A DNA stretch of 64,000 nucleotides from a virus. Made by a program: the position numbers and the translations under genes. The notes below the pieces were generated by a model that made no database searches, had not been told where the DNA came from, and saw only the letters and a program-made list of their open reading frames with translations. The stretch spans positions 1-64,000 of IMG/VR virus record IMGVR_UViG_3300025718_000001; one strand, given 5' to 3'. Positions 1 through 64,000 of the stretch are shown in pieces (the first letter of the stretch is position 1; each line of letters begins with the position of its first letter).

Positions 1-206
1 AAATAAATTGTTGTGTCGCTATCATTTTGAAATGAAGCATATTTTCGACTTGCATTGGCGGCTAAGGCTAATCCTGATGCCACACCTGTAGTTACAGCTG
101 TCGGAGTTACGTTCGTTAAACTCCCAGTAAGCGTCACTGATATCGTTCCATCTTCGTTTATATTTAATCTATGGTCATCTTTATCCATGATTTGAGTTAC
201 ACTCAT
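1..206 (-). CDS. hypothetical virion-module protein, N-terminal part only (ORF runs off the left edge)
   Basis: ATG at 206 overlaps the upstream TGA (ATGA at 203-206). Frame is open to position 1 (MSVTQIMDKDDHRLNINEDGTISVTLTG...). Confidence 0.5.
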   Translation of the reverse strand, partial: MSVTQIMDKDDHRLNINEDGTISVTLTGSLTNVTPTAVTTGVASGLALAANASRKYASFQNDSDTTIY

Positions 207-409
207 TCAGAAACACCTCCAATATTTGTTTCAATTTCTGTTTGTTCTATCTTCTTCGGTTTTGCACTCCTCACTTTAGGCTTCTTTTTAGTCGCTGTAT
301 CCCTAGCTATCGGATGCAGTGATTTATTGAGTTGCCTTAGTTCGCTGAGAATGCAAAAGAGAAGTTGGTCTGTTTTATTGAATAGATCGTCTGGATTAAT
401 ATTGAACAT
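203..409 (-). CDS. small basic hypothetical protein (68 aa)
   Basis: Track ORF 203..421. The internal ATG at 409 follows GGAGGT plus 6 nt; the stop is coupled to the next start. Confidence 0.5.
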   Translation of the reverse strand: MFNINPDDLFNKTDQLLFCILSELRQLNKSLHPIARDTATKKKPKVRSAKPKKIEQTEIETNIGGVSE

Positions 410-422
410 AGATACCTCCAAA

Positions 423-446
423 GGAAAAGAGGCCCGAAGGCCCCCT
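423..446 (-). terminator. intrinsic terminator after the beta-helix gene
   Basis: Minus strand reads GGGGCC-TTCG-GGCCTC followed by TCTTTTCCTTT. Confidence 0.6.
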
Positions 447-450
447 AGTT

Positions 451-1386
451 TTAAGTTAAGGTTATAATTGGCACATACATTGTCTTTCCGTCTCCGTTAC
501 CTGTTGCAAGATTACCAACGCAACGAGTTACCGAGAGATCAAATGATGCCGAATGATTAGCAGCACTAATCCAGCGGTTATTGATGACCATGAATAAATC
601 TGAGTTTTCATCAATTGCAAGCGTGGTACAATCGATGAAGTTGTCAGCAATAAGGCCACCACCCGTTACCCCGTTTACAGCGACCACAATTCCAACCGCT
701 GCCCTAATATCATTACCAACAATTCGAGCATTGATATTCGTGCTAGTACCCGCGATCTCGAAACCTACCAATTGTTTAGCGGTTCCATCACCAGTTCCAT
801 AAACCCTACATCCCTCAATGCGAAGGTCTACATTGTTTGTTGAAAGCAATGCCTTAGTAGTTGTTCCATTACCCAAGAAGTCGCAATTGATAAATACTGC
901 TCCGTGGTTTCCTGCCGCAAGCGTGACTGTTGCAGCTGCCGTTACATTTTGAAATGCCATATTAATCCAACGACATCCCATGGCCTCAACTGTCGGGGCC
1001 TGTACGCCGATAAGTTTAGCCTTTGCTAAGAAATCTGTATTGCCAACTCCGATAATGTCCGTCTTTTCAGGGAAACGTGTGAGACTTTCCGTGTATGCCC
1101 CACCATTGATAAATAGCAGGTTTCGACGATCCCAATGGTTTGATTTGGCGATATCATCGTCAGCGAGCGCGATACCTGCCGCGACTGTTTTTACTGCCGT
1201 TTCCCAACTTAGACCATCGTTCGAGTTTGACCCTGCATTACCGTCAACATAGAAGGCTGTGCCGCGCCCGATTGCTGCATAGTTTATTTTTCCATATTTG
1301 TCTATGACCTGTAGCTCACTACCTGGTTCCCCTACTGCATAACCTAAATTTACAGAAGATACTCCGTCTGAATGGGAATAACTCAT
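451..1386 (-). CDS. right-handed parallel beta-helix protein; candidate head fibre or depolymerase
   Basis: Repeated PbH1-like turns (FINCDFLGNG, LRIEGCRVYG, RIVGNDIR, LIADNFIDC). Sits directly downstream of the capsid gene. Confidence 0.6.
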   Translation of the reverse strand: MSYSHSDGVSSVNLGYAVGEPGSELQVIDKYGKINYAAIGRGTAFYVDGNAGSNSNDGLSWETAVKTVAAGIALADDDIAKSNHWDRRNLLFINGGAYTESLTRFPEKTDIIGVGNTDFLAKAKLIGVQAPTVEAMGCRWINMAFQNVTAAATVTLAAGNHGAVFINCDFLGNGTTTKALLSTNNVDLRIEGCRVYGTGDGTAKQLVGFEIAGTSTNINARIVGNDIRAAVGIVVAVNGVTGGGLIADNFIDCTTLAIDENSDLFMVINNRWISAANHSASFDLSVTRCVGNLATGNGDGKTMYVPIITLT

Positions 1387-1400
1387 TTTGCAACCTCCTT

Positions 1401-1432
1401 AAATAAATAAGGAGAGGCGTTTTGCCCCTCCT
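1401..1432 (-). terminator. intrinsic terminator after the major capsid gene
   Basis: Minus strand AGGAGGGGC-AAAAC-GCCTCTCCT followed by TTATTTATTT. Confidence 0.6.
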
Positions 1433-1501
1433 AGAATCCTTTGATTGATAACACATTTGATACCGAAATACGATATTATTACTGTCGGCACGTTAAGCTA
1501 A

Positions 1502-2407
1502 TTATTGAGCCTGATGACCGTAGCACCAGTACCATTCGTCAAAGTTGAAGCTCCAAAGCCCCACCTCTTTATAACTGACAACCTCAGTATTGAAATTATC
1601 TTCGTATTCCAACTTAGGAATACGGTTGTTGTACCAATTAAGAAAGATGTTCATCAGGTCAGGATCGACAAGCATCCATTTTTTGCCTTCGATACCAGGA
1701 ATATAAAGATAGTCTAGCTCATCATTCCATACGTTGATCGTGTTATCGCCAGAATAAGGAACCTTGTCGCTGCCAACAATCTCCTTAGCCTTGACCCGAT
1801 AATGGTCACCAACGAGTAAGAGACGCGGGTTAACACCCAATTTATTCCCGCGATCATCAACGAATCGATGCATCGCAGTAACAGTAGTTTCAATATTAGT
1901 CGGGGTTAGCGCAAGGACACCAGCGTTTCCCTGTGTGTCAGCAGCGTTGTCAGGGGAATAAGGATGACCAGTGGCTCCGGCGAGCGCACATAAAGGTTTG
2001 CCGTCTGAACCCAAGAATGCAGTGTCGAACGCATTATTGAATACACTGTATGCGTGTTCTTGCTTGGTATTGTGTGCGCTAATGGCAAGCAGTTTCGTAG
2101 TCTTTTCAAGATGTTGCTTATATTCATTGTTGTCGAATATTTCTCTTTCAAACTGCAAGCCATCGCTATATTTCTGATGGCGATATGTCGTTTCCCATCG
2201 TTTTCCGATAGTATCATAGTTGACTTGGCCTGTCCACTTCTTCATAAGACCAATGCCACCGATACCAAAATGCTTTTCTTGGCTACGTTTAGATGTGGCT
2301 ACGTTGAATAGTTTCGGAACATAGTCCTTTAATTTCGATTGCTGAATATCATAGACGGTTTGCAGAACGCCTTCTAGTTCCATAAAATTCTCACGTGTTA
2401 AAGTCAT
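1502..2407 (-). CDS. major capsid protein (HK97-fold type, inferred)
   Basis: 301 aa, positioned after the scaffold and decoration-like genes. Flanked by terminators and preceded by a strong SD (AAGAGGAG). Confidence 0.75.
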   Translation of the reverse strand: MTLTRENFMELEGVLQTVYDIQQSKLKDYVPKLFNVATSKRSQEKHFGIGGIGLMKKWTGQVNYDTIGKRWETTYRHQKYSDGLQFEREIFDNNEYKQHLEKTTKLLAISAHNTKQEHAYSVFNNAFDTAFLGSDGKPLCALAGATGHPYSPDNAADTQGNAGVLALTPTNIETTVTAMHRFVDDRGNKLGVNPRLLLVGDHYRVKAKEIVGSDKVPYSGDNTINVWNDELDYLYIPGIEGKKWMLVDPDLMNIFLNWYNNRIPKLEYEDNFNTEVVSYKEVGLWSFNFDEWYWCYGHQAQ

Positions 2408-2426
2408 ATAATTTCACTCCTCTTAA

Positions 2427-2458
2427 ATTAAATAAAGCCCCCTGAATCAGAGAGCTTT
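2427..2458 (-). terminator. hairpin plus T-tract between the decoration-like and capsid genes
   Basis: Minus strand AAAGCTCTCTG-att-CAGGGGGCTTT (includes G.U pairs) followed by ATTTAATTT. Confidence 0.5.
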
Positions 2459-2484
2459 CACAAATATTAAATGCGCCCTAAATA

Positions 2485-3162
2485 TTAGAGCGCACCAGCA
2501 CCAGTTCCGAATTGATGCAGTCTCAGCTTCCAGAAGGACAATTTAAGTTCTGGTTGAGCATCTACAAGTTGAAGAACCTCGCCGCCCGAAGTATCCCAAT
2601 CAACATCTGTTCCATCAGAAGTCAAATCCCAGCCATATGAACCGATTGCCAATGGTCCAGGATGCAGATATGCAGTATCGCCAGAAGCGAAGGCAGCGGT
2701 CTGTGTAGCGAAGGTAATCGTCCCACCCGAACCCGTAGAATCTGTAATTGGAATCATAGCTCCGGCAAGCGAAGGGTCAGCGGCGCATGTTACAACTTCA
2801 AGCCGCCCGCCAATCCAGAGGTTATCAGTTGTTGGTAGGAGTCCGGCCACAACGAATGTGGTTGCACTACCGCCGGTTGCAGTAATGATGTTCGTGGTAC
2901 GTAGGGCAAATACAGCAGTAGGACTACAAGAAACTTTAATCTCTACCCCCACTTCTCTGCCCGCCGAAACTCCATTATGTCTTTCACTTGCAACCCCCAT
3001 AGCAGGGTCGTCGAAGTCCGTTCCTGCCACCGCCGCAATTCCTACCGCTGGAGTCGCTAATACAATCTCACCTTTTTCGATTACAGTGCCAGTAGCGATG
3101 GGGAATGGTTTCAGGATCTCAGTCGGGGAAGCATCGTCATACGCAAACTTAAAATATGCCAT
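2485..3162 (-). CDS. putative head decoration/cement protein
   Basis: 225 aa, rich in G, A and T residues. Lies between the scaffold and capsid genes; no enzymatic motif seen. Confidence 0.4.
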   Translation of the reverse strand: MAYFKFAYDDASPTEILKPFPIATGTVIEKGEIVLATPAVGIAAVAGTDFDDPAMGVASERHNGVSAGREVGVEIKVSCSPTAVFALRTTNIITATGGSATTFVVAGLLPTTDNLWIGGRLEVVTCAADPSLAGAMIPITDSTGSGGTITFATQTAAFASGDTAYLHPGPLAIGSYGWDLTSDGTDVDWDTSGGEVLQLVDAQPELKLSFWKLRLHQFGTGAGAL

Positions 3163-3165
3163 TTG

Positions 3166-4230
3166 TTAGCTCACTCCTTTTGATTTTTTGAATAATGCAG
3201 GGTTAGACCTCTTCGCAACTTCCTTCGGGTCAACACCGAATTCTTTCGCGAACTTGATCTGCCCAGGGGTTAATCTCTCTTCCGGTTTCTTCTCAGACTT
3301 GTTCGTCTCAACCGACTTCTTACTCCGGTCAACGATGTTTGCAGTAGTTCTCTTTTCAACAAGCGACTTCTCCTGCTGGGCAATCTTTTCGCCATTGACT
3401 AACCGAAACGCCTCATCCATCGTCAGGCCATTGTTCGCAATTAATCCAACGATTTTAGGATCAAGGACCTGCAGCAACTCGTCAAAACTCTTCGCTTCGG
3501 GAACCAACTCGCCATACTTTCCTTTGAGAACTTTGTGTTGTTCGAGAAGGATTTTTTGTCCTTCACTGATAGATTGTTCCCGCTGTAGGCGTTCCTGTTC
3601 TTTCTGCGCTTTCTGTTGATCCGCTTCCGTTTGATTGAGTCGTTGTTGAAGGGTTTCGAGTTGTTGCTGAGTTGTTAAGGCTACTTCCTGTGCTTTAAGC
3701 CATTCAACAACTACTCTCTCGTCATAACCAGCATCACGCATCTGTTGTGCCATATCGATATGACTTTGACGCTGATCATTTACTCTTGCTTGTAACTGTT
3801 CCTGGGATTGTTTTTCAACTTCCTGACGATACTTCGCTAAGTCATCATGGCCGAATTGCTTTTTCTGCCATTCCTTTTGCTCGTTGAGTTCCTTTTCGAG
3901 TTGTACTGCTCTTTCTTCCGCTACCCTTGTTCTCTTAAAGGCGGCATCAACTTCAACTGATTGCTTGCTTGTCCGTTCCTCCTTGACTTCTTCGGTTTTG
4001 ACTTCCTCTGCAACTTCTTCCACAGTTTCTTCGGTTGACTCTTCCGCTTCATCGACTTCTTCCGTGGATTCTTCTGCAACTTCTTCTTCATCACCTACGG
4101 AAAAACTAAGACTTGCAAATGGGTCTGCTACCGTTTCAGCGTCGGAGCCAGCGACCTCTCCTGCTACTTCACTTCCGCTTATGTCACTTTCGGGAGCATA
4201 GAATGGGTTACGATTAAATGGTATGAACAT
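3166..4230 (-). CDS. capsid scaffolding protein
   Basis: 354 aa with an acidic E-rich N-terminus and long Q/E/K coiled-coil stretches. Located between portal and capsid. Confidence 0.7.
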   Translation of the reverse strand: MFIPFNRNPFYAPESDISGSEVAGEVAGSDAETVADPFASLSFSVGDEEEVAEESTEEVDEAEESTEETVEEVAEEVKTEEVKEERTSKQSVEVDAAFKRTRVAEERAVQLEKELNEQKEWQKKQFGHDDLAKYRQEVEKQSQEQLQARVNDQRQSHIDMAQQMRDAGYDERVVVEWLKAQEVALTTQQQLETLQQRLNQTEADQQKAQKEQERLQREQSISEGQKILLEQHKVLKGKYGELVPEAKSFDELLQVLDPKIVGLIANNGLTMDEAFRLVNGEKIAQQEKSLVEKRTTANIVDRSKKSVETNKSEKKPEERLTPGQIKFAKEFGVDPKEVAKRSNPALFKKSKGVS

Positions 4231-4302
4231 TGGACACCTCCGCGTTTTCCCTCGCCAGGGTATTACGCCTTAAAGTCAGCGAACTCTCGCGATAAATGGA
4301 TA

Positions 4303-4326
4303 TAAAAAAAGAACCTTTGCGGTTCG
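4303..4326 (-). terminator. short hairpin plus T7 tract
   Basis: Minus strand GAACC-gcaaa-GGTTC followed by TTTTTTT. Confidence 0.45.
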
Positions 4327-4400
4327 TCAGTTTGTCAATATTGAGTTAGTGCAAGGGCATCAACTCCTTTAATTCCGTCCACGGTTGAAACGTGGTCGAA

Positions 4401-4679
4401 TCAGCAGCCTTTTCCATTGCCGCCCATCTTTCCTTGTCCTTTGCCGCCCATGCCTTTACCCTTGCCTTTTCCAGGTCCAGCCATCTTAGCCATTTCCATT
4501 TTGTTGCTCATTTTACCCATCTCAGGTTTCTTGCCGACTTCTTTCATCGGTGCAGTTTTCTTAGCAGGACTCATAGGTGGCGCAGGAAACGGTTTTGTCG
4601 GGTTAGGTTGTTTGCCCTTTTTACCTGCTAGCATTGCTTTAAATGCGTTCTGTGCTGCGGTCTGCTTTGTGCTTGCCAT
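4401..4679 (-). CDS. highly basic K/G/M/P-rich low-complexity protein (92 aa)
   Basis: ATG at 4679 follows GGTGGA plus 4 nt and comes just after the upstream TAA. Sequence ends ...GKGKGKGMGGKGQGKMGGNGKGC. Confidence 0.5.
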   Translation of the reverse strand: MASTKQTAAQNAFKAMLAGKKGKQPNPTKPFPAPPMSPAKKTAPMKEVGKKPEMGKMSNKMEMAKMAGPGKGKGKGMGGKGQGKMGGNGKGC

Positions 4680-4680
4680 A

Positions 4681-4929
4681 TTATCCACCATACCTTTCAA
4701 AATTAGCTATAATCATTTGGTCGATGATGTCGCATTGGATATGACCACATATTTCTTGTCTTGTACCAAAGCCAGCATTGAAATATCCTGTCATAACTTC
4801 GCCATCTTTAAGTTTAAATGAAACAACAATCGAATCTATTTCTCTTTCCTTCGCTATATCAAAGGTTTCGATAAGGAATTCGTTAGGACCGTTTGCCTTT
4901 GATTGAGGAAAGTGGACTATTTTAGCCAC
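4681..4929 (-). CDS. hypothetical protein (82 aa)
   Basis: ORF overlaps the portal stop by 8 nt, inside the head module. Confidence 0.6.
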   Translation of the reverse strand: MAKIVHFPQSKANGPNEFLIETFDIAKEREIDSIVVSFKLKDGEVMTGYFNAGFGTRQEICGHIQCDIIDQMIIANFERYGG

Positions 4930-6958
4930 CTGGTTGCCCTCCTTGCCCCTGCGACTCCATTAGTTTTTGAATAATCTGCATCTTAGACTCGTCAGGAGCA
5001 TTTTTAAACGCTTGTTGCTCCTCAGGTGTCATATGCGCTAACGCTTCTTGTACGACTTGCGTTACTTGTTCCTGTGGGTTTGCTTGCCCTTGCGGTTGTT
5101 GCCCTCCTGTAGAACCTCCTGTAGGTCCTCCTGCGCCTTGTGGTGGCATCTGTGGTTGCTGTGGTTGTTGTTCCGCCATCTTAGCCTTCATCTCTTCATC
5201 TAGCCTCTTAAGAACTTCCTCTTTTGGAGGAAACTTGCCCTCTTCCATTGTGTACCAAAAGGATTGCATGTCGATAAGTCCAGCAGGTTTCATCTTGATA
5301 GCAAGGTCGGTGTAGTAATCCCTACTCGTTGGACGCTCATCAGCAAGCTTAACCTTCACGTCCATCTCTGGAATATACTCTTCCATTTCAGCAGGTTTTG
5401 TCTCGTTGCCTTGCTCATCATATTCAGCAGGACTTCTAGGCCAAGTCTTGACCATTTCCTTATTACTGAACGTTCCACTTTGTGATTTCCCCTCGCTACC
5501 TGTTATCCTCCATTGCCTTTCTTCTGTCCAGAACTGAGCTATTCGAGATAATTCAAGCTGTCTAAAATCATTCAGGAAGTCCTCTAGTATCTCAACCTTT
5601 CCCCTTGTGCGAGTGTCAGCCCTATTACCAAGCTCTTTAATAGCAGAGAAGGCAGTAACGCCACCCGGCTTAGTTCCCTGCTGGATAGGAGTGTTTTGTG
5701 AGATTGTTTCAACCATTCTCTGCTTCTGCTCTTTGTAGTTGGCAATTGATGCAGGTATCTTAGGACCTGTTCTTTCACGAATGCCCATAATGTCATTGAC
5801 TTCTAGGACCGCGCCACCTTTAGCGTTTAGGTTTCTATGATCGGCTAATTGTTTTTGACTTAATGCCCCTTTGTTGTAATACATTCCTCCTAGCCCCTCG
5901 ATGGACATTGCTTCTATCTCGATCTCGTCAGCTTTGTTGTGCATGATCTGAGGAATCTTGATATTCCGTATCTCTCCGAATCCCCATTGTGACTTTTCAT
6001 CCTCATACATAACCTTATAGACAAAAGGATACAGGCCGTCATCATAAACATAAGGGATATATTCAAGGAAAACGTCACGCGTGCAGTAGCAAACGTGAAC
6101 TCCATCTAAGGTTCCCTTTGCCATAGATGTAAACATCTCAGCTTTGAACGAATCTGGATTTGCACTAGGAGGGTTATAGTCCTGCGCCTTTTGCTTGAAG
6201 TGTTGAACCCATTCGTCAGGGACCATCTTAGGCTTGCCCTTTGTCCATCGTTCGATGAGAGTTGCCTGCCCTGCATCTAATCCTTCTTGGTCAACAGTAT
6301 CCATGTCCTGCTCGACATACTCACCCTTGTCTGGCCAACGCTCTTCGAAGTAACTCTTTTTGCGCCTTAGTTTACGGTGAATGTAAGAGCAATCCTGTAG
6401 TCTGTCCTCTAAGTCTGTTATAGCAGGGTCAGGATAGAACTCTTTGCGTTTGATATTGAGTAAGCGCACGTCACCCATCCAACGATTAGGTCCTGAACCT
6501 CCTGTCCATGTGTTATCCCATAGAACTGCACCGATTAGAGGCCCATAACTCAGTCCTTGCAGAACGATCTTTTTCCATACCGCCTTGAATTTGTTCTTAT
6601 ATTCTATAAATTCGATAACAGGTCCAAGTTTCTGAGCAATATCTGTGTCGTTTACTTCGCGCGGTTCTATTGCACAGGTTGGAGTTGTTGCTGTTAGTGC
6701 GCTATGGATATTGATTACAGCTGGCATGACAAAGTTATCTACAGAGTTCGGCCTGATTCTCTTGGCATCCGATGAGCGCCGAGCTATGGATGTATCCCAT
6801 TGATCGCCAATGTACATTTTGTATTCGTCATCCCATATTTGGTCGATATCCGTTCGCATTGATTCTGCGTTCCGTTGGTCCATGACGATTTTAGAGAGCA
6901 GGACGTTTTCTTCTTTGGTATTGGTGTTTATGTTTAAGTCAGGTTTTTCTTTATCCAA
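4922..6958 (-). CDS. portal protein
   Basis: 678 aa, located downstream of terL (a 65-aa ORF lies between) in canonical order. Has a Q/P/G-rich C-terminal tail. Confidence 0.75.
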   Translation of the reverse strand: MDKEKPDLNINTNTKEENVLLSKIVMDQRNAESMRTDIDQIWDDEYKMYIGDQWDTSIARRSSDAKRIRPNSVDNFVMPAVINIHSALTATTPTCAIEPREVNDTDIAQKLGPVIEFIEYKNKFKAVWKKIVLQGLSYGPLIGAVLWDNTWTGGSGPNRWMGDVRLLNIKRKEFYPDPAITDLEDRLQDCSYIHRKLRRKKSYFEERWPDKGEYVEQDMDTVDQEGLDAGQATLIERWTKGKPKMVPDEWVQHFKQKAQDYNPPSANPDSFKAEMFTSMAKGTLDGVHVCYCTRDVFLEYIPYVYDDGLYPFVYKVMYEDEKSQWGFGEIRNIKIPQIMHNKADEIEIEAMSIEGLGGMYYNKGALSQKQLADHRNLNAKGGAVLEVNDIMGIRERTGPKIPASIANYKEQKQRMVETISQNTPIQQGTKPGGVTAFSAIKELGNRADTRTRGKVEILEDFLNDFRQLELSRIAQFWTEERQWRITGSEGKSQSGTFSNKEMVKTWPRSPAEYDEQGNETKPAEMEEYIPEMDVKVKLADERPTSRDYYTDLAIKMKPAGLIDMQSFWYTMEEGKFPPKEEVLKRLDEEMKAKMAEQQPQQPQMPPQGAGGPTGGSTGGQQPQGQANPQEQVTQVVQEALAHMTPEEQQAFKNAPDESKMQIIQKLMESQGQGGQPGG

Positions 6959-6971
6959 TATGTGTCACCTC

Positions 6972-7169
6972 CTAATCGAAGAAGTTTTTAGGTTCCTCCT
7001 GCTTTTCTTTTTTATTAGATAAGGAATCAACGATATTGCTTATGATCGGCATACTAACAGGAGGGCTGCCTTTCTTCGACATCCACCCGAAGTAAAAACC
7101 CGTCCATGTACACGATAAAAAAAATAAGCCTTGAATAATTATCAGTGCTAGGACTTGCCAAAATGTCAT
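6972..7169 (-). CDS. small membrane protein (65 aa)
   Basis: Hydrophobic N-terminal half (WQVLALIIIQGLFFLSCTWTGFYFGW). Lies between terL and portal. Confidence 0.5.
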   Translation of the reverse strand: MTFWQVLALIIIQGLFFLSCTWTGFYFGWMSKKGSPPVSMPIISNIVDSLSNKKEKQEEPKNFFD

Positions 7170-7181
7170 TGTAGTTCCTCC

Positions 7182-8705
7182 TTAGTCGAAGAATGATTCT
7201 GCGTCATCGTCGTAGTCGGTGAAGTTTTCATCGGGGTATTCTCTGTTGTCGTGCTTTTCTAATATGGGGATGATGGAATAAATAAAGCGTTGTAAACCTT
7301 GCGACATTGCGTCTACGGAATCGTCATGCGCCCCATTTGGAAACGCCGCGCACTCTTCGATAAAATCATTCACCCACGGTGCAATAGATGCGTTAGGAAG
7401 GTATACGTTACCTGCTTCTATGAGAGGTGAAATAGCACTTGTTCTAGCCACTTTACTACCCTTTGGATTTACAGCTATTAGCCCGCCAATTTTATGTCTT
7501 AGCATGGAGATTACAGCAGGACCGTTCGCTTTATCTTCAATCAGCTTTGTTCCAGTTTCAGGCCATTTCGCAGACAACGCTTCTATGGATGACATTGTGC
7601 GAGTAAAGTCCATGCGATCCTTTACCTGGTCCAATAGAAAGATATCAGCCCCCCTAATGCCCCATACTTGACCAACCACAAAGTCGGTCCCATCGGAATC
7701 CTTGAACGTGCAATCCCAAGATTGAAGTTGATGCTCTAGGTTCTTAGGAACATCACTATAAAACTTCCACCAATGCCTTTTAAGCATGTTCCCTTCTTGG
7801 CTTGATGGTCTGCCTTGGAACAATGCTGACCACGCTCTTGCTCCCTCTGCAGTCGTGTAGGAAAGCTTAAACTTTGTTAGCCACTTTTTACCTTTTCCTA
7901 TTTCGGGGAATAAAGCATCACCAATTTCCCTGCCTAATGGGTCGTTTTCTTCTGCCTCACACGGTAGGTTTATAACCCGAACATTACTCTTCTCGTCTTT
8001 GATTACCCTTCCTGCTAAATCGTCCTCATGCCACCTAGTCATAATGATAATGACTTTCCCATCCGCGCTAAGGCGAGTTTTGAGACTATTTAGCCATTCT
8101 TCCCACACCCTATCCCTATAAGATGCAAGGTCTGCTTCCTGTCTGTTTTTTATCGGATCGTCGCAGAGGATGAGGTCAGCAGCTTGCCCGGTGATCCCTG
8201 CCATAATACCCCTTGAAATCATACCACCAACATTATTACTTAACTCAAACTCTGTAGAGGCAGAAACCTTTTTACTAATCTCAATTCCGAATAACTTCTT
8301 CCCAAACCGTTCTATCTTCTCCTTGTTACGTCTACCAAAACGTGTGGCTAAATCATCACCGTAACTCGCGCATATAACCTTCTTAGTCGGGAACTTACCC
8401 AAGAACCATGAAGGTAATGTTTCTGTTACTGATTGACTTTTCCCATGTTGAGGCGGCAACTGAAGTATAAGTATTTTCTCATCCATCTTATCCTCAATGA
8501 ACTCTTGAACAGTATTGCAAACATAGATAAGGTGCTTGCTCGGCAACCATCGTTTTTCATGTACATATTCAACATAAGAAACATATCTCCGTCTAGCCAT
8601 CTCTTGCTTTAGAAAGTCCAATGTTGGCAAATCGCTTGCTTTTATTTTCTGCTTTGGTGCAGGTTTAACAATAGCTTCTGCTTTCACTTCTTTTGTTTCT
8701 GCCAT
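7182..8705 (-). CDS. terL: terminase large subunit
   Basis: Walker A PPQHGKS, Walker B LILCDDP, and a C-terminal nuclease-type motif GAHDDSVDAMS. Confidence 0.9.
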   Translation of the reverse strand: MAETKEVKAEAIVKPAPKQKIKASDLPTLDFLKQEMARRRYVSYVEYVHEKRWLPSKHLIYVCNTVQEFIEDKMDEKILILQLPPQHGKSQSVTETLPSWFLGKFPTKKVICASYGDDLATRFGRRNKEKIERFGKKLFGIEISKKVSASTEFELSNNVGGMISRGIMAGITGQAADLILCDDPIKNRQEADLASYRDRVWEEWLNSLKTRLSADGKVIIIMTRWHEDDLAGRVIKDEKSNVRVINLPCEAEENDPLGREIGDALFPEIGKGKKWLTKFKLSYTTAEGARAWSALFQGRPSSQEGNMLKRHWWKFYSDVPKNLEHQLQSWDCTFKDSDGTDFVVGQVWGIRGADIFLLDQVKDRMDFTRTMSSIEALSAKWPETGTKLIEDKANGPAVISMLRHKIGGLIAVNPKGSKVARTSAISPLIEAGNVYLPNASIAPWVNDFIEECAAFPNGAHDDSVDAMSQGLQRFIYSIIPILEKHDNREYPDENFTDYDDDAESFFD

Positions 8706-8721
8706 TGTTTATCATCACCTT

Positions 8722-8895
8722 TCACCAATTGAATTCTGCAAGCAATCCTATCGCTATTGCGCCTTTTTCATCGCCACACTTAACACCATTGAAGAATGAA
8801 CAATTTCCACAGTTAGGTGGTATACCACTTATAAATATGTCGGGGTTTATGTTTGTTCGTTGGTCGAACTTTTTGCAGGAACGGTTTTCTGCCAA
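8722..8895 (-). CDS. small Cys-containing protein (57 aa, below the track cutoff)
   Basis: TTG start follows GGAAGAAGGGG plus 5 nt. Contains the motif CGNCSFFNGVKCG and ends 17 nt before terL. Confidence 0.4.
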   Translation of the reverse strand: MAENRSCKKFDQRTNINPDIFISGIPPNCGNCSFFNGVKCGDEKGAIAIGLLAEFNW

Positions 8896-8931
8896 TTTGG
8901 CCCCTTCTTCCTATGGGATTACATTAAACTA

Positions 8932-9042
8932 TTATTTAAAAATTAGATTAGTGTTTTTAAGGGGACAAAAGCAAGACTTGCATGTGCAACAATCCCTTGT
9001 GGTTGTCGTTGACCTCGCTTCATAGCTACTACATACCATCAT
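8932..9042 (-). CDS. 36-aa Cys-rich peptide (MMVCSSYEARSTTTTRDCCTCKSCFCPL...)
   Basis: ATG follows GGAGG. Six Cys residues. Too short to be sure it is translated. Confidence 0.3.
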   Translation of the reverse strand: MMVCSSYEARSTTTTRDCCTCKSCFCPLKNTNLIFK

Positions 9043-9168
9043 TAAACCTCCTTCGCCCAAACGTTGATTGATACGTTTGACTGTACGTTTTATTATTTAT
9101 AGCTTGGCTGCAACGCTGAGCAACCTTATTTGTGCGGTATTGATGGGTTTTGAGTTGAGAAGAAGGAG

Positions 9169-9708
9169 TTAAAGGGAACTTTTAACAGTTGCATATTTCT
9201 CCAGCACCCATCCCGGCAACACCTTGTCAAGTTGATTCTTGAAGATAAGGTACAGGTTAAGGGGTATCCGGTTAGACCCAAAGAAGTATATCGGATTGAT
9301 ATAATATTGAGTTACCTTTTCCCCGCCTGTCATGACTATTACCTTAGCAATCATACCGACTGTTATCATCTTCCTCATAAATGTCTTGGCCTGGTATGGC
9401 TTTAATCCTACGATGTTTCCTATTTGCTCATCACTATATGACTTAATGCCTCCGTTGCCTCTATATCCTAGCATATTAGTTGTTGACCACATCTTCTTAG
9501 ATAGAGTAGCCATCTGACCTATCTCCTTCATTGTCATAGCCTTTGGAAAGTCAACATCAATAAATGACTTGGCGAAATTCTTCCTTGCCCAAAAGAGATA
9601 ACCCTTCTCATCATGGAACGCTGCGCCTATATACTGCATATTTTCCTTTTCTATAACTCCGGTATCAGTATTAATATATTGGGTTTTCTTAATGATTTTA
9701 TCGCTCAT
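9169..9708 (-). CDS. winged-helix protein resembling the plasmid RepL type (tentative)
   Basis: 179 aa. An HTH-like stretch (IGNIVGLKPYQAKTFMRKMITVGMI) is followed by YYINPIYFFGSN. Inserted between terS and terL. Confidence 0.35.
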   Translation of the reverse strand: MSDKIIKKTQYINTDTGVIEKENMQYIGAAFHDEKGYLFWARKNFAKSFIDVDFPKAMTMKEIGQMATLSKKMWSTTNMLGYRGNGGIKSYSDEQIGNIVGLKPYQAKTFMRKMITVGMIAKVIVMTGGEKVTQYYINPIYFFGSNRIPLNLYLIFKNQLDKVLPGWVLEKYATVKSSL

Positions 9709-10472
9709 TTTACACCTAATTTCCTAGTTGGTTTTTCTGCTTATTTAAGTTTAAAAAAACGTCAATAAACCAACTTTATTAAAAGTGTATCAATCCCTTG
9801 CGGGAGTAGGTCTAAGGTATACTTACCTAACTTTATTCATGCAAAGATACAAAGGAAGTACTTACGGCTATCTCTACATGGTTGGTTATTTACACAACCC
9901 CTCGTACATGGATTTATATTCAAGGAGGGAGTCGTATTCTTTTGTGGATATGACAATTAGGTTATCCTCATCTGAATATTTGCCGCTGATCATGATTCGT
10001 TCAGCTAGTTCGATAACCTTATTACCCAATGCTTATCAAATCCTTTTTTGTAATTTTTTATTTTTATTTTTTTTTGAAATATGTGTGACTGTTGACTCTA
10101 GATTGTCTGTATATAATATATACACCCGTAGCTCCCTCACCAGCCCAATCTCGTGCCACTTCTCGGGACCCCACCCCCCGGTAGATCAGCTCAGCCAATA
10201 CAGCAACATGGTCCCAGTATTGCCTTAATACCCCTAAGGAAGCAGAAGCCATACCCTATAGTCAAGACAGCACAGCAATGGTCAATGCATCTGATTAGTA
10301 CAGCACAGCGAACCAGACAGTAACGTCAGTATCATAAGGTACACCATTCAGTCCACTTATAGCACTTTTAAAAATGCAGTCATAGCAGGGGTTCCGGCAA
10401 TCATCATCTGTACTATAAGGTTAATAAATGAATTAAGAAACGTTCCATTACCTTCACATACCTTTTGGTACG

Positions 10473-11069
10473 CTAATTATCTGGCTCAATATCTACTATC
10501 TCAGGGCTAGGAAGCTGTGCTCTTTCCATTATTTCGATCATCTTAGTTAGATCAGCATCCGATAGAGTTGCTACCTGGTTAATGAGTAGTGGGCCACCGT
10601 TAGGACCTGTTTGCTCGACTGTCTGGATATCTTTCCAACCATAATTGTTCTTTAGGTTAAAGATAACCCCTGCAACCTGAGTAGTTCTAAGGAGTTGTTC
10701 CTCTAAATATTGCTCAACTCGCTCCTTGGCCTTTTTAAGTGGTTCACTAAACTCATCTCTGCATTCATAATCCAACAAAACTTTTCTACTAACTCCTAAA
10801 TGCCTACACATCCCTAATATACTAGGAATTTCCAAATAATCAGTAACCATCACTTGTCTACCTGCATTATTAAGCCTTGGCACTTTATCAAATAGATCAT
10901 TACCATCATCATCTTTACCAATTACCACAGAATCAAATACAGGCTTAGTAATAGTTATGGTGTTAAAGTAATCATCTATCTCACAAGCTAAGTCATCAAC
11001 TGATTTATATCTTAATGGCCTGCCACCCTCATTACCTAAAGCATATTGATTTCCAAGCGCAGCACCCAT
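10473..11069 (-). CDS. terS: terminase small subunit
   Basis: Family hallmarks GNQYALGNEGGRP, an HTH (LGVSRKVLLDYE) and FNLKNNYGWKD. ATG at 11069 follows GGAGGTGA. Confidence 0.85.
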   Translation of the reverse strand: MGAALGNQYALGNEGGRPLRYKSVDDLACEIDDYFNTITITKPVFDSVVIGKDDDGNDLFDKVPRLNNAGRQVMVTDYLEIPSILGMCRHLGVSRKVLLDYECRDEFSEPLKKAKERVEQYLEEQLLRTTQVAGVIFNLKNNYGWKDIQTVEQTGPNGGPLLINQVATLSDADLTKMIEIMERAQLPSPEIVDIEPDN

Positions 11070-11091
11070 ACCAATCACCTCCACTATCTCA

Positions 11092-11199
11092 CTACTTTAA
11101 ATGCTTAGCCTTGCAATCTTTTGAATCTGCACAGTTAAAGCATCCCAAATCAATACAATGTATCTCGTCGCACCCATTACAACAACAGTCCTTACACAT
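11092..11199 (-). CDS. 35-aa Cys-rich peptide (MCKDCCCNGCDEIHCIDLGCFNCADSKDC...)
   Basis: ATG follows GAGGTG plus 5 nt. Lies immediately upstream of terS. Confidence 0.4.
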   Translation of the reverse strand: MCKDCCCNGCDEIHCIDLGCFNCADSKDCKAKHLK

Positions 11200-11222
11200 C
11201 AGTACACCTCACTATCTAATAA

Positions 11223-11432
11223 CTATCTAATCTCATGAGTTGCCGGTTGTCCACACATAGGACAATACTCGCCATCATCCCAAGTATACATACAACGATT
11301 ACATCCATACTTATTACCAACCGAGTCAATCAGGCTAATAATGCGACTTACTCCATCTTTTGAAACTTTAGGATGTTCTATTTTGTCCCAATCCACATAG
11401 TCGGCAACGCTACCAAGATCAAATGTATCCAT
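11223..11432 (-). CDS. zinc-ribbon protein (69 aa)
   Basis: CNRC...CPMC motif with a strong SD (GAGGGAGG). Confidence 0.6.
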   Translation of the reverse strand: MDTFDLGSVADYVDWDKIEHPKVSKDGVSRIISLIDSVGNKYGCNRCMYTWDDGEYCPMCGQPATHEIR

Positions 11433-11779
11433 CAGTTAACCTCCCTCAATCCCTCACCACAAGCCACCAGATTAAATCTAAGCCCACTAATTAATAAACA
11501 GGTACAATCATACTAATTTACTAACAACTAAGCTCAAACAACATAATCACAACAACGTAACAAACCCTAGTTTAATCATCCCACATCCCTCACGCTTACT
11601 ACATTCCCTGCAATCCGTGAACGAATAACACACCTCCATGTGATCAACTCCCCGAAGCTTTTACTACGCACTAATCCAGGCTAAACGCATCTGCCGCCAT
11701 ACTTTTAGTATCCTATTCCAGTTACATCCGCGCAGTTAAATAAAGGCAAAAATAAATCCAAATAATCTTTAAAAACCTC

Positions 11780-11809
11780 TTGACAACGTACCGCAATTAG
11801 CAGTACAAT
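11780..11809 (+). promoter_or_regulatory. sigma-A-type promoter for the plus-strand island
   Basis: TTGACA (11780-85), 18-nt spacer, TACAAT (11804-09). Confidence 0.6.
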
Positions 11810-11840
11810 ACAAATAACAAATCAAGGGAGGTTAACACAC

Positions 11841-11969
11841 ATGACAAGATCAAAAATGGTTAAATACCTACTAAGAGAAACACGCTACACCATCCACGAG
11901 TTAAGCGCCATGAGCGATGCAACTATCACCCGATACTACAAAGAGGAAAAGGAGTGTAATACTGAATGA
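11841..11969 (+). CDS. 42-aa hypothetical protein
   Basis: ATG follows AAGGGAGG. Its stop overlaps the next ATG (ATGA). Confidence 0.5.
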   Translation: MTRSKMVKYLLRETRYTIHELSAMSDATITRYYKEEKECNTE

Positions 11970-12136
11970 TTAAACCATCCGATAAACCCTACACCGTCGA
12001 AATATTCCAGAACGGAACATATGTCCAGTGGATTTCAACCTATGCACCTTCTCCCAACTCCGCAAGGTTAAAAGCGCTTAGAATGTTTAGGGAGGATAAC
12101 AAAGGTTCTAAAGGGATAACCGCTGTTACTAAATAA
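11966..12136 (+). CDS. 56-aa hypothetical protein
   Basis: Start is translationally coupled to the upstream ORF. Confidence 0.5.
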   Translation: MIKPSDKPYTVEIFQNGTYVQWISTYAPSPNSARLKALRMFREDNKGSKGITAVTK

Positions 12137-12151
12137 GGGGAGGAAATAACA

Positions 12152-12307
12152 ATGAAATCTTACAATCAATTATCTGATATCGAAATGGGATGGGTACAAG
12201 AATACAGAGAATGGTGTAAATGTGATATCCCAGCGCTCGCACTAGAACAGGCCACTCATTACAGAAAACTTCTTGCGAAACATGGATTGGATGCAAGTGA
12301 TTACTAA
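12152..12307 (+). CDS. 51-aa hypothetical protein
   Basis: ATG follows GGGGAGGAA. Confidence 0.5.
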   Translation: MKSYNQLSDIEMGWVQEYREWCKCDIPALALEQATHYRKLLAKHGLDASDY

Positions 12308-12385
12308 GAAGGCTTTTGCCTTCGTCTAGCTCAATCAAACTTGGTTGGTCTAGACGGAAACAAAAACTTGAAAGAAGGAATTAAA

Positions 12386-13525
12386 ATGACAAACCATAAA
12401 TTTAAAATTGGTGACAAGGTAAACTGGACCAACTCAAACAGCGTAAATCTTGGAGTAAGAACGGTAATTGGCCTTGACGAAAGAACAGGCAGACCAACGT
12501 ATTACATTGATCCTATTGATTCGCCATGGTTTTCTGTTGGTGAAGAGGAACTTGAAGAATGCACCGCAGAAAGTATTGAGACAGTTGAACTCATAGAACC
12601 CGTTCAACCCGTAGAAGTCATTGAGATAGTGGAGGAATCAAAGCCCTCTATAGTAACAGTCGAAGCTCCAGCACCAACAATCACTATACAAAACTTAAGC
12701 CTCATCAATGAACAACTAGCCCAACGGTCCAAGGAAAACATGAGTTTTTCCAGCTACACACCAGGCAGCGCAACTCGCGAATTTAACCAGGAGATCGCAG
12801 AAGTTACCACGGCAATCGAAAATGCTAAAACTAAGGTATCTCCTGAAGCGCAAAACAAACTTGATAACCTTCTCTCTTCTTACACCTCCCGATATGCAAG
12901 TTGGACCAACAGACGCAATGCAAACGGCGCAGGCCATGTTAGCGTGATGTTAGCCGGACCTTCCAATTACAATATGAGCAAGCATAACAAGTATCTATCC
13001 AAAGAAGGTAAGTTATGGGCAGAGTATGATGAGTTCAAGGATATCTACAACCGAATATCCTCAATAGTCGCAGGGGATAAGATCATCAAATCCAACGATG
13101 CCAACGCCATCGACAAGCTAAAAGAAAAACTTGCCAACGCTCAAGAAGAACATGCAGAGTACAAAGCATACAACGCCAAAGCCCGCAAAGAGGGAACACC
13201 TCCGCACATGGCCTATGTGCTTCAAAACAGCAACGGCAGGATAAAAGGTATCAAGGACCGCATCGCACACCTTGAACGACTCGCAGCACGTGGAACGCAA
13301 GAAATCGTAGTCGAAGCCGAATCAACCGAAACCGAAGGAATCCGCATAGTTGACAATGTAGAAGCGCATCGCTTACAAATCTTCTTCAACGGCAAGCCCT
13401 CCGCAGAAGTCAGATCCCAGCTGAAGAAAAACGGTTTCAGATGGACTCCAAGTATATCCGCATGGCAAGCATACAGAAGCGACAATGCCAGCAGAGCAGC
13501 GCAGGAAATCGTATCTGCAATGTAA
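12386..13525 (+). CDS. DUF3560-like plasmid/ICE-type protein
   Basis: C-terminus reads RLQIFFNGKPSAEVRSQLKKNGFRWTPSISAWQ, preceded by a coiled coil (NDANAIDKLKEKL). ATG at 12386 follows AAGAAGGAA. Confidence 0.55.
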   Translation: MTNHKFKIGDKVNWTNSNSVNLGVRTVIGLDERTGRPTYYIDPIDSPWFSVGEEELEECTAESIETVELIEPVQPVEVIEIVEESKPSIVTVEAPAPTITIQNLSLINEQLAQRSKENMSFSSYTPGSATREFNQEIAEVTTAIENAKTKVSPEAQNKLDNLLSSYTSRYASWTNRRNANGAGHVSVMLAGPSNYNMSKHNKYLSKEGKLWAEYDEFKDIYNRISSIVAGDKIIKSNDANAIDKLKEKLANAQEEHAEYKAYNAKARKEGTPPHMAYVLQNSNGRIKGIKDRIAHLERLAARGTQEIVVEAESTETEGIRIVDNVEAHRLQIFFNGKPSAEVRSQLKKNGFRWTPSISAWQAYRSDNASRAAQEIVSAM

Positions 13526-13526
13526 T

Positions 13527-13568
13527 TCCACAAGGCTAGCCCGGAGCCAATACCGGGCGAAGGAGGAA
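13527..13568 (+). promoter_or_regulatory. conserved GC hairpin abutting the SD (copy 1)
   Basis: CCACAAGGCTA-GCCCGG-agccaata-CCGGGC-GAAGGAGG. A near-identical element sits at 15037-15079. Confidence 0.5.
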
Positions 13569-13572
13569 AACC

Positions 13573-13818
13573 ATGAATACTGACAAATTAAAGGCCATCT
13601 ACCACACTAAATTCAGCAAGGGTATCAGTCGTAAATCCAACCGTATGGAAATATTGCTTGATAGGGCATGGGAAGCTCGCGATAATCACCCCGTAATGAT
13701 CAGCAATTACACAAGACTAAAAGGACCGACCCCAAAGGACCGCCTAGAACTTAAAGCACTCGGCGAATTAATCAAACTATATCAATCGCTTGCAGGATAC
13801 AGGAAGGTGGCTAGTTAA
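13573..13818 (+). CDS. hypothetical protein (81 aa)
   Basis: ORF with GGAGG plus 6 nt before the ATG. Confidence 0.6.
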   Translation: MNTDKLKAIYHTKFSKGISRKSNRMEILLDRAWEARDNHPVMISNYTRLKGPTPKDRLELKALGELIKLYQSLAGYRKVAS

Positions 13819-13974
13819 ATGGGAACAGCAGAAAAGCCAAGCATTAACGTCCGATGCACGCCAGACGAATACGCGCAAATCACAGAAAAGGCAAAATCCC
13901 ACGGAATGACCATATCCGAGTATGTCCGATTTATCGCACTAAATGCCAAGATCACAGTCAAGGCCACTAAATAA
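13819..13974 (+). CDS. ribbon-helix-helix protein, MobC/CopG-like (51 aa)
   Basis: INVRCTPDEYAQITEKAKSHGMTISEYVRFIAL matches the RHH pattern. ATG is adjacent to the upstream TAA. Confidence 0.55.
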   Translation: MGTAEKPSINVRCTPDEYAQITEKAKSHGMTISEYVRFIALNAKITVKATK

Positions 13975-14053
13975 GTGGTCTTTCTTTTTACCCTCATTTA
14001 AACCCACCATTAGTCCATTAGATATAAATACACCTAAAGGACTAGAACTAAGC

Positions 14054-14224
14054 TTAAAACCCTATCCTACGCCCTGCTAACACCCTTTCCATTTGCTCTC
14101 TCTTCCACCTCTCCACACACTCCACGCTTGATAGTCTAGCGCAATCCGAGCAACCCCGATTAGCGAACAAAACCGCAACCCCAGGTACCCATTGCCTAAG
14201 CTCAAACTTTGCACAAGGCTTCAT
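14054..14224 (-). CDS. 56-aa Cys-containing protein, divergent from the next operon
   Basis: ATG at 14224 follows GGAGGG plus 6 nt. Confidence 0.5.
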   Translation of the reverse strand: MKPCAKFELRQWVPGVAVLFANRGCSDCARLSSVECVERWKREQMERVLAGRRIGF

Positions 14225-14248
14225 TTTGTACCCTCCAAATTGTGTCAA

Positions 14249-14298
14249 ATAATAGTACAATGTAAATGCTTTACAAGTGCGTGCATGCGTGGTAAGAT
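14249..14298. promoter_or_regulatory. back-to-back divergent promoters
   Basis: Plus strand: TTTACA, 17 nt, TAAGAT (14270-98). Minus strand: TTGTAA, 16 nt, TATTAT (14276-49). Inverted repeat TGTAAA/TTTACA lies between. Confidence 0.45.
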
Positions 14299-14361
14299 AA
14301 CATCAATCAAGGAGTTGCTTGCGGAACACAAAGGGGTTCGGAGCGTAAAGGAGTTTTACGA

Positions 14362-14577
14362 ATGAAATACAGTGTAATTATAGACTGCGAAGGAATGACC
14401 ATATCCGAAATACCTGAATTAACTAAGAAGGAAGCCATTAAAACAGCCAAAGCAGAAGCGTCTATTCCCTCAATGGTAGATAGTAAAGTATTTGTAACAT
14501 GGTTTAGGCCATCAGACCAGCAACACGGATACTTAAACAGGGATGGCAACCACGAAATAACAGGGAGGGCTTGGTAA
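14362..14577 (+). CDS. hypothetical protein (71 aa)
   Basis: ORF with SD AAAGGAG. Confidence 0.6.
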   Translation: MKYSVIIDCEGMTISEIPELTKKEAIKTAKAEASIPSMVDSKVFVTWFRPSDQQHGYLNRDGNHEITGRAW

Positions 14578-14578
14578 T

Positions 14579-15034
14579 ATGCAAGTAGGGCTCAATACAC
14601 GCATCGAGCTTGATCTTCGGGTCCGGCTTGATGCTCAGGCCAAAAGAGAAGATCGCCCATTATCTAAGGTAGTAGCCGAAGCGATTGAGCAATACCTAAA
14701 TACGAAGAAGGAAAGCGAAATGAGCAAAGTCCTAAACTTCCCTGCTGATCGAATCGCTAAAGGTGTCCATTCCTACACCCCCGAAATGGGACAGCGCAAG
14801 CCGAACTGCCAAATGAGAGTCACATTAGGCCACTACGGAACGCACTATTATATCGATACCCCGCTCGAACTAAAAAAGGCCAGGGGAATCAAGCTCAGGA
14901 AGCAGTACAAAAGTTCAGACTTAACGGGTCCCGGTCAGTACATGGTCGGTTGGTACAGCTACGAAGTCACCTGCTTAGCCTACGACAGGCTGAAGGAACA
15001 GTATTCCATATCTCGCGAATCGTTATTAGACTAA
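14579..15034 (+). CDS. protein with an N-terminal ribbon-helix-helix domain (151 aa)
   Basis: The N-terminus (IELDLRVRLDAQAKREDRPLSKVVAEAIEQYL) fits the CopG/Arc pattern. Confidence 0.55.
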   Translation: MQVGLNTRIELDLRVRLDAQAKREDRPLSKVVAEAIEQYLNTKKESEMSKVLNFPADRIAKGVHSYTPEMGQRKPNCQMRVTLGHYGTHYYIDTPLELKKARGIKLRKQYKSSDLTGPGQYMVGWYSYEVTCLAYDRLKEQYSISRESLLD

Positions 15035-15036
15035 AT

Positions 15037-15079
15037 CCCACAAGGCCAGCCGGGGACCATAAGCCCGGCGAAGGAGGAA
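15037..15079 (+). promoter_or_regulatory. conserved GC hairpin abutting the SD (copy 2)
   Basis: CCACAAGGCCA-GCCGGG-gaccataag-CCCGGC-GAAGGAGG. Stem change is compensated relative to copy 1. Confidence 0.5.
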
Positions 15080-15092
15080 GGATGTTTTTAAA

Positions 15093-15287
15093 ATGAAATG
15101 TGTTATTGATGCTTTTGTAGAAGATTTAATTAGGGCTCATTCAATCAGAGAAAGTGCTTTTGCTTCTGATCATCTTAATGCCGATTTTGCATCTAAAATA
15201 GAATATTTAGTTAAGCATTATGGTGATTTAACTCTTTCTGATGTTCGTCCTTTGGTTGATGCTTTGGTAAAATTGCGCGGATTTTAA
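15093..15287 (+). CDS. hypothetical protein (64 aa)
   Basis: The ATG lies 15 nt after the SD. It overlaps the stop of a 4-codon mini-ORF (15082-15096, MFLK). Confidence 0.55.
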   Translation: MKCVIDAFVEDLIRAHSIRESAFASDHLNADFASKIEYLVKHYGDLTLSDVRPLVDALVKLRGF

Positions 15288-15315
15288 TTCGAGGATATAA
15301 GGAGGATTAATAACA

Positions 15316-15435
15316 ATGGGTGATGATGATAAATCGAAAATTCGTTTAGTGTGCCAATATGATTCTAGCGAGTTTTGTTCGCTCGATAAATATGACGAAA
15401 GCGTTTGCGAAAGATGCTGTAACTATAATCCATGA
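15316..15435 (+). CDS. 39-aa Cys-rich peptide
   Basis: ATG follows AAGGAGG. Ends at the terminator stem. Confidence 0.45.
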   Translation: MGDDDKSKIRLVCQYDSSEFCSLDKYDESVCERCCNYNP

Positions 15436-15458
15436 GAGCTTAACGGCTCTCTTTTTTT
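15434..15458 (+). terminator. intrinsic terminator closing the plus-strand island
   Basis: GAGAGC-ttaacg-GCTCTC followed by TTTTTTT. Confidence 0.75.
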
Positions 15459-15680
15459 ATACTACAATAACCCCACGATTGTCCTGCTACTACGCATCAT
15501 CCGTCCCAATTCCTCAATCTCATTTTCTCTCCTGCGCCTCGCATTTTCCTCTTTACTGAGACAAACAAAATCGTCAGGGCACCAGCATATACAGCTCATA
15601 CAGGTAGGTTTAATAGATTTATAGGCAGCGATATAATTATGACACACATCAAATCGCCCCTTTTGAACAAAAATAGCATA

Positions 15681-15713
15681 GAAAAATGCGCCCCGACTAA
15701 AACGCAGGACGCA
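15681..15713 (-). terminator. terminator after the late-activator gene
   Basis: Minus strand TGCGTCC...GGGGCGCA followed by TTTTTC. Confidence 0.5.
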
Positions 15714-15801
15714 TTTCCAATATCATTATGATATCACATTAATATCATATCAAGCTTGGAAGTGAGAAACAGAGAACTTTTAAAGAAAAAATAATGATTA
15801 T

Positions 15802-16350
15802 TCAGTTCGCTTTCCTGAAATACAGATATCTTTGAAATAACGGACCAAGAATATGCCATAGAATATCTAGTGATTCCCTATTGATCTTCTTCAACCCATC
15901 GGACTGAATATAAACCCTGCCAACTGAATACTTCTCATTGAACGCTATTTCTATGTTTCGCCACGTCTCCGACTCGAAATACTTTGCTTCGATAATTGTC
16001 CTCTGCTCCTTAGTCAGTGCTTTCAACGCTCCATCGATTTGATCTATCTCTGTAGCCTTAAAGCGCACCTTTGACTTGTCTTCGCCAATCCATTCCTGTA
16101 CCATCTCCTCAGTTACTTCCCTATGCCCCGCTATACGCTCTGTAGGTGACGTTGTAGTCGTTGCGTGTGGCATCCCAGGTATTACACTAATAGAGCTTTC
16201 GAACAGCCATAGCTCCCCGCTTTTTAGTGCCTGTTCCCATACTTCAATTCGTTGTGATGTGGTTATTATTTCGGCTTTATGCTTTTTGTAGAGCTTCAAG
16301 CGTTCTTCGAGTATGTTTTGGGATTCTTTTATCATAGCTATGGCGCTCAC
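15802..16350 (-). CDS. late-gene transcriptional activator (ArpU/RinA or sigma-70 region-4-like)
   Basis: C-terminus LTKEQRTIIEAKYFE...WRNIEIAFNEKY...GLKKINRESLD. It is the last gene of the early operon. Confidence 0.6.
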   Translation of the reverse strand: MSAIAMIKESQNILEERLKLYKKHKAEIITTSQRIEVWEQALKSGELWLFESSISVIPGMPHATTTTSPTERIAGHREVTEEMVQEWIGEDKSKVRFKATEIDQIDGALKALTKEQRTIIEAKYFESETWRNIEIAFNEKYSVGRVYIQSDGLKKINRESLDILWHILGPLFQRYLYFRKAN

Positions 16351-16356
16351 CTCCTA

Positions 16357-16695
16357 CTACAGCGTTTGATTTATTTTATATAACTGCTCTCTGTATTCGT
16401 CAGTATCGAATCCATGACCAAATTTGTGTTTCCTAACCCTCGCCAAGGCCCAATCGCTTCGCCTATGTTTTTTGCCAATCATATAAGTAGATGCCCAAGG
16501 CGTAGCATTAGGACTGAGATAAAAATACAGCGGCAACCATTTTCCATAGCAAGTTAATGGGAGTCTAAAGCAAATATATCCCCATTTCTTAGTCCAATAA
16601 GTCACTCCCCAGTGCATTGCGTTCCTTCCAAATATAGTTAAGTTACCGATACTTATATGCCCGCCTAGGAACTTTTCAATAAATCTATCAAACAT
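16357..16695 (-). CDS. hypothetical protein (112 aa)
   Basis: ATG at 16695 follows GGGGGA plus 8 nt and overlaps the upstream stop. Confidence 0.6.
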   Translation of the reverse strand: MFDRFIEKFLGGHISIGNLTIFGRNAMHWGVTYWTKKWGYICFRLPLTCYGKWLPLYFYLSPNATPWASTYMIGKKHRRSDWALARVRKHKFGHGFDTDEYREQLYKINQTL

Positions 16696-17110
16696 TTGGT
16701 TCATCCCCCAAGCTCTTAATGTCGAACACAATTCCCCTACACCATTTATTATCTTCCTCGTCCATTATCTCAAATGTTGCGTGAGGTATTTCCGTGTCAT
16801 ATGTCCAAGCGAAACCTTCTTCGCTATCATCCCAACTAATATCAATCAGTTTGTACTTTTCCTTCGCCAATACAGAGTGCGAACATTCACAATCGCACTC
16901 TTCGAATAGTCCATGCTCGTCAAGGTGCATTTCTCCACCGTTATAGCAACCTACGGAATCTTCAATGGCTCCGCAAAGATATGCCCCATCGTCAGAGTAT
17001 CCAAAGATAACCACGAACCCTAGCGATTTTGCCTGCTCTCTTTCCTCGTGTGTTATCTCATTATCTATACCCCGACCATCCAGCATCTTAGCAAATTCTT
17101 CTATTGTCAT
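16688..17110 (-). CDS. hypothetical acidic Cys-containing protein (140 aa)
   Basis: ORF in an operon context. Confidence 0.6.
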   Translation of the reverse strand: MTIEEFAKMLDGRGIDNEITHEEREQAKSLGFVVIFGYSDDGAYLCGAIEDSVGCYNGGEMHLDEHGLFEECDCECSHSVLAKEKYKLIDISWDDSEEGFAWTYDTEIPHATFEIMDEEDNKWCRGIVFDIKSLGDEPNV

Positions 17111-17115
17111 CTCTA

Positions 17116-17358
17116 TTACCTTCCCTTTCTATTGCGCATAATCCCGAATACCGCAACAACACACACTACCAATATTCCCAATATCAAACTACCCCATAGT
17201 GGAGCCGTAACCCACAACCAACTCCATGTAATCACGCCCATTAATTTAAGCGTAATGAAAACTATTGCCAGTAATCCAAGGAAACCAATTCCACCGCTTG
17301 AACTATTATTTTTACTCATTTCTCTTTCCTTCTCTCTTCTGTAATCTCTATAGAACAT
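17116..17358 (-). CDS. two-TM membrane protein (80 aa)
   Basis: ATG at 17358 follows GAGGGAGGGA plus 6 nt. Two hydrophobic helices with a WSWLWV motif. Confidence 0.6.
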   Translation of the reverse strand: MFYRDYRREKEREMSKNNSSSGGIGFLGLLAIVFITLKLMGVITWSWLWVTAPLWGSLILGILVVCVVAVFGIMRNRKGR

Positions 17359-17372
17359 TTTAAATCCCTCCC

Positions 17373-17450
17373 TCATCTCTTCTCATTCCAACTCAAAAAC
17401 CCAATCAGCGCAAACAATCCTATAAAGCAAACGGCATCAGACCAATTCAT
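17373..17450 (-). CDS. 25-aa single-TM peptide
   Basis: ATG follows GGAGG plus 6 nt (MNWSDAVCFIGLFALIGFLSWNEKR). Confidence 0.3.
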   Translation of the reverse strand: MNWSDAVCFIGLFALIGFLSWNEKR

Positions 17451-17583
17451 TCTTTTCCTCCAATAAATCAATCGCGCTTTGTATCTGAATTTCCACCATT
17501 TCAAGCATGATTAACCCAACCTTGCGTACATTATCGCAATTAATCAGCGCACATTCTAACATCTCCGCAACTTCATTTTTCAT
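17437..17583 (-). CDS. 48-aa hypothetical protein
   Basis: ATG shares the TAATG junction with the upstream stop. Confidence 0.4.
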   Translation of the reverse strand: MKNEVAEMLECALINCDNVRKVGLIMLEMVEIQIQSAIDLLEEKNELV

Positions 17584-17846
17584 TATTTTCCATCCTCCTT
17601 CAACCCTAACCCAATATCACTCAATAGCCCCTCGATTTCTTCAATTCCTCTTCTGTTCATCCTACGTACAGAAGCAAGGTCAGCCCAGCTAAGTTGCACC
17701 AAATCCCCTACAGTGACTATCCCAGCTCTTCTCAGAATGTTATACGTGCGAACGGTTGTGTCAAGCTCTATGATTGACTTAGCCAGCAGCGCTTTCCTGT
17801 CGTTGCCCTTTTTACTTAGGAGGGTTTTGATCTTTTGTATTAGCAT
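17583..17846 (-). CDS. standalone RNA polymerase alpha-subunit C-terminal-domain (alpha-CTD) homologue
   Basis: IELDTTVRTYNILRRAGIVTVGDLV...VRRMNRRGIEEIEGLLSDIGLGLKED parallels RpoA CTD ([20 protein letters not shown]...LGLGL). Confidence 0.8.
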   Translation of the reverse strand: MLIQKIKTLLSKKGNDRKALLAKSIIELDTTVRTYNILRRAGIVTVGDLVQLSWADLASVRRMNRRGIEEIEGLLSDIGLGLKEDGK

Positions 17847-18275
17847 TTATTGCTGCACCTCCACTGACGGTATTCTCCATGTGCATCCTGAAAAGCATCC
17901 TGCTGTATCGCTGCTTTTCCTTTTCCCTTGACATTCTCTTAATTTATCAGCGTTATCAATTCTTATATTGTCGCAAAATCCTTTACCGCAGATTGGCTTT
18001 TCTCGCGCATTTGATTTAATTTCTTGCTTCCTATTTGCAAGCTTAACCCCAACTAATATTTGGCAATAATCACTTGCCTTTTTCAAATCATCTAGCTTTT
18101 GAGTCTGCTTAAACCGACTCGCATACTTGATAATATTAGCGAGGCAGAAATCATCCGCTAATCCCTTGGCTATTATCAGGTCGATAGGTTCCAGTTCGTT
18201 CACTGCTTTATAATGCTCACTGCCCTCAGTTTGGCAGTATTCGCGCCCTGCTTTGCGGATTTCGTAGATGTTCAT
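17847..18275 (-). CDS. DUF3310-like protein with a Cys-rich C-terminal extension
   Basis: HYK...EPIDLI...FCLANIIKYASRFKQTQKLDDLKKASDY. ATG at 18275 follows AAAAGGGG. Confidence 0.6.
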   Translation of the reverse strand: MNIYEIRKAGREYCQTEGSEHYKAVNELEPIDLIIAKGLADDFCLANIIKYASRFKQTQKLDDLKKASDYCQILVGVKLANRKQEIKSNAREKPICGKGFCDNIRIDNADKLRECQGKRKSSDTAGCFSGCTWRIPSVEVQQ

Positions 18276-18374
18276 TCTATTGCCCCTTTTCAATCTTCCG
18301 TTGTTGGTTCACGTCAGGCATTTTTAAATACACTTCCCATAGCTTGTCGAGAATTTTGCGCTGCTTGTCGTTCA

Positions 18375-18704
18375 TTAATCCACCCGGTTGATGCTTTTTT
18401 CTTTTGAGAATCCGTCAGGATAACGCTTCATCAACTTATTGATGTTCATTTTTGCAATATCCTTTAGGCTTATCCCAGCCACCGTTGCCAAAGCCGAGAG
18501 GTAAAACAACACATCCCCAAGTTCTTCCTTTAGCTTGTCATGGTCCAATTCATGCCCATGAAATATTACCTTTTTGAGATAGTCCAAGCATTCAGCCGAT
18601 TCGCCAACTAGTCCCATGCTGTAGTTAGTAAGAGCCATATTAGGCGTTAAACTATGATCCATTGTTCTCCTTGATTGCCCCTGAAAATCGTTAAGGTCAC
18701 TCAT
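18375..18704 (-). CDS. MazG-like nucleotide pyrophosphohydrolase
   Basis: GLVGESAECLDYLKK...ELGDVLFYL...NINKLMKRYP. ATG at 18704 follows AAGGAGG. Confidence 0.75.
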   Translation of the reverse strand: MSDLNDFQGQSRRTMDHSLTPNMALTNYSMGLVGESAECLDYLKKVIFHGHELDHDKLKEELGDVLFYLSALATVAGISLKDIAKMNINKLMKRYPDGFSKEKSINRVD

Positions 18705-18834
18705 GATCCAGCCTCCTTTTTCTCTCTGCCCTTCTCTGATCAGCAACCATGTCGCAAACATACTTAGCACACGCTTCTCGCGGTACTCCATATTTTGAAC
18801 ACGCTACCCATGCACAGTTCATGCAATTTTTCAT
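18697..18834 (-). CDS. 45-aa Cys-rich protein
   Basis: ATGA coupling at both ends (MKNCMNCAWVACSKYGVPREACAKYVC...). Confidence 0.45.
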   Translation of the reverse strand: MKNCMNCAWVACSKYGVPREACAKYVCDMVADQRRAERKRRLDHE

Positions 18835-18941
18835 CCCTCAGCATCCTTCCACTTACTAAAATTTACACATTTATGGCATACAAAGTTAGGAACCAAAACC
18901 GTATAATTTTCTGAACACGTTTCGCACGATGGCTTTTTCAT
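18831..18941 (-). CDS. 36-aa zinc-ribbon-like peptide
   Basis: ATG follows AGGGGG. Contains CETC...CHKC. Confidence 0.45.
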   Translation of the reverse strand: MKKPSCETCSENYTVLVPNFVCHKCVNFSKWKDAEG

Positions 18942-18985
18942 CTCACTTACCCCCTCTATTGCATTGTTGCTATACTATTGTTTTC

Positions 18986-19492
18986 TTAGCCCTCTTTTTC
19001 ACTTTTGGGCTTGACGTACAGATCATAATAAGTCACACCCACAGCGTAACTTTGCCATACATCCTTACTAAATCCAAAGAACCATCCTGGCGCCTTCTTG
19101 GTCCCCTTACCGTGGTTTGGTTGTCCAGACGCAAATCTGTCAACTAGTGCTTGTGTTATGTTGCTATCCTTAGCTTTCATACTATGGCAGAGATTCATTT
19201 TTTCTTCTTTTCGGTAAATAAGTCTTACTTCGTTTAGGTCCATTCTTTTCAGCGCTATTTCCCAGAAGCGCCCCACCCATATACATGTATCAAATACTTC
19301 TTTGCCAACTGCCATTCCGTAACTGGCGATAGCCTCTATTGCCACATTATTTATCTTGTGGTCATACATTAGCTCGGGTGTTAGTATTGCTAAATCAGCG
19401 TTTAATATCTTTCCAAATTTGATAGGCTTTAAAGTTTCATCAAGGACCGTAAATGCACTCTCAGAGCTTCCAGGATCGATCGATAAAATCAT
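18986..19492 (-). CDS. RuvC-like Holliday junction resolvase
   Basis: MILSIDPGSSESAF and AIEAIASYG acidic motifs. ATG at 19492 follows GGAGGG. Confidence 0.7.
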   Translation of the reverse strand: MILSIDPGSSESAFTVLDETLKPIKFGKILNADLAILTPELMYDHKINNVAIEAIASYGMAVGKEVFDTCIWVGRFWEIALKRMDLNEVRLIYRKEEKMNLCHSMKAKDSNITQALVDRFASGQPNHGKGTKKAPGWFFGFSKDVWQSYAVGVTYYDLYVKPKSEKEG

Positions 19493-19773
19493 TAATCGCC
19501 CTCCACAATCTTGCATTCCAACAACCCCGCTAAAAATTCCATACCCTTCTTGCTAACAAAATACACTTGCGGATTTTCACCCCCACCGTTAGGGAAAGGC
19601 AGCTTTGTGGCAAGCTCCAAACTTACCAATTCATCCCAGCTCGGGCCGTTGTCGTTCGTTGTATAGTAATTTCGCCACGCAACGTACTTTTTACGCTTTA
19701 CCCTGTCACCGCGAAATCCGATGCAATGTTTCATATTTTCTATTTGCTTTACGGTTATATTATCCATAATCAT
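19492..19773 (-). CDS. hypothetical protein (93 aa)
   Basis: ATG at 19773 overlaps the upstream TGA (ATGA). Confidence 0.6.
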   Translation of the reverse strand: MIMDNITVKQIENMKHCIGFRGDRVKRKKYVAWRNYYTTNDNGPSWDELVSLELATKLPFPNGGGENPQVYFVSKKGMEFLAGLLECKIVEGD

Positions 19774-19892
19774 TTCATCCCCCACTGCCTGTCTGTTTTA
19801 TCTGCCATTCTTACCATTGACCAAGCTACCACTGTTGCGACGATGACAGTTACCGTAATTCCACCAGCTATAAACCCATGCCAAAATATCAC
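19770..19892 (-). CDS. 40-aa single-TM peptide
   Basis: GTG start overlaps the upstream TGA (GTGA). Hydrophobic core HGFIAGGITVTVIVATVVAW. Confidence 0.4.
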   Translation of the reverse strand: MIFWHGFIAGGITVTVIVATVVAWSMVRMADKTDRQWGMK

Positions 19893-20080
19893 TTCGCCAC
19901 TCTCCTTTTCTCGTTATGCTTTATATCACATATCCAGCTTTCACATTCAGTACAATCTCCGTTACACGCCTCGACCAGCAATTCACACGTTAGCCCCGGT
20001 CCATCCTCGCGCTGCCGTGATTCTTTACAGACAAGACATTTACAAGGGTTACGTTGTCGTTGCCGTTTTCCTCTTGCCAT
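19889..20080 (-). CDS. 63-aa Cys-rich protein
   Basis: ORF with motifs CKCLVC...CNGDCTEC. Confidence 0.55.
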   Translation of the reverse strand: MARGKRQRQRNPCKCLVCKESRQREDGPGLTCELLVEACNGDCTECESWICDIKHNEKRRVAK

Positions 20081-20081
20081 A

Positions 20082-20296
20082 TCAGTATGACGGGTCTAAT
20101 ATTTCAGCATTGCCTAAACTGCACCACGGTGGAATGATTCGCCCACCCTCGTAATGTATCAACCGGTAAACGTTGTTTCGGTATCGGCTACCCTTGCACC
20201 GTATTTCAGGACCGTGATTGGGTGATATCGATGCGACTATCAGAGCATTCGGGCATTCAGTGCAGGATTCTATTGTTTTTGTATATTGTTTTGGCA
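20082..20296 (-). CDS. 71-aa Cys-containing protein
   Basis: ATG at 20296 follows AAAGGAGG. Contains a CTEC motif. Confidence 0.55.
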
Positions 20297-20313
20297 TTTG
20301 GGGCCTCCTTTCG

Positions 20314-20793
20314 TCAATTTGCTTCCTGTTTGGGATATTTTCTATGAGCATCGTTATGGCATTCAACACACAGCCATTGAATATCTAAGGGTTTATCATA
20401 ATCTGTATGGTGAGCTTGAATTTGACTTGATTCTTTGCCACAATTGGAGCAATTGTTTGGCCTAGTAAGTATTCTGTCTCGGATTGCGTTGCCGGTTATT
20501 GTGTGAGCTTTGTATTTATTAGGGTATTTTTCCTGGTATCTTTTCTGAGATTTCGCATTTCTTCCATCTTCGATCCATGTCTGCGTTACCTTTTTTCTAA
20601 GTTATACTCGATGAGGAAGGTTAGCCCTTTTTCGATCATATTCTTTGCAGTATTCTAAGTTTTCCTCACGATGCTTATTAGAGTCCTTCTTAGTACATTC
20701 CTTACATTTACCTAAGTAGCCATCCTTCATCGCTTTGTGTTTGTAAAACTCTGTTAACTCCTTTGTTCCTCCACACTTGAAACAAGTTTTCAT
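20314..20793 (-). pseudogene. HNH endonuclease interrupted by an in-frame TAA
   Basis: The N-terminal Zn-ribbon ORF ends at TAA 20602-04. The same frame continues into CSNCG...AHHTDYDKPLDIQWLCVECHNDAH with no start of its own. Confidence 0.65.
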
Positions 20794-20818
20794 TTATACC
20801 TCCTTATTTGTAATTGTT

Positions 20819-21214
20819 CTAAAATGGTATGTCACTCGATAGATCAACTTCGTTAGTATTGCGTTCTGTTGCGTTGTTGTCGTGTTGTTGTTCATCTCTT
20901 GGACTTAATCCGTTAATGCTATCCGCTACAACCTCAGTCACCCAATGCTTTTGCCCATCCTTGTCATTGTATGTCCTGACTTGCAAACGTCCGTCAATCG
21001 ATGCTAATTTTCCCTTTCCAATGTAGTTTGCCGCATATTCCGCAGCCTGTTTAAAAACTACGCATGGAATAAAATCAGTTTCCTTTTGCCCATCTGCGCT
21101 TTTAAAATTCCTCTCAACAGCAAGGGTAAAATTAGCAATTGCGACACCTGCCGGAGAATATCTAAGTTCGATCTCCTTACAGATACGGCCTACGAGTGTA
21201 GTACGATTTAGCAT
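20819..21214 (-). CDS. ssb: single-stranded DNA-binding protein
   Basis: OB-fold N-terminus (MLNRTTLVGRICKEIELRY...) and an acidic tail ending DIPF. Confidence 0.9.
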   Translation of the reverse strand: MLNRTTLVGRICKEIELRYSPAGVAIANFTLAVERNFKSADGQKETDFIPCVVFKQAAEYAANYIGKGKLASIDGRLQVRTYNDKDGQKHWVTEVVADSINGLSPRDEQQHDNNATERNTNEVDLSSDIPF

Positions 21215-21240
21215 TTGTCATTCCTCCAATTATTTTATTT

Positions 21241-21789
21241 TTATATTCCAGCTACCTGAGAAGCCAGCATGTCGGCCTGATGCGTCCATAGTACATTCGG
21301 ATACTTACGGACAGCCCTGGTATAATAATTCCATTCTTCCTTATCCGTAAATGCTCCCATGTGGTAGCGAATGCACATAACTTCCTCTTCTGTCAATCGC
21401 ATTAGTGTGGATAAAATCATGATCGACTTGTCCCCATGGCCTTTTAGTGGGCACTCATTGTTGTGTTCCCACCATGACGGTCTTTCGGGATCAGGGTCGA
21501 TTACATGAATATAAGTATCTGTTTTGCACAAATCGTGGAACATGCCGATGATATAAGGGCTTTCTTCTCTGCTCCATTCAAGCCCATTCAGCTTAGTGAG
21601 GAATATAAGTTTTCTCATAACTTCAAGCGAATGATCGAATAGTCCACCCTCATGATTTCCGTGATATTTAGTAGATGCAGGTGCCGTAAAAAATCCTTTG
21701 TCTTTCAGGAAAAATAACATTTCAGAGGTAACAGAAGGCAGGAAAGGTTCATTCATGGATCGTAAGAACAGTTTTTCTCTTTCACTCAT
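21241..21789 (-). CDS. HD-domain phosphohydrolase
   Basis: H...HD pattern: YHGNHEGGLFDHSLEV and FHDLCK. Confidence 0.7.
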   Translation of the reverse strand: MSEREKLFLRSMNEPFLPSVTSEMLFFLKDKGFFTAPASTKYHGNHEGGLFDHSLEVMRKLIFLTKLNGLEWSREESPYIIGMFHDLCKTDTYIHVIDPDPERPSWWEHNNECPLKGHGDKSIMILSTLMRLTEEEVMCIRYHMGAFTDKEEWNYYTRAVRKYPNVLWTHQADMLASQVAGI

Positions 21790-22364
21790 CCCGCTATCTC
21801 CTCCATCATTTGTGCCATTCTCTCATCAAACCTAACCCCAGCCCTTTGAATCGTCCTCTCCCTAATCCCTTTTAGCCATCCACCGATTTCAATCAGCAAT
21901 TGCTCATCATCTTCTTCTGTTTCCAGCTTAGAGAGATCATCCCTGAGTTTTTCTATTGCATCCGGTGTCCATTTGGGATCACTTGATACCGTAAAATCAG
22001 GCATCCAACTTGGCTCAGGCTCCACCAACCCTTCGAGATCATCTTTAGTTTCTTCGATGGGATTTTGATTTATATATCGGCACTCCTCGCGCCTATCACA
22101 CCACGAGGTTATACAAGGCCGATCCCCGCCATCGTACTTTCCAAAGCAATACCATTTCTTTGGTTTATCCTCAGACACCACTCCTAGCCCTTCCTCTTCT
22201 CTATTAGGACGATCACACGCACTAATAGGTTTACTCTGCTCACAGGGTACTTGTATGTCCTCTGGCAGTGTTTCTATAGCACTCGACAACATGCCATTGT
22301 CGGATAGCACTTCTCGTTCTTCTTTGGTGATTGGCTGATTAACTGGCGTTATGTGGCGTTTCAC
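21786..22364 (-). CDS. hypothetical acidic protein (192 aa)
   Basis: ORF overlaps its neighbours by 4 nt on each side. Confidence 0.6.
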   Translation of the reverse strand: MKRHITPVNQPITKEEREVLSDNGMLSSAIETLPEDIQVPCEQSKPISACDRPNREEEGLGVVSEDKPKKWYCFGKYDGGDRPCITSWCDRREECRYINQNPIEETKDDLEGLVEPEPSWMPDFTVSSDPKWTPDAIEKLRDDLSKLETEEDDEQLLIEIGGWLKGIRERTIQRAGVRFDERMAQMMEEIAG

Positions 22365-22654
22365 TTTGCAACCTCCTTCTCCTTAAAAAACTTGCAAGGT
22401 TTTGGTTCGCAATAACTATACCTTCCGAGTTTCCTCCAAGTACCTTCGTCCCTATCACAAGTCGGGCTTAATATTCCATAACCAAGACCATCCTGTACTT
22501 TGCCTAAATGCATGCACGTATCACAAGTTGGCGAATATGCGAATGTTCCCTTGCGGTTACGGAATTTAATACTTTTTCTCACATTGCTGCCATGCTGGGA
22601 TATCGATATGTTTACCGCGATATACGATTTATTTGGAGTTGCTGTCTTTGTCAT
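22361..22654 (-). CDS. hypothetical Cys-containing protein (97 aa)
   Basis: ATG follows GAGGGAGG. Confidence 0.6.
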   Translation of the reverse strand: MTKTATPNKSYIAVNISISQHGSNVRKSIKFRNRKGTFAYSPTCDTCMHLGKVQDGLGYGILSPTCDRDEGTWRKLGRYSYCEPKPCKFFKEKEVAK

Positions 22655-22790
22655 AATTTACCTCCCTCAATTTAGCAACATAAGCGCCCTTGTTCGCATA
22701 ATAATTTTCATGGTCCAAAATGATTTCGATTTCCAGAAGTTTGAGTTCATCTTTAGTGCGGGCGAGGTTGATTTTTTCGAGGAGGGTCAT
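22629..22790 (-). CDS. 53-aa hypothetical protein
   Basis: ATG overlaps the upstream TGA (ATGA at 22787-90). Confidence 0.45.
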   Translation of the reverse strand: MTLLEKINLARTKDELKLLEIEIILDHENYYANKGAYVAKLREVNYDKDSNSK

Positions 22791-23125
22791 AGGCTTGTTT
22801 CCTCTTTTAACCTTGCTATCTTAAAAGAGATACTACTTAATGTTTTTGTATTTTGCGCAAGTGCTTTTTCTAGCAAATCAGAAGTTTTTTCCCATTCATT
22901 ACCCAGTTCAATTCCGCATTCCTTAAATTCTTTACCCCAGGGACATTCTCCACAACCGTTGAACATATCCATTTCCTCGCCCAAGCAAAATCCGCATTCC
23001 GGTATGCCTAATTTAACGTTCCCTTGGTCACCTACTCCATCAACTAGGTTTTCAAGTATGAAGTTGATGCGTTCATACCGCACTTTGGATTGTTCCCATA
23101 TTTTGAGTTCTGTTTCTTTGTTCAT
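22787..23125 (-). CDS. hypothetical Cys-rich protein (112 aa)
   Basis: ORF in an operon context. Confidence 0.6.
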   Translation of the reverse strand: MNKETELKIWEQSKVRYERINFILENLVDGVGDQGNVKLGIPECGFCLGEEMDMFNGCGECPWGKEFKECGIELGNEWEKTSDLLEKALAQNTKTLSSISFKIARLKEETSL

Positions 23126-23226
23126 TATTTAAGACTCGCTCCTCCCTTCGCAGGACTTCTTAATACGCTAAGTAATCTCACGATATCTTTTATGAGTAGG
23201 TCAAATTCCTCTTCACTCATTTTCAA
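23125..23226 (-). CDS. 33-aa hypothetical peptide
   Basis: TTG start follows AAAGGAGTG plus 6 nt. TAATG junction with the next gene. Confidence 0.35.
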   Translation of the reverse strand: MKMSEEEFDLLIKDIVRLLSVLRSPAKGGASLK

Positions 23227-23241
23227 GGCGTTCACTCCTTT

Positions 23242-23478
23242 CTAATCCATAATCATTAATGCTGTTCCGAATTTTCTCGCTATTATGCAATCTACTATGT
23301 CTGCATCTTGTAAATTTTCCATTGTTATGATTGACAAAAGGTCCAATGCGATACTTCCTGCGGTCATACTTTCTGTTATGGCTTCCAGTACCGCGAATTC
23401 TCTATCGCTTATTAACCCAGCTAAATTCATCTCAAATGCCGTTGTTTGAAATTGCATAACTAGCTCAGATATTTGCAA
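23242..23478 (-). CDS. hypothetical protein (78 aa)
   Basis: ORF overlaps the dnaB stop. Confidence 0.55.
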   Translation of the reverse strand: MQISELVMQFQTTAFEMNLAGLISDREFAVLEAITESMTAGSIALDLLSIITMENLQDADIVDCIIARKFGTALMIMD

Positions 23479-24763
23479 CGTCGATTACCTGCATCTTCGC
23501 TTTATCGAATTTAACCGGGATACTAATTTCTCCCTGTCCATCCCTGTTTTTATCCAAGAATACGAAGTAATCTGGCTTAACTCTAAATCCCTGGGATAGC
23601 GATTCTATTTTTTCGTCTTCCGTCATGGGTAAGAGCTTGATTAATATATCTGCTTCGTTCCGCATTCTCTTGGCGGCCTGTAGCGCTCCCTCTTCCGTGA
23701 GCTGGGCTAAGACAATAACCGCTATTTCTAATTCCTGTGCTATTGTTTTCAGCGCCTTGCAAATACTACTTAATGCTTCCCACTCTTTTTGGTCCTTTGC
23801 CGTGTCCATCCGTCCGATATAATCAAGAACAACTAACTTAATGCCTTTTTGCACTTTCAATTTACGAATCATGCTCACCAATTTATTGATATTCAGACTT
23901 GGACATGGGTAATGGTAAAATGGTGCTTTGTCGATGATCTCCATGTTTCCGAATATACCTTGTTTCTCTTCTTCGGTTATCTCTCCGTACTTGATACGGT
24001 CAGCATCTACCCCTGATACCATCGAAGCAAATCTCATAATTACTTGTTTCTTACTCATCTCGCTGTTAGCGTAAAGCGTCCCAACTTCGTGCATAAAGCA
24101 CCCTGCTGCTATGAAATTTTGCGCAAATGCTGTTTTTCCCTTTCCACTCTCTGCTGTAAGTAAGATAAGGTCCCCAGGTTTCCAGCCATTCGTTAGCCTG
24201 TTTAATTTACGGATTCCTGTACTTATACCTTGAAGCTCTCCCTTGTGTGCCATACGGTCTTCTATGACTTCTCTGCCTATCCTCGCAAGGTCTGCGCCTG
24301 TGTCTATTTGCTCTGTCGTTGTGGTTATTAACCCCGCAAGGTTTCTACTTGCGTTATTAATAAGCTCGTCCACATCAATAGCCGGACTTTTTAATTCTTC
24401 GGACAGGTTCATTAACACAGAACGCAAGGCTCGTAGTCTGCTTTTATCCTTGACATTTTTAAACCAATAAGGAAGGGAAACGGTACTAACATGGAACCCA
24501 ATGGTCTGTTTAGCGTATTCCCTGTCCTCAATGCTTGCCATCGTCCCCAGCTTAACTCCCTCTTTTAGCATTTCTAAGAAGGTTGGCTTTATGGCTTTTA
24601 CATACAATCCACTTAGTATGTCAAACATAGCCTTATGCTTTGGTTCGTAATAATCATCAGTCTGCATCGTTGCACAAGCTTGAATCATGCTTTCTTCACT
24701 TGCTAACATAGCCGCGATGATGCAGCGCTCACTCTCTATGTCGTAGTATTGATTTATCTCCAT
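23465..24763 (-). CDS. dnaB: replicative DNA helicase (DnaB family)
   Basis: 432 aa with Walker A ESGKGKTAF, Walker B LVVLDYIG and a DnaB-type N-terminal domain. Confidence 0.9.
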   Translation of the reverse strand: MEINQYYDIESERCIIAAMLASEESMIQACATMQTDDYYEPKHKAMFDILSGLYVKAIKPTFLEMLKEGVKLGTMASIEDREYAKQTIGFHVSTVSLPYWFKNVKDKSRLRALRSVLMNLSEELKSPAIDVDELINNASRNLAGLITTTTEQIDTGADLARIGREVIEDRMAHKGELQGISTGIRKLNRLTNGWKPGDLILLTAESGKGKTAFAQNFIAAGCFMHEVGTLYANSEMSKKQVIMRFASMVSGVDADRIKYGEITEEEKQGIFGNMEIIDKAPFYHYPCPSLNINKLVSMIRKLKVQKGIKLVVLDYIGRMDTAKDQKEWEALSSICKALKTIAQELEIAVIVLAQLTEEGALQAAKRMRNEADILIKLLPMTEDEKIESLSQGFRVKPDYFVFLDKNRDGQGEISIPVKFDKAKMQVIDVANI

Positions 24764-25512
24764 TGAATTTCTCCCTCCCTCTTAGGGGATTCGTTAATCT
24801 TGTCCTCCACCTGATTAAGATAGTTTTCAAAATTAGTAGGGCTAAATAATGTATTTGGCCTAAGAAAGTTTGATAAAGGCTTACCCTCCTTATCTTTTTT
24901 GCCAATCCACTCTTTGCATTTAATATCAATAACTTTCTTGAAATCATCTAGTGTTCTGCCCTCGCCCCATCTACCGTTTATAAATTTAATAGTAGCTTCC
25001 GTTTTTGGAGAAAAATTCTTCCCTGTTCTAAGGTTTAAGTAAGTAATAATTTCGAAATACGGTATCACTTCTTTAATTTCATTTGGTGTAGTTTCGTTTG
25101 GTTTAATAGTTGAACTATCGTCCAACTCCTGTTGAACGTCCGTTGAACGTCCGTTTGCCCTTCTCCATGCTTGAGCTGATGCCTTTCCGGCCTTTGATGC
25201 CTGTAATCTTTTCCCATCCAAATGCTCCATTCTCTTAAGAAGGGAAAGGCTAAAAAAGTCATGTTCATCAACCTCAAATAATCCATAGTTATTAATGACT
25301 GTTTTCATTTTTTCAAAGGTTGTGTTGTACCTTCGAGAGATAGCGGGTATAAGGGTTAGCGGATACCTATACCCCGGCTGATCCCTAAGCATTTCTACCA
25401 AAACCCAGTAGATGCCATACCCTTCAAGCCCCAACTGTTCAATAAGTAAAACGCACTTCGGATCATCCTTCGCATTAGAATCATGAGAAAAGTAATACGC
25501 ATCGATTGCCAT
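24754..25512 (-). CDS. phage replisome organiser (DUF4373 N-domain plus DnaD-like conserved phage C-terminus)
   Basis: YYFSHDSNAKDDPK...GYGIYWVLVEML at the N-terminus. IITYLNLRTGKNF...FLRPNTLFSPTNFENYLNQ at the C-terminus. Confidence 0.8.
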   Translation of the reverse strand: MAIDAYYFSHDSNAKDDPKCVLLIEQLGLEGYGIYWVLVEMLRDQPGYRYPLTLIPAISRRYNTTFEKMKTVINNYGLFEVDEHDFFSLSLLKRMEHLDGKRLQASKAGKASAQAWRRANGRSTDVQQELDDSSTIKPNETTPNEIKEVIPYFEIITYLNLRTGKNFSPKTEATIKFINGRWGEGRTLDDFKKVIDIKCKEWIGKKDKEGKPLSNFLRPNTLFSPTNFENYLNQVEDKINESPKREGEIQWR

Positions 25513-25524
25513 ATTTTATCCTTC

Positions 25525-25764
25525 CTACGCCAAAATCTTAGCAGCACAATCCTTACAAACCCTAGTCCCCCCAAATTCAACAAGCTCGTCCATTCCTTTG
25601 CAAAAAGTACAACCAACCTCATACCTCCGCATGTAAATTCCCTTGTCATCTGCCAGCATTTCTATTGCTGTTCCCTCAGACATATTGAGCGCCTTTCTTA
25701 CCTCTTTTGGAATAACAATTCTCCCAAGATTATCCACGTTACGAGTGATTCCCAGTGCTTTCAT
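25525..25764 (-). CDS. AbrB/SpoVT-family DNA-binding protein with a C-terminal zinc ribbon
   Basis: ITRNVDNLGRIVIPKEVRKAL swapped-hairpin motif, then CTFC...CKDC. Confidence 0.75.
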   Translation of the reverse strand: MKALGITRNVDNLGRIVIPKEVRKALNMSEGTAIEMLADDKGIYMRRYEVGCTFCKGMDELVEFGGTRVCKDCAAKILA

Positions 25765-25856
25765 TTAACTTCCTCCTCTTTGTTTTTGTCTTCTTCCTAA
25801 CTATACATTCATTACATATATTGAGCAATTATTACAAATTATGATATATTAGTAAA

Positions 25857-25886
25857 TTACGACCTCACAAGACGATGTGATACAAT
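25857..25886 (+). promoter_or_regulatory. plus-strand promoter for a candidate sRNA
   Basis: TTACGA, 18-nt spacer, TACAAT preceded by TG (extended -10). Confidence 0.45.
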
Positions 25887-25892
25887 TTGTCG

Positions 25893-25987
25893 AGAATACG
25901 CGTACCAACCATTTGATAATAGGTAGAATTTGTCGGAAAGTTTTTGGACCAAACCCGGAAAGACTAGCTCTTCCGGGTCTTTTTTTT
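25893..25987 (+). ncRNA. candidate ~95-nt sRNA ending in an intrinsic terminator
   Basis: Terminator ACCCGGAA(A)G...CTTCCGGGT followed by CTTTTTTTT (25953-87). No SD or ORF. AATTTGTCG occurs twice. Confidence 0.4.
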
Positions 25988-25989
25988 GT

Positions 25990-26313
25990 CTACTCTTCGA
26001 TGTACCATTTTCCCTTAATTTGTTCTAATGTTATTTGTCCATGTCTCAGCAACCATTCAATACTGCATCTACGAGATGCATTATTCTCTGGAGTAACTTT
26101 CTTACCGCTATTAGCAACTGTCATAAAGTCAACTTTTTCAGGCACTAAGGTCCATTCGTGATTAAGGAACCTTTTAGTTAATTTAACAATTACATCGCCA
26201 TCCACCCACACTATGTCACAGCAAAATCTCCGAATCCCATTTCCTTCTTCATTGACGAAAACGCATTCGTTATTTTCTTGACTCAAAATATCAATTATCT
26301 CACTTGTTCTCAA
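25990..26313 (-). CDS. hypothetical protein (107 aa)
   Basis: ORF overlaps the upstream gene by 4 nt. Confidence 0.6.
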   Translation of the reverse strand: MRTSEIIDILSQENNECVFVNEEGNGIRRFCCDIVWVDGDVIVKLTKRFLNHEWTLVPEKVDFMTVANSGKKVTPENNASRRCSIEWLLRHGQITLEQIKGKWYIEE

Positions 26314-26828
26314 ACTATCCCCGCCCTTTCTTTCCCCTTAAACAAATTAGGCCCCTTAGACCACCACGACTTTGAATACCCTGCCGCCCCAACTTCCTGC
26401 GGAGTCATTACCTTCGTCTCAGATGCTCTCTCCAAGCTCCACCCTTGCCTCATGCGCCAGGTGAATGTTTTGTACGGTATACCGTTCTCCTTCGCTCTAT
26501 CGACATATTGCTTAGGGTATTTGCGGTTCTTTTCATGTTGCTTCCTCACGAGATCCGCTTTATTGGTCAATGGCTGAGTTGTAGCTCTTTCTGCATCCCA
26601 TCCGTCATACATTCTTTTTTGAATGACATGGTAAGGTATTCCGTTTTGCTCGGCTATCTTTACTAATTCTTTCAGATTAGTTCGCTTTTGAGGGGGTTCT
26701 GTTATCGCTCTTTCTTTGTGCCAACCGTGGCGGCGAATACGATTTTCCAAGGTATCTGCGCAGATGCCGTTGGATAGGGCGGTTTGATAATCTTCGGGGG
26801 ATACGTAAAATTCAAAACCCAATCCCAT
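26310..26828 (-). CDS. DNA-binding protein with three HTH-like repeats
   Basis: Three repeats of NGI.....R(I/M)..GW..ERA: GWHKERAITEP, GWDAERATTQP and GWSLERASET. Confidence 0.5.
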   Translation of the reverse strand: MGLGFEFYVSPEDYQTALSNGICADTLENRIRRHGWHKERAITEPPQKRTNLKELVKIAEQNGIPYHVIQKRMYDGWDAERATTQPLTNKADLVRKQHEKNRKYPKQYVDRAKENGIPYKTFTWRMRQGWSLERASETKVMTPQEVGAAGYSKSWWSKGPNLFKGKERAGIV

Positions 26829-26844
26829 CCCTCCTTTGATTGAT

Positions 26845-26875
26845 GGGGCAACCGAAATTGCCCCTTTATTTTTTT
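26845..26875 (+). terminator. plus-sense intrinsic terminator inside a minus-strand operon
   Basis: GGGGCAA-ccgaaa-TTGCCCC followed by TTTATTTTTTT. On the minus strand it is a hairpin 8 nt before AAGGAGGG. Confidence 0.45.
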
Positions 26876-26932
26876 AGCGGATTGTGGCTTTCATTGATGG
26901 GCTTCGGATGTGGTGGATTTTATTCACCTCTT

Positions 26933-27677
26933 TCAAAACGGATAAAGTTCTAACGGAACATTCAGCCCAGCTTCGGCAATGGCAACTTCTTTGCCTGTTA
27001 ACTCTGTAATCTCTCGAATCATTCTCTCTGCGTCACTGTTGTTGTACGAAAGGTGCAGAAGAACTATTTTCTTCACCTTCGATAAATCATTAGCTGATAA
27101 GAACTCCTTAACGTGTTCTAGAGAAAAATGACTTTCGAGTAATCGGTTTTTCATTTCGCGCGGGATAAAGCCAGTTTCGATGTTAGCGTCTAGGGTATCC
27201 TTGCAGTAATTGCATTCGATTAGCAGAAAATCAAGTCCAGAGAAGCGATTACGAATAAAGTAGGTGTCAGTCGCAAAAAGGATTTTAGATTTAGTTGGCT
27301 TGTGGTAGATTAGATATCCAAGTGGTTCAATTGAGTCATGTTCTGTCTTAAAAGGTAAAACAGTAAAGTCTCCTACTGTGAACTGAACACCTGTATCAAC
27401 CATTTGCGTTCTATGGCTCTGTGATATACCTAGTTGCTTGGCTGTCCCCATACTGGTATAAACATCTACCCCTGCCTTAATAATGGCCTCTACGCTTTTA
27501 CAATGGTCAAAGATGTTCGTGTGAAATTAAGCATCCCTGAATTCTTGATAGGCTAAAATCAAGGGACTGTTGTATTTTTTTAAACTTAATTCCACACTCA
27601 ATCATCAAGTCGCCGGTATCTGTCTGTAGAAGGTAGCAATTTCCGCTAGAATTACTACCTAACACTCTTAAGTTCAT
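26933..27677 (-). pseudogene. MBL-fold metallo-hydrolase with a 1-nt frameshift inside the HxHxDH motif
   Basis: The N-terminal frame (27677-27507) ends ...SHEHL-TGA. Dropping one T of CTTTGAC gives SHEHLDHCKS and joins the 172-aa ORF. Confidence 0.7.
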
Positions 27678-27678
27678 C

Positions 27679-28584
27679 CTAGAATCCAGGTCCCTTCTCA
27701 GCGTTCACCTTTTCCTCGTTCTTTCGATCCATCTCCACAATCTCAGCATCGGTAATCCCTTCTTCAACTTCTCCCTCAATCTGGATATCGATCAATTCAC
27801 CGTTGGAATTCCCTTCAATCTCTTCCTTAACCCTCGCTTCGATAGCTTCATCGTCAGTCTCCTTAGCGAACTTGCTGACAATGCTCTTATCATTCGAGGT
27901 ATTAATAATCATCTTGCAAGCTTTATTGATTACTGTCTTAACGCACATATCAGCTGTGAATTTTCCATGGACGCTGCTAGGCTTGATTTCGCCATTTTCA
28001 TTTACAGGATTCATTTTGCTTTGCTTCCAGGCTTGCTTAATTTGATCAATTGTCAAGATAGTAGATTCCTCTTTGCCCGAAAAATACAAAACTGTGGCAT
28101 AGGCGGCAATGATTTTACTTTTGTTCACATTCTCAATCTTTTGATTGTGCTTGGTTATGACATCTCTCCCGCGAACTTTTGAGTATTCAAATTCGTCACC
28201 CTCATAAACTGGTTCACCAAAGATAGTTTCAATGTTCGGGTCAACCATCTTAGCAACCGCTACACTCCCAAAATAACTCCTCTGTAGCGTGAGTTTTGTG
28301 CCGTAAGCGATAAAGTAACATTGCTTTTTGTCTGGGTTTAATCCTTGTACAACCATGCCTAAGAGGGCATTAGCAATGCTTTCCTTTGTGCAAAAATCAA
28401 GGACATATTTATGGTCCATGTTCTGCGTTTCCTGCAAGATGAGCCACGCAGCCTTCAATGCGTTCTGTGGAATGTAATTAGCAGGGAAGGTTAATTCACC
28501 ATTGTTTTCAAATTCCCTGACCCGCGTTGCTACAAAATCCACTGTTTCCTTTTTTACTACTAGGGCGTTGTTTACGTTTACCAT
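27679..28584 (-). CDS. recT: RecT-family single-strand annealing recombinase
   Basis: 301 aa, typical size with an acidic tail. Sits in the usual ATPase/RecT/nuclease context. Confidence 0.7.
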   Translation of the reverse strand: MVNVNNALVVKKETVDFVATRVREFENNGELTFPANYIPQNALKAAWLILQETQNMDHKYVLDFCTKESIANALLGMVVQGLNPDKKQCYFIAYGTKLTLQRSYFGSVAVAKMVDPNIETIFGEPVYEGDEFEYSKVRGRDVITKHNQKIENVNKSKIIAAYATVLYFSGKEESTILTIDQIKQAWKQSKMNPVNENGEIKPSSVHGKFTADMCVKTVINKACKMIINTSNDKSIVSKFAKETDDEAIEARVKEEIEGNSNGELIDIQIEGEVEEGITDAEIVEMDRKNEEKVNAEKGPGF

Positions 28585-30590
28585 TATGCCTGTACCTCCA
28601 CTCTCAAAATAGGATCTTCCACACTTGCGATAAGCCTAATTAACTGTGATTTAACCTCAATAGGACTCGTTACGGCCTCTGAATTGTCCACAAAGATGAC
28701 TGCACTCACTCCGTAAAACTCTGACAACATTTCAATAATTGAAAGCCCAGCAATAATTCTTCCGCCTGTATTTGCACCATCCCATTCAACCCAAACGCCA
28801 TTCGTATTAACTAACGTCCGACAAACTTCTTTCTCGCTACCATCATTCAAGGTATCGAACAACTTAAACTTCACAGTCTCAAACCTGTTATTAATAGCGT
28901 CTTCTAGCATCTTCACCTTTGTACTGGTGAACTTTTTAATCAGATAATCGTGCCGTTCGTACTCGCTTAATTCGCCAGCTAATTTGCGCTCTTCTGCTTT
29001 TAGTTCGTTGATACGGATATGCGCCTTTTCGACTACTTCTTTTTGGTTGAGTGTTTTGTTTAGGGATTCGATTGTGTCTGTAATTTCTTGCTTTCTGGCT
29101 AGGATTTCGGTTGTTGTGTCGATGATTGGCTTTTCTAGCTCAGCGTTTATCCTGTCAAGAGTTGCCTTCAACACGGAATAGGTATCATCTGCGTCATAAT
29201 TTACGGTTGCCGGTTGTTGTTGTGCTGTGATTTCGGTTTCGAGTTCGGAAAGGCGGGTATTAATCCTTTGGAGGGATTCTTCCAGTGTGGCAAGACTCGA
29301 AACATCCATTTCCCTTTCTTTATTAAGCGCCTCGGCCCTATCTGCCTTATCCTTGCCTTTTTCACGAATAGATGCTAATAATTGAGCTTTATTCTTATTA
29401 AAGTTTTCCTTCAACTTGTCAATCTTCTCTTGCGTCTTACCTTCTGGTAATGGTTGTTCGCAAGTCGGGCAATTAATTCCACTAGGTGCTACGAATTGTT
29501 TTGCATTTTCCTCACTCCATGTTGCGCGTAGCTCGATGATTCCTTTAGTTATAGAATCCAGCTCTATGGTTCTCAGGAGAGAGTTGGAACCCAATCTTGC
29601 AACTTCCTTGGAAAAACTGTACTCTTCATCTTTGAGCCTCGCCTTTTCATCAACCAACTTCTTGACATCTGCACCAGCAGCTACTTCAAGCTCCAACTTC
29701 CGTCCATTAACTTGATTCTGCAAACCATACGCCTGTTGCTGTTTCTGGCGGTATAAACTAGCACCTTGTGCATTTGTAGCAAGTTCTAATTCAATTGCCC
29801 GTAATGTGGCTTTATGGGCTTGTATGACTGTTTCTATTGCTGCGTAGTCAATCGCATCTTCGCTGGTATTCCGTTGCTGTTCGCTAATCCGTGCAGGAAT
29901 CCCATCAAGATCCTTTTTAGTGTTTTTGATCTTTTCGGCAATGACTAGTTTGTGATTGCCGATTGTCCTGCCCGAGTTGATGATTGTTAAGAGGTCGAGC
30001 ATACTTTTGTCGCCCACAGTGACTAGAGAATCAATCACATCTGTATCCGACACATCACCCGAAATCTCAAAGAGAATCTTTCGCCGTTCTTTCCAATCCC
30101 ATCCCTTCTCATTTGTATTGAAGAATAAGGGATTCGTGAGCAGTTTAAATACGTTTTCCTTGATGATTGAACCAATTTCGATAGCGTAGTCTTTCGCTTT
30201 TGTCGGGACATCGTTGACCCAATAGGAAGTAACATTGCCTGTAAAATCTACGTTCTTTGTCGTTTGATTTTTTGTCCATTTTTCTGAAAGTTGACGTTTT
30301 AGTTTTAGTTGCTTGCCGTTGATTGTGAGTATTCCCTCTACAATTGATTCGAGATGGTGGAGTTCATTGCCGTCCTCATCCTGCGGTTTTACCTGATAAT
30401 CAGATCGATTGGCCGAATCTTTGCCGAATAGCAACCATAAAAAGCTATCGTATAAGGTAGATTTTCCAGTTGCGTTTTTTCCATAAATGTCAGCATTTTT
30501 ACCGTCAAGAGTTAACGTAAATCCTTCACCCTCTACCCCTTTGAAGTTTTTCAACATTAGTGACTGTAGGCGAATGTCAGTTTTTGTCAT
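28584..30590 (-). CDS. SMC/Rad50/SbcC-like AAA ATPase
   Basis: Walker A GKNATGKST, a long central coiled coil with CPTC, and C-terminal AGLSII...VIFVDNSE. Confidence 0.7.
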   Translation of the reverse strand: MTKTDIRLQSLMLKNFKGVEGEGFTLTLDGKNADIYGKNATGKSTLYDSFLWLLFGKDSANRSDYQVKPQDEDGNELHHLESIVEGILTINGKQLKLKRQLSEKWTKNQTTKNVDFTGNVTSYWVNDVPTKAKDYAIEIGSIIKENVFKLLTNPLFFNTNEKGWDWKERRKILFEISGDVSDTDVIDSLVTVGDKSMLDLLTIINSGRTIGNHKLVIAEKIKNTKKDLDGIPARISEQQRNTSEDAIDYAAIETVIQAHKATLRAIELELATNAQGASLYRQKQQQAYGLQNQVNGRKLELEVAAGADVKKLVDEKARLKDEEYSFSKEVARLGSNSLLRTIELDSITKGIIELRATWSEENAKQFVAPSGINCPTCEQPLPEGKTQEKIDKLKENFNKNKAQLLASIREKGKDKADRAEALNKEREMDVSSLATLEESLQRINTRLSELETEITAQQQPATVNYDADDTYSVLKATLDRINAELEKPIIDTTTEILARKQEITDTIESLNKTLNQKEVVEKAHIRINELKAEERKLAGELSEYERHDYLIKKFTSTKVKMLEDAINNRFETVKFKLFDTLNDGSEKEVCRTLVNTNGVWVEWDGANTGGRIIAGLSIIEMLSEFYGVSAVIFVDNSEAVTSPIEVKSQLIRLIASVEDPILRVEVQA

Positions 30591-30604
30591 TCGTTTTCCT
30601 CCTT

Positions 30605-30868
30605 CTATTTAGTTCTGTTGAGATTTAAGCTCACGCTGGTTTCTCCTATGCTTGATGAAATTTCAAACTTATTTCCATGCCCGAACAAGCTGAAAAATTC
30701 TGAACACCTACCAGGCGATCCGCATATATCATGACCCTGAGAAATCAATTCGTCCATAAGCTTATTGGCTAAAAACTCAATCCTTTCATTATCTGGAAGT
30801 TTAGTAATCTTAATAGTGATTCTTTTGGTAAACAGGTTGAACGCCCATTCGCGGATTGCTTTTTTCAT
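30605..30868 (-). CDS. hypothetical protein (87 aa)
   Basis: ORF in an operon. Confidence 0.55.
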   Translation of the reverse strand: MKKAIREWAFNLFTKRITIKITKLPDNERIEFLANKLMDELISQGHDICGSPGRCSEFFSLFGHGNKFEISSSIGETSVSLNLNRTK

Positions 30869-31092
30869 TGTTTCCCCTCCTTTGCTAGAAACCTATAACC
30901 GCAATCTACGCCCGCCTCGCAACCGCCTTTGCAAAATTCATTGTGTTGGCATATTGGACAATCGTTGGTTTCCTCTCCATCTTCCTCATCCTCGACTTCG
31001 CCACGTTCAAGGGGGCGGTCTTCAATTCGTGGGTCCCATTCCCTTTCGTGCATCTCTTCATAATGCTCTCGCCCCATAATCTTCCTACCCAC
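30865..31092 (-). CDS. hypothetical acidic Cys-containing protein (75 aa)
   Basis: ORF with 4-nt overlaps to its neighbours. Confidence 0.55.
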   Translation of the reverse strand: MGRKIMGREHYEEMHEREWDPRIEDRPLERGEVEDEEDGEETNDCPICQHNEFCKGGCEAGVDCGYRFLAKEGKQ

Positions 31093-31414
31093 GCCCCCGC
31101 CTCGCCATCAACTCAATAACCTTCACTATAAGCGCAGTATCAGAACTCATTTCCACAATAGCCCCCTTCTCAGGATCAAACCAAATATCCAGCTCGCCAA
31201 TCTCATACTTGCACCGCATTTCGGTCTGCCATTCTTCCTTGATCGTTTCAGCCTCCGCAACAAGCCTTTTTGCTAATGCGTCTGCATCATCAAGGACTTT
31301 GAGTGCTTCGTCTAGCTTTGCCATTCCCCTTTTGAATCGTTCTGCCTCATCATCTGTGACAAGTGCCAATACTTTTTGTTCAGACATTGGGATCATCTTT
31401 TCTTTATCCGTCAT
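31085..31414 (-). CDS. hypothetical coiled-coil protein (109 aa)
   Basis: ORF in an operon. Confidence 0.55.
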   Translation of the reverse strand: MTDKEKMIPMSEQKVLALVTDDEAERFKRGMAKLDEALKVLDDADALAKRLVAEAETIKEEWQTEMRCKYEIGELDIWFDPEKGAIVEMSSDTALIVKVIELMARRGRG

Positions 31415-32222
31415 AACATCCGCATGCTTGGTCTACTACATCAATAAACATCGAAGGTTGATATTTACCATCCCCTAAAGCAACTTCTCCAGGCAAAGCC
31501 TTCGATTGTTCAATCTCCCTGCATCTCGTGTACCTAACAAACTTCATCCAAGAGAAACTTCTCCCAAGTCCCGAAATTGTTGTAAGATGAGCATGTATTT
31601 CCATCTTTAATGCCCTTTTTAACAAGTCGGGATGGTTTGCTCTTAATTCTAAAATCTCTGCCTTTTTCATGCTTGGGCAAAAGAAGCAGGATGATTTACC
31701 TGGTTGAGGAAGGTTTTCATTGGCAATTATTTGCTCACATTCATTCCTTCCAATATCCCATTCAATTAACGGATACCAGTATTCATATTTTTTGTCGTCG
31801 TATGCTTTAGCTCTCCTTTCTTCGTTTGCATCGTATCCAATAGCTTTAGTTACTTTTTCGCCCTTTTTCCATGTTTCTAAGGCTAATGGGAAATGGTTGC
31901 AATATTTATCCTGTGGCGCAGCCTTGAATTTTTGGGAACAAGTTTTAAATCCATAAGCTAGTGATGGTAACATTCTTTTTTCGAGACAATTTCTTTCAAG
32001 CGTCATTGTTTCCCCATTTAAATCAACCTTACTTACGGTAGTTATTGGAGGCATGCCATGAGAAACTAGCCAAAGGGAAAACATAATGATGTACCAATAT
32101 GTCTCAGGTCGTTCCCCCCCCGTATCAGCAAACAGGATGAGGTCGGGAATAATCCTGCGTTTCCACATTTCAATAAGCATTGCTGTCGAGTTTGTTCCTG
32201 CTCCATATGCAACGACTAGCAT
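31404..32222 (-). CDS. PAPS-reductase/PP-loop (adenine nucleotide alpha-hydrolase) family protein
   Basis: N-terminus VVAYGAGTNSTAMLIEMWKRRIIPDLILFADTGGERPETY resembles a PP-loop plus PAPS-reductase core. Confidence 0.5.
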   Translation of the reverse strand: MLVVAYGAGTNSTAMLIEMWKRRIIPDLILFADTGGERPETYWYIIMFSLWLVSHGMPPITTVSKVDLNGETMTLERNCLEKRMLPSLAYGFKTCSQKFKAAPQDKYCNHFPLALETWKKGEKVTKAIGYDANEERRAKAYDDKKYEYWYPLIEWDIGRNECEQIIANENLPQPGKSSCFFCPSMKKAEILELRANHPDLLKRALKMEIHAHLTTISGLGRSFSWMKFVRYTRCREIEQSKALPGEVALGDGKYQPSMFIDVVDQACGCYDG

Positions 32223-32560
32223 TCTTCACTCGCCAACTTAAGCTTTATAACTTCATTAACCGTTGCGATAAACTCCGAATTCGAGAATGGTCTTGCCCTA
32301 CCCATAATTCTCAGCCATGTTTCGTCATCTACTCTGCTTGCCCTAATCGCAGTACGAATCCCTCTCTCGACGCTGGGACCCATGCAATCTTTGTGCATTT
32401 TCGCTACTCCGGGGTATAATTCTTTCATCATTGCGTGGATTGATTCGGGATTTGTTTGCAAGAATAAAAGTGCGCTTTTTAAAAACTCATAACCTTTGAT
32501 ATGGGCAGGGATTTGGAGTTCGCGTAAGATGTTGTAGGTTTCAATTTTGAATTTGTTCAT
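32216..32560 (-). CDS. Spo0A C-terminal (effector/DNA-binding) domain protein without a receiver domain
   Basis: LQIPAHIKGYEFLKSAL, LYPGVAKM, SVERGIRTAIR and PFSNSEFIATVNEVIKLKL parallel Spo0A VPAHIKGYLYLREAI...SRVERAIRHAIE...PTNSEFIAMVADKLRL. Confidence 0.8.
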   Translation of the reverse strand: MNKFKIETYNILRELQIPAHIKGYEFLKSALLFLQTNPESIHAMMKELYPGVAKMHKDCMGPSVERGIRTAIRASRVDDETWLRIMGRARPFSNSEFIATVNEVIKLKLASEEC

Positions 32561-32577
32561 TCGTGTTCTCCTTTCTA

Positions 32578-33207
32578 TTATTGATTGGCTTTGAAGAAGG
32601 CGTTTGCGAATCCCGCTGGCGTAATACTGCGCCTGACTTGACGCTTATCTAATCCACAGGCAGGGTTATAAACGAAACCATCCGGTAATTCAGGCAAGTC
32701 TTCAAGTAAACGAGCATCAAATTTGATCGGGTCGTAGGATACTTGGTTCATTGCCGGCGTTTGGAAGTTGCCCCAAATATGAGTTATCTTTTTATATGGA
32801 TCACCAAACTGATGCGGGCTAAATTCCAACGGAGGTTTTCCGAGGAAGTATTTCAGAAATCCCCGGGGATTCTCTAGCGCCCAAAACTTCAAGGTTGTGA
32901 CTTTTGAGTTTGGACTGATTAGTGCATATTGTTGTTGCCAAATTATCCCTAAGCATCTCTTGACCAGCTTCATAGACCCCTCTAAATCTCTTGGATTCCT
33001 TGCGTTTGTACGAGCGAGACTAAAATGTGTGCAGGTTGGTGCTGCGAGAATGCCATATACCCCCCCTGGAGGCTCGTAGGTGAATAGATCGTGTTCTGGC
33101 AAGGTGACAAGTCTAACGTCATATCCTGCGTCCTTATATGGCTTGGACCAGGACCCTGTCCCACCGCATAAATCCAAGATGATCTTGTCGGAATTGTCCA
33201 TTACCAT
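32578..33207 (-). CDS. short C5-cytosine-methyltransferase-like protein with no obvious target-recognition domain
   Basis: Motif I ILDLCGGTGSWS, motif IV AAPTCTHFS, motif VI ALENPRG, and QFGDPYKK. Only 209 aa. Confidence 0.55.
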   Translation of the reverse strand: MVMDNSDKIILDLCGGTGSWSKPYKDAGYDVRLVTLPEHDLFTYEPPGGVYGILAAPTCTHFSLARTNARNPRDLEGSMKLVKRCLGIIWQQQYALISPNSKVTTLKFWALENPRGFLKYFLGKPPLEFSPHQFGDPYKKITHIWGNFQTPAMNQVSYDPIKFDARLLEDLPELPDGFVYNPACGLDKRQVRRSITPAGFANAFFKANQ

Positions 33208-33606
33208 CTACCCTTCATTTCTCATGATATCTTCCAAACTCCACACGCTTGTGCTAGACTGATCTTGTGATATTTCCTCTAGGTCCCTCTGCAAAGGGGC
33301 CTTTTTCATAACTAACTTTATGAGCGTTTCTTCCTCATAATTGATATAAAACAGCTCACATTCCACCCCATCCATAGGGTCTGTGTAGTTTAGCGACTTG
33401 CCAGCGTGTTCGAGATTCGGGAATAATTCGTCAAGCTCATCGCTGATCGCTTGTTCGACTCTATTCCAATCAACATCAGGCATGGAATGTATTACGATTG
33501 CCGAGGTTGAGTCGTTCAGGAGTTCGATGGTCACTCTTTGGATTATGCTTGGGTATTTAGCGAGTTCTTTGATGGCTTGGAATTGGTCTGACGTTATTTC
33601 TTTCAT
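33208..33606 (-). CDS. hypothetical protein (132 aa)
   Basis: ATG at 33606 overlaps the upstream TGA (ATGA). Confidence 0.55.
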   Translation of the reverse strand: MKEITSDQFQAIKELAKYPSIIQRVTIELLNDSTSAIVIHSMPDVDWNRVEQAISDELDELFPNLEHAGKSLNYTDPMDGVECELFYINYEEETLIKLVMKKAPLQRDLEEISQDQSSTSVWSLEDIMRNEG

Positions 33607-33836
33607 TCTCCTACTCCCCAATTACAGCAATCGAATCTATCAAACCCACTCGGCTTCTCCGTCTCCGCATCCCTCACGGCTTGTCCCTTCATTATCAATT
33701 GCCAATCATGCCGATACTGCTCCTCACGCTGATCCTCATGCTCTTTCCTCCACGCCTCAACTTCTCTGCGGAACCAATTGACTTTGAGTAGTTGCTTGCC
33801 AATTGCCTTTGCCCACTTTTTCATAAGGTTTTTCAT
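33603..33836 (-). CDS. hypothetical protein (77 aa)
   Basis: ORF in an operon. Confidence 0.55.
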   Translation of the reverse strand: MKNLMKKWAKAIGKQLLKVNWFRREVEAWRKEHEDQREEQYRHDWQLIMKGQAVRDAETEKPSGFDRFDCCNWGVGE

Positions 33837-33840
33837 CGTT

Positions 33841-34725
33841 TTAACCCTTCCTCCTTCGGTATTCTGGCCACGGTGTTGTTTTGAATGTGGCTTTATGGAT
33901 TACCCATCTCGCAAAGTCAGCCTGATATGGATCTGTTTTATCAAAAGGCATTACGAACGGGTCTACACCCAAACTCTTTAGCATTTCGACCCTGTATAAA
34001 TCCTCATCCTCAGTTGTGTCGTATCCGATCAGAACGTAGAACATCAATTTGTAAGGCAACATATACTTTGTTAGAATTCGTATACCATCCAATACAACTT
34101 GCTCTAGATCCATTGAATCCCAAGCGAATCTTAACTTTCCGCTTTTCCATAACCTAACCTTAGAGAGACGCTTCGCCTTATCGTCATCTATCAAGCGAAT
34201 ATCTAATCCTTGATTAAAATCTGTCTTAATCTTATGTTTGATAACTTGATTGACAATCAGATTAAAATGTTCCGTATCTCCCGTTAAATTGTTATCCATC
34301 AGAGTTATATGCTCTTGGCCTTGCCAAAATTGGTGTATGTCTGCTACAGGGTGCAAACGGCCCTCCTTAATGGGCACGATACAGAAAGAGCAAGAACGGT
34401 TGCATCCTCGTGTACAAAACCCTCTCGACACCTGAGAGTTGTATAAAGAGTAGTCGGGATACATTGTTTCCACTTCGTCAGGTAACTTGATCGTTAGGTC
34501 GAATCCACTTCCACCTTGAATTATTTCGCAATCTGGAAAGTATCCGTAGTTATCAGAAGCTTTAAATATTTTAGATGAGTAGATACGGTCTGGTTTGTTC
34601 TCCTTAATATCAAACATGGGGTCAAATATCTTGACAGAATCCCCAAGCCCTTTGTGGTAAGCCGACAGCTTCATAAGTACTAAGTTCGGTATCTTGGAAT
34701 CAACATCGACCAAACCTACCTTCAT
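33841..34725 (-). CDS. radical SAM enzyme
   Basis: CNRSCSFC (CX3CX2C) follows a Rossmann-like N-terminus (MKVGLVDVDSKIPNLVLMKLSAYHK). Confidence 0.6.
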   Translation of the reverse strand: MKVGLVDVDSKIPNLVLMKLSAYHKGLGDSVKIFDPMFDIKENKPDRIYSSKIFKASDNYGYFPDCEIIQGGSGFDLTIKLPDEVETMYPDYSLYNSQVSRGFCTRGCNRSCSFCIVPIKEGRLHPVADIHQFWQGQEHITLMDNNLTGDTEHFNLIVNQVIKHKIKTDFNQGLDIRLIDDDKAKRLSKVRLWKSGKLRFAWDSMDLEQVVLDGIRILTKYMLPYKLMFYVLIGYDTTEDEDLYRVEMLKSLGVDPFVMPFDKTDPYQADFARWVIHKATFKTTPWPEYRRRKG

Positions 34726-34958
34726 CTTTTGTCAGCCTTCCGTTGCGCTACCATCGCTTCATACCGTTCCTTCCGCTTCTCCTTCATCTTCGCAAACCCC
34801 GAAGCAACTGGAATATTCGTGATCGCCCAAAACCCTTCTGTGCCAAGGGTCCATGTTGCGCGGCAGTATTTGTTTTGGCATTTGGTTTGGACTTGGCCAT
34901 CTGGAAAGGTTATTTCTTTACCGCACTGGCAGAGTTGAGTTGGAGATTGTACGACCAT
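34722..34958 (-). CDS. zinc-ribbon protein (78 aa)
   Basis: CQC...C..KYC motif. SD GAGGAGGAAG. Confidence 0.55.
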   Translation of the reverse strand: MVVQSPTQLCQCGKEITFPDGQVQTKCQNKYCRATWTLGTEGFWAITNIPVASGFAKMKEKRKERYEAMVAQRKADKR

Positions 34959-35140
34959 TGGGCTTCCTCCTCTTGCTTTTTTCTAGGAGTAAAGTAGTTC
35001 AGATTCACCATTTGAAGACCACAGCATTTGTTACATGGGGAAGCATAGTGCGAAACCGTAACATTTGTGCAAAAACTGCAATTTGGGCAAACATCTTTAT
35101 TGATGTCAAAGTGAGTAGGAAAAAGTGCTGGTTTAAGCAT
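34910..35140 (-). CDS. Cys-rich protein (76 aa)
   Basis: CPNCSFC...CNKCC motifs. SD GGGAGGAG. Confidence 0.55.
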   Translation of the reverse strand: MLKPALFPTHFDINKDVCPNCSFCTNVTVSHYASPCNKCCGLQMVNLNYFTPRKKQEEEAQWSYNLQLNSASAVKK

Positions 35141-35156
35141 GGGTTACTCCTCCCTC

Positions 35157-35441
35157 TTAAGAATTACTTCTAATCTTGGCAATAGTGAGACGCTTTACCG
35201 TTGCATCCGCTAAACCCATAAGGTAGTCGTAATCGGTCCAATTATCATCAACCCAACGACTATCCAGAATTCCCCTTCTGCCCTTCAAGAAACTATCGCA
35301 ATGCTCATAAACTATGTGCGAATCTGTGACCGCTAATACGAGTAGCCCTTCAGATGAATATGAATAATCCTCTTTCCCATTTCCATAATTTACTGGACCT
35401 GTTCGAATAGCCTTCTTGCCTACTAATTGGTGAATTAACAT
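35157..35441 (-). CDS. hypothetical protein (94 aa)
   Basis: ORF in an operon. Confidence 0.55.
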   Translation of the reverse strand: MLIHQLVGKKAIRTGPVNYGNGKEDYSYSSEGLLVLAVTDSHIVYEHCDSFLKGRRGILDSRWVDDNWTDYDYLMGLADATVKRLTIAKIRSNS

Positions 35442-35456
35442 GGTCTATTCCTCCCT

Positions 35457-35666
35457 TTAAATCTTTATCGAAGCGTCCAATTCCTTCTCAATACGCTCAA
35501 CTTCCTCCATCAATTCCACAAACCCCGATGCCTTAGAAATTCTGATTTGATGCCTAAGTAGAAACTTGTAGCACTGCCCTAATGTGAGTAAGTGGGCAAT
35601 CGTTGACATTACTTCCTCGCCCTTTTCGTCAAACTTAGGCGGGATACTTCGTGTGTTGACCATCAT
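35457..35666 (-). CDS. hypothetical protein; true start may be ATC at 35717
   Basis: The first ATG has no SD. The frame is open upstream to 35731, and GAGGAGG plus 8 nt precedes an in-frame ATC. Confidence 0.5.
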   Translation of the reverse strand: MMVNTRSIPPKFDEKGEEVMSTIAHLLTLGQCYKFLLRHQIRISKASGFVELMEEVERIEKELDASIKI

Positions 35667-35731
35667 TGAGTTAGTGTTAGACGTGATTGAGTATTTTTCG
35701 CCGATGTTAATACGGATAGGCTTGTCCTCCT

Positions 35732-35884
35732 CTACTTAATAAGTTTTCCTACATACACCTTGAGTTGCCCTTTGGATTGTTCGTCTACTGAGCTAGTTTT
35801 TGACTTAATCCTTTGAAGTTCTTGATACTTTAATCTCTTCGCTTGGTCCTTACGCACGAGATTACCTGCTTTCTGGTGATGCAA
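35732..35884 (-). CDS. 50-aa basic hypothetical protein
   Basis: TTG start follows AGGTGA plus 5 nt. Confidence 0.35.
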   Translation of the reverse strand: MHHQKAGNLVRKDQAKRLKYQELQRIKSKTSSVDEQSKGQLKVYVGKLIK

Positions 35885-35893
35885 TGGAATCAC

Positions 35894-36001
35894 CTACTTT
35901 TTCAAAACTGAGTTGAATAATTGGACATTACGTGGGTCACTGTGCTTGTCCACAACTACCTTGATGCCGTTTGAGCTAACATAGACAACTTGCTTTTTCA
36001 T
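35894..36001 (-). CDS. 35-aa hypothetical peptide
   Basis: ATG follows GAGGAA plus 7 nt. Confidence 0.4.
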   Translation of the reverse strand: MKKQVVYVSSNGIKVVVDKHSDPRNVQLFNSVLKK

Positions 36002-36020
36002 TTAAATTTCCTCGCTTTCC

Positions 36021-36170
36021 TTAAATTAATCTGAGCCCAGTTACTTCTTGGATAAGCCCGAATGCTTGATTGATATAGGAGATTACCTCAGGCTTGGTAA
36101 GATATGGCTTACCTTTAAGGATTGGCTTGGCTAATTCATGGAACATTGTCTCAGTCATTCTGTAGATCAT
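36021..36170 (-). CDS. 49-aa hypothetical protein
   Basis: ATG is adjacent to the upstream TAA. Confidence 0.4.
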   Translation of the reverse strand: MIYRMTETMFHELAKPILKGKPYLTKPEVISYINQAFGLIQEVTGLRLI

Positions 36171-36785
36171 TTAATTCACACTCGCTTTCTTTCCAATCGC
36201 CTCATCGTAGGCCACTTGGCACTCTTCCCTAGTCCTAAATATTTTGGAACATCCTACCTCGTATTTGTATTCCTGGTCGTGCATCCAGACGTGAATCCAT
36301 TTATGAACACTATTTATTTCGATCTGCAATCTTTCTACTTTACCCTCAACAATTTCATAAACGCTGTATTGCATCTTCTGACGCTTGGAGTAAGTTCCAC
36401 ATATAGGGCATTCAGCCTCCACTTCGACTGAATCAACGATAACTTTTACCTTGTGGCTGCTTTTGCACCTATCACATTTTTGAGTTAAGAATGTTTCATG
36501 AAGGAAGAAAACTTTATCGCCAACCGCACAATCGAACCAATATTCTCTTTGGGCAATCTTCGCGGCCTCCTTAAGTTGCTTTTCGTGAGTTGACTTCGTT
36601 ACCCTAACTTCATTCCTTAGCACACTGAGTTCGATTGATTGTGCTGCGTATTCGTGGTTGATAGATTCCAGCTCTTCGACAGTTTGCTTGATTTGGTTTT
36701 TGACTTCCTCGACAATTAGGTCGTTGATCTTCAAGGAAAATTCATCCGCTAATTCGTAGTCCTCGTAAAATTCATCTTCTTCCAA
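36171..36785 (-). CDS. coiled-coil plus zinc-ribbon protein (204 aa)
   Basis: ORF with CDRC...CPIC. Confidence 0.6.
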   Translation of the reverse strand: MEEDEFYEDYELADEFSLKINDLIVEEVKNQIKQTVEELESINHEYAAQSIELSVLRNEVRVTKSTHEKQLKEAAKIAQREYWFDCAVGDKVFFLHETFLTQKCDRCKSSHKVKVIVDSVEVEAECPICGTYSKRQKMQYSVYEIVEGKVERLQIEINSVHKWIHVWMHDQEYKYEVGCSKIFRTREECQVAYDEAIGKKASVN

Positions 36786-36790
36786 TTAGC

Positions 36791-37090
36791 TCACTCACTT
36801 TCAATTAATTTTGGTTCATCTTCCCCATTCGTTACACTTCCCTCAATAGTGACCTGCAAAAACTCCAAGTCCTGCACCTGCTTTTTCAATGCCGAAATCT
36901 TTTCACCGATCATTGAGTTGAGGAAGAATGCCGAACTAGCTTTGTGGGTTAATGAATGGTTATTAAACGCCTGATGAATGAACTGACGGCTAACTCCGTA
37001 CTTTTCGGCAATATCGCTACCATTGAACCCCGTCAACCTCTTGAATTCCTTTACTAATTCCTTCTCGATTGCTTTCCCCTCCCTTGACAA
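36791..37090 (-). CDS. HTH DNA-binding protein (start uncertain; an alternative TTG is at 37036)
   Basis: HTH SDIAEKYGVSRQFIHQAF. It is the first gene after the long early leader. Confidence 0.5.
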   Translation of the reverse strand: MSREGKAIEKELVKEFKRLTGFNGSDIAEKYGVSRQFIHQAFNNHSLTHKASSAFFLNSMIGEKISALKKQVQDLEFLQVTIEGSVTNGEDEPKLIESE

Positions 37091-37131
37091 AATCTTTCTT
37101 AAATATCCTTCCCTAAGACTTTATTGAATAT

Positions 37132-37164
37132 TTGTCAATGTTTATTACGAAAACCCATTGACAA
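37132..37164. promoter_or_regulatory. operator-like inverted repeat overlapping the -35 element
   Basis: TTGTCAATG, 15 nt, CATTGACAA. Confidence 0.45.
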
Positions 37165-37186
37165 GCATCTCGTAATTGAGTATATT
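37158..37186 (+). promoter_or_regulatory. near-consensus plus-strand promoter pointing toward cro (antisense) and the cI-like gene
   Basis: TTGACA, 17-nt spacer, TATATT. Confidence 0.6.
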
Positions 37187-37192
37187 GAACTC

Positions 37193-37490
37193 AGATAAAC
37201 AATTGCACAGCAAACAGACACATTGCGTTGTGCGAGAGTTTAACTTAGCCACTGGAAATGGCTAAACGTGTTCTGTGGTAGGAACAAATTACTAGAGCGT
37301 GGTTGCTCGGCATCGACATGCTCTCGGCTTTTCGATTACTGGTAATAATCGAATGACTGGGAGTGTGTCAAATCTCATTTTGATACATTGAATAAGAATC
37401 GACTCCCTTCTATTGCACTGGTAAGATGCGATGGAAGGCTAATTGAGGTTTGGGGTGCTTCTTGAAATGTAATAAAAAAATAAATCACCC
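37193..37490 (+). ncRNA. structured non-coding RNA or leader with three CUGG(U/A)AA-loop hairpins
   Basis: Hairpins at 37245-65, 37331-53 and 37406-38. Stems differ, loops are conserved, and G.U pairs exist only on the plus strand. No SD or ORF. Confidence 0.5.
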
Positions 37491-37503
37491 ATCCGGCACT
37501 TCT

Positions 37504-37701
37504 CTAATCTTCTTTGAATAAATCGGCCATAGTGCATCCGAGAACCTTCGCGATCTTCTCAAGAATCCTAACAGTGGGCATTTTCTTAGCTCCTAGAATT
37601 TCCGATATGGTAGCCGAGGAAACCCCAGCTAACTTAGCTAACTCGAATTGCTTAAGCCCCCTTTGATCCATGTACTTCTTGACGTTCTTTGCGACAATCA
37701 A
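37504..37701 (-). CDS. Cro-like XRE-family HTH regulator
   Basis: LKQFELAKLAGVSSATISEI. TTG at 37701 follows AAGGAGGTG plus 6 nt (the track ORF extends to 37746). Confidence 0.75.
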   Translation of the reverse strand: MIVAKNVKKYMDQRGLKQFELAKLAGVSSATISEILGAKKMPTVRILEKIAKVLGCTMADLFKED

Positions 37702-37809
37702 ATTTGTCACCTCCTTGACCTTTGTTAGCACGGTAATAACCATCACCTTTCTTTTAGCTTACAGCAAACATTCGGGTAAAAAATATATGTTTGCCTGTTT
37801 ATATTTATG

Positions 37810-37838
37810 ATTATATTAGCCACGTGCTAAGAAGTCAA
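37810..37838 (-). promoter_or_regulatory. leftward early promoter
   Basis: Minus strand TTGACT, 17-nt spacer, TATAAT. Followed by the inverted repeat GCAAACAT/ATGTTTGC. Confidence 0.65.
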
Positions 37839-37953
37839 GTCCCTGCATAGACTATTTTAATCATATGGCTAAAAGGATATTTTTTACCATTACTCGAATT
37901 GTTAGATTGGGGTATAATACGTTTGTATCTGTTGATTTAAGGGGGTGAACTAA

Positions 37954-38334
37954 TTGATTTTTGGGGAGAAAGTCAAGTATGTCCGGGAATTACGAAATCT
38001 AACACAGGCCGACCTTTCTGCTAAGTGTTCCCTAAGTATTCCTTTTATATCAGAAATTGAAACAGGGAAAAAGAGGCCCTCCACTAGGGCACTAGAGAGG
38101 ATAGCGAAGGCGTTAAATACTAATACTTGGTTCTTCCAAGATGATGCCGCTATTACCTTTAAGGAGATAAATAAACTATCCGATTATGAACCACCGGAAG
38201 GTATAGTTGAATTCTTTTCCCAAAAGGAAAGTTTGCCTTACGCAATATTAGCCAGAGAGTTAAGCGATGAAGGAATAGACCCCGAATTCCTTCGCGATCT
38301 ACTTGACTCAATCAGAAAAATGAAAGCAAAGTAA
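37954..38334 (+). CDS. CI-like XRE-family repressor
   Basis: LTQADLSAKCSLSIPFISEIETGKKRPS plus a C-terminal domain. TTG start follows AAGGGGGTG. Divergent from cro. Confidence 0.75.
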   Translation: MIFGEKVKYVRELRNLTQADLSAKCSLSIPFISEIETGKKRPSTRALERIAKALNTNTWFFQDDAAITFKEINKLSDYEPPEGIVEFFSQKESLPYAILARELSDEGIDPEFLRDLLDSIRKMKAK

Positions 38335-38350
38335 ACGCATGTATTATCTT

Positions 38351-38396
38351 TATAACCGACAATTCATGATAGAATTAGTCGGTTATAGTTATTTTT
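38351..38396 (+). terminator. terminator after the repressor gene
   Basis: TATAACCGAC...GTCGGTTATA followed by GTTATTTTT. Confidence 0.6.
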
Positions 38397-38568
38397 AATT
38401 GTAATTAGTCGAACTTAATATAATTTGTACTTAAATTTACAACTTATGGCATACGATTATAAAGGAGTCTAAATATACGTTCGCGAAGAAGTATAGGCAC
38501 GAAATAGTAGCACTAATGTTTCACTAAGTAGAACTGGTATTCTAAATAGCTGAAAGGAAGTATCAGGC

Positions 38569-38793
38569 ATGATAGTAGAAAAGGACCTAAAAGGGGTTTT
38601 TAAATGGATTGTAGTTGATGAAAATTCGGTTATTGTTGATCCTGTGTATATGGGGGAGTATCAGAATTCAATAAAAGGCAGTAGGGTACCATTATTCATG
38701 TGCCCTCACAAGATCATTATGTTAGTGGCCTGTATATCTGCCGCCATCTCATTACCCGTCCTCCATAGCCTATGCTCTTTGCATAAAAGCTGA
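38569..38793 (+). CDS. hypothetical protein (74 aa) with a hydrophobic C-terminus
   Basis: ORF with SD AAAGGAAG. Weak support. Confidence 0.35.
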   Translation: MIVEKDLKGVFKWIVVDENSVIVDPVYMGEYQNSIKGSRVPLFMCPHKIIMLVACISAAISLPVLHSLCSLHKS

Positions 38794-38998
38794 TAATTAA
38801 AAAGGAAAATACAATAACCCTGTCGAATTAAACTAAAAAAGGATATGGAAAAACCTCTTAGAATTCCCACCGGCAAGTGATATCCTAAGAGGTTCCAATA
38901 AGACAGGAAACATTCCTGTGTTTTATGCTGTTGATTAACATTATAAAGCACATTAGAACTTCTGTCCATTCCTTAATAGAATTGACGGGGGTTTTATT

Positions 38999-39388
38999 TT
39001 GTTCAGATTACCACGCCCACAGAAAAACTATACAGAAGTTCCTAACATTGTTTTTGATGAGCTAATACCCAACATATCCAATATGGCTGCGCTCAAATGT
39101 TACCTAATCTTAATTCGTAAGACATGGGGATGGGAAAAGATAGGTGACTATTTAGCTATGCCCCAATTAACCAAGCTCACGAAACTTTCAAGGCCCAGCG
39201 TAACAGCCGGGATGCGCTGGCTAGATAGCAGGGGTTATATTTGGATTGCAAAGGCAGGTGAACCTGGTCAAGAGAAGATTATGTATTTCCTTTGCACCGA
39301 GGAAACTGAACACCTTGAACGGTCCGTAAAAGAAGGGCTATTGAGTGCGGATACCCTCTATAAAATGATGATGAAAGAGCGAGAATAG
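38999..39388 (+). CDS. lambda-O-like replication initiator, N-terminal wHTH domain
   Basis: YTEVPNIVFDELI...LKCYLILIRKTWGWEKIGDYLAMPQLTKLTKLSRPSVTAGMRWLDSRGYI fits the Phage_rep_O pattern. Iterons follow. Confidence 0.7.
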   Translation: MFRLPRPQKNYTEVPNIVFDELIPNISNMAALKCYLILIRKTWGWEKIGDYLAMPQLTKLTKLSRPSVTAGMRWLDSRGYIWIAKAGEPGQEKIMYFLCTEETEHLERSVKEGLLSADTLYKMMMKERE

Positions 39389-39525
39389 TTATCCACATAC
39401 CCCGAAAGAATCTTTCCCCCTCCCCGAAAGAATTTTGCGGGGACCCCGAAAGAATCTTTCCCCACAAGAAATACTCTTTAAAACAGCTATCTTATTAATA
39501 ATACGCGCGAGGTAAGTTATCCACA
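39389..39525. other. candidate replication origin
   Basis: Perfect DnaA boxes TTATCCACA at 39389-97 and 39517-25 flank three iterons and an AT-rich stretch. Confidence 0.6.
39400..39459 (+). repeat. three direct iterons CCCCGAAAGAAT(C/T)TT at 22-bp phasing
   Basis: Copies start at 39400, 39422 and 39444. Confidence 0.75.
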
Positions 39526-39543
39526 GGAAAGGACGGTTTTATA

Positions 39544-40107
39544 GTGTATTTAACGCTTAAGCAATGTGCAGACCTAGCTAAAATTGGGGTAAGTAGCGCC
39601 CGCTTTTATAAAGATAAGCCAGAATTCAAACACTACTTCACTACGATCGGAGAAGGAAGGAACACGAAATATCAAGAAGGGTCTACGATAGAACTCCTCA
39701 CATTAATCAGTAAGTCTTACGCTGACAATTTAGACGCTGATCAAATCGTAGAAATACTAGAAAGTAGTTATGGAGTAGTAACTGATTTAGTGACCCAAGA
39801 AAAGAAAAATAATAGCACCACAGAACAACAAGAAGATTTAACGCACAGTATACGGGCTATTTTCAGTGAGGAATTAGGGAAGAGAGATCAACTTATCCTT
39901 GATTTACAAGAACAGCTTTCAGATAATCAACAAGAGCTTACCGACATAAAGCAATCCCTCGAATCACTCCACGAGAAGAGCGAGAACAGGGATAGGACCT
40001 CTTTACGGAGACATGAGGACATAACACTCATGATGAAAAATCTAATGGCAGAGAAGGAACGTATACAGCAACAACGAAAATGGTGGCACATATTTTCGGG
40101 GAAATAA
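39544..40107 (+). CDS. MerR-type HTH plus coiled-coil protein (DUF3967-like)
   Basis: LTLKQCADLAKIGVSSARFY, a long Q/E coiled coil, and a C-terminal KWWHIFSGK. Confidence 0.5.
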   Translation: MYLTLKQCADLAKIGVSSARFYKDKPEFKHYFTTIGEGRNTKYQEGSTIELLTLISKSYADNLDADQIVEILESSYGVVTDLVTQEKKNNSTTEQQEDLTHSIRAIFSEELGKRDQLILDLQEQLSDNQQELTDIKQSLESLHEKSENRDRTSLRRHEDITLMMKNLMAEKERIQQQRKWWHIFSGK

Positions 40108-40139
40108 ATCCATACTACTGTTGAGGAAAGATTAGAGAT

Positions 40140-40166
40140 ACCCGGCTGAAATATGCTGGGTTTTTG
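40140..40166 (+). terminator. intrinsic terminator
   Basis: ACCCGGC-tgaaatat-GCTGGGT followed by TTTTT. Confidence 0.55.
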
Positions 40167-40169
40167 CTA

Positions 40170-40480
40170 TGCCTAATTTTGGCAGGAATAATAGACGAAC
40201 GGTACGCCATACCTTTCAGTATCACCTAAACGTTGAATGAAACGGTCAACGGCTATCAATCTACACTAGGAGGTGAAAGCTTGTAACTAATCGGTAGTGA
40301 AAACGCTTTTGATGGCTCCTACCTTTTATCGCTAATAACTAGCGTATTGTTACATCAAGAGGGTGGTTGACATCACCCTGTTCTTCCCAGGATCATGCCT
40401 GAGAAGAAACGGCATGACGGTACTCTATTCCCATCTGCCTTAGATTCATAGCTCCAATTCTATCGTCATTTGATTGATAG
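40170..40480 (-). ncRNA. candidate TnpB omega RNA (reRNA); boundaries approximate
   Basis: Hairpins downstream of the tnpB stop: GGGTG..CACCC, CGCTA..TAGCG, CGTTGA..TCAACG and GGTA..TACC. Confidence 0.4.
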
Positions 40481-41514
40481 CCACATGATTTACAAGTGAA
40501 GCTATGTTTTTTCTTGTTGCGATTAGATCGCTCAGTATGACCGCACTTTGGGCATTTCTGACTTGTATATCTTGGATCAACTGCAATTGTCTGATTTCCT
40601 GCCAACATTGATTTATATTCAATCTTGCTTCTCATGTCAAGAAACGCCCAAGAAACGGAATAGTATCTGTCCTGACGTTTAACGCGTTCAGTAGCAGAAC
40701 GAATTCCTTTTAGATCCTCTAAGACTATAAGACTATTAGATCCCGCAAATTCAACGAGTGCCTTAGCAGTTTGATGATTAACATCTTGTTGCCAACGGTT
40801 TTCTCTATTACCAATCTTTCTTAATCGCCTGCGAGAGGATGGAGTTTTCTTTTGTTGTAGAGACTTCCTTATTCTCTTAAACTGAGCTTTTTTGTTCTTG
40901 ATATATCTACCACCAACGAAGAGGGTCTTGTTATTACTGTCAATGGCTGTGACAAGATAATTCATTCCAACATCAACACCTACAACATTTATGATGTCAT
41001 TATTGGGGCAGATTGCGAATTCCTTTTTAACAGATATATGGAGATAATATTTATCCTTCTTCTTAACTAGAGTACTTGCCCCATACTCCCAAGTTCCATC
41101 AAAATAGTCTTCCAATCCTTTGGCGACGTATGACATCTTAATTCTAGTGCCTATTGTCCCGATACTCAATGTACCGTCTTTGAGAAACGAATAGTCTCGA
41201 TTATAAGAATATTGGAGTTTTGGTTGTTTATAAACAGCCAAGGTGTTCTCTCCGTTCGATTTCATTGACGCATATGTCCCTGCTACCACTGAGCAGACGT
41301 TACAGGCCATCTGGGACTTCAATTGAAACTGTTCCCTAAGATCATAGTAGACTAACCCCTGCAACTTCTTAAATGCTGACAGTTGATTATTCTTAAATGC
41401 AATTTCACTAGCGAAATTCAAACCAGCTTTAACCTGTATTAATGTTTTATCTAACTGTCTTTTCTGCTCTTCATTTGGTAAAAGCTTAACCTTTGCAGTA
41501 ATAATAGCTTCCAT
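40393..41514 (-). CDS. tnpB: TnpB RNA-guided endonuclease (OrfB)
   Basis: RuvC-I VGVDVGMNY, RuvC-II VLEDLKG, zinc ribbon CPKCGH...CKSCGY and RuvC-III NDDRIGAMN. Confidence 0.9.
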   Translation of the reverse strand: MEAIITAKVKLLPNEEQKRQLDKTLIQVKAGLNFASEIAFKNNQLSAFKKLQGLVYYDLREQFQLKSQMACNVCSVVAGTYASMKSNGENTLAVYKQPKLQYSYNRDYSFLKDGTLSIGTIGTRIKMSYVAKGLEDYFDGTWEYGASTLVKKKDKYYLHISVKKEFAICPNNDIINVVGVDVGMNYLVTAIDSNNKTLFVGGRYIKNKKAQFKRIRKSLQQKKTPSSRRRLRKIGNRENRWQQDVNHQTAKALVEFAGSNSLIVLEDLKGIRSATERVKRQDRYYSVSWAFLDMRSKIEYKSMLAGNQTIAVDPRYTSQKCPKCGHTERSNRNKKKHSFTCKSCGYQSNDDRIGAMNLRQMGIEYRHAVSSQA

Positions 41515-41529
41515 GTTCTCTTCACCCCC

Positions 41530-41565
41530 CTTCAGTAACTACTATATTATACCATATTACTGAAG
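41530..41565. repeat. 9-bp inverted repeat in the tnpB/ftsK-like intergenic region
   Basis: CTTCAGTAA, 18 nt, TTACTGAAG. Encloses TGGTATAAT on the minus strand. Confidence 0.4.
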
Positions 41566-41603
41566 CGAATAGAAGTCCTAACGTTGAGTTGAAAGGAGAA
41601 AGA

Positions 41604-42959
41604 ATGAAAAAGCACAGCGACTTCTCTTCTGAAATTAAAGAGCAAATTATGAGAGCTATATACCGTGGACCAGATAACGAAATACCCTCTGCCATCTATG
41701 ATGCAATTTCTATCCTGTATGCTAGTTGCCCCCTTAAGCCATTCATTTTCAAGAAAACTCTTCTCTCCCCCAAGGAAAAACTAAAGCCTCAGCTACCCGA
41801 AAACCTCAATCCGCAAGAAATCCTCCACTGGATAATGCACAGACCAAAACTAAAGCAGACATGGTGCTTAGTGATTCACCTGCCGCCTGGAATAGACTTC
41901 ACTGAGTTCAAAAGTAGAGAACCCTACTTCTCCACAGCGATTGGCAACGGTTCATGCGAAATAGAGCGCAATGGAAAAGTTGTATTAATGACCATATCTA
42001 ATATATTACTCAATAAGTCATATCCTTTTGAGTTCGACCCATACCCATATCTAAAGAAAATGAGCTTGCCTATCCTCCTTGGCTATAGTGCAAGTGGTCC
42101 TATTATTGTAGATATGGCAGAGCTAGTGACTATTTTAACAGGAGGACTCAGGGGATCGGGCAAGTCAGTTTTATTCCACGGAGCTATATATAGTCTCCTA
42201 AGGCTTAACACCGACCTACTCAATCCTAAAGTAATTGTCTGTATCATCGACCCAAAGATTAAGGAATTCAAATACTTTGAGGAATATGGCGCAATATGGG
42301 TTCATGACATGGATGAAATACGGCAACTACTCGAAATGTTAGATGAAGAGAACGAACGCAGACAGGACTTAATCGGTGGCAAGGCTAACAACATCATTGA
42401 ATATCATGCGCTTGGAAAGAAGTTGCCTTTTGTTGTTGTGGTAGCAGATGAAGTAACTGACTTAGGCGAAGATAAGAATTGCAGGAAGTTAATGATTAAG
42501 GCAGTGCGCAAGTATCGTAGTCAAGGAATTTATGTATGGGCAGCTACGCAAAGGCCTTCCGCAAAAGCATGGGGAAGTTCAAACGAATTCAGCGAATTCA
42601 AGAGCCAGTTTGAATCAAGGGTATGCTTCAGGACCGCCGACCCTATTAACAGTCAAATGATATTGGATTCCAACCGTGCTAGTTCCCTTCCGAAGATCCC
42701 CGGTCGAGCCATCTATAAATTCAGCGAAGAGACTGAAATACAAGTTCCTTATTTTCCATCTAAGGCAAAGCATCCTAAACTATTTCACGAACTTATGGAC
42801 CAATTACCCAAAGTTGCACTTCCCTATCACAACATCGAAGGTGAGGTATATGATTATGAACCCAATTACCCACTCCAAAGGACGCAAAAGAGATCAGCAG
42901 GTCCTAGCGCATCTCGAAGCTTGCGGGGTCTTATCTCAGGAGCAAATACATTTGCTTGA
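41604..42959 (+). CDS. FtsK/SpoIIIE-family DNA translocase ATPase
   Basis: Walker A GGLRGSGKS, Walker B FVVVVADEV, and ATQRPS. ATG at 41604 follows AAAGGAGAA. Confidence 0.8.
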   Translation: MKKHSDFSSEIKEQIMRAIYRGPDNEIPSAIYDAISILYASCPLKPFIFKKTLLSPKEKLKPQLPENLNPQEILHWIMHRPKLKQTWCLVIHLPPGIDFTEFKSREPYFSTAIGNGSCEIERNGKVVLMTISNILLNKSYPFEFDPYPYLKKMSLPILLGYSASGPIIVDMAELVTILTGGLRGSGKSVLFHGAIYSLLRLNTDLLNPKVIVCIIDPKIKEFKYFEEYGAIWVHDMDEIRQLLEMLDEENERRQDLIGGKANNIIEYHALGKKLPFVVVVADEVTDLGEDKNCRKLMIKAVRKYRSQGIYVWAATQRPSAKAWGSSNEFSEFKSQFESRVCFRTADPINSQMILDSNRASSLPKIPGRAIYKFSEETEIQVPYFPSKAKHPKLFHELMDQLPKVALPYHNIEGEVYDYEPNYPLQRTQKRSAGPSASRSLRGLISGANTFA

Positions 42960-43554
42960 ATTCTGGAATGTCAGTAGGGAAATGTCCCATCGTTGCACTC
43001 AAAGGCTGGAAAGGGACCACCTTATTCGCAGGGTTAAAATGTCCTGGAGCGACATGCCCGATTGGTTTTATCTCTACGATGAGAAAAGACCGGATCAAAT
43101 TCAGCACAGGTTGGGCAAGTCTTGGATTTATACCGCATGGCATATGAAAGCATTAGATTCTTACGGAGTGCAATCTCTGACATACTTCAAATCAGAGAAC
43201 CGAAAGTTTTATGATAAGGACAAATCCCATCCTATCCCCGATTGCTATGGTGTAATGAACCATAAAGTGTATGGTAATATATTTAGCTTCGGAGAGTTCC
43301 AAGTCAATTCATCTTCTAACACATGGAATAAGGATTATCGCTCATTATTTGATACATTCGCATTGGATCAGTATCTTTCCTTGATGGTGGTAACAACGGA
43401 TTCGTTCGATACAATCAAGGCTAAGATGTACAGCGAGCTTTTGGGAAAGAAGAATATCAGGCTTGAATTCTATACCTTAGATAAATTAAGGGATCTATGT
43501 TGGAGAATTGTGCTTATAAAGAGAGAGGAACATCGACAAAAGGAGTTGACATAA
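42856..43554 (+). CDS. replication-relaxation (Replic_Relax)-like protein
   Basis: N-terminal wHTH RDQQVLAHLEACGVLSQEQI...RCTQRLERDHLIRR, later PIPDCYG. Overlaps the ftsK-like 3' end by about 100 nt. Confidence 0.5.
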   Translation: MNPITHSKGRKRDQQVLAHLEACGVLSQEQIHLLEFWNVSREMSHRCTQRLERDHLIRRVKMSWSDMPDWFYLYDEKRPDQIQHRLGKSWIYTAWHMKALDSYGVQSLTYFKSENRKFYDKDKSHPIPDCYGVMNHKVYGNIFSFGEFQVNSSSNTWNKDYRSLFDTFALDQYLSLMVVTTDSFDTIKAKMYSELLGKKNIRLEFYTLDKLRDLCWRIVLIKREEHRQKELT

Positions 43555-43776
43555 ATGAGTCCTGGAGAAATCGCAATCAAAAATATGTTTTTGGTTATGC
43601 AAATGGGCGCAGCGATATTTGTTTTCAATTGGGGATGCGACATATTCGGATTCGGCAGAGCTAAGATGGTTATTAGTATTTTAGGCATGGCCGCATTAGC
43701 CGCAATGATATTCAGTTCGTTGTCTGGATTTATGGGAGCTGCGGAAAGTATCAGTAAAGGAGTTTGGCCTAAATGA
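43555..43776 (+). CDS. small two-TM membrane protein (73 aa)
   Basis: Two hydrophobic helices. ATG follows the upstream TAA. Confidence 0.6.
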   Translation: MSPGEIAIKNMFLVMQMGAAIFVFNWGCDIFGFGRAKMVISILGMAALAAMIFSSLSGFMGAAESISKGVWPK

Positions 43777-44486
43777 TCAGCGATATTATTCGCCTATCCG
43801 CTTTATATGTCTTAGCTAGGGTCCTTGCTGAGATAGCTTTCCCTTCTGGTAAAGTAGTTATTAAGTATCTCTTCTATACAGGCGTTATATTGACCGTAGT
43901 TGGCGTTGTAGGTCCACAGATTAACCGTATGACCTCAGACTTACATGAGGTTGCAGTTACCTATACTAAGGCCAGGGAGGGAGTACAGAGCATCAAGAGC
44001 GGAGTAGACGCTGTCACTAACTTGCCAGAAATGATGGAGTCAATACCTTATGTAGGAGTCGCGGCAAAGTATCCACCAGGGATAACGCTAATGGAAAAGC
44101 TAAGACCATCTACTATCCGTTTTAGCGTGCCGGTAGTAGGACCCATCTCTCAGCCATTCAAAGGCGCAGATCATCACGGCATAGACATTGCCGTGAATGT
44201 TGGTACACCAGTTAAAGCATCTAGGGTAGGAGTAATTTGCGTTAATCACGACAGCATTTATGGGGATTATGTAATTGTAGACCATGGCGAAGGATGGCAG
44301 ACGCTTTATGCTCACCTGTCTAAGGTTAGCGCAAAAGCAGGGGATAAGGTTTTAGGGGGAAGCATAATCGGGCTTAGCGGAGGAATTAAAGGAGCAGAGG
44401 GTTCGGGCAATTCAGAAGGACCGCATTTGCATTTTGAGATTAGGGTTGGTGGAATCGTGAGGGACCCGCAACCATATCTTAGATAA
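43773..44486 (+). CDS. membrane-anchored M23 (LytM) peptidoglycan peptidase
   Basis: N-terminal TM segments, then HHGIDIA, VDHGEGWQTLYAHL and GPHLHFEIR. Confidence 0.85.
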   Translation: MISDIIRLSALYVLARVLAEIAFPSGKVVIKYLFYTGVILTVVGVVGPQINRMTSDLHEVAVTYTKAREGVQSIKSGVDAVTNLPEMMESIPYVGVAAKYPPGITLMEKLRPSTIRFSVPVVGPISQPFKGADHHGIDIAVNVGTPVKASRVGVICVNHDSIYGDYVIVDHGEGWQTLYAHLSKVSAKAGDKVLGGSIIGLSGGIKGAEGSGNSEGPHLHFEIRVGGIVRDPQPYLR

Positions 44487-44499
44487 AGGAGTGTTTATT

Positions 44500-44700
44500 A
44501 TGGCAAAGTCTAAACGACAGGTCATCGGATGTGAACAACTTATTGCAGCAATAATGCTATTCGCTCAAAAATCTTCACAATATGAGTATCAGGGAGCCAT
44601 ACTCCAAGATGAATGGGAAGAAGTAACTGTTGAGTCTTTAATCGAATGTGTAAGAAAGGAATTGGGAGGGAAGGAACTCGTGATGGAGGCGGTAAAATGA
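44500..44700 (+). CDS. hypothetical protein (66 aa)
   Basis: ATG follows AAAGGAG. Confidence 0.55.
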   Translation: MAKSKRQVIGCEQLIAAIMLFAQKSSQYEYQGAILQDEWEEVTVESLIECVRKELGGKELVMEAVK

Positions 44701-44819
44701 AAGTATGGATAGTAGTTGATATGTATTGGGGAAACATACTATCTGTTTATTCCAACGAGAAGGATGCTTGGGATGATAAAACAGAAGGAACGGAAATATT
44801 TGAAAGGATCGTGAAGTAA
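44697..44819 (+). CDS. 40-aa hypothetical protein
   Basis: ATGA overlap with the upstream stop. Confidence 0.45.
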   Translation: MKVWIVVDMYWGNILSVYSNEKDAWDDKTEGTEIFERIVK

Positions 44820-44820
44820 A

Positions 44821-45486
44821 ATGTTTATAGTCCTTCGCAAGTCCTCTATTAAAAGAACACTAGCTATCGCCATGATGCTTATCATAATAGGACTCTCTTT
44901 GAAATCACCAGCGTTCACTCAGGCTAACGAATCCCCCTTATACTACTTATACCCCTATCCAAGCAATAACCCCTCTCAAACGTCTTTATTCTGGTCAGAG
45001 GCAGATCCATCAATGGGAGCATTTAGTCTGGATATGTGGCATAAGATAGTGCCCGGCAGGCAGATCGTAGTGGGATTGCCAAAGGGCTATGATATTGTTG
45101 AAACAAGGGGAGGGATATTATCCGACTACATTAAAGCGAAAATAGGAAGCAATTTAAAGAATGGGAGTAAGCCTGTAGATGTCGGTAAACCTGTTCCGAT
45201 CCCGAAGGACAGTATAACTTATGAGCGAAAGATAACTTCCGATGGGATTCAAGAGAAAATCAGAGTAGAAGTTGGAGAGCATTTTAGGGATAATGATAAT
45301 TTTGAGAGATACCTTGACAGCGTAAAACGAAATCTAACTAATAAAAATGAATTGCCAGACAGACCGCCTGTTCCACTAGAGATACCAGAACCTACGCCAG
45401 AAGCCGCGAAAGCCGTAGGGAATACACTTGTACTTAGCGGAGTAGTAATTATGATGTTTAAGCTTTTACCTTTGTTGGCATTATAG
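44821..45486 (+). CDS. secreted or membrane-anchored protein (221 aa)
   Basis: Signal-like N-terminus, a proline-rich segment and a C-terminal hydrophobic anchor. Confidence 0.6.
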   Translation: MFIVLRKSSIKRTLAIAMMLIIIGLSLKSPAFTQANESPLYYLYPYPSNNPSQTSLFWSEADPSMGAFSLDMWHKIVPGRQIVVGLPKGYDIVETRGGILSDYIKAKIGSNLKNGSKPVDVGKPVPIPKDSITYERKITSDGIQEKIRVEVGEHFRDNDNFERYLDSVKRNLTNKNELPDRPPVPLEIPEPTPEAAKAVGNTLVLSGVVIMMFKLLPLLAL

Positions 45487-45490
45487 GCAT

Positions 45491-45530
45491 AAAAATACCG
45501 TCCGGCTCGATTGAGTTTAGACGGTATTTT
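45491..45530. terminator. bidirectional terminator between convergent operons
   Basis: AAAATACCGTC...GACGGTATTTT, an 11-bp stem with A/T runs on both sides. Confidence 0.7.
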
Positions 45531-45538
45531 TGGTTTAT

Positions 45539-45871
45539 TTATTTCTTATTCTCAAACGCATATCCCATTGCTTCATCGAAACTACAACCACCATTATAAT
45601 AGCTCACTTCAAAATTAAGTATTCCATCCTTGCCCTCAGTTACAATGAATGTATCATCATTCCCCACTTCTTTCTTTTCCACTAAATACAAGATTCCTTC
45701 ATTCTCAATATATTTCTCATAATCTTCGTCAAGCAACCCATCTTTGTAGGAATCGTAGAAGCCGTCTAGTTCATCCTTACCCCACAATCTCTTACATTGA
45801 TCTTCAAGCGTTTCATTGTCCAATCTCTCAACTGCTATTAATGTTCCTCTGTAGTGTACTGTTTCGCTCAT
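45539..45871 (-). CDS. strongly acidic hypothetical protein (110 aa)
   Basis: ORF rich in D and E residues. Confidence 0.55.
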   Translation of the reverse strand: MSETVHYRGTLIAVERLDNETLEDQCKRLWGKDELDGFYDSYKDGLLDEDYEKYIENEGILYLVEKKEVGNDDTFIVTEGKDGILNFEVSYYNGGCSFDEAMGYAFENKK

Positions 45872-45895
45872 CCCTATTTCATCCCCCTACAATAT

Positions 45896-46180
45896 TTATT
45901 TCCCTAACACTTTTATCCCATCAAAAGACTTCCTTATCCCACTACACAATAACGATTCTCTAACCTCCTCTATCGTCTCGCAAGTTCCAACTCCCCATAT
46001 GGCTGACTTCTCCTGAAGACTTATTAGCTCTATGTCCTTGGATTCCTCATCATAATCATTATCTAGCTGAACGATGTATTTGTGATCTACGTCATTGTTG
46101 ATGCGCGTTATTACTACTACGGAACCTAATTCAATTTTGCCAATCTCGTCAATTAGATTGTTAATATATGTTTTATCCAT
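45896..46180 (-). CDS. acidic hypothetical protein (94 aa)
   Basis: ORF in an operon. Confidence 0.55.
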   Translation of the reverse strand: MDKTYINNLIDEIGKIELGSVVVITRINNDVDHKYIVQLDNDYDEESKDIELISLQEKSAIWGVGTCETIEEVRESLLCSGIRKSFDGIKVLGK

Positions 46181-46183
46181 TAC

Positions 46184-46474
46184 TTATTCCTCACTTCCGC
46201 TAGACACGCGTTTTTTGAGCACCGCAATTCTTCTTTTGAATAATTCTTTAGCCGAACCCAGCATTTTTATATCGTGCAAATCTTCCTTTGTTATCTCACA
46301 CGATTTAAACAGATTGCTGGCATTCCTCTTATCACCTTCATCATAAAGGAGGGGTTGTATGTCGCTAATGGTACAGTTTTTTAAAACGTCTATGCCTTTT
46401 TCCTCTAAATCTCTTAGGAATTGCTCAGTTTGTTTTATTAAATCAGCAGTCATCTTTTTATTCCTCCCTCCCAT
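46184..46474 (-). CDS. hypothetical protein (96 aa)
   Basis: ORF in an operon. Confidence 0.55.
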   Translation of the reverse strand: MGGRNKKMTADLIKQTEQFLRDLEEKGIDVLKNCTISDIQPLLYDEGDKRNASNLFKSCEITKEDLHDIKMLGSAKELFKRRIAVLKKRVSSGSEE

Positions 46475-46488
46475 ACTTCTTCAAGAGA

Positions 46489-46881
46489 TCATTCCGTTGC
46501 TTTTAACCCAGCAATCCATTTGCTTAAATTACCTCTCTTGTGTTCAGAAATTCCAGTTGATTCAGGGTGCATTCTTATATATTCCTTTATCATCTCCCTG
46601 TCTCTTTGCTTATCTCGTTCGGTTATTGGGATGATTGTTACCCCTTTATAGTCTCGAACGGAATCAACTTTTATTACGCCGTATGGAGGATGTAGTTTCT
46701 TGAACCTCGGCACCATCTCTCCATTAACCTCAACCTTCTCGAAAAATATATCCCTCGGTCGAGCGTACATTGCTCCTTTTTCGTTCTGATATACCACAAG
46801 AAAATCACCTGTTTCAGTATGCAAAACCGACGTATCAATTAGTGTATAGATGCCACCTTTGTAATGCTGGTATTTAGTCAT
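46489..46881 (-). CDS. DUF1653-like protein
   Basis: YQHYKGGIYTLI...ETGDFLVVYQN...YARPRDIFF. Confidence 0.55.
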   Translation of the reverse strand: MTKYQHYKGGIYTLIDTSVLHTETGDFLVVYQNEKGAMYARPRDIFFEKVEVNGEMVPRFKKLHPPYGVIKVDSVRDYKGVTIIPITERDKQRDREMIKEYIRMHPESTGISEHKRGNLSKWIAGLKATE

Positions 46882-47331
46882 TCAATCATTCCTTCCATAC
46901 TTCTTATTCAAAATATTGTCAATGTGGTTGTTGGGCTTAGGATTCCACAACGCACTCCTAAAAATCTCATTGATATTATCGAAAACTTCCACAGGCAACG
47001 CAACCCGACACATTTCATAATTACTATAATCAGAAGGAGATATGCCCAACGCCCTGGACATTTTCACAATATTAATCTGTAGCTCTCTCCTTTTAGCCTT
47101 AATCAATAGCATATCTATATTGTTCTTACTGTTCTCCTCTTCTACTGCAGCTCTTCTTTCTTCCAAAGCATTCAGTTGTATATCCCTGTTTCGTTTGACT
47201 AAGCAACTTATATTATGACAATCGTATGCCCTGCCATGAGTACCGTTTGGACCATCCCATAGCGCAAAGATGTATTTAGTTGGGTCGGAGCAGGTTTGAC
47301 AGTTCACATCAATACTCAACCTTTCCACCAC
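46882..47331 (-). CDS. Cys-containing protein with a possible XRE-like HTH
   Basis: IVKMSRALGISPSDYSNYE. Start is uncertain. Confidence 0.45.
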   Translation of the reverse strand: MVERLSIDVNCQTCSDPTKYIFALWDGPNGTHGRAYDCHNISCLVKRNRDIQLNALEERRAAVEEENSKNNIDMLLIKAKRRELQINIVKMSRALGISPSDYSNYEMCRVALPVEVFDNINEIFRSALWNPKPNNHIDNILNKKYGRND

Positions 47332-47689
47332 AATGATGGCAATAGTTACAATTAAAAAGTTTAGTTATTATCTCAGGGCAAATCATTTTTCCACAATGGG
47401 GACAAAATTGCACTTCATGTAATAATGGGAGATCGCACTCTGCCCCTGTCTTACTTATTAGTTTTGTTGATTTATTTTTTAGATACATAGATATCATATC
47501 GTTAGCATTTGCCCTTATCATATTAATTTGATTTTGATACACAAGCTTTGAGTGAATTTCATTGCCAGTGCGTGGATGCTCAAAATACAGACCCATATTT
47601 CTCCATTGTTTCTTCAACTCTTGTATAAGTTCCCCGGCTTGATTTTCTATTGCTTCAATGATTTTGTCGTTGTAGATATCGCAGTTCAT
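47309..47689 (-). CDS. zinc-ribbon protein (126 aa)
   Basis: ATG at 47689 follows GGAAGGAG. Contains CPHCG...CHHCG. Confidence 0.55.
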   Translation of the reverse strand: MNCDIYNDKIIEAIENQAGELIQELKKQWRNMGLYFEHPRTGNEIHSKLVYQNQINMIRANANDMISMYLKNKSTKLISKTGAECDLPLLHEVQFCPHCGKMICPEIITKLFNCNYCHHCGGKVEY

Positions 47690-47892
47690 TATTTCAACTC
47701 CTTCCCACAAATAGGGCAATAGTTAATATCAATATATGCAGAATCAGAATGAGCATCAAAGCTAATAAAAGCTTTGCCATTGCAGTCATCATCATCTATG
47801 CATATTCTTACATCCCCATTGGGTAATAGTTCCTTTTCCCTTAAACAGTAATTACACCCTTTACGCTTTGTTATTGAGGTGTCATATGACAT
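47689..47892 (-). CDS. zinc-ribbon protein (67 aa)
   Basis: CNYC...CPICG. Confidence 0.55.
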   Translation of the reverse strand: MSYDTSITKRKGCNYCLREKELLPNGDVRICIDDDDCNGKAFISFDAHSDSAYIDINYCPICGKELK

Positions 47893-47894
47893 CC

Positions 47895-48284
47895 TTATTC
47901 TCCACCCTTCTTAATATCTAGCAATTCGCCATTCTCATAAACATTCCCCACAACCTCAATACTCCTAAATATATTCTGAAATTCAATCCAGTTCCAATTA
48001 CCGAACCAAAGGGAACCACCTCGCCATACGATCTGATGAGTGAATTCTTCCTCGTTGTGCTTGAATGCTTTGACGATATCTTTTTCGTAGATTTCGACTT
48101 GGTTTTTGTCGAGAAGGTTTGTGAACTCCATCAGTTCAAAGTCCGTAACTTTATAGGTATCATCATCTGAAAGTTCCAATCTTCCATCTATATGGATTAT
48201 AAGTATGTCACCACTGGAAAGCTCGCTGTCGTAAAACATTTCATTCATAACCTTATCCCATGCGCGAAATTTGATTATTTTCAT
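47895..48284 (-). CDS. YopX-family protein
   Basis: N-terminus MKIIKFRAWDKVMNEMFYD. Confidence 0.6.
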   Translation of the reverse strand: MKIIKFRAWDKVMNEMFYDSELSSGDILIIHIDGRLELSDDDTYKVTDFELMEFTNLLDKNQVEIYEKDIVKAFKHNEEEFTHQIVWRGGSLWFGNWNWIEFQNIFRSIEVVGNVYENGELLDIKKGGE

Positions 48285-48301
48285 TTATTCTCCACCCTTC
48301 T

Positions 48302-48721
48302 TTAACACCATTCAACCTTTGTGCCATCGGAAAAGATATTCTTTAAATCTGACATTTTGGCACAATCCTTCCTGCCCGAATAACCAAAGCTAATGCTATC
48401 GTCACATTCCTTGATTAGTGAGTATATTTCCTTGGCTTGTTTTCTATCTATCTTCCCATTGCAATCTGCTTGATACAAGAAATTGGCTACTTCTACCGTT
48501 ACTTCTTTTTGCTTTATGAGTTCCTCCGTAGTTGCGTTATACTTTTTGAAAAAATCCTCTCTTTTACTTCCGTATAAAATCATAACCTCTGGCCTATCCA
48601 TACTTACGTAATGCTCACCGAACCTCTTCCCTACCTTTTCGGATACCAAGTTCCTAAACCTATTAAAGCCGAAGTACCCCATATCGCAACTATGTCTTTT
48701 TGAGCTTATTGTTATCCCCAT
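48302..48721 (-). CDS. hypothetical protein (139 aa)
   Basis: ORF in an operon. Confidence 0.55.
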   Translation of the reverse strand: MGITISSKRHSCDMGYFGFNRFRNLVSEKVGKRFGEHYVSMDRPEVMILYGSKREDFFKKYNATTEELIKQKEVTVEVANFLYQADCNGKIDRKQAKEIYSLIKECDDSISFGYSGRKDCAKMSDLKNIFSDGTKVEWC

Positions 48722-48736
48722 GTTTACCTTTCCTCC

Positions 48737-49546
48737 TTATTTCAATCCTGCTTCATAATATAGATTCTCCAATATACCCCTCATCGCAAAGTGATTAATA
48801 TTATGGTCTGTCTCAAGATGATTTCGCAGAAAATGTTGGTCAATCATAGTTTCCATGTTTCCCTCATCTATAGAGAATTCACTCATAAAGCCGCTAATAA
48901 CTTCCGATACTCTTTCTATTTGCTTTTTCTTTAAAGCAGAATGTTCATATCCCTTGTATTCAAGATAAGCATTGAAGTAATAGGCAATTGTAGAAGCAGA
49001 CCTTCTCACATACTCTTTTACCTCTGACGTACGCGCATCTACAGATCGCGTACCATTATAATTATTGTATTTTATGTCGGTAGTTTGTGGAGTAGTGTAT
49101 GTTAAAGAATCTTCCGAAACGCAGTCCTCTTTATTTGTAATAGAAGTTTCCTTACTTTGAAAGCGAAGAAACTGATCAATAAAGGCTTTTTGATTAATCT
49201 TATAGTGGATAGTTGGATTTCCGTTAGCTTTCTTGAGCTTGGTTTCGAGTATTCCCATAGACTCTAGATTCTTCCGAATCTTCCTTAACGAATATTCGGA
49301 AATGAAAACCTCATCTTGCCATTCCCTAATTGTTTTGTAGATGAATCCGTCTTTCCTACTCCCCTTGTCTGTCCAGTAAATAAGTTGAGCAAGAAATACT
49401 CCTGACTCTAGATCACCAGTGAAGCGAATTATTTCCCTTGGTATGGCGAGTAGATTCTTTTCGCCCGATAATGATTGAATCATATTGAATATTTGTTGTT
49501 GGAATGAATCATTATTTTGATTGTTCAATCCATTCGATAACTGCAT
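48737..49546 (-). CDS. wHTH replication-initiator/DnaD-N-like protein
   Basis: GVFLAQLIYWTDKGSRKDGFIYKTIREWQDEVFISEYSLRKIRKNLESMGILE...NPTIHYKIN. Confidence 0.45.
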   Translation of the reverse strand: MQLSNGLNNQNNDSFQQQIFNMIQSLSGEKNLLAIPREIIRFTGDLESGVFLAQLIYWTDKGSRKDGFIYKTIREWQDEVFISEYSLRKIRKNLESMGILETKLKKANGNPTIHYKINQKAFIDQFLRFQSKETSITNKEDCVSEDSLTYTTPQTTDIKYNNYNGTRSVDARTSEVKEYVRRSASTIAYYFNAYLEYKGYEHSALKKKQIERVSEVISGFMSEFSIDEGNMETMIDQHFLRNHLETDHNINHFAMRGILENLYYEAGLK

Positions 49547-49697
49547 CCTTCTCTATCCTCCAATCCCTCACAACCTTAAACGCCTTCAACCTACCCTCGG
49601 TGATTTCTTTTTGAATAGTTCGCTTACTGATTTTCAGGAATTCTGAAAGTTGCCTAATCGTCACAACGTCTGGTAATTTATCAAGTCCCATTTTCAA
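49512..49697 (-). CDS. excisionase-family (MerR-like) HTH DNA-binding protein
   Basis: VTIRQLSEFLKISKRTIQKEITEGRLKAFKV. Confidence 0.55.
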   Translation of the reverse strand: MKMGLDKLPDVVTIRQLSEFLKISKRTIQKEITEGRLKAFKVVRDWRIEKDAVIEWIEQSK

Positions 49698-49708
49698 CCT
49701 CCTATCTT

Positions 49709-49749
49709 GTGTATACCTGTGCTAATTGTACCATATCAATGTATACCTG
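49709..49749. repeat. two direct TGTATACCTGT repeats 30 bp apart; operator candidates
   Basis: Copies at 49709-19 and 49739-49. They overlap a minus-strand TTGATA, 18 nt, TATACA promoter. Confidence 0.45.
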
Positions 49750-49772
49750 TCCATGTTTATTTCCATATTTGA

Positions 49773-49806
49773 ACAAAAAAAGAACCCCCACTATTTCTAG
49801 TAGGGG
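49773..49806 (-). terminator. terminator after the lysis cassette
   Basis: Minus strand CCCCCTACTA-gaaa-TAGTGGGGG followed by TTCTTTTTTT. Confidence 0.65.
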
Positions 49807-49820
49807 GAGAGATTTATACA

Positions 49821-50225
49821 TTATTTAGTCTGTGCTGACAATGCCTGAATATTATCTGCTACTACGGCATTAAAAGCGGAATTCGCTTGATCTAAGACGG
49901 GTTGAAGAACGCTTGGTATGATTGGCTCAGTTGTTGATCCAAACGAAGCTGTGGGCATCGCAGGGGCTTCTATTGGCACATCTGAGATGGCTATATGCTC
50001 AGGTGCTACAACAGACTTACCAGTGATAACCTTAGTTGCCTTGATGCGCCCATATATGGCCACAGCAGAACCAATAGCCCCCGAGATAGCAAGGGCAGTA
50101 TTGACCATATCCCCCTGCATTTGAGTGTTGATATCGTAGTTGAACGCAGAAGCGATGAGACTGAGCAAGACTACGATTGAGCCGATTACAGAACTCGACT
50201 GCCACCAGAGTTTAGTTTCAGACAT
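49821..50225 (-). CDS. two-TM membrane protein, putative holin
   Basis: Two hydrophobic helices in the N-terminal half. Last gene of the lysis cassette. Confidence 0.45.
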   Translation of the reverse strand: MSETKLWWQSSSVIGSIVVLLSLIASAFNYDINTQMQGDMVNTALAISGAIGSAVAIYGRIKATKVITGKSVVAPEHIAISDVPIEAPAMPTASFGSTTEPIIPSVLQPVLDQANSAFNAVVADNIQALSAQTK

Positions 50226-50243
50226 TTTAATTCCTTCTTTCTC

Positions 50244-50912
50244 TTATTTTTGTTGCAATAATGCAAGTGTTAATTTTTTGCAAGCAAAGCCATCCGCGAA
50301 AGTTTTAGCCATGAACGCTGTTGATAAGCTTTCTTGAATACATACGACTACGTAGCAATCGGGATCGGGGTCTACTGTTTTTACGTCTGGCATTTTAGGC
50401 ACCTCCTGAATTACTGATTTATTACCTAATACCGCTTTCTCAAACTCATCGTAGGACCACATACCCCTTAGTGTGGGAACCTTAGAATAAGTGCACCCTG
50501 GGCAGTCTGTATACGTCACCTGACCGTGTGGATATACATTGTCTAGGGTTAACCCATACTGAGCCATTAGACGCTTTACAAGGGCAACTAGAGCGTTAAA
50601 TTGAGCTTGTGGCATGGGATACTTTGTGAAGTCCCCAGCTACACCAATTCCGATGGAGTTTTGATTCCACCATTGATCCCCCTTTTGAGAATAAGGTTTT
50701 TTATCAGAAAGTGTATGCGCTCCCTGGTAATTAAGTGGTCTACCGTCTCTGATTGTTCCGTCTGCTTCTACCCCAAAATCATATTCAGGGTAATCATAGT
50801 TGGCAGGATTCCAACGTTTGAGAATGGATACTTCAGGAGGTTTACCGTCCCCCATGTGGTGAATGACTATATCTTGGATTGATCTGTTAAATGGAGTTGA
50901 CATATTTTTCAC
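50244..50912 (-). CDS. N-acetylmuramoyl-L-alanine amidase endolysin (Amidase_2/PGRP type)
   Basis: IVIHHMGDG, NSIGIGVAGDF and YPHGQVTYTDCPG. Confidence 0.8.
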   Translation of the reverse strand: MKNMSTPFNRSIQDIVIHHMGDGKPPEVSILKRWNPANYDYPEYDFGVEADGTIRDGRPLNYQGAHTLSDKKPYSQKGDQWWNQNSIGIGVAGDFTKYPMPQAQFNALVALVKRLMAQYGLTLDNVYPHGQVTYTDCPGCTYSKVPTLRGMWSYDEFEKAVLGNKSVIQEVPKMPDVKTVDPDPDCYVVVCIQESLSTAFMAKTFADGFACKKLTLALLQQK

Positions 50913-51302
50913 CTACTTTCCTAAAAACTTATCTAAAATAGTTATGTTCTGCCCTAGAGCCACTAGCAATATTAGTGCAAACAAGACAAACCCACCCTTG
51001 ATAACCCAAGTGCCTAATTCGCTTTGCCAGAATCTAGCCTCCTTTTCTTGCTCTATTACTCCCTCTCGTTCTTCTCGTTCTGACGTTCTATCAAGGATTC
51101 GATTGTCAATTCGTTCGAGTGCATCATTCTGCTTTTCTTGATTTTTCATAGCGATTTCTTGAAGGACAGTCAGGCGAACTAAAAGTTCTTTCATGTCTGT
51201 AATTGCGCCAGTGTGACCGTCTAGGCGTTTGTCTAAAGTATTGAGCTCTTTATCAACCGCCGCGTGTGTTCGAGAGCATGAATCGTTGGATACATCGGTC
51301 AT
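50913..51302 (-). CDS. XhlA-like lysis accessory membrane protein
   Basis: ATG at 51302 follows AAAGGGG. Coiled coil plus a C-terminal TM (VIKGGFVLFALILLVAL). Same position as PBSX xhlA. Confidence 0.5.
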   Translation of the reverse strand: MTDVSNDSCSRTHAAVDKELNTLDKRLDGHTGAITDMKELLVRLTVLQEIAMKNQEKQNDALERIDNRILDRTSEREEREGVIEQEKEARFWQSELGTWVIKGGFVLFALILLVALGQNITILDKFLGK

Positions 51303-51520
51303 AGTTAATCCCCTTTCTTGATCGTGCACCTCTTCTAAAAGAGGGAATAGAAAGAGACACCCGATTGCTCGAATGTCTCTTGTGGTGCCGATATCCTGCA
51401 CCCTGCCGTGGTGTTGCCAACATATACTGAGGGATACCTGGCAAAGGCGTTTGTCACTAAAGCAGCCTTGCAAAGCAAACTTTAGTCTATCCCTCAGTGT
51501 TTTGGATTATATCATAACCC
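51303..51520 (-). promoter_or_regulatory. promoter plus ~195-nt structured leader of the lysis cassette
   Basis: Minus-strand TGATATAAT (51514-06), a 10-bp closing stem CTGAGGGATA/TATCCCTCAG, then GAGACA..TGTCTC followed by TTTCTATT. Confidence 0.4.
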
Positions 51521-52402
51521 TTAGATAAGGGATAGTTGTTGGTGGCCGTTTTTCATTCCAATCCATTCATGTATTTTAGCTAGTCTTTCCTCGCTGAAAA
51601 ATGGTTGGCGTTTGTACCAGGATTCCATGTTACTTTTGCCTTTACTGGAATTAATAGTCTTTTCGCATGGAACGATATTTTGTCTTACGTAATGCCCTCC
51701 CATAATTATGGGGATTATATGATCTTGGCTGATTTTTTTCATAGGTGAACCAGTGTAGGCATCCACATAATTAAAGAAGTTTAGGCAATCTTCTAGATCT
51801 TTGTTTGAAAATGTTGATATAAGTGATTTCTTTATAGCTCTCCGTTTTTGAGTGCTAACATTTACTTTGTCCTTATTGGACTTTTTCCAATTACTACGGC
51901 GTTTTGATATCTTATCCATGTTGTCAATGGCATATTTTTTTATAGATTCTTGATTATCCACATGTTGTTGCTTGATGATTTCTTTATGCAATTCGTAATA
52001 TATCTTTCCTCGTTGCTTTATGGCGTCCTTATTTTCTTCTTGGTATTTTTTGGCGTAAGCAGAGGCGATTTCCTTATTTTCTGGTATGTCCCTATAACGC
52101 TTCAATCGCGCTAATACTTGCTCTTTGTTCTCTTCGATGTATATTCCCTTAGACTCTTTTAATCTTTCCCCATTAACCAGTCGATAATTCTTATGATAAT
52201 TAGCTATTTTATCTTTGTTTTCTTCTAGATATACCATCTTTACCGCACGTATTTTCTCCTTGTTGTCCAAGTTATATTGCTTATCGCGTTTTTTTACGCA
52301 AATTTTGCAGATACCTTCAATTCCGTTTTTACATGACTTCCTAGCCTTAAAATACTCTTTTGTTGCTGGCTTGCTTTCCTCGCACTTAGTACATACCTTC
52401 AT
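51521..52402 (-). CDS. HNH endonuclease with a Zn-ribbon N-terminus and ~15-aa tandem repeats
   Basis: MKVCTKCEESKP..., repeated Y..ENK(E/D)KI units, and DHIIPIIMGG...NIVP...N..KG. ATGA coupling at 52402. Confidence 0.8.
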   Translation of the reverse strand: MKVCTKCEESKPATKEYFKARKSCKNGIEGICKICVKKRDKQYNLDNKEKIRAVKMVYLEENKDKIANYHKNYRLVNGERLKESKGIYIEENKEQVLARLKRYRDIPENKEIASAYAKKYQEENKDAIKQRGKIYYELHKEIIKQQHVDNQESIKKYAIDNMDKISKRRSNWKKSNKDKVNVSTQKRRAIKKSLISTFSNKDLEDCLNFFNYVDAYTGSPMKKISQDHIIPIIMGGHYVRQNIVPCEKTINSSKGKSNMESWYKRQPFFSEERLAKIHEWIGMKNGHQQLSLI

Positions 52403-52578
52403 TTCACACATAATATCCCATTCCCCTGAGTATGTAATAAGAAAAGTTCTTCCAAATAGTTTTGGTCTACCAATACAAAACCTTGGATAACTACCCACTT
52501 AAAGTATCCCTTCATGCCATACAGCGACACCACCTTTTCTTCCCCATCCATAATAATCGTGCTTGGATAATCTGACAT
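52399..52578 (-). CDS. 59-aa hypothetical protein
   Basis: ATG follows GAGGAGG plus 8 nt. Its stop overlaps the HNH start. Confidence 0.45.
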   Translation of the reverse strand: MSDYPSTIIMDGEEKVVSLYGMKGYFKWVVIQGFVLVDQNYLEELFLLHTQGNGILCVK

Positions 52579-52709
52579 CGCGAAAACCTCCTCATTTTCG
52601 CCCTATCCAAAAGAGATTCGCCATGTTAAAATAGAAGGCGAAATAGTTCTCTTTGGAGGGCCGTTTGTTTTGGGATACTCTTGCTCTTGGTCGGGTGGGG
52701 AGTATCCCT

Positions 52710-52886
52710 TTAATTTTTACCTTTTTCCTCTAACCACTTTTGAACTTTTACCTTTTCGTACCTGACTGTGTTACCGAACCTGACAAAGGGAAGCCCGAGT
52801 CTACGCCAGTTATTTGCCGTATTCTTACTAATTTTTAACCACTGACATAATTCTTCGGTTGTGATATATTCATCTTTGATTACCAA
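52710..52886 (-). CDS. excisionase/AlpA-like HTH protein (58 aa)
   Basis: TTG start follows AAGGGG. ITTEELCQWLKISKNTANNWRRLGLPFVRFGNTVRY. Confidence 0.5.
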   Translation of the reverse strand: MVIKDEYITTEELCQWLKISKNTANNWRRLGLPFVRFGNTVRYEKVKVQKWLEEKGKN

Positions 52887-52964
52887 TCACCCCTTTATAT
52901 GGTAATTATATATCACAACTTATCACAAGTCAACATATATAATACAAGGGAGGAAGTGTGAGTA

Positions 52965-53207
52965 ATGACTGACTTAGAGAAATCCAGAATGTTTTGGGAA
53001 AAAGTAATCGCGACTACAGTAGTTCTAATGTTCATAGGAATGGCTATTTTTCTTTATTCGTTAACTATGAAATTGATGAGTTGGGGGATAGATGTAGGTC
53101 CAATCACGGGGGTATTGCTTCAAATAATATTCATGGGGTTCATTGCGTATCTAAATAATAGTTTTAGGGAAGAATTAGACAGACGGCTACCATCACCAAG
53201 GAACTAG
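52965..53207 (+). CDS. small multi-TM membrane protein (80 aa), moron-like
   Basis: ATG follows GGGAGGAAG. Has its own terminator and opposite orientation to its neighbours. Confidence 0.6.
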   Translation: MTDLEKSRMFWEKVIATTVVLMFIGMAIFLYSLTMKLMSWGIDVGPITGVLLQIIFMGFIAYLNNSFREELDRRLPSPRN

Positions 53208-53232
53208 GAGCAGGAATTAACCTGCTCTTTTG
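53208..53232 (+). terminator. intrinsic terminator
   Basis: GAGCAGG-aattaa-CCTGCTC followed by TTTTG. Confidence 0.55.
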
Positions 53233-56200
53233 TTATTTCAAGAACAATTTCTTTGAGTTATTTTCCACGGATTGCATTAATTTAGGGGTATCGGCAGAGA
53301 CGGCTTTATTTGTAAGGATTAACATTTGGTCCTTAATGATCTTAATCTTGTCATCCTTCAAGGGGTCCGAACTAGATTGAATCTTATTAATCAACTTGGT
53401 CCCTCGACTTAACGCCGTACCCACCCCATTCATGGAGTTCCTCATATCTTCCTCTGGAGTTAGCTTTTTACCCGGTATCTTTTCGATGATATTCTTATCT
53501 ACTGCTGCCGCCGAAAGTTTATTGAGTTTGTCGTAATAGTCAGTCGTAGCCTGGTTACTAAATGTCGGGTCTGCCGTAAATTGTGTCTTCATAGCCTTTA
53601 ACGGGCTACCCCCTGGTACAAGTAGTGGTATCCCGATTTGGCCAATTACCCCGCTGTATGACTTAACTAGGTAATCAAGTATCTTCGGAGACAGTCCGCC
53701 CGGAAGACCGGGTACATTGGTTGTCAATTCTCCAATAGTCTTAGCAACAGAGGAAGTCTTGTCATCGTATTGTAGATAGTTAGAACGTTTGTCCATGAGC
53801 ATCCCTTGGGGAACTATTGCACGATTAGCGAAATCTTTATTCTTTCCGATATCGATAGCGGGGGTAATTAAACTACTTTCCAGAGGATTAGCCGGAGCGA
53901 AATTAGTTGCCACAGAATTACTAAATCCAGAAAATGAATTTTTCTGCCCCTCCGCTGCCCTCAAACCTCTCTCAAATAACGATCCAAACAACACGCCAAG
54001 TTCTCTGGATTTAGGAACTTTCCAGAATTCACCGTTACCCTTTGGTATAAGGAAGTAAGCATCTTTGGTTCTATTATCTAATGCCTGATAATTTGGGTCG
54101 TCCTTATTTACCATGTAAAGTGCAAGGTCGGGAGCAGTAATAGCAACGCCAGATTTAACGATTGTTGCGACTGCCGTCTTAGGGGAAAGGAATCCTCTAA
54201 AGAATTTGTCTAGTCCTTGGAAGCTCGCATTTACATACATTCCACCCATTTTATCAATATTCTTTGTGACATTTCCACCCCTAGAGAAATTAACGGTTAC
54301 ATCATTGGCGGCAAATAATGCCTTTGTCACATCACCCGTTTTATCAAGAACGCGATTAAACTCGGCAAGTCGGGGAGCCGCCTCAGTGAGATTATTAAAT
54401 CTTTCAATAGCCTTCAAGGGCTTTAGTGCTATATTCTTAATGGGGTTTATTTTTCCTGTCAATTCTGTCGCTGACTTAGTCACATCGCCAGACTTGAAGA
54501 AATTAGCACCACCACCACCGACCGCTTGGTATTTTTGTAATCGTGGGCTATTGGTCAATATGTCCTTACCCGCCCCAACGAGACCACTTGTAAACTTTAA
54601 GGGATTACTCTCGCTACCATAAGCGTAGGCGGTAGGGATATCTCTTGCGATATTACGTATTGCGAACAGGGGATTCTTCTGTGTGATCAATCCCTTGATG
54701 CCGTTAGTAACCGCCGTTAGAACGGGAACACTATTTATGCTTTTAGGCAACCCGTTCATGGCATCAAGTAACATCCTGTCGTTAATTTGTAAATATTGAG
54801 CTTTTCCATCCACAAGAACAGAGATAACATTATCCGTATTGGCGGTCATTCCATCCTTAACAGGGATAACTTCTGCAAATTGTTTCATCTTTTCAGGGCT
54901 ACTCTTAACAGCATCAAGTAGACTTTGCCCGACTTCGTTATACTTGGCTGTTCGGACAACCTTGCTAACTAGATTCATAATGTTTTCAATAGGGTCAATA
55001 ATGTCTCGTTCTGATCCAGTTGCCTTACGAATTGGAGTTCGTTGGTCTGCAAACTTAGAAGCTACTCCATCTGGTATGGCGCTCTCTAGTGTACTGAAAT
55101 CCCGCTGAGTGGGGAAATAAGACTTATAAGTTTGGCGCAAACTGGCGTATATGTCTTTATTAACGATACCAGTATCCACGCCCCACGTAGTCATGAAATC
55201 ATCTAACCACTTAACGATGCCATCCCCTACCGCTTTATATTCAGGATGCGCTTGTTCCGCAATTTTAACCGCATCTTCCGACATGCTAGGAGTGTAGTTT
55301 GCTTGAACGGGAGTAGGCTTTTTGGTGACCACTTTGTTCATAATCGGATTACCGTACTTATCATTGACAGTGAATCCCTGCTTATCTGTTTTAGGTACCA
55401 TATTGAATTCTTCCCTGGCTCTGTCGATATTATGGCGCTGTGACATGTACGTCCAAAATTCTTCCTCTTGGCCTTTTGGGATTGCTTCTACAGTTTTCTT
55501 TAGCGAATCGCCAACAACGTCACCATTCTTATCAACCATTGAGGTTAAAAAGTTATGATCTACAATGCCGCTAACGCTCTTTGTGTTACTTGCCAATTTA
55601 CCAACATCTGAACCAGCAATTTTCCCAACATCATAAATAGGCTGTTGGGTATTGACTACTTTTACATAAAACTTTTTCAAAGCGTCCTTAAAGGTGATCT
55701 TATCCTTTGGTTTTCCAATTATAATTTTACTTTGTGGTTCAGGTAATTCATCAGGTCGGTTAGCATCTGTCCTAATATTTTCAGATACGCCTCTTTCTTT
55801 TAGTCCTGCCGGAATACTTGGCTCCGATCCGATAACACTTTGAGGTACAGCATTCTGTGAGAACTTTTGAAGATCCATCCCTAGTAACGTTCTAATCTCT
55901 TCCTCGTTAGAAAGCTTACTGATATCAAGTTTACCTGATTGGATGTCCTTTTTCATAATCTCTAGGGTAAAAGGAGGTTGTTCTCCTTTGGCAAATAACT
56001 CCTTACTGACGCTTTGCCAGAACACCTTAGTATCTTTCGGCAATGGAGTTGGGCTCCTTAACGGAGTAGAATCATACCTAATCTCACTCAAAGGAACCCC
56101 CGAATTACTACCCTTAATCGTTACATAATCCACGCCATTATGATTGCCAGCATAGCCCGTCACTTCTACAGGTTGGTCAACATCTTTATTGGCCCATGTT

Positions 56201-58008
56201 GCTTTGCCCGTTTGAACATTTGGAGTGTTAGCAGAATCCCCAACCTTGGTAATTTCCGCATTAGGAGATTTCAAAGGAGCCTTTTCCCTCCCCTTCAATG
56301 CATCAGTTAACGTCTGTTCGGCAGAAATAGGTTTAAGTGGAGTAGCACCCCTTAACGGCTTAACGGGACTAAATGGAGCATCCACGGGAGGAAGACTACC
56401 CGATAACGTCAATCGTTGTGGTTGAATCGGCAATGGTTCGAGTTTTGGCGTTAGTTCGCGGGGTTTGAGCTTAGGAATAACGTCAAGCGTTCTCTTCCCC
56501 GGTAACTGTGCCTTTAACGTATCCAACAAACTACTATTCGCTTGATACTCAGGGTCCTTACTAGCCATCGTAAGGGCTTCCTTAGCGTAATCCTTCGGAA
56601 CAAATTTAGAGTCGCTTACAGCCTTAAGCAGATCGTCTGAGGTCATTTTTAACTCATCAGCCATCTGATCCAATGGCATCCCGGTAGTGTCATTTCTTAT
56701 CCAGTTTGGAATGACTCTTTTCTCTTCGAATATCCCATCATTAGCTTGACGAATGCCGCCTTTATCAAAAATAGCTTTGCGAATCGTTCCGATAGGAGTC
56801 TGTTCGTCAGCTTGCTTAATCATGGTTTCGTAGCCTTTGAGTTGGTTGTCCAATTGAGCGCTTATCTCATCTACATTGTTTTGAAGGTCTGTACTTTTCT
56901 TAAAGCTCTGCAAAGGCTTACCGAACGCATCCAAGCCTTGATAATCGCCTACAGGCTTACCAATACCCATGCTGGTATCAATGCCATCCTGCAAGGTTCT
57001 AGTGGCAAGGGGAGTGGTTGTAGTGCCTATAGGAGCATCCTTAAATAAGCTATTTAATTCAGCTTGTTTTGCCTTATACTCAGGAGTAAGAGTATCGCTT
57101 AACTTCAATGGTCCTAAGTCTGCTCCACGTTGAAATGAGCGAACGGGGGGTATAAGGGATTGTGGAGGTCCGAACGGTTCAGCAGGTACACCGAGGGGTT
57201 TGATTAAACTCTTAGTAGCCCCTACGCCTTCCCCTATCCCCTTGAATAATCCCCTAGTTGCTACGCCACCTAGCGCAACCATCGGCAATTGCTTTTCCTT
57301 ATCAATAAGGTCCTGTAGGTTTCCTCCTTGCTGAATAGTTTCTACAGGCGCAACGATTCCCCCATATGTCCCAGCATCCATCAACCCACCCTTAACAATA
57401 CCAGGAAGCTTAGAACCCACCTTCTCAGCCGTTGAAGCAAGGGCAGGGACTAGTTTACCTAACGACTTGCCCAACGTCCCTAAAGCCCCCTCCCCTGCCG
57501 CCCACAATGGTATGGAGGGGATCATTTCACCTAACTGTGCAGGAAGAGAATTAACAGGATTAGCATCTAAATACGCATTGCGCTTTTGATCATTAATTAA
57601 TGTCTGTCTACCGAATTGCCCTAAGACACCCGGATCAGTGGCATGAGCATTCGCCATATAGGTATCCATTTTCGATGAACCCGTATTGGCTAATCCATGC
57701 TCTAGTCCTAGAATTGCCTGATTACCCAAGCCCTTAAGGTCGAATGCTTTTATTTGGTCCCATGTTGAAGGTTGTGGAACTTGCGGAGCGGAAACACTAG
57801 CGTTGTTAGGCTGTTGTTGCGTTGTTGTGTCTAAGGAAAAGTTAGGCATTGTGTTAGAATCTTCTTGTCTTCTCCAATCTGCCGTAGACGAAGGAGGATT
57901 GAATATCGCTTGTCGTTCCGCTGCGTATCTGGATGATGGGGATGAGGCTGTACCTCCTACGGTTACTGTAACGCCCATCTGTTGCCTTTCGGCATCGTAT
58001 CTTCCCAT
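53233..58008 (-). CDS. giant virion-associated protein (1591 aa), function unknown; possibly an internal/ejection protein
   Basis: Longest ORF in the window. Follows the SLT-domain protein. No long coiled coil was noticed by eye. Confidence 0.4.
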   Translation of the reverse strand: MGRYDAERQQMGVTVTVGGTASSPSSRYAAERQAIFNPPSSTADWRRQEDSNTMPNFSLDTTTQQQPNNASVSAPQVPQPSTWDQIKAFDLKGLGNQAILGLEHGLANTGSSKMDTYMANAHATDPGVLGQFGRQTLINDQKRNAYLDANPVNSLPAQLGEMIPSIPLWAAGEGALGTLGKSLGKLVPALASTAEKVGSKLPGIVKGGLMDAGTYGGIVAPVETIQQGGNLQDLIDKEKQLPMVALGGVATRGLFKGIGEGVGATKSLIKPLGVPAEPFGPPQSLIPPVRSFQRGADLGPLKLSDTLTPEYKAKQAELNSLFKDAPIGTTTTPLATRTLQDGIDTSMGIGKPVGDYQGLDAFGKPLQSFKKSTDLQNNVDEISAQLDNQLKGYETMIKQADEQTPIGTIRKAIFDKGGIRQANDGIFEEKRVIPNWIRNDTTGMPLDQMADELKMTSDDLLKAVSDSKFVPKDYAKEALTMASKDPEYQANSSLLDTLKAQLPGKRTLDVIPKLKPRELTPKLEPLPIQPQRLTLSGSLPPVDAPFSPVKPLRGATPLKPISAEQTLTDALKGREKAPLKSPNAEITKVGDSANTPNVQTGKATWANKDVDQPVEVTGYAGNHNGVDYVTIKGSNSGVPLSEIRYDSTPLRSPTPLPKDTKVFWQSVSKELFAKGEQPPFTLEIMKKDIQSGKLDISKLSNEEEIRTLLGMDLQKFSQNAVPQSVIGSEPSIPAGLKERGVSENIRTDANRPDELPEPQSKIIIGKPKDKITFKDALKKFYVKVVNTQQPIYDVGKIAGSDVGKLASNTKSVSGIVDHNFLTSMVDKNGDVVGDSLKKTVEAIPKGQEEEFWTYMSQRHNIDRAREEFNMVPKTDKQGFTVNDKYGNPIMNKVVTKKPTPVQANYTPSMSEDAVKIAEQAHPEYKAVGDGIVKWLDDFMTTWGVDTGIVNKDIYASLRQTYKSYFPTQRDFSTLESAIPDGVASKFADQRTPIRKATGSERDIIDPIENIMNLVSKVVRTAKYNEVGQSLLDAVKSSPEKMKQFAEVIPVKDGMTANTDNVISVLVDGKAQYLQINDRMLLDAMNGLPKSINSVPVLTAVTNGIKGLITQKNPLFAIRNIARDIPTAYAYGSESNPLKFTSGLVGAGKDILTNSPRLQKYQAVGGGGANFFKSGDVTKSATELTGKINPIKNIALKPLKAIERFNNLTEAAPRLAEFNRVLDKTGDVTKALFAANDVTVNFSRGGNVTKNIDKMGGMYVNASFQGLDKFFRGFLSPKTAVATIVKSGVAITAPDLALYMVNKDDPNYQALDNRTKDAYFLIPKGNGEFWKVPKSRELGVLFGSLFERGLRAAEGQKNSFSGFSNSVATNFAPANPLESSLITPAIDIGKNKDFANRAIVPQGMLMDKRSNYLQYDDKTSSVAKTIGELTTNVPGLPGGLSPKILDYLVKSYSGVIGQIGIPLLVPGGSPLKAMKTQFTADPTFSNQATTDYYDKLNKLSAAAVDKNIIEKIPGKKLTPEEDMRNSMNGVGTALSRGTKLINKIQSSSDPLKDDKIKIIKDQMLILTNKAVSADTPKLMQSVENNSKKLFLK

Positions 58009-58022
58009 AACCTCCCTCCTTT

Positions 58023-59489
58023 TTATTTATTAACTGGCAATCCATAATAAAGCAATAATTGATCAGTTTCCTGGTCTGATAGTCCCTGCCCAATGATAGC
58101 TGTTCTTAATTGTGATTTTGTGTCAGGGTTTACACTCGTAACCCCATCACTATCCTTCGTTGTGTATAAAGTATTGAGTCTACCGACTAACTCGTTAGTA
58201 TTAATCTTGTCTGTTGGCTTAGTCCCTATCGTTTTTGTTCCTTCGCTTATTGTGTAATTCTTCGATTTATCAAGAACCCTCTGCAGATATTCAGGAGTCC
58301 CTTCTCCATACCCCATGATACCCTTATTCAAGTCTCCACCTGCCCATTGAATACGTTTAGCAAGATAAGCTGCGGCCCCATAAATAGATGACTTAGCGTC
58401 CGTCCTATTGACCCCTTCTTCATCTCCTGTTTTCGCTAAAAATTGCCCTAATCCTGTCGCTCCTGATACCTTATTAACATTATTGGGGTCCCAGCTTGAT
58501 TCCGCTTCAATAAGCCCAGCAAGGATAGCGGGAGGTATGCCGTTCTTAGCGGCCGCATCATTTACCCATCCGCTATATTCTGCTGGCATACTGCCACCGC
58601 TAACCGTTCCTCCACCTGTCCTAGTGATTCCTGCCGCTAATTCGTTGTTGTCTGCATTCTGCTGATCAATAGCCCGATTAGCAGCACTATTAGCATAGTT
58701 ATACGCCAACGTCCTGCCGAACTCATCCTTGCCATTATTAAACGTCTTATCAAATTGATTCGCTTGAATAGCCTGAGCTTGCTTCGACAACGTATCTTGT
58801 CCTTTGTAATTCCCCATTAAATTGCCGACGTTATACTCATTGCTGAATTTATCTTGAGCTACGCCATGATCAAACGTCTTTTGTGCAAGATTATTAGATA
58901 TAGCATTCTGCGCCTGAGCGTTCTCCATATCTAACCTAGCACCCGTAGGCATACCCATTGCCGCATCAACCCTTGGCGCATAATTAGCGGCTATTGCAGC
59001 CTTAATCTGAGAAGATAAATCTCCCTTATAGTTATCAAGCGCGGCCGAGGTATCGGCAGAAGTATTTCCGAAGACTCTTTGCCCACCATTGAGCATTGCA
59101 TCCGTTACGCCTGTGCCTTGCCCGCCCAAAAATACATCTTGCGGTGTCATTTGAGTTTTGCCTGGTTCAAATAAATTCACTGCCTGTTTGCCAGCATTAG
59201 CGTCAATATCAGCCTGTAAGCCATATATGCGCGGTGCGGCACCTGCTATAGCAGACTTAACCGAAGTTGAGGTATCTTTAAGATAACCGTCCAGTGCCTG
59301 AGCCGTATGATCCGAAGTATCCCCGAACACCCTCGTAACTCCCTGCCCTAACATTGCATCCGTCACGCCTGTTCCCGGACCACCGAGAAATACATCGCCA
59401 CTAGTAAGTTGAGTTTTGCCAGGTTCGTATAAGGAAACTCCCTTATTTTGATTCTTTTCCACATCAGCCTGTAATCCGTATATCGCCAT
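58023..59489 (-). CDS. virion protein with a lytic transglycosylase (SLT) domain
   Basis: IPPAILAGLIEAESSWDPNNVNKVSGATGLGQF. The N-terminus holds a tandem ~85-aa duplication. Confidence 0.7.
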   Translation of the reverse strand: MAIYGLQADVEKNQNKGVSLYEPGKTQLTSGDVFLGGPGTGVTDAMLGQGVTRVFGDTSDHTAQALDGYLKDTSTSVKSAIAGAAPRIYGLQADIDANAGKQAVNLFEPGKTQMTPQDVFLGGQGTGVTDAMLNGGQRVFGNTSADTSAALDNYKGDLSSQIKAAIAANYAPRVDAAMGMPTGARLDMENAQAQNAISNNLAQKTFDHGVAQDKFSNEYNVGNLMGNYKGQDTLSKQAQAIQANQFDKTFNNGKDEFGRTLAYNYANSAANRAIDQQNADNNELAAGITRTGGGTVSGGSMPAEYSGWVNDAAAKNGIPPAILAGLIEAESSWDPNNVNKVSGATGLGQFLAKTGDEEGVNRTDAKSSIYGAAAYLAKRIQWAGGDLNKGIMGYGEGTPEYLQRVLDKSKNYTISEGTKTIGTKPTDKINTNELVGRLNTLYTTKDSDGVTSVNPDTKSQLRTAIIGQGLSDQETDQLLLYYGLPVNK

Positions 59490-59510
59490 GTAATTTACCT
59501 CCTTTCCTAA

Positions 59511-60362
59511 TTATTTAGGGTAATACGATCTAACCCCATTTGCACTTGTAAAACTGTATCCGTTAGCTGATTCCGTCACATTTGTAGCGTTAGGAAAAAT
59601 TGCCGCAATCGAAGCAGGTAGCGCGGCTTGCGTAGTTGGGCTAATAGCCCCCGATGGATTATTAGCCGCCCATGCAGGGTAAAGATCAGAAACGATTTTA
59701 GGAACGTACCTCGTCAAATTGCCCGCATTAATCCCATTATTAAACGCATCCTGTGCCTGTTGTTGCCCGAAGGATCGATTCCACTGATTATCACCTACGG
59801 CATCCCTTCCATACTGATACGCCGCATTGTTGTAATTAATTGCGTTTGCCGCCTGTGCTGCCGCTATCTTATCAGCATAACTAGCGTCTAAAGATTGCCC
59901 TTGGAGATTATTGGCATTGATATTACTTGCTGTTCCAATATCGTTGGCGAGTTGTTGTGATGCTGATTCTCCGCTTTGTAGTAGCCCCATCTGAGCTAGT
60001 GCGGTTCTTATATGGTTCGCGTTAGTCATGCCTGCGGAAGATGCTTGATTATTCGCTACGGTAACTTGACCAGGAATCTTGGACCTTTCCGTATTGTACA
60101 TATTGATCGTAGAATCGAGCTGCTTACCATACGCATCCTTTAATGCAGCAAGTGCCGCAGCGTGGCTACCATCGTCATTCGATGAACTTCCTCCTGATCC
60201 ATATGAACCGGAAGAAGCCCCGCCTGTTTGAGTAAAACTAGGAGTTCCATCACTACCGTAAGATGTGGACACTCCATTAGCCTGTGCCGCCCTAGCGGCC
60301 GCTAATCTAGCGGAATTGGCGTTTGCATCACCCGATGGATTCTCGTTGTAGTAGCTTGCCAT
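59511..60362 (-). CDS. A/N/Q/G/S-rich low-complexity virion protein (283 aa)
   Basis: ORF in the virion module. Confidence 0.5.
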   Translation of the reverse strand: MASYYNENPSGDANANSARLAAARAAQANGVSTSYGSDGTPSFTQTGGASSGSYGSGGSSSNDDGSHAAALAALKDAYGKQLDSTINMYNTERSKIPGQVTVANNQASSAGMTNANHIRTALAQMGLLQSGESASQQLANDIGTASNINANNLQGQSLDASYADKIAAAQAANAINYNNAAYQYGRDAVGDNQWNRSFGQQQAQDAFNNGINAGNLTRYVPKIVSDLYPAWAANNPSGAISPTTQAALPASIAAIFPNATNVTESANGYSFTSANGVRSYYPK

Positions 60363-60431
60363 TTAGTCAACTCCTTTCAAAAAAAGGCATAAATAAAAAG
60401 GGGTTATTCCCCCTCCGTTGAGTTATTGTTA

Positions 60432-60566
60432 TTATGTTGTGTAAACCTCACCTGTGATTGTGAAGAATTGCTCTGCTGTGATTTTTCCTTTTACTACGAA
60501 TATCTTCACTTGTGCAATAGTATAATTCTTGGGGTAATTACTGGATATAAATGCGAACCAATCCAT
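60432..60566 (-). CDS. xkdX: XkdX-family protein (44 aa, below the track cutoff)
   Basis: [42 protein letters not shown] matches the XkdX pattern. TAATG junction with the upstream gene. Confidence 0.65.
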
Positions 60567-60856
60567 TACATTAGCCCTCCCATCACTAGAGCGAGAACGA
60601 CTTGCGATTGCACATCTTTTAGTATGTCGAGTTCCGAGGGAGGCCGTGATGGTTCGGGTAGCCTTTCTGTTGGCGTAATGTCAATTAGGCTTCCGTTGCC
60701 ACTTAATTCAAGTTCAAAAAACGGTTGCGACGATAGTATCTTTTGCCCCAATTCACTAGCGTCATCAACTACAAAAACATTCTCATAGTTGCCGAAGTTT
60801 TCATTAGGACTCAGTGAATTTGTTTCTACGCTTTTTGTATTTTTATGAATAATCAT
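60566..60856 (-). CDS. hypothetical protein in the xkdW position (96 aa)
   Basis: ORF lying between a fibre-like gene and xkdX. Confidence 0.45.
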
Positions 60857-60871
60857 TTACAAAAGCCCCCT

Positions 60872-61558
60872 TTATCTGAATGCGATATATCTATAGGGAT
60901 TCCAAAGTGTACCAGAGTTATTAGTAGTTAAATCCACTGTGCCCCCACCAGCATTAACGACATTGGCCACAGCAAACCCGGTTGCATTTATTTCGACAAT
61001 TTTATATTCGGTTGCTGAGACTGTCCAAGACGCAGGGAATCCATCTATGGCTAATCCTGCCGCTACATCACTATTCTGAACAGTTGTTTGTCCATATCTA
61101 TTCATTACAAGCACTGCCGACGGCCTAAACCCTATACTTATATTTCTTGAAGCACTATTATCCCCTGTGTAGGTTCCTACCACGTAAGGTTTTTCCACAG
61201 GGTGGCCTCCGCTATCCAGGGATGCTAAACCGCTTGCTTGCGCTTTTGTTCCCTTAAAGGCCGTGTAATCCACTATGTTAGTAGCAAGTCTGTCCTTGAC
61301 CTGTCCTGCCTCATTAGACAACTTATTATCATCTAATGAATTATCTGCAATACCTCCTGCCACTACGTCGATAATCTGTTGATATATCCAATTATCTGTG
61401 CCAGTAGAATTGAGTGCACCAATTAAAGCATTTAGTGCAACTCTCATTTCTTCACTTCGAGCATTCATATTTATTTTGGTTTGCGCAGGCGTCCACGATG
61501 GGTAATCTCCCAGCGTTGTATAGTCGAACGTAAAGGTATCCTTTGTTGGAAAGGTCAT
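60872..61558 (-). CDS. tail fibre / receptor-binding-like protein (228 aa)
   Basis: Position before the xkdW/X-like genes. G/T/N/S-rich C-terminal half. Confidence 0.45.
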   Translation of the reverse strand: MTFPTKDTFTFDYTTLGDYPSWTPAQTKINMNARSEEMRVALNALIGALNSTGTDNWIYQQIIDVVAGGIADNSLDDNKLSNEAGQVKDRLATNIVDYTAFKGTKAQASGLASLDSGGHPVEKPYVVGTYTGDNSASRNISIGFRPSAVLVMNRYGQTTVQNSDVAAGLAIDGFPASWTVSATEYKIVEINATGFAVANVVNAGGGTVDLTTNNSGTLWNPYRYIAFR

Positions 61559-63258
61559 CTCATTTCACTCCCGATATCGTATTCTGCGCGAAGGCTGATA
61601 ACGCTCATTCCCTCGTCTAATACGTTATTCCTGAACCTAAATTGAAAATAGTTAGCCCTTTTAGACATTCGCTTCCGCTTTAACACAGGGAAGAATGAGG
61701 TACTAAATGTAAAACCTACGAAGTTAAAGCCAACAAAGCTAAATGCGTTTGTTGCCATATTCAGCACTACAACTCCATTTGACTGACGAGAACGGATAGA
61801 TACTTCTGTCGAACCGCGAGTCATAGGCTTTGCTTCTAAATCAATTCGATTAATTACCTTAATTCTGTTTGGACTACCTGCTGATTCTTCGCGCGTGTCG
61901 TACCAAGCGTCAATAGCCGAACCATCATCGTTAGCAATAGTTTGGTCGAATTGATAAACTATTCCGTCTGTATTACTTCCGAAACAAAGCGTTCCATCGA
62001 TTACAGCAAAGCAGGATGCAGGAATATTTGTATCAAATAGCCAAGCGTTTGTTTTGTAATCCCAAACATAGGCACAATCATTAACACACAACCCATAGTA
62101 TCCATCAAAGTTGTATGATACTGCGGTTTGAAGATTAGCCTGTCGAAGTAATCCAAGGTCTTGCCGTTCAACTCCACCCCTGTCGATTAGGTCAGAAACA
62201 TCATTCACGGATAGACGATTATTGACGGTTGTGTTCGATAGGACTTGTAGCACTCCGTTGACCGTAGAAGCGCATACAACCGTGTTATCGACCTCTTGGA
62301 TACTTCCTGGTATATCTGTACCCTTTTCTGAATTAATCTCGCTGTAGGGGAATATAGGGTATTTGGTTCCATCTAAATAAGAAAGGAATCCATGCCCCTT
62401 CGAGTGCGAAACATAAAGTAGATCAAAGATATGAGCTAATCCTGCGACATTACCAGGTACTTTTTGTAGGGCATCGTCAGGGAAATAATTAGCAGAAGGC
62501 ATTTCTCCATACAACCGAGAGCGCCAAATTACATCAGGGAAGTTGGGGTTTCCGGAAAGGAACACAGTTGATTCCGATTTTCCTCCAAACACCTCAGCTA
62601 TAGTACAATTACGGATATACTCAGGATGCGTCAGAGATGCCTTGAAAGCAGTTATGACAACATTGTCTGTCCCTAGAGCAGGGGAGGCAACAAAAGTTAC
62701 TACTCCTGTCGTGAAGTTAACGGTATAATCCGTAGTCAGTTCTTTTACAAAGCCATTTATCTCCACAATTATAGGAGTTGTGTCTAGATGAGTATGGGGT
62801 AATGTATAGGCCGTTGCCGATCCTGTACCGCTAAATGATGTTTTAAATCCAGCAGACAATAGGTTGAAAGATTCATTCACTGTACCTGAGTTTGGTACTC
62901 CGGTTGGACTTCTTCCGATGAGTATTAGCGGGTTATAGCCAACAACATCCACTCCGTCCGAATCCATGTAATTAGTTCCATTTAACAAATAAAGGGTATC
63001 GGAAAGCGTAAAAAAAGTAGCCTTAGCATTTGCTAGGCCACTTCGCACCAATATTGGCTGATTATTAGAAGTTTGAGAGTAAAGTTTATTACTATGAGCT
63101 ATAGCCCTTATTTCTACCCCATTTGCCTTAACATAAGGGAAAACTCCGTTGATCTTTCCAGAACCGAGGGATGTGGGGAATAGTCTACGATAACCAGGAC
63201 GCTTACCTATACTGCCATCACGAATACGAATATTTTGACACTCAGGGGTGAATTTCAT
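61555..63258 (-). CDS. large virion/tail structural protein (567 aa or more); start probably upstream at ATC 63363
   Basis: The first ATG has no SD. There are 38 in-frame sense codons upstream, and GAGGGG plus 8 nt precedes an in-frame ATC. Confidence 0.55.
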   Translation of the reverse strand: MKFTPECQNIRIRDGSIGKRPGYRRLFPTSLGSGKINGVFPYVKANGVEIRAIAHSNKLYSQTSNNQPILVRSGLANAKATFFTLSDTLYLLNGTNYMDSDGVDVVGYNPLILIGRSPTGVPNSGTVNESFNLLSAGFKTSFSGTGSATAYTLPHTHLDTTPIIVEINGFVKELTTDYTVNFTTGVVTFVASPALGTDNVVITAFKASLTHPEYIRNCTIAEVFGGKSESTVFLSGNPNFPDVIWRSRLYGEMPSANYFPDDALQKVPGNVAGLAHIFDLLYVSHSKGHGFLSYLDGTKYPIFPYSEINSEKGTDIPGSIQEVDNTVVCASTVNGVLQVLSNTTVNNRLSVNDVSDLIDRGGVERQDLGLLRQANLQTAVSYNFDGYYGLCVNDCAYVWDYKTNAWLFDTNIPASCFAVIDGTLCFGSNTDGIVYQFDQTIANDDGSAIDAWYDTREESAGSPNRIKVINRIDLEAKPMTRGSTEVSIRSRQSNGVVVLNMATNAFSFVGFNFVGFTFSTSFFPVLKRKRMSKRANYFQFRFRNNVLDEGMSVISLRAEYDIGSEMR

Positions 63259-63367
63259 TGGCAGAAGGGATGCGTTGTTTTTATAGTCTAATCCCCCCGA
63301 AAAGTCTTGATAAATAATTTCCTTAGTAGAATTCTTAAACGAACCAACCTTTATTTGCGCGATATCA

Positions 63368-63985
63368 TCATCCCCTCATAATAATTCTTATTTGCAAGTA
63401 CCTTTTATCGGTTGTTAAATTAGTCACCTGCGTCCATGTTTTGGCATCTGCACTGACAAAATAATGAACCTCATATTGTTGAGCAACTAAAGTAGGCAAT
63501 GACTGAATCTCAACATCTATTAAATCAGGAATTTGGAGAGTCTTATAGGAACGAGATACAGGATCATCAACAGCGATAAAATGAATCATACCCTCATTCG
63601 TAATTGCTTCATACGTCTGAGAATCTAGTTGAGTAAAAGGGGTAATAAGAGTTGTCCCAACTTGTGGTATTGAGTAATCAGAAAGTAGCCAATCCAAGGA
63701 TTTAGACTCCACGGCATAGTTATAGCATAGGGAATCAATGCCTAACCCAACGGATAGGATATAAGCATTAATTAAGTCCGTAGGGTCACTTAACAGAGTT
63801 GCGGAGAAAGCATAAGCCATTCCGCATACTTTTACTCCTATTGACTTAGCTAATTCTACCGTCTGTACGTATTTGTTAAATGAGTTTATAAATCCACCTT
63901 CGGGAACTCCCGCATATGCTCCAACGCCATCATTAGTCCCTCTAATATAGTAGGACTCTAAGAGTACCCAATCGTCTGTTCCCAT
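63368..63985 (-). CDS. hypothetical virion-module protein (205 aa; could start beyond the window)
   Basis: The frame stays open through 64000. GAGGG lies 10 nt upstream of the ATG at 63985. Confidence 0.5.
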   Translation of the reverse strand: MGTDDWVLLESYYIRGTNDGVGAYAGVPEGGFINSFNKYVQTVELAKSIGVKVCGMAYAFSATLLSDPTDLINAYILSVGLGIDSLCYNYAVESKSLDWLLSDYSIPQVGTTLITPFTQLDSQTYEAITNEGMIHFIAVDDPVSRSYKTLQIPDLIDVEIQSLPTLVAQQYEVHYFVSADAKTWTQVTNLTTDKRYLQIRIIMRG

Positions 63986-64000
63986 CGATACAGGACCCTC

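Follow-up and report, generated by a model that had tools for sequence, protein, structure and literature searches.

A probable mosaic island of DNA-modification and anti-restriction genes in a viral early operon

Three enzyme genes in one gene cluster

The DNA analysed here, referred to as the window, is a stretch of 64,000 nucleotides from a virus (IMG/VR record IMGVR_UViG_3300025718_000001, positions 1 to 64,000). It carries three enzyme-like genes within 3.3 kb: one for a radical-SAM protein (rSAM), one for a short C5 methyltransferase-like protein (short MTase) and one for a PP-loop protein of the PAPS-reductase type (PAPS-like protein). A preliminary description took the trio for a candidate DNA or RNA modification or anti-restriction module. 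The question raised by the locus is whether the three enzymes form one pathway. All three ORFs, with every motif quoted for them, were confirmed on the minus strand at the positions given below, and they are not chance ORFs, since each enzyme sits in a large conserved family.

Seven tightly packed genes, the three enzyme genes among them, occupy 31085-34725 (-). Neighbouring genes overlap or are separated by gaps of <=17 bp, and promoter- or terminator-like signals within the cluster did not exceed the frequency seen in shuffled sequence, which together is consistent with one transcription unit. SbcC-like, RecT, DnaD, DnaB and SSB genes lie downstream of this presumed unit. Between the enzyme genes, as previously described, are a homologue of the Spo0A C-terminal (DNA-binding) domain (114 aa, 32216..32560, -; PF08769 E=8.7e-18; TIGR02875 E=1.1e-17, under that model's cut-off) and two ORFs of 77 aa (o77, 33603..33836, -) and 137 aa (o137, 33208..33621, -). 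Relatives keep o77 with or without rSAM, and o137 lies directly 3' of their PAPS-like gene. A Cys-rich 78-aa ORF (o78, 34722..34958, -) overlaps the start of the rSAM gene and bounds the insertion slot on its upstream side, while the PAPS-like gene overlaps at its end with a 109-aa ORF (31085..31414, -).

The rSAM protein (294 aa, 33841..34725, -) belongs to a family of 7575 homologues and matched phrog_9298 (E=7.8e-79). The cysteines of its CX3CX2C motif, CNRSCSFC (aa 108-115; 34381..34404, -), namely C108, C112 and C115, were invariant in 28-30 homologues. Curated models recognized the protein poorly. Pfam Radical_SAM (PF04055) scored 22.1 bits, below its cut-off of 29.5, and covered aa 105-123 only; a precomputed PF04055 match was present in 4 among the 120 homologues listed. 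TIGR00089 gave 18 bits (cut-off 251), and NCBIfam models gave 11-18 bits against cut-offs of 251-600. We found no curated family and no literature for the rSAM family. Foldseek analysis of the AF2 model (pLDDT 93.3), however, returned radical-SAM enzymes throughout as significant matches (MtaB/MiaB, E 1e-8 to 2e-6; AprD4, 4e-6), with no solved class B (cobalamin-dependent) enzyme among them. As modelled, the protein is a radical-SAM enzyme with a partial TIM-barrel core, in agreement with the earlier assignment. An N-terminal flavodoxin/B12-binding-like domain (~aa 1-75) precedes the radical-SAM core; in the model it is a short Rossmann-like unit, matched weakly (0.002-0.09) by NCBIfam B12/rSAM families. 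No cysteine before C108 is conserved in the homologues, which leaves this domain without an auxiliary cluster. The C-terminus runs ~180 residues past the cluster motif with no additional domain in the model, and since the protein stops at residue 294, the TRAM domain is absent.

The short MTase (209 aa, 32578..33207, -) has 6546 homologues and matched phrog_757 (E=5.5e-27). No Pfam family matched at E<=0.1, PF00145 included, and a search against PDB sequences gave no significant match to any DNA MTase. With the AF2 model (pLDDT 87), all of the top 50 Foldseek matches in the PDB were C5 DNA MTases (50/50; M.HaeIII 4.4e-6), and hhalign aligned the protein with full-length C5 MTases over motifs I-IV at 91.7% probability. 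Motif I (LDLCGGTGS, 33151-33177, -), the PC motif (PTCTHFS, 33019-33039, -) and the ENP motif (32866-32874, -) are all present, and DLCGGTG, P57-x-C59 and E112-N113-P114 were invariant in 32 homologues. At the position of the target-recognition domain (TRD) there are ~45 residues (aa 148-192), mostly coil, with pLDDT 65-81; they are variable and carry indels across the family. Judged by its model, the 209-aa protein is a C5 DNA methyltransferase fold without a TRD, as had been read from its motifs.

The PAPS-like protein (272 aa, 31404..32222, -) is one of a family of 4669 homologues and matched phrog_424 (E=3.2e-31). Among PADLOC profiles, SspD alone matched at E<=1 (E=4.8e-16, 57 bits, aa 4-230 of 272), and the DndC profile did not match. 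These two matches uphold the earlier PP-loop/PAPS-reductase-like assignment. Pfam gave nothing at E<=0.1, PAPS_reduct (PF01507) included; two homologues of 63% and 57% identity have a precomputed PF01507 match. Comparison with a solved PAPS reductase gave E=1.2. The N-terminal PP-loop-like Gly/Ser motif YGAGTNST lies at 32184-32207 (-), and ADTGGERPETY (32097-32129, -) aligns with tDTGylfpETYqF of PAPS reductase 6vpu. Seven cysteines are invariant in the family, CxxC and CxC among them. The C-terminus is ACGCYDG (CGCYDG at 31407-31424, -), with a conserved CFFCP upstream (31674-31688, -); the C-terminal catalytic cysteine motif of CysH is ECGLH. The operon genes scanned included no SspA (cysteine desulfurase), SspB or SspC, and the SMC-like neighbour ATPase matches LmuB, not DndD or SspC.

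Neighbours of the radical-SAM gene

Among ORFs of >=150 aa within 1.2 kb of rSAM, 25/148 were DNA MTases (13 N6_N4_Mtase and 12 C5 DNA_methylase matches), compared with 4/140 ORFs at >=5 kb in the same loci (Fisher p=5.5e-5) and 11/216 ORFs beside the PAPS-like or short-MTase anchors, which are other early genes (p=2.9e-4). The density of C5-MTase genes fell from 0.11 per kb at <0.5 kb from rSAM to ~0.005 past 1.5 kb, and that of PAPS-like genes from 0.069 to ~0.005 per kb with distance. Within 0.5 kb, the two were in 16- to 26-fold excess and always on the same strand. The pattern was replicated in 38 non-redundant genome loci, where a C5 MTase lay <=2 kb from rSAM in 8 and a PAPS-like gene <=2.5 kb from it in 6, most of these neighbours directly adjoining rSAM. 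This replication was in bacterial and archaeal genomes. The adjoining MTases are not mutual orthologues, comprising C5 types unconnected by BLAST as well as N6/N4 types. Guilt-by-association is incomplete for rSAM, because ~70% of its loci have no MTase neighbour. Homologues also occur inside the ICE conjugation operons of anaerobes, between VirB6-like and VirB4-like genes, and this setting might reflect a role apart from DNA modification.

The tight and frequently overlapping arrangement of rSAM with MTase or PAPS-like genes could arise from true enzymatic cooperation instead of common location. The rSAM enzyme would then work pairwise with a partner that varies, either processing MTase-marked DNA or sharing a split sulfur insertion with an Fe-S PP-loop protein. 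For example, it might carry out radical chemistry on 5mC or 6mA, as an anaerobic equivalent of TET-type reactions. Besides the same-strand excess and its recurrence in bacteria and archaea, this explanation draws on the methylthiotransferases MiaB and MtaB being the closest structures, on the invariant CxxC and CxC cysteines of the PAPS-like family, and on the hosts being mainly strict anaerobes, in which O2-dependent 5mC oxidation is not possible. The absence of auxiliary-cluster cysteines from rSAM makes a separate sulfur donor conceivable. However, ~70% of rSAM loci have neither an MTase nor a PAPS-like neighbour, phage phiCT453B encodes no partner, and no fusion proteins were seen. The MTase partners, moreover, are chemically unlike (C5, N6/N4) and hard to fit to one substrate. 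We consider pairwise cooperation centred on rSAM unlikely.

Distribution of the three families and reading of the island

Viral loci were collected as the best 80 matches per scan for each of the three anchor families, 240 in total. The C5 and PAPS HMMs were built for this analysis and divergent members may be missed. All three families occurred together in 1/240 loci, a count that, like the others here, is not phylogenetically independent, because of the best-80 sampling and de-replication at 90% identity only. Among the best 80 short-MTase-anchored loci, rSAM was present in 2/80 and a PAPS-like gene in 4/80; among the best 80 PAPS-like-anchored loci, the figures were 1/80 for rSAM and 0/80 for the short MTase. 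The best 80 rSAM-anchored loci included a short MTase, scored at E<=1e-5, in 3/80 (L046 would be a fourth, at E=3.6e-5 only), and L028 was the only one of them with all three families.

The nearest relatives of the window either lack both rSAM and the short MTase or have a full-length C5 MTase in the place of rSAM. Their gene orders are o78-o77-PAPS-o137-SbcC-RecT (L172), o78-[C5 MTase]-o77-PAPS-o137 (L176) and o78-o77-[C5 MTase]-Spo0AC-PAPS-o137 (L175), which indicates that the slot occupied by rSAM in the window is empty or holds another modification gene in relatives. These three and L174 all keep o78, and none of the four has rSAM. In the complete genome of phiCT453B, rSAM is present, and the MTase and the PAPS-like gene are absent. 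The preliminary description had looked to co-occurrence of the three families in other phages; this did not hold, with relatives differing in combination and rSAM standing alone in phiCT453B.

These distributions bear most directly on a dedicated pathway, in which the C5-MTase-like, rSAM and PP-loop enzymes would sequentially build a hypermodification at one DNA or RNA base or backbone position. Enzymes of these three classes occur in known nucleic-acid modification pathways, and here the genes are apparently co-transcribed within 3.3 kb. Dulem virus 39, L022 and L043 have contiguous runs in the order C5-PAPS-rSAM or PAPS-rSAM-C5, which is also in its favour; the same three kinds of gene lie near one another in L003, L283 and L028. 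Against it, the short MTase is rarely near rSAM or a PAPS-like gene, the window's PAPS-like family is rarely near rSAM, and near relatives retain the PAPS-like gene without rSAM and without the short MTase. Furthermore, rSAM occurs without either partner in phiCT453B and in ICEs, the MTases adjoining it are not orthologous, and loci with two partners are, by estimate, about as numerous as expected from independent linkage. A fixed pathway of this kind thus appears improbable.

It is more improbable still that these are auxiliary metabolic genes (AMGs), the PAPS-like protein boosting assimilatory sulfate reduction, rSAM serving host metabolism and the MTase being close by incidentally: the PHROGs category of phrog_424 is 'moron, auxiliary metabolic gene and host takeover', and phage PAPS reductase is commonly treated as a sulfur AMG (PMC13369170), but the protein matches SspD and not Pfam PAPS_reduct, its C-terminus is ACGCYDG and not a CysH-type motif, a CxxC being conserved as well, in 49 non-redundant loci it is surrounded by genes of replication and recombination (DNA polymerase A, exonucleases, DnaB and SNF2 among them), and sulfur-metabolism families are absent from the 25 commonest of the 59 neighbour families in those loci.

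On balance, the locus is probably a mosaic anti-restriction/DNA-modification island made of separately exchangeable enzyme cassettes, with no fixed three-step pathway. Because rSAM homologues adjoin MTases and PAPS-like genes far above controls, the modification or anti-restriction role first proposed is plausible; the part of that proposal that did not survive is a single module of this trio. For the biochemical activities and the anti-restriction purpose of the mosaic island, we infer the following. A set of accessory genes would head the phage early (recombination/replication) operon. The short MTase would be an orphan minimal C5 methyltransferase, its catalytic Cys (PC) and ENP glutamate retained, that most likely methylates cytosines of phage DNA with low sequence specificity, and such methylation would blunt host restriction. 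The PAPS-like protein would be an SspD/PAPS-reductase type of PP-loop enzyme, probably with an Fe-S cluster, working without Ssp or Dnd partners, and nucleic-acid or nucleotide adenylation or sulfur transfer seems likelier for it than assimilatory sulfate reduction.

The rSAM family is found in phages and conjugative elements, chiefly those of anaerobes. Its preference for DNA-MTase neighbours points to DNA- or nucleotide-directed modification, or to aid in the establishment of incoming DNA. We suggest, quite tentatively and as a rather doubtful proposal, that the family is a new DNA-modifying enzyme of anaerobes' mobile elements that acts with adjoining MTases or SspD-like Fe-S PP-loop proteins. 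Its chemistry could be, for example, an O2-independent radical functionalisation of methylated bases or a split sulfur-insertion system. If this proposal is true, the widespread phage 'PAPS reductase' annotation would denote a nucleic-acid-modification enzyme and not a sulfur-metabolism AMG.

Comparison with known systems

In the phage clusters for QueC/QueE 7-deazaguanine and thymidine hypermodification, too, DNA-modifying functions go together with a PP-loop or radical-SAM enzyme. In contrast to these clusters, DpdA/TGT, QueD, FolE, an hmdU kinase and a PLP enzyme were not found in the operon. QueE was only a weak structural match of rSAM (Foldseek rank 19, TMq 0.39) and, unlike QueC, the PP-loop protein here is of the PAPS-reductase/SspD type. 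SspD, the PP-loop ATP pyrophosphatase in the SspABCD system of DNA phosphorothioation, is the best defence-profile match of the PAPS-like protein, although no equivalents of SspA, SspB or SspC lie near the gene. A lone sspD-like gene in the Acinetobacter prophage DgiS1 has been read as possible self-marking (PMC12421847).

With MiaB/MtaB and AprD4, at an identity of 10-14%, the rSAM protein shares a two-domain architecture and a radical-SAM core with CX3CX2C. It differs from MiaB, RimO and MtaB in lacking the three N-terminal UPF0004 cysteines and the TRAM domain. The short MTase has the same predicted fold as M.HaeIII, M.HhaI and the catalytic domain of DNMT3A/B (Foldseek E 4e-6 to 1e-4), and it retains motif I, the catalytic cysteine of the PC motif and ENV/ENP. 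The TRD of bacterial C5 MTases spans roughly 80-110 aa, whereas in the short MTase motif VIII is followed by ~45 low-confidence residues and then the C-terminal helix. DNMT3 is its closest counterpart in size, and the TM-scores are modest (0.4-0.6).

The island as a whole resembles the orphan-MTase/anti-restriction islands in the early regions of temperate phages. It departs from these in that the MTase is a 209-aa minimal form missed by PF00145 and has members of two uncharacterised enzyme families beside it. As in those islands, an MTase without a cognate endonuclease stands in the early operon among variable accessory genes, and close relatives differ in gene content.

Genes and surroundings of the early operon

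The three enzyme genes picked out in the preliminary description, encoding a radical-SAM protein (rSAM), a short methyltransferase-like protein (MTase-like) and a PAPS-reductase-like protein (PAPS-like), were present as described there, with every quoted motif at its expected place. They lie in a run of minus-strand genes that overlap or are separated by gaps of no more than 17 bp. In transcription order, the run comprises o78 (34722-34958), the rSAM gene (33841-34725; 294 aa), o77 (33603-33836), o137 (33208-33621; without a family match), the MTase-like gene (32578-33207; 209 aa), a Spo0A C-terminal-domain gene (32216-32560), the PAPS-like gene (31404-32222; 272 aa) and o109 (31085-31414), the small ORFs being named by their length in amino acids. 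Promoter-like and terminator-like matches were no more frequent in this region than in shuffled sequence. Downstream on the same strand are genes for an SbcC/SMC-like ATPase, RecT, an MBL-fold hydrolase, an HNH protein, a DnaD-like loader, DnaB and SSB. Because of these recombination and replication genes, and of the portal protein, large terminase and primase encoded elsewhere in the window, the early operon of a phage is a fair description of the locus.

A megablast search of positions 31000-35000 against 50,697 phage records returned no match, so that there was no annotated close relative for comparison. For each of the three proteins, the nearest named relatives came from Desulfosporosinus and Desulfitobacterium.

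The Spo0A gene encodes the C-terminal (DNA-binding) domain alone and runs into the start of the PAPS-like gene. The pairing recurs in L175, a related locus, while L088, a further homologue-bearing locus, has the order rSAM, C5 MTase, Spo0A domain. As a phage copy of the effector domain of the sporulation master regulator, it could interfere with host sporulation control. The 668-aa SMC/SbcC-like ATPase (28584-30590, minus strand), encoded upstream of RecT and the MBL-fold hydrolase, matched the LmuB (Lamassu) profile (4.2e-16) and phrog_77; it looks like an ATPase of the recombination module, with kinship to defence SMC proteins. Farther away, an IS-type transposase gene (40393-41514, minus strand; phrog_506, 1.2e-45) adjoins a divergent FtsK/SpoIIIE-like gene (41589-42959, plus strand; phrog_1358, 9.8e-45) inside phage sequence. 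A 1591-aa ORF (53233-58008, minus strand) among tail and lysis-like virion genes matched only PHROGs of unknown function (phrog_9854, 5e-42). The otherwise minus-strand genome is broken by a plus-strand block at 9785-15034, which includes the primase gene (12341-13525) and coincides with a change of sign in the AT skew.

Relationships of the three proteins

No above-threshold family was found in NCBIfam or Pfam for any of the three enzymes. The rSAM protein scored just 22 bits, below threshold, against Pfam Radical_SAM and reached no NCBIfam cut-off; it matched phrog_9298 ("radical SAM domain protein") over its whole length (E = 7.8e-79). Across 30 homologues, invariant positions comprised the CX3CX2C cysteines, a QGLDxR motif and several acidic residues, and no cysteine was conserved in the first 100 residues. 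The AlphaFold model was confident (pLDDT 93), and its only significant structural matches in the PDB were MtaB, MiaB and AprD4, each with an N-terminal flavodoxin/B12-like domain followed by the radical-SAM core. Unlike the methylthiotransferases, the phage protein has neither the auxiliary-cluster cysteines nor the TRAM domain, and for this reason a methylthiotransferase assignment was ruled out. A repair role like that of spore photoproduct lyase was also rejected, since no such lyase was among the top 50 structural matches listed and many hosts are non-sporulating. Matches among viral structures in BFVD were unnamed or carried generic names such as "COG1032 Fe-S oxidoreductase", and our literature search found no study of this family or of the three-gene combination. 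Two viral contigs carry two paralogues of the family each, in tandem or near-tandem (L048:9986-11689 and L059:7602-11369).

The MTase-like protein matched phrog_757 ("DNA methyltransferase") and no Pfam family, and a profile search of PDB sequences with its family gave nothing significant. The top 50 PDB structural matches of its model (pLDDT 87) were all C5 DNA methyltransferases, including M.HaeIII, DNMT3A/B and M.HhaI. Profile-profile alignment to the full-length C5 MTases of related loci extended from motif I to the Pro-Cys motif with 91.7% probability, and DLCGGTG, P57-x-C59 and ENP were invariant throughout the short-MTase family. From its catalytic residues and predicted fold, the protein most probably makes 5mC. 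Only about 45 residues, poorly ordered and variable with indels, separate motif VIII from the C-terminal helix; the earlier remark that there is no room for a canonical target-recognition domain (TRD) was correct, and a DNMT3-like mini recognition loop is possible. Neither o137 nor o78 was retained as an in-trans TRD or partner subunit, as relatives with neither the MTase-like nor the rSAM gene keep both.

The PAPS-like protein matched phrog_424 (PAPS reductase), and its DTG...PETY motif aligns to that of a solved PAPS reductase. It missed the Pfam PAPS_reduct threshold, and a profile search of PDB sequences with its family gave nothing significant. In a defence-system library its sole match was SspD (E = 4.8e-16). 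Seven cysteines, including a CxxC and a C-terminal CxC, are invariant in the family, which suggests a putative Fe-S or zinc site. The protein is nearer to SspD than to assimilatory reductases, and its neighbours are replication genes. No Ssp or Dnd partner genes were found near it. A partial Dnd/Ssp system with the 668-aa ATPase as DndD or SspC was rejected: the ATPase matches LmuB and not DndD or SspC, its PbeC matches were weak and at the level of the Walker A motif only, and it sits in a RecT/MBL recombination module. A QueC/QueE (7-deazaguanine) pathway was rejected too, as the PP-loop protein is PAPS-reductase/SspD-like, QueE was a weak structural match, and DpdA, QueD and FolE were not found in the operon.

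Gene co-occurrence and the neighbours of rSAM genes

Co-occurrence was scored in the best 80 viral loci of each family, using HMMs built from the homologue sets and further, iteratively built HMMs for full-length C5 MTases and a broader PAPS-like set. Loci anchored on the short MTase contained rSAM in 2/80 and a PAPS-like gene in 4/80; those anchored on the PAPS-like gene contained rSAM in 1/80 and the short MTase in 0/80. Three rSAM-anchored loci had the short MTase at E ≤ 1e-5, and one more locus had it only at E = 3.6e-5. L028 was the sole locus with all three genes.

The most telling comparison is with the closest relatives, L172, L175 and L176, none of which has the short MTase. Their gene orders are o78-o77-PAPS-o137-SbcC-RecT (L172), o78-o77-[C5 MTase]-Spo0AC-PAPS-o137 (L175) and o78-[full-length C5 MTase]-o77-PAPS-o137 (L176). 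Between o78 and o77 (window 33836-34722) there is thus rSAM in the window, a full-length C5 MTase in L176 and no gene in L172 or L175; the slot behaves like a hot spot for insertion. In the relatives o137 follows the PAPS-like gene, overlapping its end or directly adjoining it (L172:10791-11252, L175:10735-11181, L176:10750-11196), whereas in the window it lies upstream of the MTase-like gene; this difference points to local rearrangement. Clostridium phage phiCT453B, whose 36.7-kb genome is complete, encodes an rSAM homologue (41% identity) and neither an MTase nor a PAPS-like protein. The preliminary description had put the three enzymes forward as a candidate module, and named failure to co-occur in related genomes as evidence against it. 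Given the rarity of the trio, the differences among relatives and an rSAM without partners in phiCT453B, a fixed three-enzyme pathway was not supported.

The placement of the rSAM family is nevertheless non-random. A Pfam census covered ORFs of 150 aa or longer. Within 1.2 kb of rSAM (148 ORFs, 69 non-redundant loci), N6_N4_Mtase (13) and C5 DNA_methylase (12) were the commonest families and PAPS_reduct (4) came next, with loci de-replicated at 90% identity only and counts therefore phylogenetically non-independent. ORFs lying at least 5 kb away in the same loci, a control that contains structural modules, included 2 + 2 MTases among 140 (Fisher test, p = 5.5e-5). Anchor-swap controls, which meet this point and come from other phage sets, gave MTases in 6/103 and 5/113 ORFs beside PAPS-like and short-MTase genes, themselves also located in replication modules (p = 2.9e-4). 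C5-MTase density was 0.11 per kb within 0.5 kb of rSAM vs 0.004-0.007 per kb beyond 1.5 kb, and PAPS-like density, 0.069 per kb near rSAM, fell similarly; these scans covered the best 80 loci each, many on short contigs, with C5 and PAPS HMMs built ad hoc here, with which the Pfam census agrees. All C5-MTase and PAPS-like neighbours were on the strand of rSAM. The pattern was repeated in 38 non-redundant loci from bacterial and archaeal genomes, an independent set: 8 had a C5 MTase no more than 2 kb away and 6 a PAPS-like gene no more than 2.5 kb away, most of these genes directly adjoining rSAM.

Close relatives with an rSAM-C5 MTase pair were found in Desulfitobacterium hafniense and a metagenomic contig, and contiguous C5-PAPS-rSAM or PAPS-rSAM-C5 runs in Dulem virus 39 and two further loci (L022, L043). 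This tight adjacency of rSAM to MTase and PAPS-like genes keeps alive the idea that rSAM cooperates enzymatically with one variable partner at a time, which we consider unlikely. The adjoining MTases are not mutual orthologues, and about 70% of rSAM loci have no MTase neighbour. The best-supported reading is that the window region is a mosaic island whose accessory genes can be exchanged independently of one another; their common theme would be to modify or protect the DNA of the element, with no pathway in common.

Mobile-element families and known anti-restriction islands

Three large groups of rSAM homologues, 40-42% identical to the window protein, lie in conjugation-element gene clusters. 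Within each group identity is at least 90%, and one group takes in 22 genomes from many Clostridia genera. In two groups (L326:9956-10897 and L286:10001-10900) the gene is part of an ICE conjugation operon, between TrbL/VirB6-like and VirB4-like genes, with an N6 MTase 2.7 kb downstream in L326; in the third (L270:10001-10909) its neighbours are genes for a cell-wall hydrolase, a topoisomerase and a CD1107-like mobile-element protein. The great majority of hosts are strict anaerobes, methanogens among them. Mobile elements carry the family, and from the genes next to it the probable substrate would be DNA or nucleotides. Its statistical tie to phage DNA methyltransferase genes and its place in ICE conjugation operons of gut Clostridia would mark rSAM out as a concrete candidate for a new activity in anaerobes, either DNA modification or DNA establishment.

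Phage PAPS reductases are customarily labelled sulfur AMGs (e.g. PMC13369170). The SspD-like affinity and replication-gene setting found here make that label doubtful and, if the present reading is true, would speak against its routine use in virome studies. It has been remarked that such homologues may act beyond sulfur metabolism (PMC11437467), and a lone prophage sspD was earlier interpreted as possible self-marking (PMC12421847).

The modification or anti-restriction theme of the preliminary description thus remains plausible, and a fixed three-enzyme module unsupported. If the present reading is right, the window would hold an ordinary phage anti-restriction island that reveals two large mobile-element families without assigned function. 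The locus would belong to a known class, the orphan-MTase/anti-restriction islands of phages. What it adds is a lead, backed by statistics, to two groups of mobile-element proteins: an uncharacterised radical-SAM family and the SspD-like "PAPS reductases".

What the first reader, a model, noticed from the sequence alone, without database searches (positions are those of the whole stretch)
32216..32560. Phage-encoded Spo0A effector domain lacking the phospho-receiver
The 114-aa product aligns by eye along its whole length with the Spo0A C-terminal DNA-binding domain. The matching segments are IPAHIKGYEFLKSAL, LYPGVAKM, SVERGIRTAIR and NSEFIATVNEVIKLKL. It has no receiver domain. In established Spo0A biology, removing the receiver gives a phosphorylation-independent, constitutively DNA-binding form. 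A phage copy could switch on or block 0A-box promoters and steer host sporulation, biofilm formation or the phage's own lysis-lysogeny decision.
Basis: partly seen in the sequence, partly recalled or inferred. Interest (0 to 1): 0.7.

Follow-up and report, generated by a model that had tools for sequence, protein, structure and literature searches.

The report
Phage stand-alone Spo0A DNA-binding domain
A roughly 67 kb phage of an unidentified Bacillota host carries, in its early operon, a 114-residue copy of only the DNA-binding half of the sporulation master regulator Spo0A; this kind of gene has already been reported in gut phages, but nobody has yet tested what it does.

Summary
Window 32216-32560 (minus strand) encodes a 114-aa protein that is a full-length Spo0A_C domain. 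Pfam PF08769 scores 64.7 bits against a cutoff of 25. The AlphaFold model (pLDDT 95) superposes only on Spo0A-C structures 1FC3 and 1LQ1 (best chains TM about 0.8, rmsd about 2 A). No receiver domain exists anywhere in the window.

The window is a phage. The gene lies about 5 kb downstream of a cI/Cro-type switch, in the early replication and recombination operon.

The kind is not new. Schwartz et al. 2023 (mBio) described truncated, effector-only spo0A homologs in gut phages, and databases already carry the name.

What I add:
- The protein belongs to a distinct stand-alone phage/prophage clade, only 35-42% identical to bacterial Spo0A.
- The clade keeps the recognition-helix residues E213, R214 and R217 (B. 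subtilis numbering).
- It has diverged in, and shortened after, helix E, which in B. subtilis is the sigma-A-activating region.
- 0A boxes are not enriched in the phage genome.

Best reading: a phosphorylation-independent 0A-box binder, made early in the lytic cycle, that acts on the host Spo0A regulon. It more likely blocks or represses than activates. This is inferred, not shown. It is a new member of a known kind, of moderate interest.

The parts
32216..32560 (-). Stand-alone Spo0A_C gene (114 aa)
   Evidence: ORF; Pfam PF08769 at 64.7 bits; AF2 model pLDDT 95; Foldseek matches to 1fc3 and 1lq1 with TM about 0.8.
32568..32575 (-). Ribosome-binding site GAAAGGAG, 7 nt before the ATG
   Evidence: Read directly from the sequence.
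32396..32431 (-). First helix of the helix-turn-helix (residues 44-55, MKELYPGVAKMH; Spo0A helix C)
   Evidence: DSSP helix 44-55 in the model. Aligns to B. subtilis 193-205. T194, K195, L197, Y198, P199 and A202 are conserved in the clade; in this protein T194 is replaced by M45.
32342..32380 (-). Recognition helix (residues 61-73, GPSVERGIRTAIR; Spo0A helix D) with E65, R66 and R69 equivalent to B. subtilis E213, R214 and R217
   Evidence: DSSP helix 61-73. Column conservation in the stand-alone clade is 96%, 92% and 97%.
32282..32332 (-). Diverged helix E and shortened E-F loop (residues 77-93, VDDETWLRIMGRARPFS), equivalent to B. subtilis 227-248 with 241-245 missing
   Evidence: Alignment to the 1lq1 sequence and column statistics; DSSP helix 79-86.
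37810..37838 (-). Probable early promoter (TTGACT-17-TATAAT, 11 of 12) driving the minus-strand early operon that contains the gene
   Evidence: Consensus scan. It lies in the cI/Cro intergenic region. This is a consensus match, not proof of function.
37504..37701 (-). Cro-like HTH gene (65 aa), first gene of the early operon
   Evidence: Called gene in L001/L002 mapped to the window; Pfam HTH_3 and HTH_26.
37954..38334 (+). cI-like repressor (126 aa), divergent from the early operon
   Evidence: PHROG transcriptional repressor families; Pfam HTH_3.
32578..33207 (-). Upstream neighbour: DNA-methyltransferase-like protein (209 aa)
   Evidence: phrog_757, E=5.5e-27. The relative L005 has a DNA_methylase gene in the same position.
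31404..32222 (-). Downstream neighbour with overlapping start: PAPS-reductase-like protein (272 aa)
   Evidence: phrog_424, E=3.2e-31. It has the same position in L005 and L009.

Best explanation
The gene encodes a free-standing Spo0A-type DNA-binding domain. It is transcribed with the phage's early replication and recombination genes, directly after infection or derepression of the cI/Cro-type switch. Because it has no receiver domain, it needs neither the host phosphorelay nor phosphorylation. Its helix-turn-helix keeps the residues that read the 0A box, so it most likely occupies 0A-box-like sites (TGTCGAA) on host DNA. The surface that bacterial Spo0A uses to activate sigma-A RNA polymerase (helix E and the E-F loop) is substituted and shortened. 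I therefore expect it to act mainly as a competitor or repressor at Spo0A-controlled promoters. That would uncouple the infected cell from its own sporulation decision and most probably hold it out of sporulation while the lytic cycle runs. Shown here: domain identity, fold, absence of a receiver, early-operon position, clade-wide conservation of the recognition helix, and divergence of helix E. Inferred: 0A-box binding, the host as target, and the direction of the effect.
For: Identity and fold. No receiver. Early operon: a strong promoter-like site at 37838-37810 in the cI/Cro intergenic region with no strong minus-strand terminator before the gene. The same placement, 3.5-5 kb after a cI/Cro-type switch, is seen in relatives L004, L005, L170, L171 and L172. 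Distinct, conserved clade: in an NJ tree of 313 domains the query sits in an 85-member clade of 80 stand-alone proteins, 5 with N-terminal extensions and none with a receiver. Recognition residues E213, R214 and R217 are kept in 96%, 92% and 97% of the clade, and the HIKGY, LYP and NSEF motifs are kept. Helix E region: G227V, S233L, F236M, V240R and A257N in this protein. About 84% of the clade lacks residues 223-224 and 241-245. K246-P247 (P in 98% of receiver-containing Spo0A) is replaced, and F236 (89%) is mostly L in the clade. Phage DNA is not the obvious target. TGTCGAA occurs 10 times against 7.0-7.5 expected. Boxes with at most one mismatch are no denser in regulatory intergenic regions (2.8 per kb) than overall (3.3 per kb). 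Literature: the isolated Spo0A DNA-binding domain binds legitimate targets without phosphorylation (PMC3485338), and Schwartz et al. propose host-signal-independent control of sporulation for truncated phage spo0A (PMC10294663). An AbrB-family regulator gene sits in the same early operon, which suggests a wider set of transition-state regulators.
Against: No binding or expression data exist. The host is unknown, so neither host 0A boxes nor the host's ability to sporulate could be checked. The roles assigned to E213, R214, R217 and to residues 227-240 and 257-260 come from B. subtilis work recalled from memory (Zhao 2002; Hatt & Youngman 1998; Buckner 1998; Kumar 2004); I could not re-read these papers here. 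Helix E might contact a divergent host sigma factor equally well. Natural Spo0A sites are degenerate, so lack of consensus enrichment does not exclude phage targets. In 13 relatives' 12-kb neighbourhoods TGTCGAA is mildly over-represented, 31 against 20.2, reached by 2 of 100 shuffles. An isolated domain lacks the receiver-mediated dimerisation that stabilises binding to paired boxes.
Confidence: 0.45

Rival explanations
1. Constitutive activator. The free effector domain behaves like receiver-deleted Spo0A (sad67-type) and switches on the Spo0A regulon, pushing the host towards sporulation, biofilm formation or a stationary-phase state. This might, for example, trap the phage genome in a spore.
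For: Receiver removal frees the DNA-binding domain from inhibition (PMC3485338). The recognition helix is conserved. Phage genomes can exploit spores as vehicles, as phi29 does (PMC2731898).
Against: Helix E and the E-F loop, needed for sigma-A-dependent activation in B. subtilis (own knowledge), are substituted and shortened in this protein and in about 84% of its clade, whereas receiver-containing Spo0A proteins conserve them. The gene is co-expressed with lytic replication genes, a phase in which sporulation would abort virion production.
Confidence: 0.15
2. Phage-internal regulator. The Spo0A_C fold is simply the DNA-binding module of a phage transcription or replication regulator that acts on phage DNA, such as middle or late promoters or the origin, with no connection to host sporulation.
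For: The gene sits among replication, recombination and DNA-modification genes. One consensus box lies in the intergenic region upstream of the RepO-like gene (38821-38827) and one lies between terminase and portal (7075-7081). There is a mild excess of TGTCGAA in relatives' neighbourhoods. Host Spo0A regulates phi29 promoters and origins through 0A boxes, so phage DNA can be a Spo0A target.
Against: There is no significant enrichment or clustering of 0A boxes in the genome or in regulatory regions. The apparent TGNCGAA excess is matched by variants that are not 0A boxes. The gene occurs in mosaic, otherwise unrelated phage backgrounds, which fits a host-directed accessory gene better than a core regulator. 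Strict conservation of the host-type recognition residues over a clade with mean column identity of only 37% suggests a conserved target shared across hosts.
Confidence: 0.2
3. Host replication shut-off. The protein binds the 0A boxes that overlap DnaA boxes at the host origin and blocks initiation of chromosome replication, freeing resources for phage DNA synthesis.
For: Spo0A binding prevents initiation of phi29 DNA replication (PMC2731898). Spo0A also inhibits oriC-dependent initiation in B. subtilis (own knowledge: Castilla-Llorente 2006). The gene is embedded in the phage replication and recombination module.
Against: This is purely positional reasoning. The host and its origin are unknown, and nothing distinguishes this from promoter-level interference.
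Confidence: 0.1
4. Controller of the flanking DNA-modification genes (methyltransferase, PAPS-reductase-like, radical SAM), analogous to the C proteins of restriction-modification systems.
For: There is tight coupling to a methyltransferase-like gene upstream and an overlapping start with the PAPS-reductase-like gene. The same trio order is seen in L005, and a PAPS-reductase-like gene follows in L009.
Against: Most clade members lack these neighbours: L004, L170, L171 and L172. By tblastn only 1 of about 80 loci shares the PAPS-reductase gene and none shares the methyltransferase.
Confidence: 0.05

Closest known systems
Truncated, effector-only spo0A homologs of human-gut phages (Schwartz et al. 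2023, mBio, PMC10294663)
   Same: A phage-carried Spo0A DNA-binding domain without a receiver, with the same proposed independence from host phosphorelay signals. The 13 GenBank phage records that match are all uncultured human-faecal 'Bacteriophage sp.' contigs. BFVD holds 7 phage proteins already named 'Spo0A C terminal'.
   Different: This protein is only 28-42% identical to those GenBank records, and its genome has no megablast match. Analyses done here that are absent from the passages of that paper I read: clade separation from bacterial Spo0A, helix E divergence, constant early-operon placement, and a 0A-box census of the phage.
Spo0A C-terminal effector domain of Bacillus and Geobacillus (PDB 1LQ1, 1FC3)
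   Same: The same six-helix fold (best chains TM about 0.8, rmsd about 2 A), the same helix-turn-helix, and recognition residues E213, R214 and R217 plus the HIKGY, LYP and NSEF motifs.
   Different: 32-37% identity and no receiver. Residues 223-224 (including W224) and 241-245 are missing. Helix E surface residues are replaced, several by basic ones. It fails the Spo0A equivalog model (64 bits against 200).
Receiver-deleted or isolated Spo0A DNA-binding domain used experimentally (Spo0A-DBD; sad67-type alleles)
   Same: The architecture is equivalent. The isolated domain binds legitimate targets without phosphorylation (PMC3485338).
   Different: Those constructs keep the native helix E and can activate. 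The phage clade has a remodelled helix E, so activation cannot be assumed.
Host Spo0A acting on phage phi29 and Nf through 0A boxes in the phage genome (PMC2731898)
   Same: It links Spo0A-type DNA binding to phage transcription and replication, and to the choice between lysis and entrapment in a spore.
   Different: There the regulator belongs to the host and the boxes are in the phage. Here the regulator belongs to the phage, and its genome shows no enrichment of boxes.
Other phage-borne copies of host developmental regulators (sporulation sigma factors sigF and sigG in Bacillus phages; CtrA in alphaproteobacterial phages, PMC9437464)
   Same: The phage carries a homolog of a host master regulator. 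For the sigma factors, ectopic expression reduced spore yield (cited in PMC10294663).
   Different: These are different protein families. The CtrA paper appeared only in a search listing and was not read.

Membership tests
Pfam Spo0A_C (PF08769) domain family | Profile match above the gathering threshold over most of the domain | tested here: met
   64.7 bits against 25, profile positions 3-102 of 104.
Pfam Spo0A_C (PF08769) domain family | Six-helix Spo0A-C fold with an internal helix-turn-helix | tested here: met
   AF2 pLDDT 95. Foldseek finds only 1fc3 and 1lq1, TM 0.70-0.87, best chains rmsd about 2 A.
Pfam Spo0A_C (PF08769) domain family | Recognition-helix residues that read the 0A box (B. 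subtilis E213, R214, R217) | tested here: met
   E65, R66 and R69 are present; 92-97% conserved in the clade. The residue roles are from memory of Zhao et al. 2002.
Pfam Spo0A_C (PF08769) domain family | Actual binding to TGTCGAA boxes | not testable with these tools
   Needs EMSA, DAP-seq or ChIP.
Spo0A proper (orthologue of the sporulation master regulator; NCBIfam TIGR02875 equivalog) | Whole-protein score above the equivalog cutoff | tested here: not met
   64.2 bits against a cutoff of 200. Only model positions 149-259 of 262 are matched.
Spo0A proper (orthologue of the sporulation master regulator; NCBIfam TIGR02875 equivalog) | N-terminal receiver domain with the phospho-accepting aspartate | tested here: not met
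   The protein is 114 aa and starts at helix A. There is no receiver-like sequence in any frame of the window.
Spo0A proper (orthologue of the sporulation master regulator; NCBIfam TIGR02875 equivalog) | Conserved helix E and E-F loop (sigma-A-activating region: G227, F236, G237-Y238-T239, K246-P247) | tested here: not met
   V77, M86, R88, A89 and P91-F92 replace them, and residues 241-245 are absent. Receiver-containing Spo0A proteins conserve these positions at 64-98%.
Phage truncated-spo0A group (Schwartz et al. 2023) | Effector domain only, encoded on a phage genome | tested here: met
   Of 86 Spo0A_C ORFs in the fetched loci, almost all from viral contigs, 61 are stand-alone proteins of at most 160 aa.
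Phage truncated-spo0A group (Schwartz et al. 2023) | Host is an endospore-forming Bacillota | tested here: inconclusive
   Only a Bacillota affiliation could be inferred. TerL is about 50% identical to Faecalibacterium, Bacillus and Staphylococcus phages. TnpB is 72-73% identical to Vulcanibacillus and Pectinatus. No close prophage copy appeared in the capped genome scan.

The most novel reading that the evidence does not exclude
The stand-alone phage clade is a dedicated viral dominant-negative of the sporulation master regulator. It keeps Spo0A's DNA-reading head but has lost the activation surface. When made early in the lytic cycle it sits on host 0A boxes at promoters, and possibly at oriC, and locks the infected cell out of sporulation, its dormancy-based escape from infection. 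This would be an anti-dormancy counter-defence built from the host's own regulator. The tandem 2-5-domain cellular versions and the paired phage genes would then be related 'pre-dimerised' 0A-box binders.
Probability: 0.3. Interest if true: 0.6.

Novelty: new member of a known kind. Interest (0 to 1): 0.35.

Why it matters
Sporulation is both a survival programme and an effective refuge from phage. A phage protein that reads the same DNA boxes as Spo0A but ignores the host's phosphorelay would be a direct handle on that decision in gut and other anaerobic Firmicutes. The class is already published, so this locus is not a discovery in itself. Its value is as a well-defined test case: a complete ~67 kb genome and a high-confidence structure. 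It also offers a specific, falsifiable prediction, that the protein binds 0A boxes but does not activate, which separates 'phage promotes sporulation' from 'phage blocks sporulation'. No cultured phage among the 50,697 GenBank phage records of the INPHARED set carries a detectable relative, so synthetic expression is the practical route.

Tried and rejected
1. 0A boxes as phage targets. TGTCGAA is not enriched. The twofold excess of the relaxed TGNCGAA partly survived a codon-preserving shuffle, 58 against 38. However, 24 of the 33 same-strand hits are in a single reading frame (xxT-GNC-GAA), and variants that are not 0A boxes are as frequent (TANCGAA 55, TGNCGAT 52). I rejected it as a sequence-context effect.

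2. A conserved TGTCGAA 50 nt upstream of the gene in L010 and L013 looked like autoregulation. It lies inside a conserved small DUF6906-like ORF and is best explained by coding.

3. Host identification.
- TnpB homologs gave no near-identical named genome.
- TerL and portal comparisons say only 'Bacillota phage'.

4. The single-protein scan of IMG/VR found nothing. The alignment-based scan was needed.

5. Literature for residue-level contacts. A search on Arg214, Glu213 and 1LQ1 was unproductive, and the J Bacteriol helix E paper is not held. Those residue roles therefore rest on my own knowledge.

6. Integrase search. None was found among the ORFs checked by Pfam or PHROGs (all but a few short or structural-module ORFs), nor in the ~3 kb of the circular contig outside the window. 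The 'lysis-lysogeny' angle therefore has no anchor in this phage.

7. dN/dS was not attempted, because the nearest homolog is 67% identical and synonymous sites would be saturated.
Full report
**1. Observation**

Window 32216-32560 holds, on the minus strand, an ATG-started ORF of 114 codons.
- It has a GAAAGGAG ribosome-binding site 7 nt upstream.
- Its stop codon overlaps the start of the next gene as ATGCTAG.

Against Pfam the protein matches Spo0A_C (PF08769) at E=8.7e-18. The score is 64.7 bits against a gathering threshold of 25, over profile positions 3-102 of 104. Against NCBIfam it matches only the C-terminal 149-259 of the 262-position Spo0A equivalog model, at 64 bits against a cutoff of 200. 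Against PDB sequences it matches only Spo0A-C of Geobacillus and Bacillus (1fc3, 1lq1; about E=6e-11).

An AlphaFold2 model was built on 63 stand-alone homologs. It has pLDDT 95.0 and pTM 0.87, and its helices correspond to Spo0A helices A-F. Foldseek against the PDB returns seven significant hits. All are chains of 1fc3 or 1lq1 (TM 0.70-0.87, rmsd 1.8-3.5 A), and the next hit has E=2.4.

A six-frame scan of the whole window finds no receiver-like sequence at E<=10 and exactly one Spo0A_C domain. That scan used an HMM made from the receiver domains of five Spo0A proteins.

**2. What the window is**

The window is a phage genome.
- Structural and lysis genes: large terminase 7182-8705, P22-type portal 4922-6958, a capsid protein, tail and lytic tail proteins 53233-59489, and an amidase 50244-50912.
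- Replication and recombination genes: DnaB-like helicase 23465-24763, replication initiator 24754-25512, RecT 27679-28584, and an SbcC-like ATPase 28584-30590.

The identical protein occurs on contigs of about 67 kb from two JGI metagenomes and on Logan contigs. The contigs have different start points and join the two ends of the window. The genome is therefore about 67 kb and circularly permuted or circular.

No record in the INPHARED phage set resembles the genome at the DNA level. No integrase or serine recombinase was found among the ORFs checked in the window, nor in the ~3 kb outside it.

The host is unknown. The terminase is about 50% identical to those of Faecalibacterium, Bacillus and Staphylococcus phages. 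An inserted TnpB is 72-73% identical to proteins of Vulcanibacillus and Pectinatus. This says Bacillota and no more.

**3. Genomic setting of the gene**

A cI-like repressor (37954-38334, +) and a Cro-like gene (37504-37701, -) are divergently arranged. Between them, an 11-of-12 sigma-A-type promoter match at 37838-37810 points into the minus-strand operon.

The Spo0A_C gene lies about 5 kb into that operon.
- Upstream are a radical-SAM protein and a methyltransferase-like protein.
- Downstream are a PAPS-reductase-like protein, then the SbcC-like ATPase, RecT, a metallo-beta-lactamase-fold protein, an AbrB-family regulator, the replication initiator and DnaB.

It is therefore an early lytic gene, not a gene expected to be expressed from the repressed prophage.

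The same placement, 3.5-5 kb downstream of a cI/Cro-type switch, is seen in five relatives examined with precomputed annotations (L004, L005, L170, L171, L172). Three of them carry an integrase or serine recombinase, and one (L170) is integrated in a 131-kb bacterial contig. Otherwise the surrounding genes are mosaic. By tblastn few of the ~80 fetched loci share any neighbour with this phage.

**4. The family**

An exhaustive HMMER search gives 2,615 representative clusters at E<=1e-3. A profile search gives more than 7,500 proteins at E<=1e-5.

Three architectures appear among the best hits:
- canonical receiver plus Spo0A_C, about 250-280 aa;
- stand-alone proteins of about 110-150 aa;
- proteins made of 2-5 tandem Spo0A_C domains, which I did not expect.

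In a neighbour-joining tree of 313 domain sequences the query falls in an 85-member clade. That clade contains 80 stand-alone proteins and 5 with N-terminal extensions, and none carries a receiver. The tree is crude and the sample is biased towards the query.

The nearest receiver-containing Spo0A proteins are only 38-39% identical.

IMG/VR holds 85 viral contigs with a relative. Of the 86 Spo0A_C ORFs in the fetched loci, 61 are stand-alone proteins of at most 160 aa, and 17 are full Spo0A, several of them at contig edges.

The phage gene is therefore not a recent fragment of a host spo0A. It belongs to an old, diversified, phage-borne lineage.

**5. Which parts of Spo0A are kept**

Numbering is by alignment to the B. 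subtilis 1LQ1 sequence.

Kept in the clade:
- HIKGY (169-173).
- The first HTH helix: T194, K195, L197, Y198, P199, A202.
- The recognition helix: V212, E213, R214, I216, R217 and A219, with E213, R214 and R217 at 96%, 92% and 97%.
- The NSEF cap of helix F.

From my own knowledge of the Spo0A-DNA complex (Zhao et al. 2002), E213, R214 and R217 make the base-specific contacts to the 0A box. Their retention over a clade with mean column identity of 37% argues for selection on the same or a very similar DNA target.

Diverged in the clade:
- The region that B. subtilis genetics identifies as needed for sigma-A-dependent activation: helix E, residues about 227-240, plus 257-260. This is my own knowledge (Hatt & Youngman 1998; Buckner et al. 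1998; Kumar et al. 2004).
- In this protein the changes are G227V, S233L, F236M, Y238R, V240R and A257N.
- A223-W224 and S241-A245 are absent here and in about 84% of the clade.
- K246-P247 is replaced, and several surface positions have become basic.

The receiver-containing sequences in the same alignment conserve G227 (82%), W224 (87%), F236 (89%), G237 (82%) and P247 (98%). The tandem-domain proteins are intermediate.

**6. Does it act on the phage?**

The consensus 0A box TGTCGAA occurs 10 times in 64 kb, against 7.0 expected from dinucleotide shuffles and 7.5 from synonymous-codon shuffles.

The relaxed TGNCGAA is twofold over dinucleotide expectation and 1.5-fold over the codon-shuffle expectation.
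- 24 of the 33 same-strand hits are in one reading frame.
- Only four hits are intergenic.
- Neighbouring variants that are not 0A boxes are as common.
I treat this excess as a composition effect.

Boxes with at most one mismatch are no denser in putative regulatory regions than elsewhere.

Two consensus boxes are intergenic, at 38821 upstream of a RepO-like gene and at 7075 between terminase and portal. Their number is what chance gives.

In 13 relatives' 12-kb neighbourhoods the count is 31 against 20.2, reached by 2 of 100 shuffles and including one duplicate locus. This is weak and unclustered. An apparently conserved box upstream of the gene in two relatives lies inside a conserved small ORF.

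The phage genome is thus not visibly equipped as a target, which leaves host DNA as the more likely one.

**7. Mechanism**

The best-supported reading has three parts.
- The protein is a phosphorylation-independent 0A-box-binding protein.
- It is produced at the onset of the lytic programme.
- It interferes with the host's Spo0A regulon.

The premise that an isolated Spo0A DNA-binding domain binds legitimate targets is established (PMC3485338). Because helix E is remodelled, I favour competition or repression over activation. The likely biological sense is keeping the infected cell out of sporulation until progeny are made. That would be consistent with published results for phage sigma-factor homologs, whose ectopic expression lowers spore yield (cited in PMC10294663).

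The steps from 'has the residues' to 'binds 0A boxes', 'acts on the host' and 'blocks' are all inference.

Rivals are a constitutive activator, a phage-internal regulator, an inhibitor of host origin firing, and a controller of the flanking DNA-modification genes. They are scored separately in this report.

**8. Novelty**

Schwartz et al. 2023 (mBio 14:e00182-23) reported that spo0A homologs in gut viromes (n=29) are truncated to the effector domain. They suggested that such homologs may not need host signals.

UniProt/BFVD and NCBI already name such proteins 'Spo0A C-terminal domain-containing'. I found no paper in the held library that tests one experimentally.

All 13 matching GenBank phage records are uncultured faecal contigs, so no cultured phage carries a detectable relative.

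This locus is therefore a new, fairly divergent member of a known kind. Its interest score assumed more novelty than there is, and the 'switch on' and 'lysis-lysogeny' options are the less supported ones.

Noticed in passing
Proteins P0008, P0010, P0012, P0013, P0016, P0017, P0034 and others (not in the window); L173: Among the best family hits are proteins built of 2-5 tandem Spo0A_C domains with no receiver (for example 439 aa with 4 domains and 849 aa with 5), confirmed with Pfam. The one context retrieved (P0008) is next to a glmS-like gene, so it is cellular rather than phage. I know of no description of this architecture. It would be a covalently 'pre-oligomerised' 0A-box binder.
   Followed up: partly
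L172 4610-5336 (ERZ27254732 k141_670604, 65 kb contig): A related phage carries two adjacent stand-alone Spo0A_C genes (132 aa and 111 aa) at the same early-operon position, followed by an SbcC-like gene, RecT and a beta-lactamase-fold gene.
   Followed up: no
window 25525-25764 (-): A 79-aa AbrB-family DNA-binding domain (TIGR01439, 43.6 bits against 28.3; it also aligns to the SpoVT N-terminus), with a C-terminal CxxC...CxxC motif, lies in the same early operon just upstream of the replication initiator. This is a second homolog of a transition-state or sporulation regulator fold in this phage. PF04014 genes also lie near the Spo0A_C gene in L004 and L172.
   Followed up: partly
window 40393-41514 (-) and 41589-42959 (+): A TnpB / IS605 OrfB RNA-guided-endonuclease gene (no TnpA seen) is inserted in the plus-strand block next to an FtsK/SpoIIIE-family ATPase and a short RepO-like protein (38999-39388). 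The closest named TnpB relatives are only 72-73% identical.
   Followed up: partly
whole window plus about 3 kb outside it (L167): The ~67 kb genome has a cI/Cro-type switch but no detectable integrase or recombinase, whereas relatives with the same switch and Spo0A_C gene do have one (L004, L170, L171). Together with the RepO-like and FtsK-like genes this raises the possibility of a non-integrating, plasmid-like or purely lytic lifestyle.
   Followed up: partly
window 31404-34725 (-): The Spo0A_C gene sits inside a run of putative DNA-modification genes: a radical-SAM protein (phrog_9298), a short methyltransferase-like protein (phrog_757) and a PAPS-reductase-like protein (phrog_424). None reaches a Pfam or NCBIfam threshold. 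The methylase, Spo0A_C, PAPS-reductase order recurs in L005, and a PAPS-reductase-like gene also follows the Spo0A_C gene in L009.
   Followed up: partly
window, genome-wide: Heptamers of the form TNNCGAA and TGNCGAW are all about 1.5-2 times commoner than shuffles predict, and are concentrated in one codon phase. This codon-context bias can masquerade as 0A-box enrichment when the relaxed TGNCGAA definition is used.
   Followed up: yes

Follow-up and report, generated by a model that had tools for sequence, protein, structure and literature searches.

The window analysed here is the whole 64,000-nt stretch of a viral contig (IMGVR_UViG_3300025718_000001, positions 1 to 64,000), whose gene content (terminase, portal, capsid, DnaB helicase, and tail genes) makes it look like a complete phage genome. 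Between its cro-like gene and the next early gene, a 99-aa HTH gene (gene99), there is a gap of 413 nt (37091-37503) without any ORF of 40 aa or more; the earlier note on this DNA had likewise seen a gap with no ORF there. The ORFs inside the gap are at most 37 aa long, unconserved, and not membrane-like, and no conserved small ORF or type I toxin was found in it. On the plus strand, the gap holds a clean candidate for a noncoding RNA gene, which would extend from 37193 to ca. 37440-37465 and appears to belong to a new RNA family. The features of the region are collected in Table 1.

Table 1. Features of the switch region and of the candidate RNA gene (window coordinates).
Feature	Position	Strand	Remarks
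gene99	36791-37090	-	99-aa HTH gene, weak HTH match; divergent from the RNA gene; opens the next early operon
RNA promoter	37158-37186	+	-35 TTGACA (37158-63), 17-nt spacer, -10 TATATT (37181-86); 11/12 match
P1 domain	37194-37244	+	outer helix 37194-201/37237-44; inner helix P1a 37204-10/37228-34
P2	37245-37265	+	hairpin 1 of the earlier note; TTAGCCA-CTGGAAA-TGGCTAA; stem covaries, loop unconserved
P3	37270-37285	+	GUUCU/AGGAAC, loop GUGGUA; absent from the earlier note
P4	37295-37308	+	invariant GAGC/GCUC stem; loop GUGGUU in the window
P5	37315-37369	+	22-bp helix; tip 37331-53 TTCGATTA-CTGGTAA-TAATCGAA, loop CUGGUAA 37339-45
P6	37406-37438	+	hairpin 3 of the earlier note; 12-bp stem 37406-17/37427-38, two G.U pairs
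3' tail to cro stop codon	37439-37503	+	weak P7-like hairpin (GAGG...CUUC) and A-rich stretch
cro-like HTH gene	37504-37746	-	convergent with the RNA
P_R-like promoter of cro	37838-37810	-	faces the RNA promoter
cI-like HTH repressor gene	37954-38334	+	same orientation as the RNA, 760 nt downstream of the RNA start

Several other features of the surroundings deserve mention. A palindrome (TTAGC-CACGT-GCTAA, 37816-37830, plus strand) lies inside the spacer of the P_R-like promoter and is likely to be a repressor operator; related half-sites are found at 37725-32 and 37857-72. The gene gene99 has a strong AAGGAGG ribosome site on the minus strand (37063-37090), and the aligned codon 8 nt later is ATC in the window and ATG, ATA, ATC, or ACG among relatives (L002-L018; relatives are designated by locus number). 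Gene callers pick other starts upstream, none of them conserved, and the gene may rely on non-AUG initiation or have a start that is not yet resolved. In the early region, a cluster of PAPS-reductase-like, DNA-methyltransferase-like, and radical-SAM genes (31404-34725, minus strand) may be a DNA modification module. The lysogeny arm codes for a protein with a RepO-like N-terminal domain (38999-39388, plus strand) and an FtsK/SpoIIIE-like ATPase (41589-42959, plus strand), with a TnpB/Cas12f-like gene (Pfam PF07282 and PF01385; 40393-41514, minus strand) between them. No integrase was found among the window ORFs scanned, and a plasmid-like prophage is therefore conceivable; one relative is located near the end of a 272-kb contig, suggesting integration.

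Relatives were collected by scanning viral contigs with gene99 as a protein anchor, which gave 17 loci with upstream regions 67-73% identical to the window gap, and by DNA-pattern scans, two of viral contigs and one of metagenomes. Once duplicates and chance matches had been removed, the final set was made up of 21 distinct versions (the window and 20 others), all of them from one ecosystem, the Rifle aquifer/groundwater metagenomes (JGI, ENA, and Logan). Among the matches dismissed as due to chance were L044, L046, and L069, as well as L041, a Dehalococcoidia MAG that was the sole pattern match in the GTDB genomes. The region had no blastn match in INPHARED phages or PLSDB plasmids, and gene99 had no tblastn match in phages. 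Searches against Rfam 15 (cmscan with permissive filters) gave no hit that overlaps the RNA, either in the window from 36000 to 39000 (E up to 10) or in five relatives (E up to 1). The RNA is thus not explained by any known family. A search of the whole window with the covariance model described below found one copy only. The host is probably a Gram-positive bacterium (Bacillota), as indicated by the TG-extended sigma-A promoters, the AAGGAGG ribosome sites, an XhlA-amidase lysis cassette, a distant structural similarity to Bacillus megaterium phages, and a gene99 homologue, 61% identical, in a MAG labelled Desulfitobacterium.

The RNA gene is flanked on one side by cro, in some loci together with an HNH gene, and on the other by the next early operon; its orientation is opposite to that of the early operon in every locus. 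A cI-like ORF on the same strand lies 0.67-1.55 kb downstream in all 18 loci tested. gene99 adjoins the RNA in every complete locus except L082, where another small gene occupies its place and the RNA is present, while distant homologues of gene99 exist without the RNA. Downstream of gene99, the relatives carry variable genes, often Rha-, Bro-, or Ant-like. HNH_3 endonuclease genes lie beside the RNA gene in L005 (2167-2892), L002 (2182-2903), and L051 (3037-3863). In the L051 type, they are located between cro and the RNA; in L002 and L005, the HNH gene splits P1-P5 from a second P5-like CUGGUAA hairpin and P6. Homing endonucleases seem to come and go at this conserved RNA gene. Given that the RNA is separable from gene99 and that HNH genes lie nearby, it behaves as a separate module, one of its own within a mosaic region.

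The near-consensus promoter that had been described on the plus strand can be read directly at its coordinates, with a predicted RNA start at ca. 37193-94, and its position is fixed in all 21 versions (-35 TTGNNA, 17- to 18-nt spacer, -10 TANNNT). The -35 variants are TTGACA, TTGCCA, or TTGTAA, all the promoters score 9 to 11 out of 12, and in 20 of the 21 versions the -10 is extended by TG at -15/-14. The distance between the -10 and a conserved CAG preceding P1 is exactly 5 nt in all 21, with a spacer sequence that varies freely. From its sequence, this looks like a strong sigma-A-type promoter that would work independently of an activator. An inverted repeat over the -35, TTGTCAATG (37132-40)/CATTGACAA (37156-64), had also been pointed out and is indeed present in the window. 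It was rejected as an operator, being unconserved in the relatives and formed merely by two back-to-back TTGACA hexamers. Direct repeats of the TTG type (CTATTG) around the -35 are found in a subset of versions only. Since the promoter seems strong and has no conserved operator-like repeat, the RNA would probably be made both in the lysogen and early in infection.

The other end of the RNA is more variable. In eight versions, there is a bidirectional intrinsic terminator (GCUAGG-N8-CCUAGC followed by a U tract) ca. 45 nt after P6, with a hairpin that reads GCUAGG-(N)UUGGUAU-CCUAGC and a loop (G/U)UUGGUAU. L004 has a different intrinsic terminator, and at least 9 of the 21 versions have one before cro. 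Where the terminator is present, the RNA length is ca. 300 nt, the size that the earlier note had proposed. Most relatives have a U-rich tract after P6, which together with P6 may act as a partial terminator; because of this tract, a product of ca. 250 nt is also likely. In the window, neither a good U tract nor any other canonical plus-strand terminator was found before cI. Given that there is no clear terminator there, a longer transcript may begin with the window RNA, and read-through into cro is possible in the window's phage.

These two ends bear directly on the proposal, made in the earlier note, of a P_RE-like geometry for a transcript through cro toward cI. In full, an establishment transcript of this kind would have the structured RNA as its 5' leader, run antisense through cro, and then express cI. 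The geometry stands, since in all 18 loci checked the promoter, placed between cro and the next early gene, is directed toward cro and cI. The lack of a canonical plus-strand terminator in the window would also fit, and so would the likeness of the RNA tail to the cI translation start (15 of 17 positions, noticed post hoc). However, a promoter that is near consensus and TG-extended has no apparent dependence on an activator, the TTG-type repeats are restricted to a subset of versions, and at least 9 of the 21 versions terminate right after the RNA and before cro. Besides, such a role needs no conserved 250-nt fold. We regard this reading as quite unlikely overall, and it is disfavoured for the relatives with terminators.

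The terminators also have to be considered for a replication primer or control RNA of a plasmid-like prophage origin, comparable to RNA II/RNA I of ColE1 or to the mycobacteriophage prophages. A precedent exists in the RNA-based origins of extrachromosomal mycobacteriophage prophages (PMC7157519). The RepO-like and FtsK/SpoIIIE-like genes in the lysogeny arm and the lack of an integrase among the scanned ORFs would agree with this, but in many versions the RNA runs straight into a terminator, the relative in the 272-kb contig suggests integration, and no origin features were identified. This makes a replication function very improbable.

The plus-strand RNA of 37190-37500 folds better than dinucleotide shuffles with z = -3.9, versus -2.8 for its complement. 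RNAalifold, applied to a plain MAFFT alignment, predicted P1, P3, P4, and P5, with 16 pairs changed on both sides, and independent minimum-energy folds of the 21 versions each recovered P1 (with P1a), P2, P3, P4, P5, and P6. The sequences were then realigned to a covariance model of 243 positions and 70 pairs in six helices. On this alignment, which is fitted to the model and therefore leans toward the structure, 92.5% of the cells form standard pairs, versus 34-42% when the 3' partners are slid by one to three columns. Double-sided changes affect 33 of the 70 pairs, and all of 500 shuffles stayed below the observed values, although this significance is inflated by the 21 versions being related and coming from a single ecosystem. 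The most convincing helices are P2 (100% paired, 4 of 6 pairs changed on both sides) and P5 (96.5% paired, 14 of 22 pairs changed on both sides). Covariation of the stems, which had been suggested for three hairpins in the window, is thus seen on the covariance-model alignment of the 21 versions.

The pairs also tell the strand. There are 237 predicted G.U pairs versus 27 A.C, pairing drops from 92.5% on the plus strand to 78% on the complement, and two G.U pairs of P5 that are invariant in all 21 versions become A.C on the complement. The excess of G.U over A.C argues for a structured RNA encoded by the plus strand of the window, in agreement with what the earlier note had deduced from the G.U pairs of its third hairpin. 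The alternative is that the minus strand or the DNA itself is the active form, as an antitermination RNA similar to nut or put or as single-stranded DNA hairpins that serve as a single-strand origin. In lambdoid phages, nutR and putR sit directly downstream of cro; the region studied here has the same position, and its minus strand folds better than shuffled sequences (z = -2.8). Yet the loss of pairing on the complement, the two invariant G.U pairs that become A.C, and the promoter and terminator that frame a plus-strand unit leave this alternative scarcely credible. As for a nut/put element on the sense strand of the early transcript, it was rejected, as the covariation and the G.U versus A.C count place the structure on the opposite strand.

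Along the RNA, the part closest to the 5' end carries a conserved AGCAAA(C/U)A (37209-16), partly in a loop, which reads AGCAAACA in 20 of the 21 versions and AGCAAATA in L043. The P1a pairing CGUA/UACG is replaced by CACA/UGUG in the window and L018. The three hairpins that had been listed in the earlier note are all found where it placed them, but two of its details change in the full structure: its second hairpin (37331-53) is merely the tip of the 22-bp P5 helix, and a fourth ACTGG (37356-60), although present, is no loop but belongs to the 3' strand of P5. The same helix has an invariant triplet, U.G/C-G/G.U, formed by 37324-26 with 37358-60 (model pairs 140-176, 141-175, and 142-174). 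The loop of P6 (37418-26) reads CTGGTAAGA in the DNA and CUGGUAAGA in the RNA.

Several of the hairpins share a motif at the tip. TGGTA occurs three times in 250 nt of the window, each time in a hairpin loop (shuffle p of ca. 0.003). Among the versions, the P5 loop is YUGGUAA in 17 of 21 and the P6 loop UGGUAAG in 16 of 19. The P3 loop contains UGGU in 18 of 21, the P4 loop is GUGGUU in 7 of 21, and some versions have an extra CUGGUAA in the linker between P5 and P6. The loop of P2, on the other hand, is CUGGAAA in 8 of 21 and CUUCAA, UUGAAG, or CUGAAA in the others. The shared CUGG(U/A)AA loop of the earlier note is therefore right for P5 and P6 and does not hold for its first hairpin, while P3, the terminator hairpin, and sometimes P4 have to be added to the loops with UGGU(A). 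In the homologous phages, the pairing of the stems and the P5 and P6 loops are mostly kept and the P2 loop is not. Each RNA has 3 to 6 copies of UGGU and almost no ACCA. In L004, L015, and L082, the base after UGGU is C and not A in both the P5 and P6 loops; this joint change may reflect shared ancestry, with the carriers being one lineage.

Conserved loops on covarying stems are to be expected if the loops are recognised by their sequence, and the pattern fits repeated binding sites for one partner. We infer that the UGGUA tips are repeated recognition sites for a single trans-acting partner, most likely an RNA-binding protein, from either host or phage, that forms dimers or oligomers; an RNA ending in or containing ACCA is less likely. 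Our preferred reading, put forward tentatively and with something less than even confidence, is that this noncoding RNA of a new family, with its 3 to 6 UGGUA(A) tips, is a multivalent decoy, sponge, or scaffold that biases the switch or protects the prophage. The RNA would be transcribed from its own strong promoter, and the tips, placed on three to six freely evolving stems, would hold several copies of the partner. Holding it would then bias the lysis-lysogeny decision or protect the prophage. A more specific version, in which the RNA is a decoy for a host factor, so that lysis-lysogeny is biased or a defence disarmed, seems doubtful. The factor could be an uncharacterised protein that binds RNA, an RNase or toxin with sequence specificity, or tRNAs captured by their ACCA 3' ends, as the loops of T-box and RNase P do. 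To our knowledge, UGGUA is not the motif of any RNA-binding protein, and a literature search for a factor that binds it gave nothing useful.

The search for partners and targets nearby was mostly negative. In five loci, with up to 14 kb of surrounding DNA searched, sites complementary to the loops (UUACCA, or GACCA in the variant lineage) had no consistent placement, and in the window their counts were at background level. No conserved sites complementary to AGCAAA(C/U)A or AGCAAACA were found in the flanking phage DNA. gene99 was considered as the protein that binds the loops and rejected, as the UGGUC variant does not track the gene99 sequence, the RNA is present without gene99 in L082, and distant gene99 homologues lack the RNA. 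The UGGUC variant did not track the cro alleles either. The AlphaFold model of gene99 has low confidence (pLDDT of 68.6), and with this weak model a Foldseek search of the PDB for a relationship to lambda CII gave nothing significant (best E = 2.9, CII E = 7.6).

Within the window, there are three matches between the RNA and the cI/cro region. A second copy of ACAGCAAACA (37207-16) stands at 37761-70, so that 10 nt of the RNA are perfectly complementary to the 5' leader of cro. The arms of the P2 stem (37245-65) recur at 37816-23 and 37865-73, where they form an inverted repeat located between the promoters P_R and cI. The RNA tail (37440-56) is like the cI ribosome site and first codons (37948-64) at 15 of 17 positions, with an empirical p of ca. 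0.008 for a likeness noticed post hoc. These three matches are found in the window only, and none of them recurs in the relatives.

These results weigh on the possibility of a trans-acting base-pairing sRNA, the AGCAAA(C/U)A segment or UGGUAA loops of which would pair with host or phage mRNAs and control their translation or stability. AGCAAA(C/U)A is kept in all 21 versions, and the 10-nt complementarity to the cro leader would offer a target in the window. However, the latter is missing from every other locus, and the UUACCA or GACCA sites flanking the RNA are not consistently placed, so that we consider such an sRNA improbable.

The main rival is cis-antisense action combined with transcriptional interference, in which the plus-strand promoter fires against the transcription from P_R, which has to pass through this region on its way to gene99 and later early genes. 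The loops, which are of the U-turn type (YUNR: CUGG, UUGG), would start kissing with the exactly complementary early transcript, and RNase III cleavage or premature termination would follow, giving a second layer of immunity. Antisense RNAs with several hairpins, among them CopA, RNA I, and pIP501 RNAIII, typically have YUNR loops. The layout would suit such a mechanism: P_R and the RNA promoter stand head-on, separated by ca. 610 bp, the orientation is against the early operon in every locus, and in the window and in the L011-type relatives there is no strong terminator between cro and the RNA, so that the transcripts would overlap. On the other hand, a cis-antisense RNA pairs whatever its loops are, and the same motif on three to six loops is not needed. 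Also, the bidirectional terminator of eight relatives would stop the cro transcripts before they reach the RNA gene, gene99 has a candidate promoter of its own (TTGCAA-17 nt-TATGTT) conserved in most relatives, and the G.U excess indicates that selection preserves the fold of the plus-strand RNA. Interference thus explains the position and the orientation but not the repeated motif, and we consider it rather unlikely, though a possibility to be taken seriously.

Among known systems, those close in layout include the lambda OOP RNA and the convergent-promoter switches of 186 and P2, which likewise have their own early-region promoter directed against P_R-type transcription, near the cro/cII position. 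OOP, however, is a 77-nt RNA that consists of one terminator hairpin and overlaps cII at the 3' end of that gene, whereas the RNA described here has 250-300 nt and six conserved helices, and many relatives have a terminator before cro, with none that is canonical in the window or the L011 type. The lambda P_RE promoter is also located between cro and the next early gene, which in both cases codes for a small HTH protein (the cII position), and is directed toward cI. In contrast to the near-consensus, TG-extended promoter found here, often with a terminator after the RNA, P_RE combines a poor -35 with a requirement for CII bound at TTGC-N6-TTGC. Antisense RNAs of type I toxin-antitoxin systems (RatA, SR4 type) have a small hydrophobic toxin as the convergent gene and overlap its ORF, whereas here the convergent genes are cro (HTH) or HNH.

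RNAs are also part of the immunity circuits of other phages, i.e., c4 of P1/P7, the CI RNA of P4, and sar of P22, and in c4 and CI the specificity is set by loop sequences. The context is similar in that the neighbouring operon of several relatives encodes antirepressor-like proteins of the Rha or Ant type. Nevertheless, c4, CI, and sar are 69-77 nt long, and c4 and CI arise by processing of the transcript of the very operon under their control, where they pair with repeated complementary sites; the RNA studied here has its own conserved promoter, diverges from the neighbouring operon, and has no consistently placed complementary sites in the five loci searched. The 3'-NCCA of tRNAs is bound by the UGGN bulge of T-box antiterminators and by the GGU of the L15 loop of RNase P RNA. 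UGGU(A) is likewise exposed here, in a loop or bulge, and ACCA-3' would be its pairing partner, which we take as a lead only, since the elements of T-box and RNase P act inside large RNAs that hold the tRNA body and no likeness to Stem I or to the RNase P core is found here.

Phage switches are textbook protein circuits, and the RNAs known at them (OOP, sar, c4, and P4 CI) are short antisense molecules. The RNA presented here is much larger, is backed by covariation, and is found at this same strategic point in phages of uncultivated, probably Gram-positive bacteria from groundwater. Titration of a host factor, if it takes place, would give the control of lysogeny or anti-defence a further layer based on an RNA decoy, and UGGUA would be a defined motif with which to search for the partner; capture of a host factor, if true, would mean that phages have a further class of RNA and that switches can be controlled in a new way. 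Whatever its function, the candidate family already has an alignment, a structure, and a covariance model. As to how such a decoy could act, the protein-sponge RNAs of the CsrB/RsmZ type come to mind. The motif differs, UGGUA(A) here versus A(N)GGA, bound by CsrA/RsmA, in theirs; GGA appears in the RNA described here only in the variable P2 loop (8 of 21 versions) and in the paired 3' strand of P5. There is no similarity in sequence or in Rfam, and the RNA studied here is encoded by a phage beside the cI/cro switch. Both, however, are stand-alone RNAs of a few hundred nucleotides with many hairpins, in which one apical-loop motif is repeated on stems that differ from each other. The CsrB/RsmZ sponges would therefore provide, as regards the mode of action and not family membership, the best analogy for this RNA.
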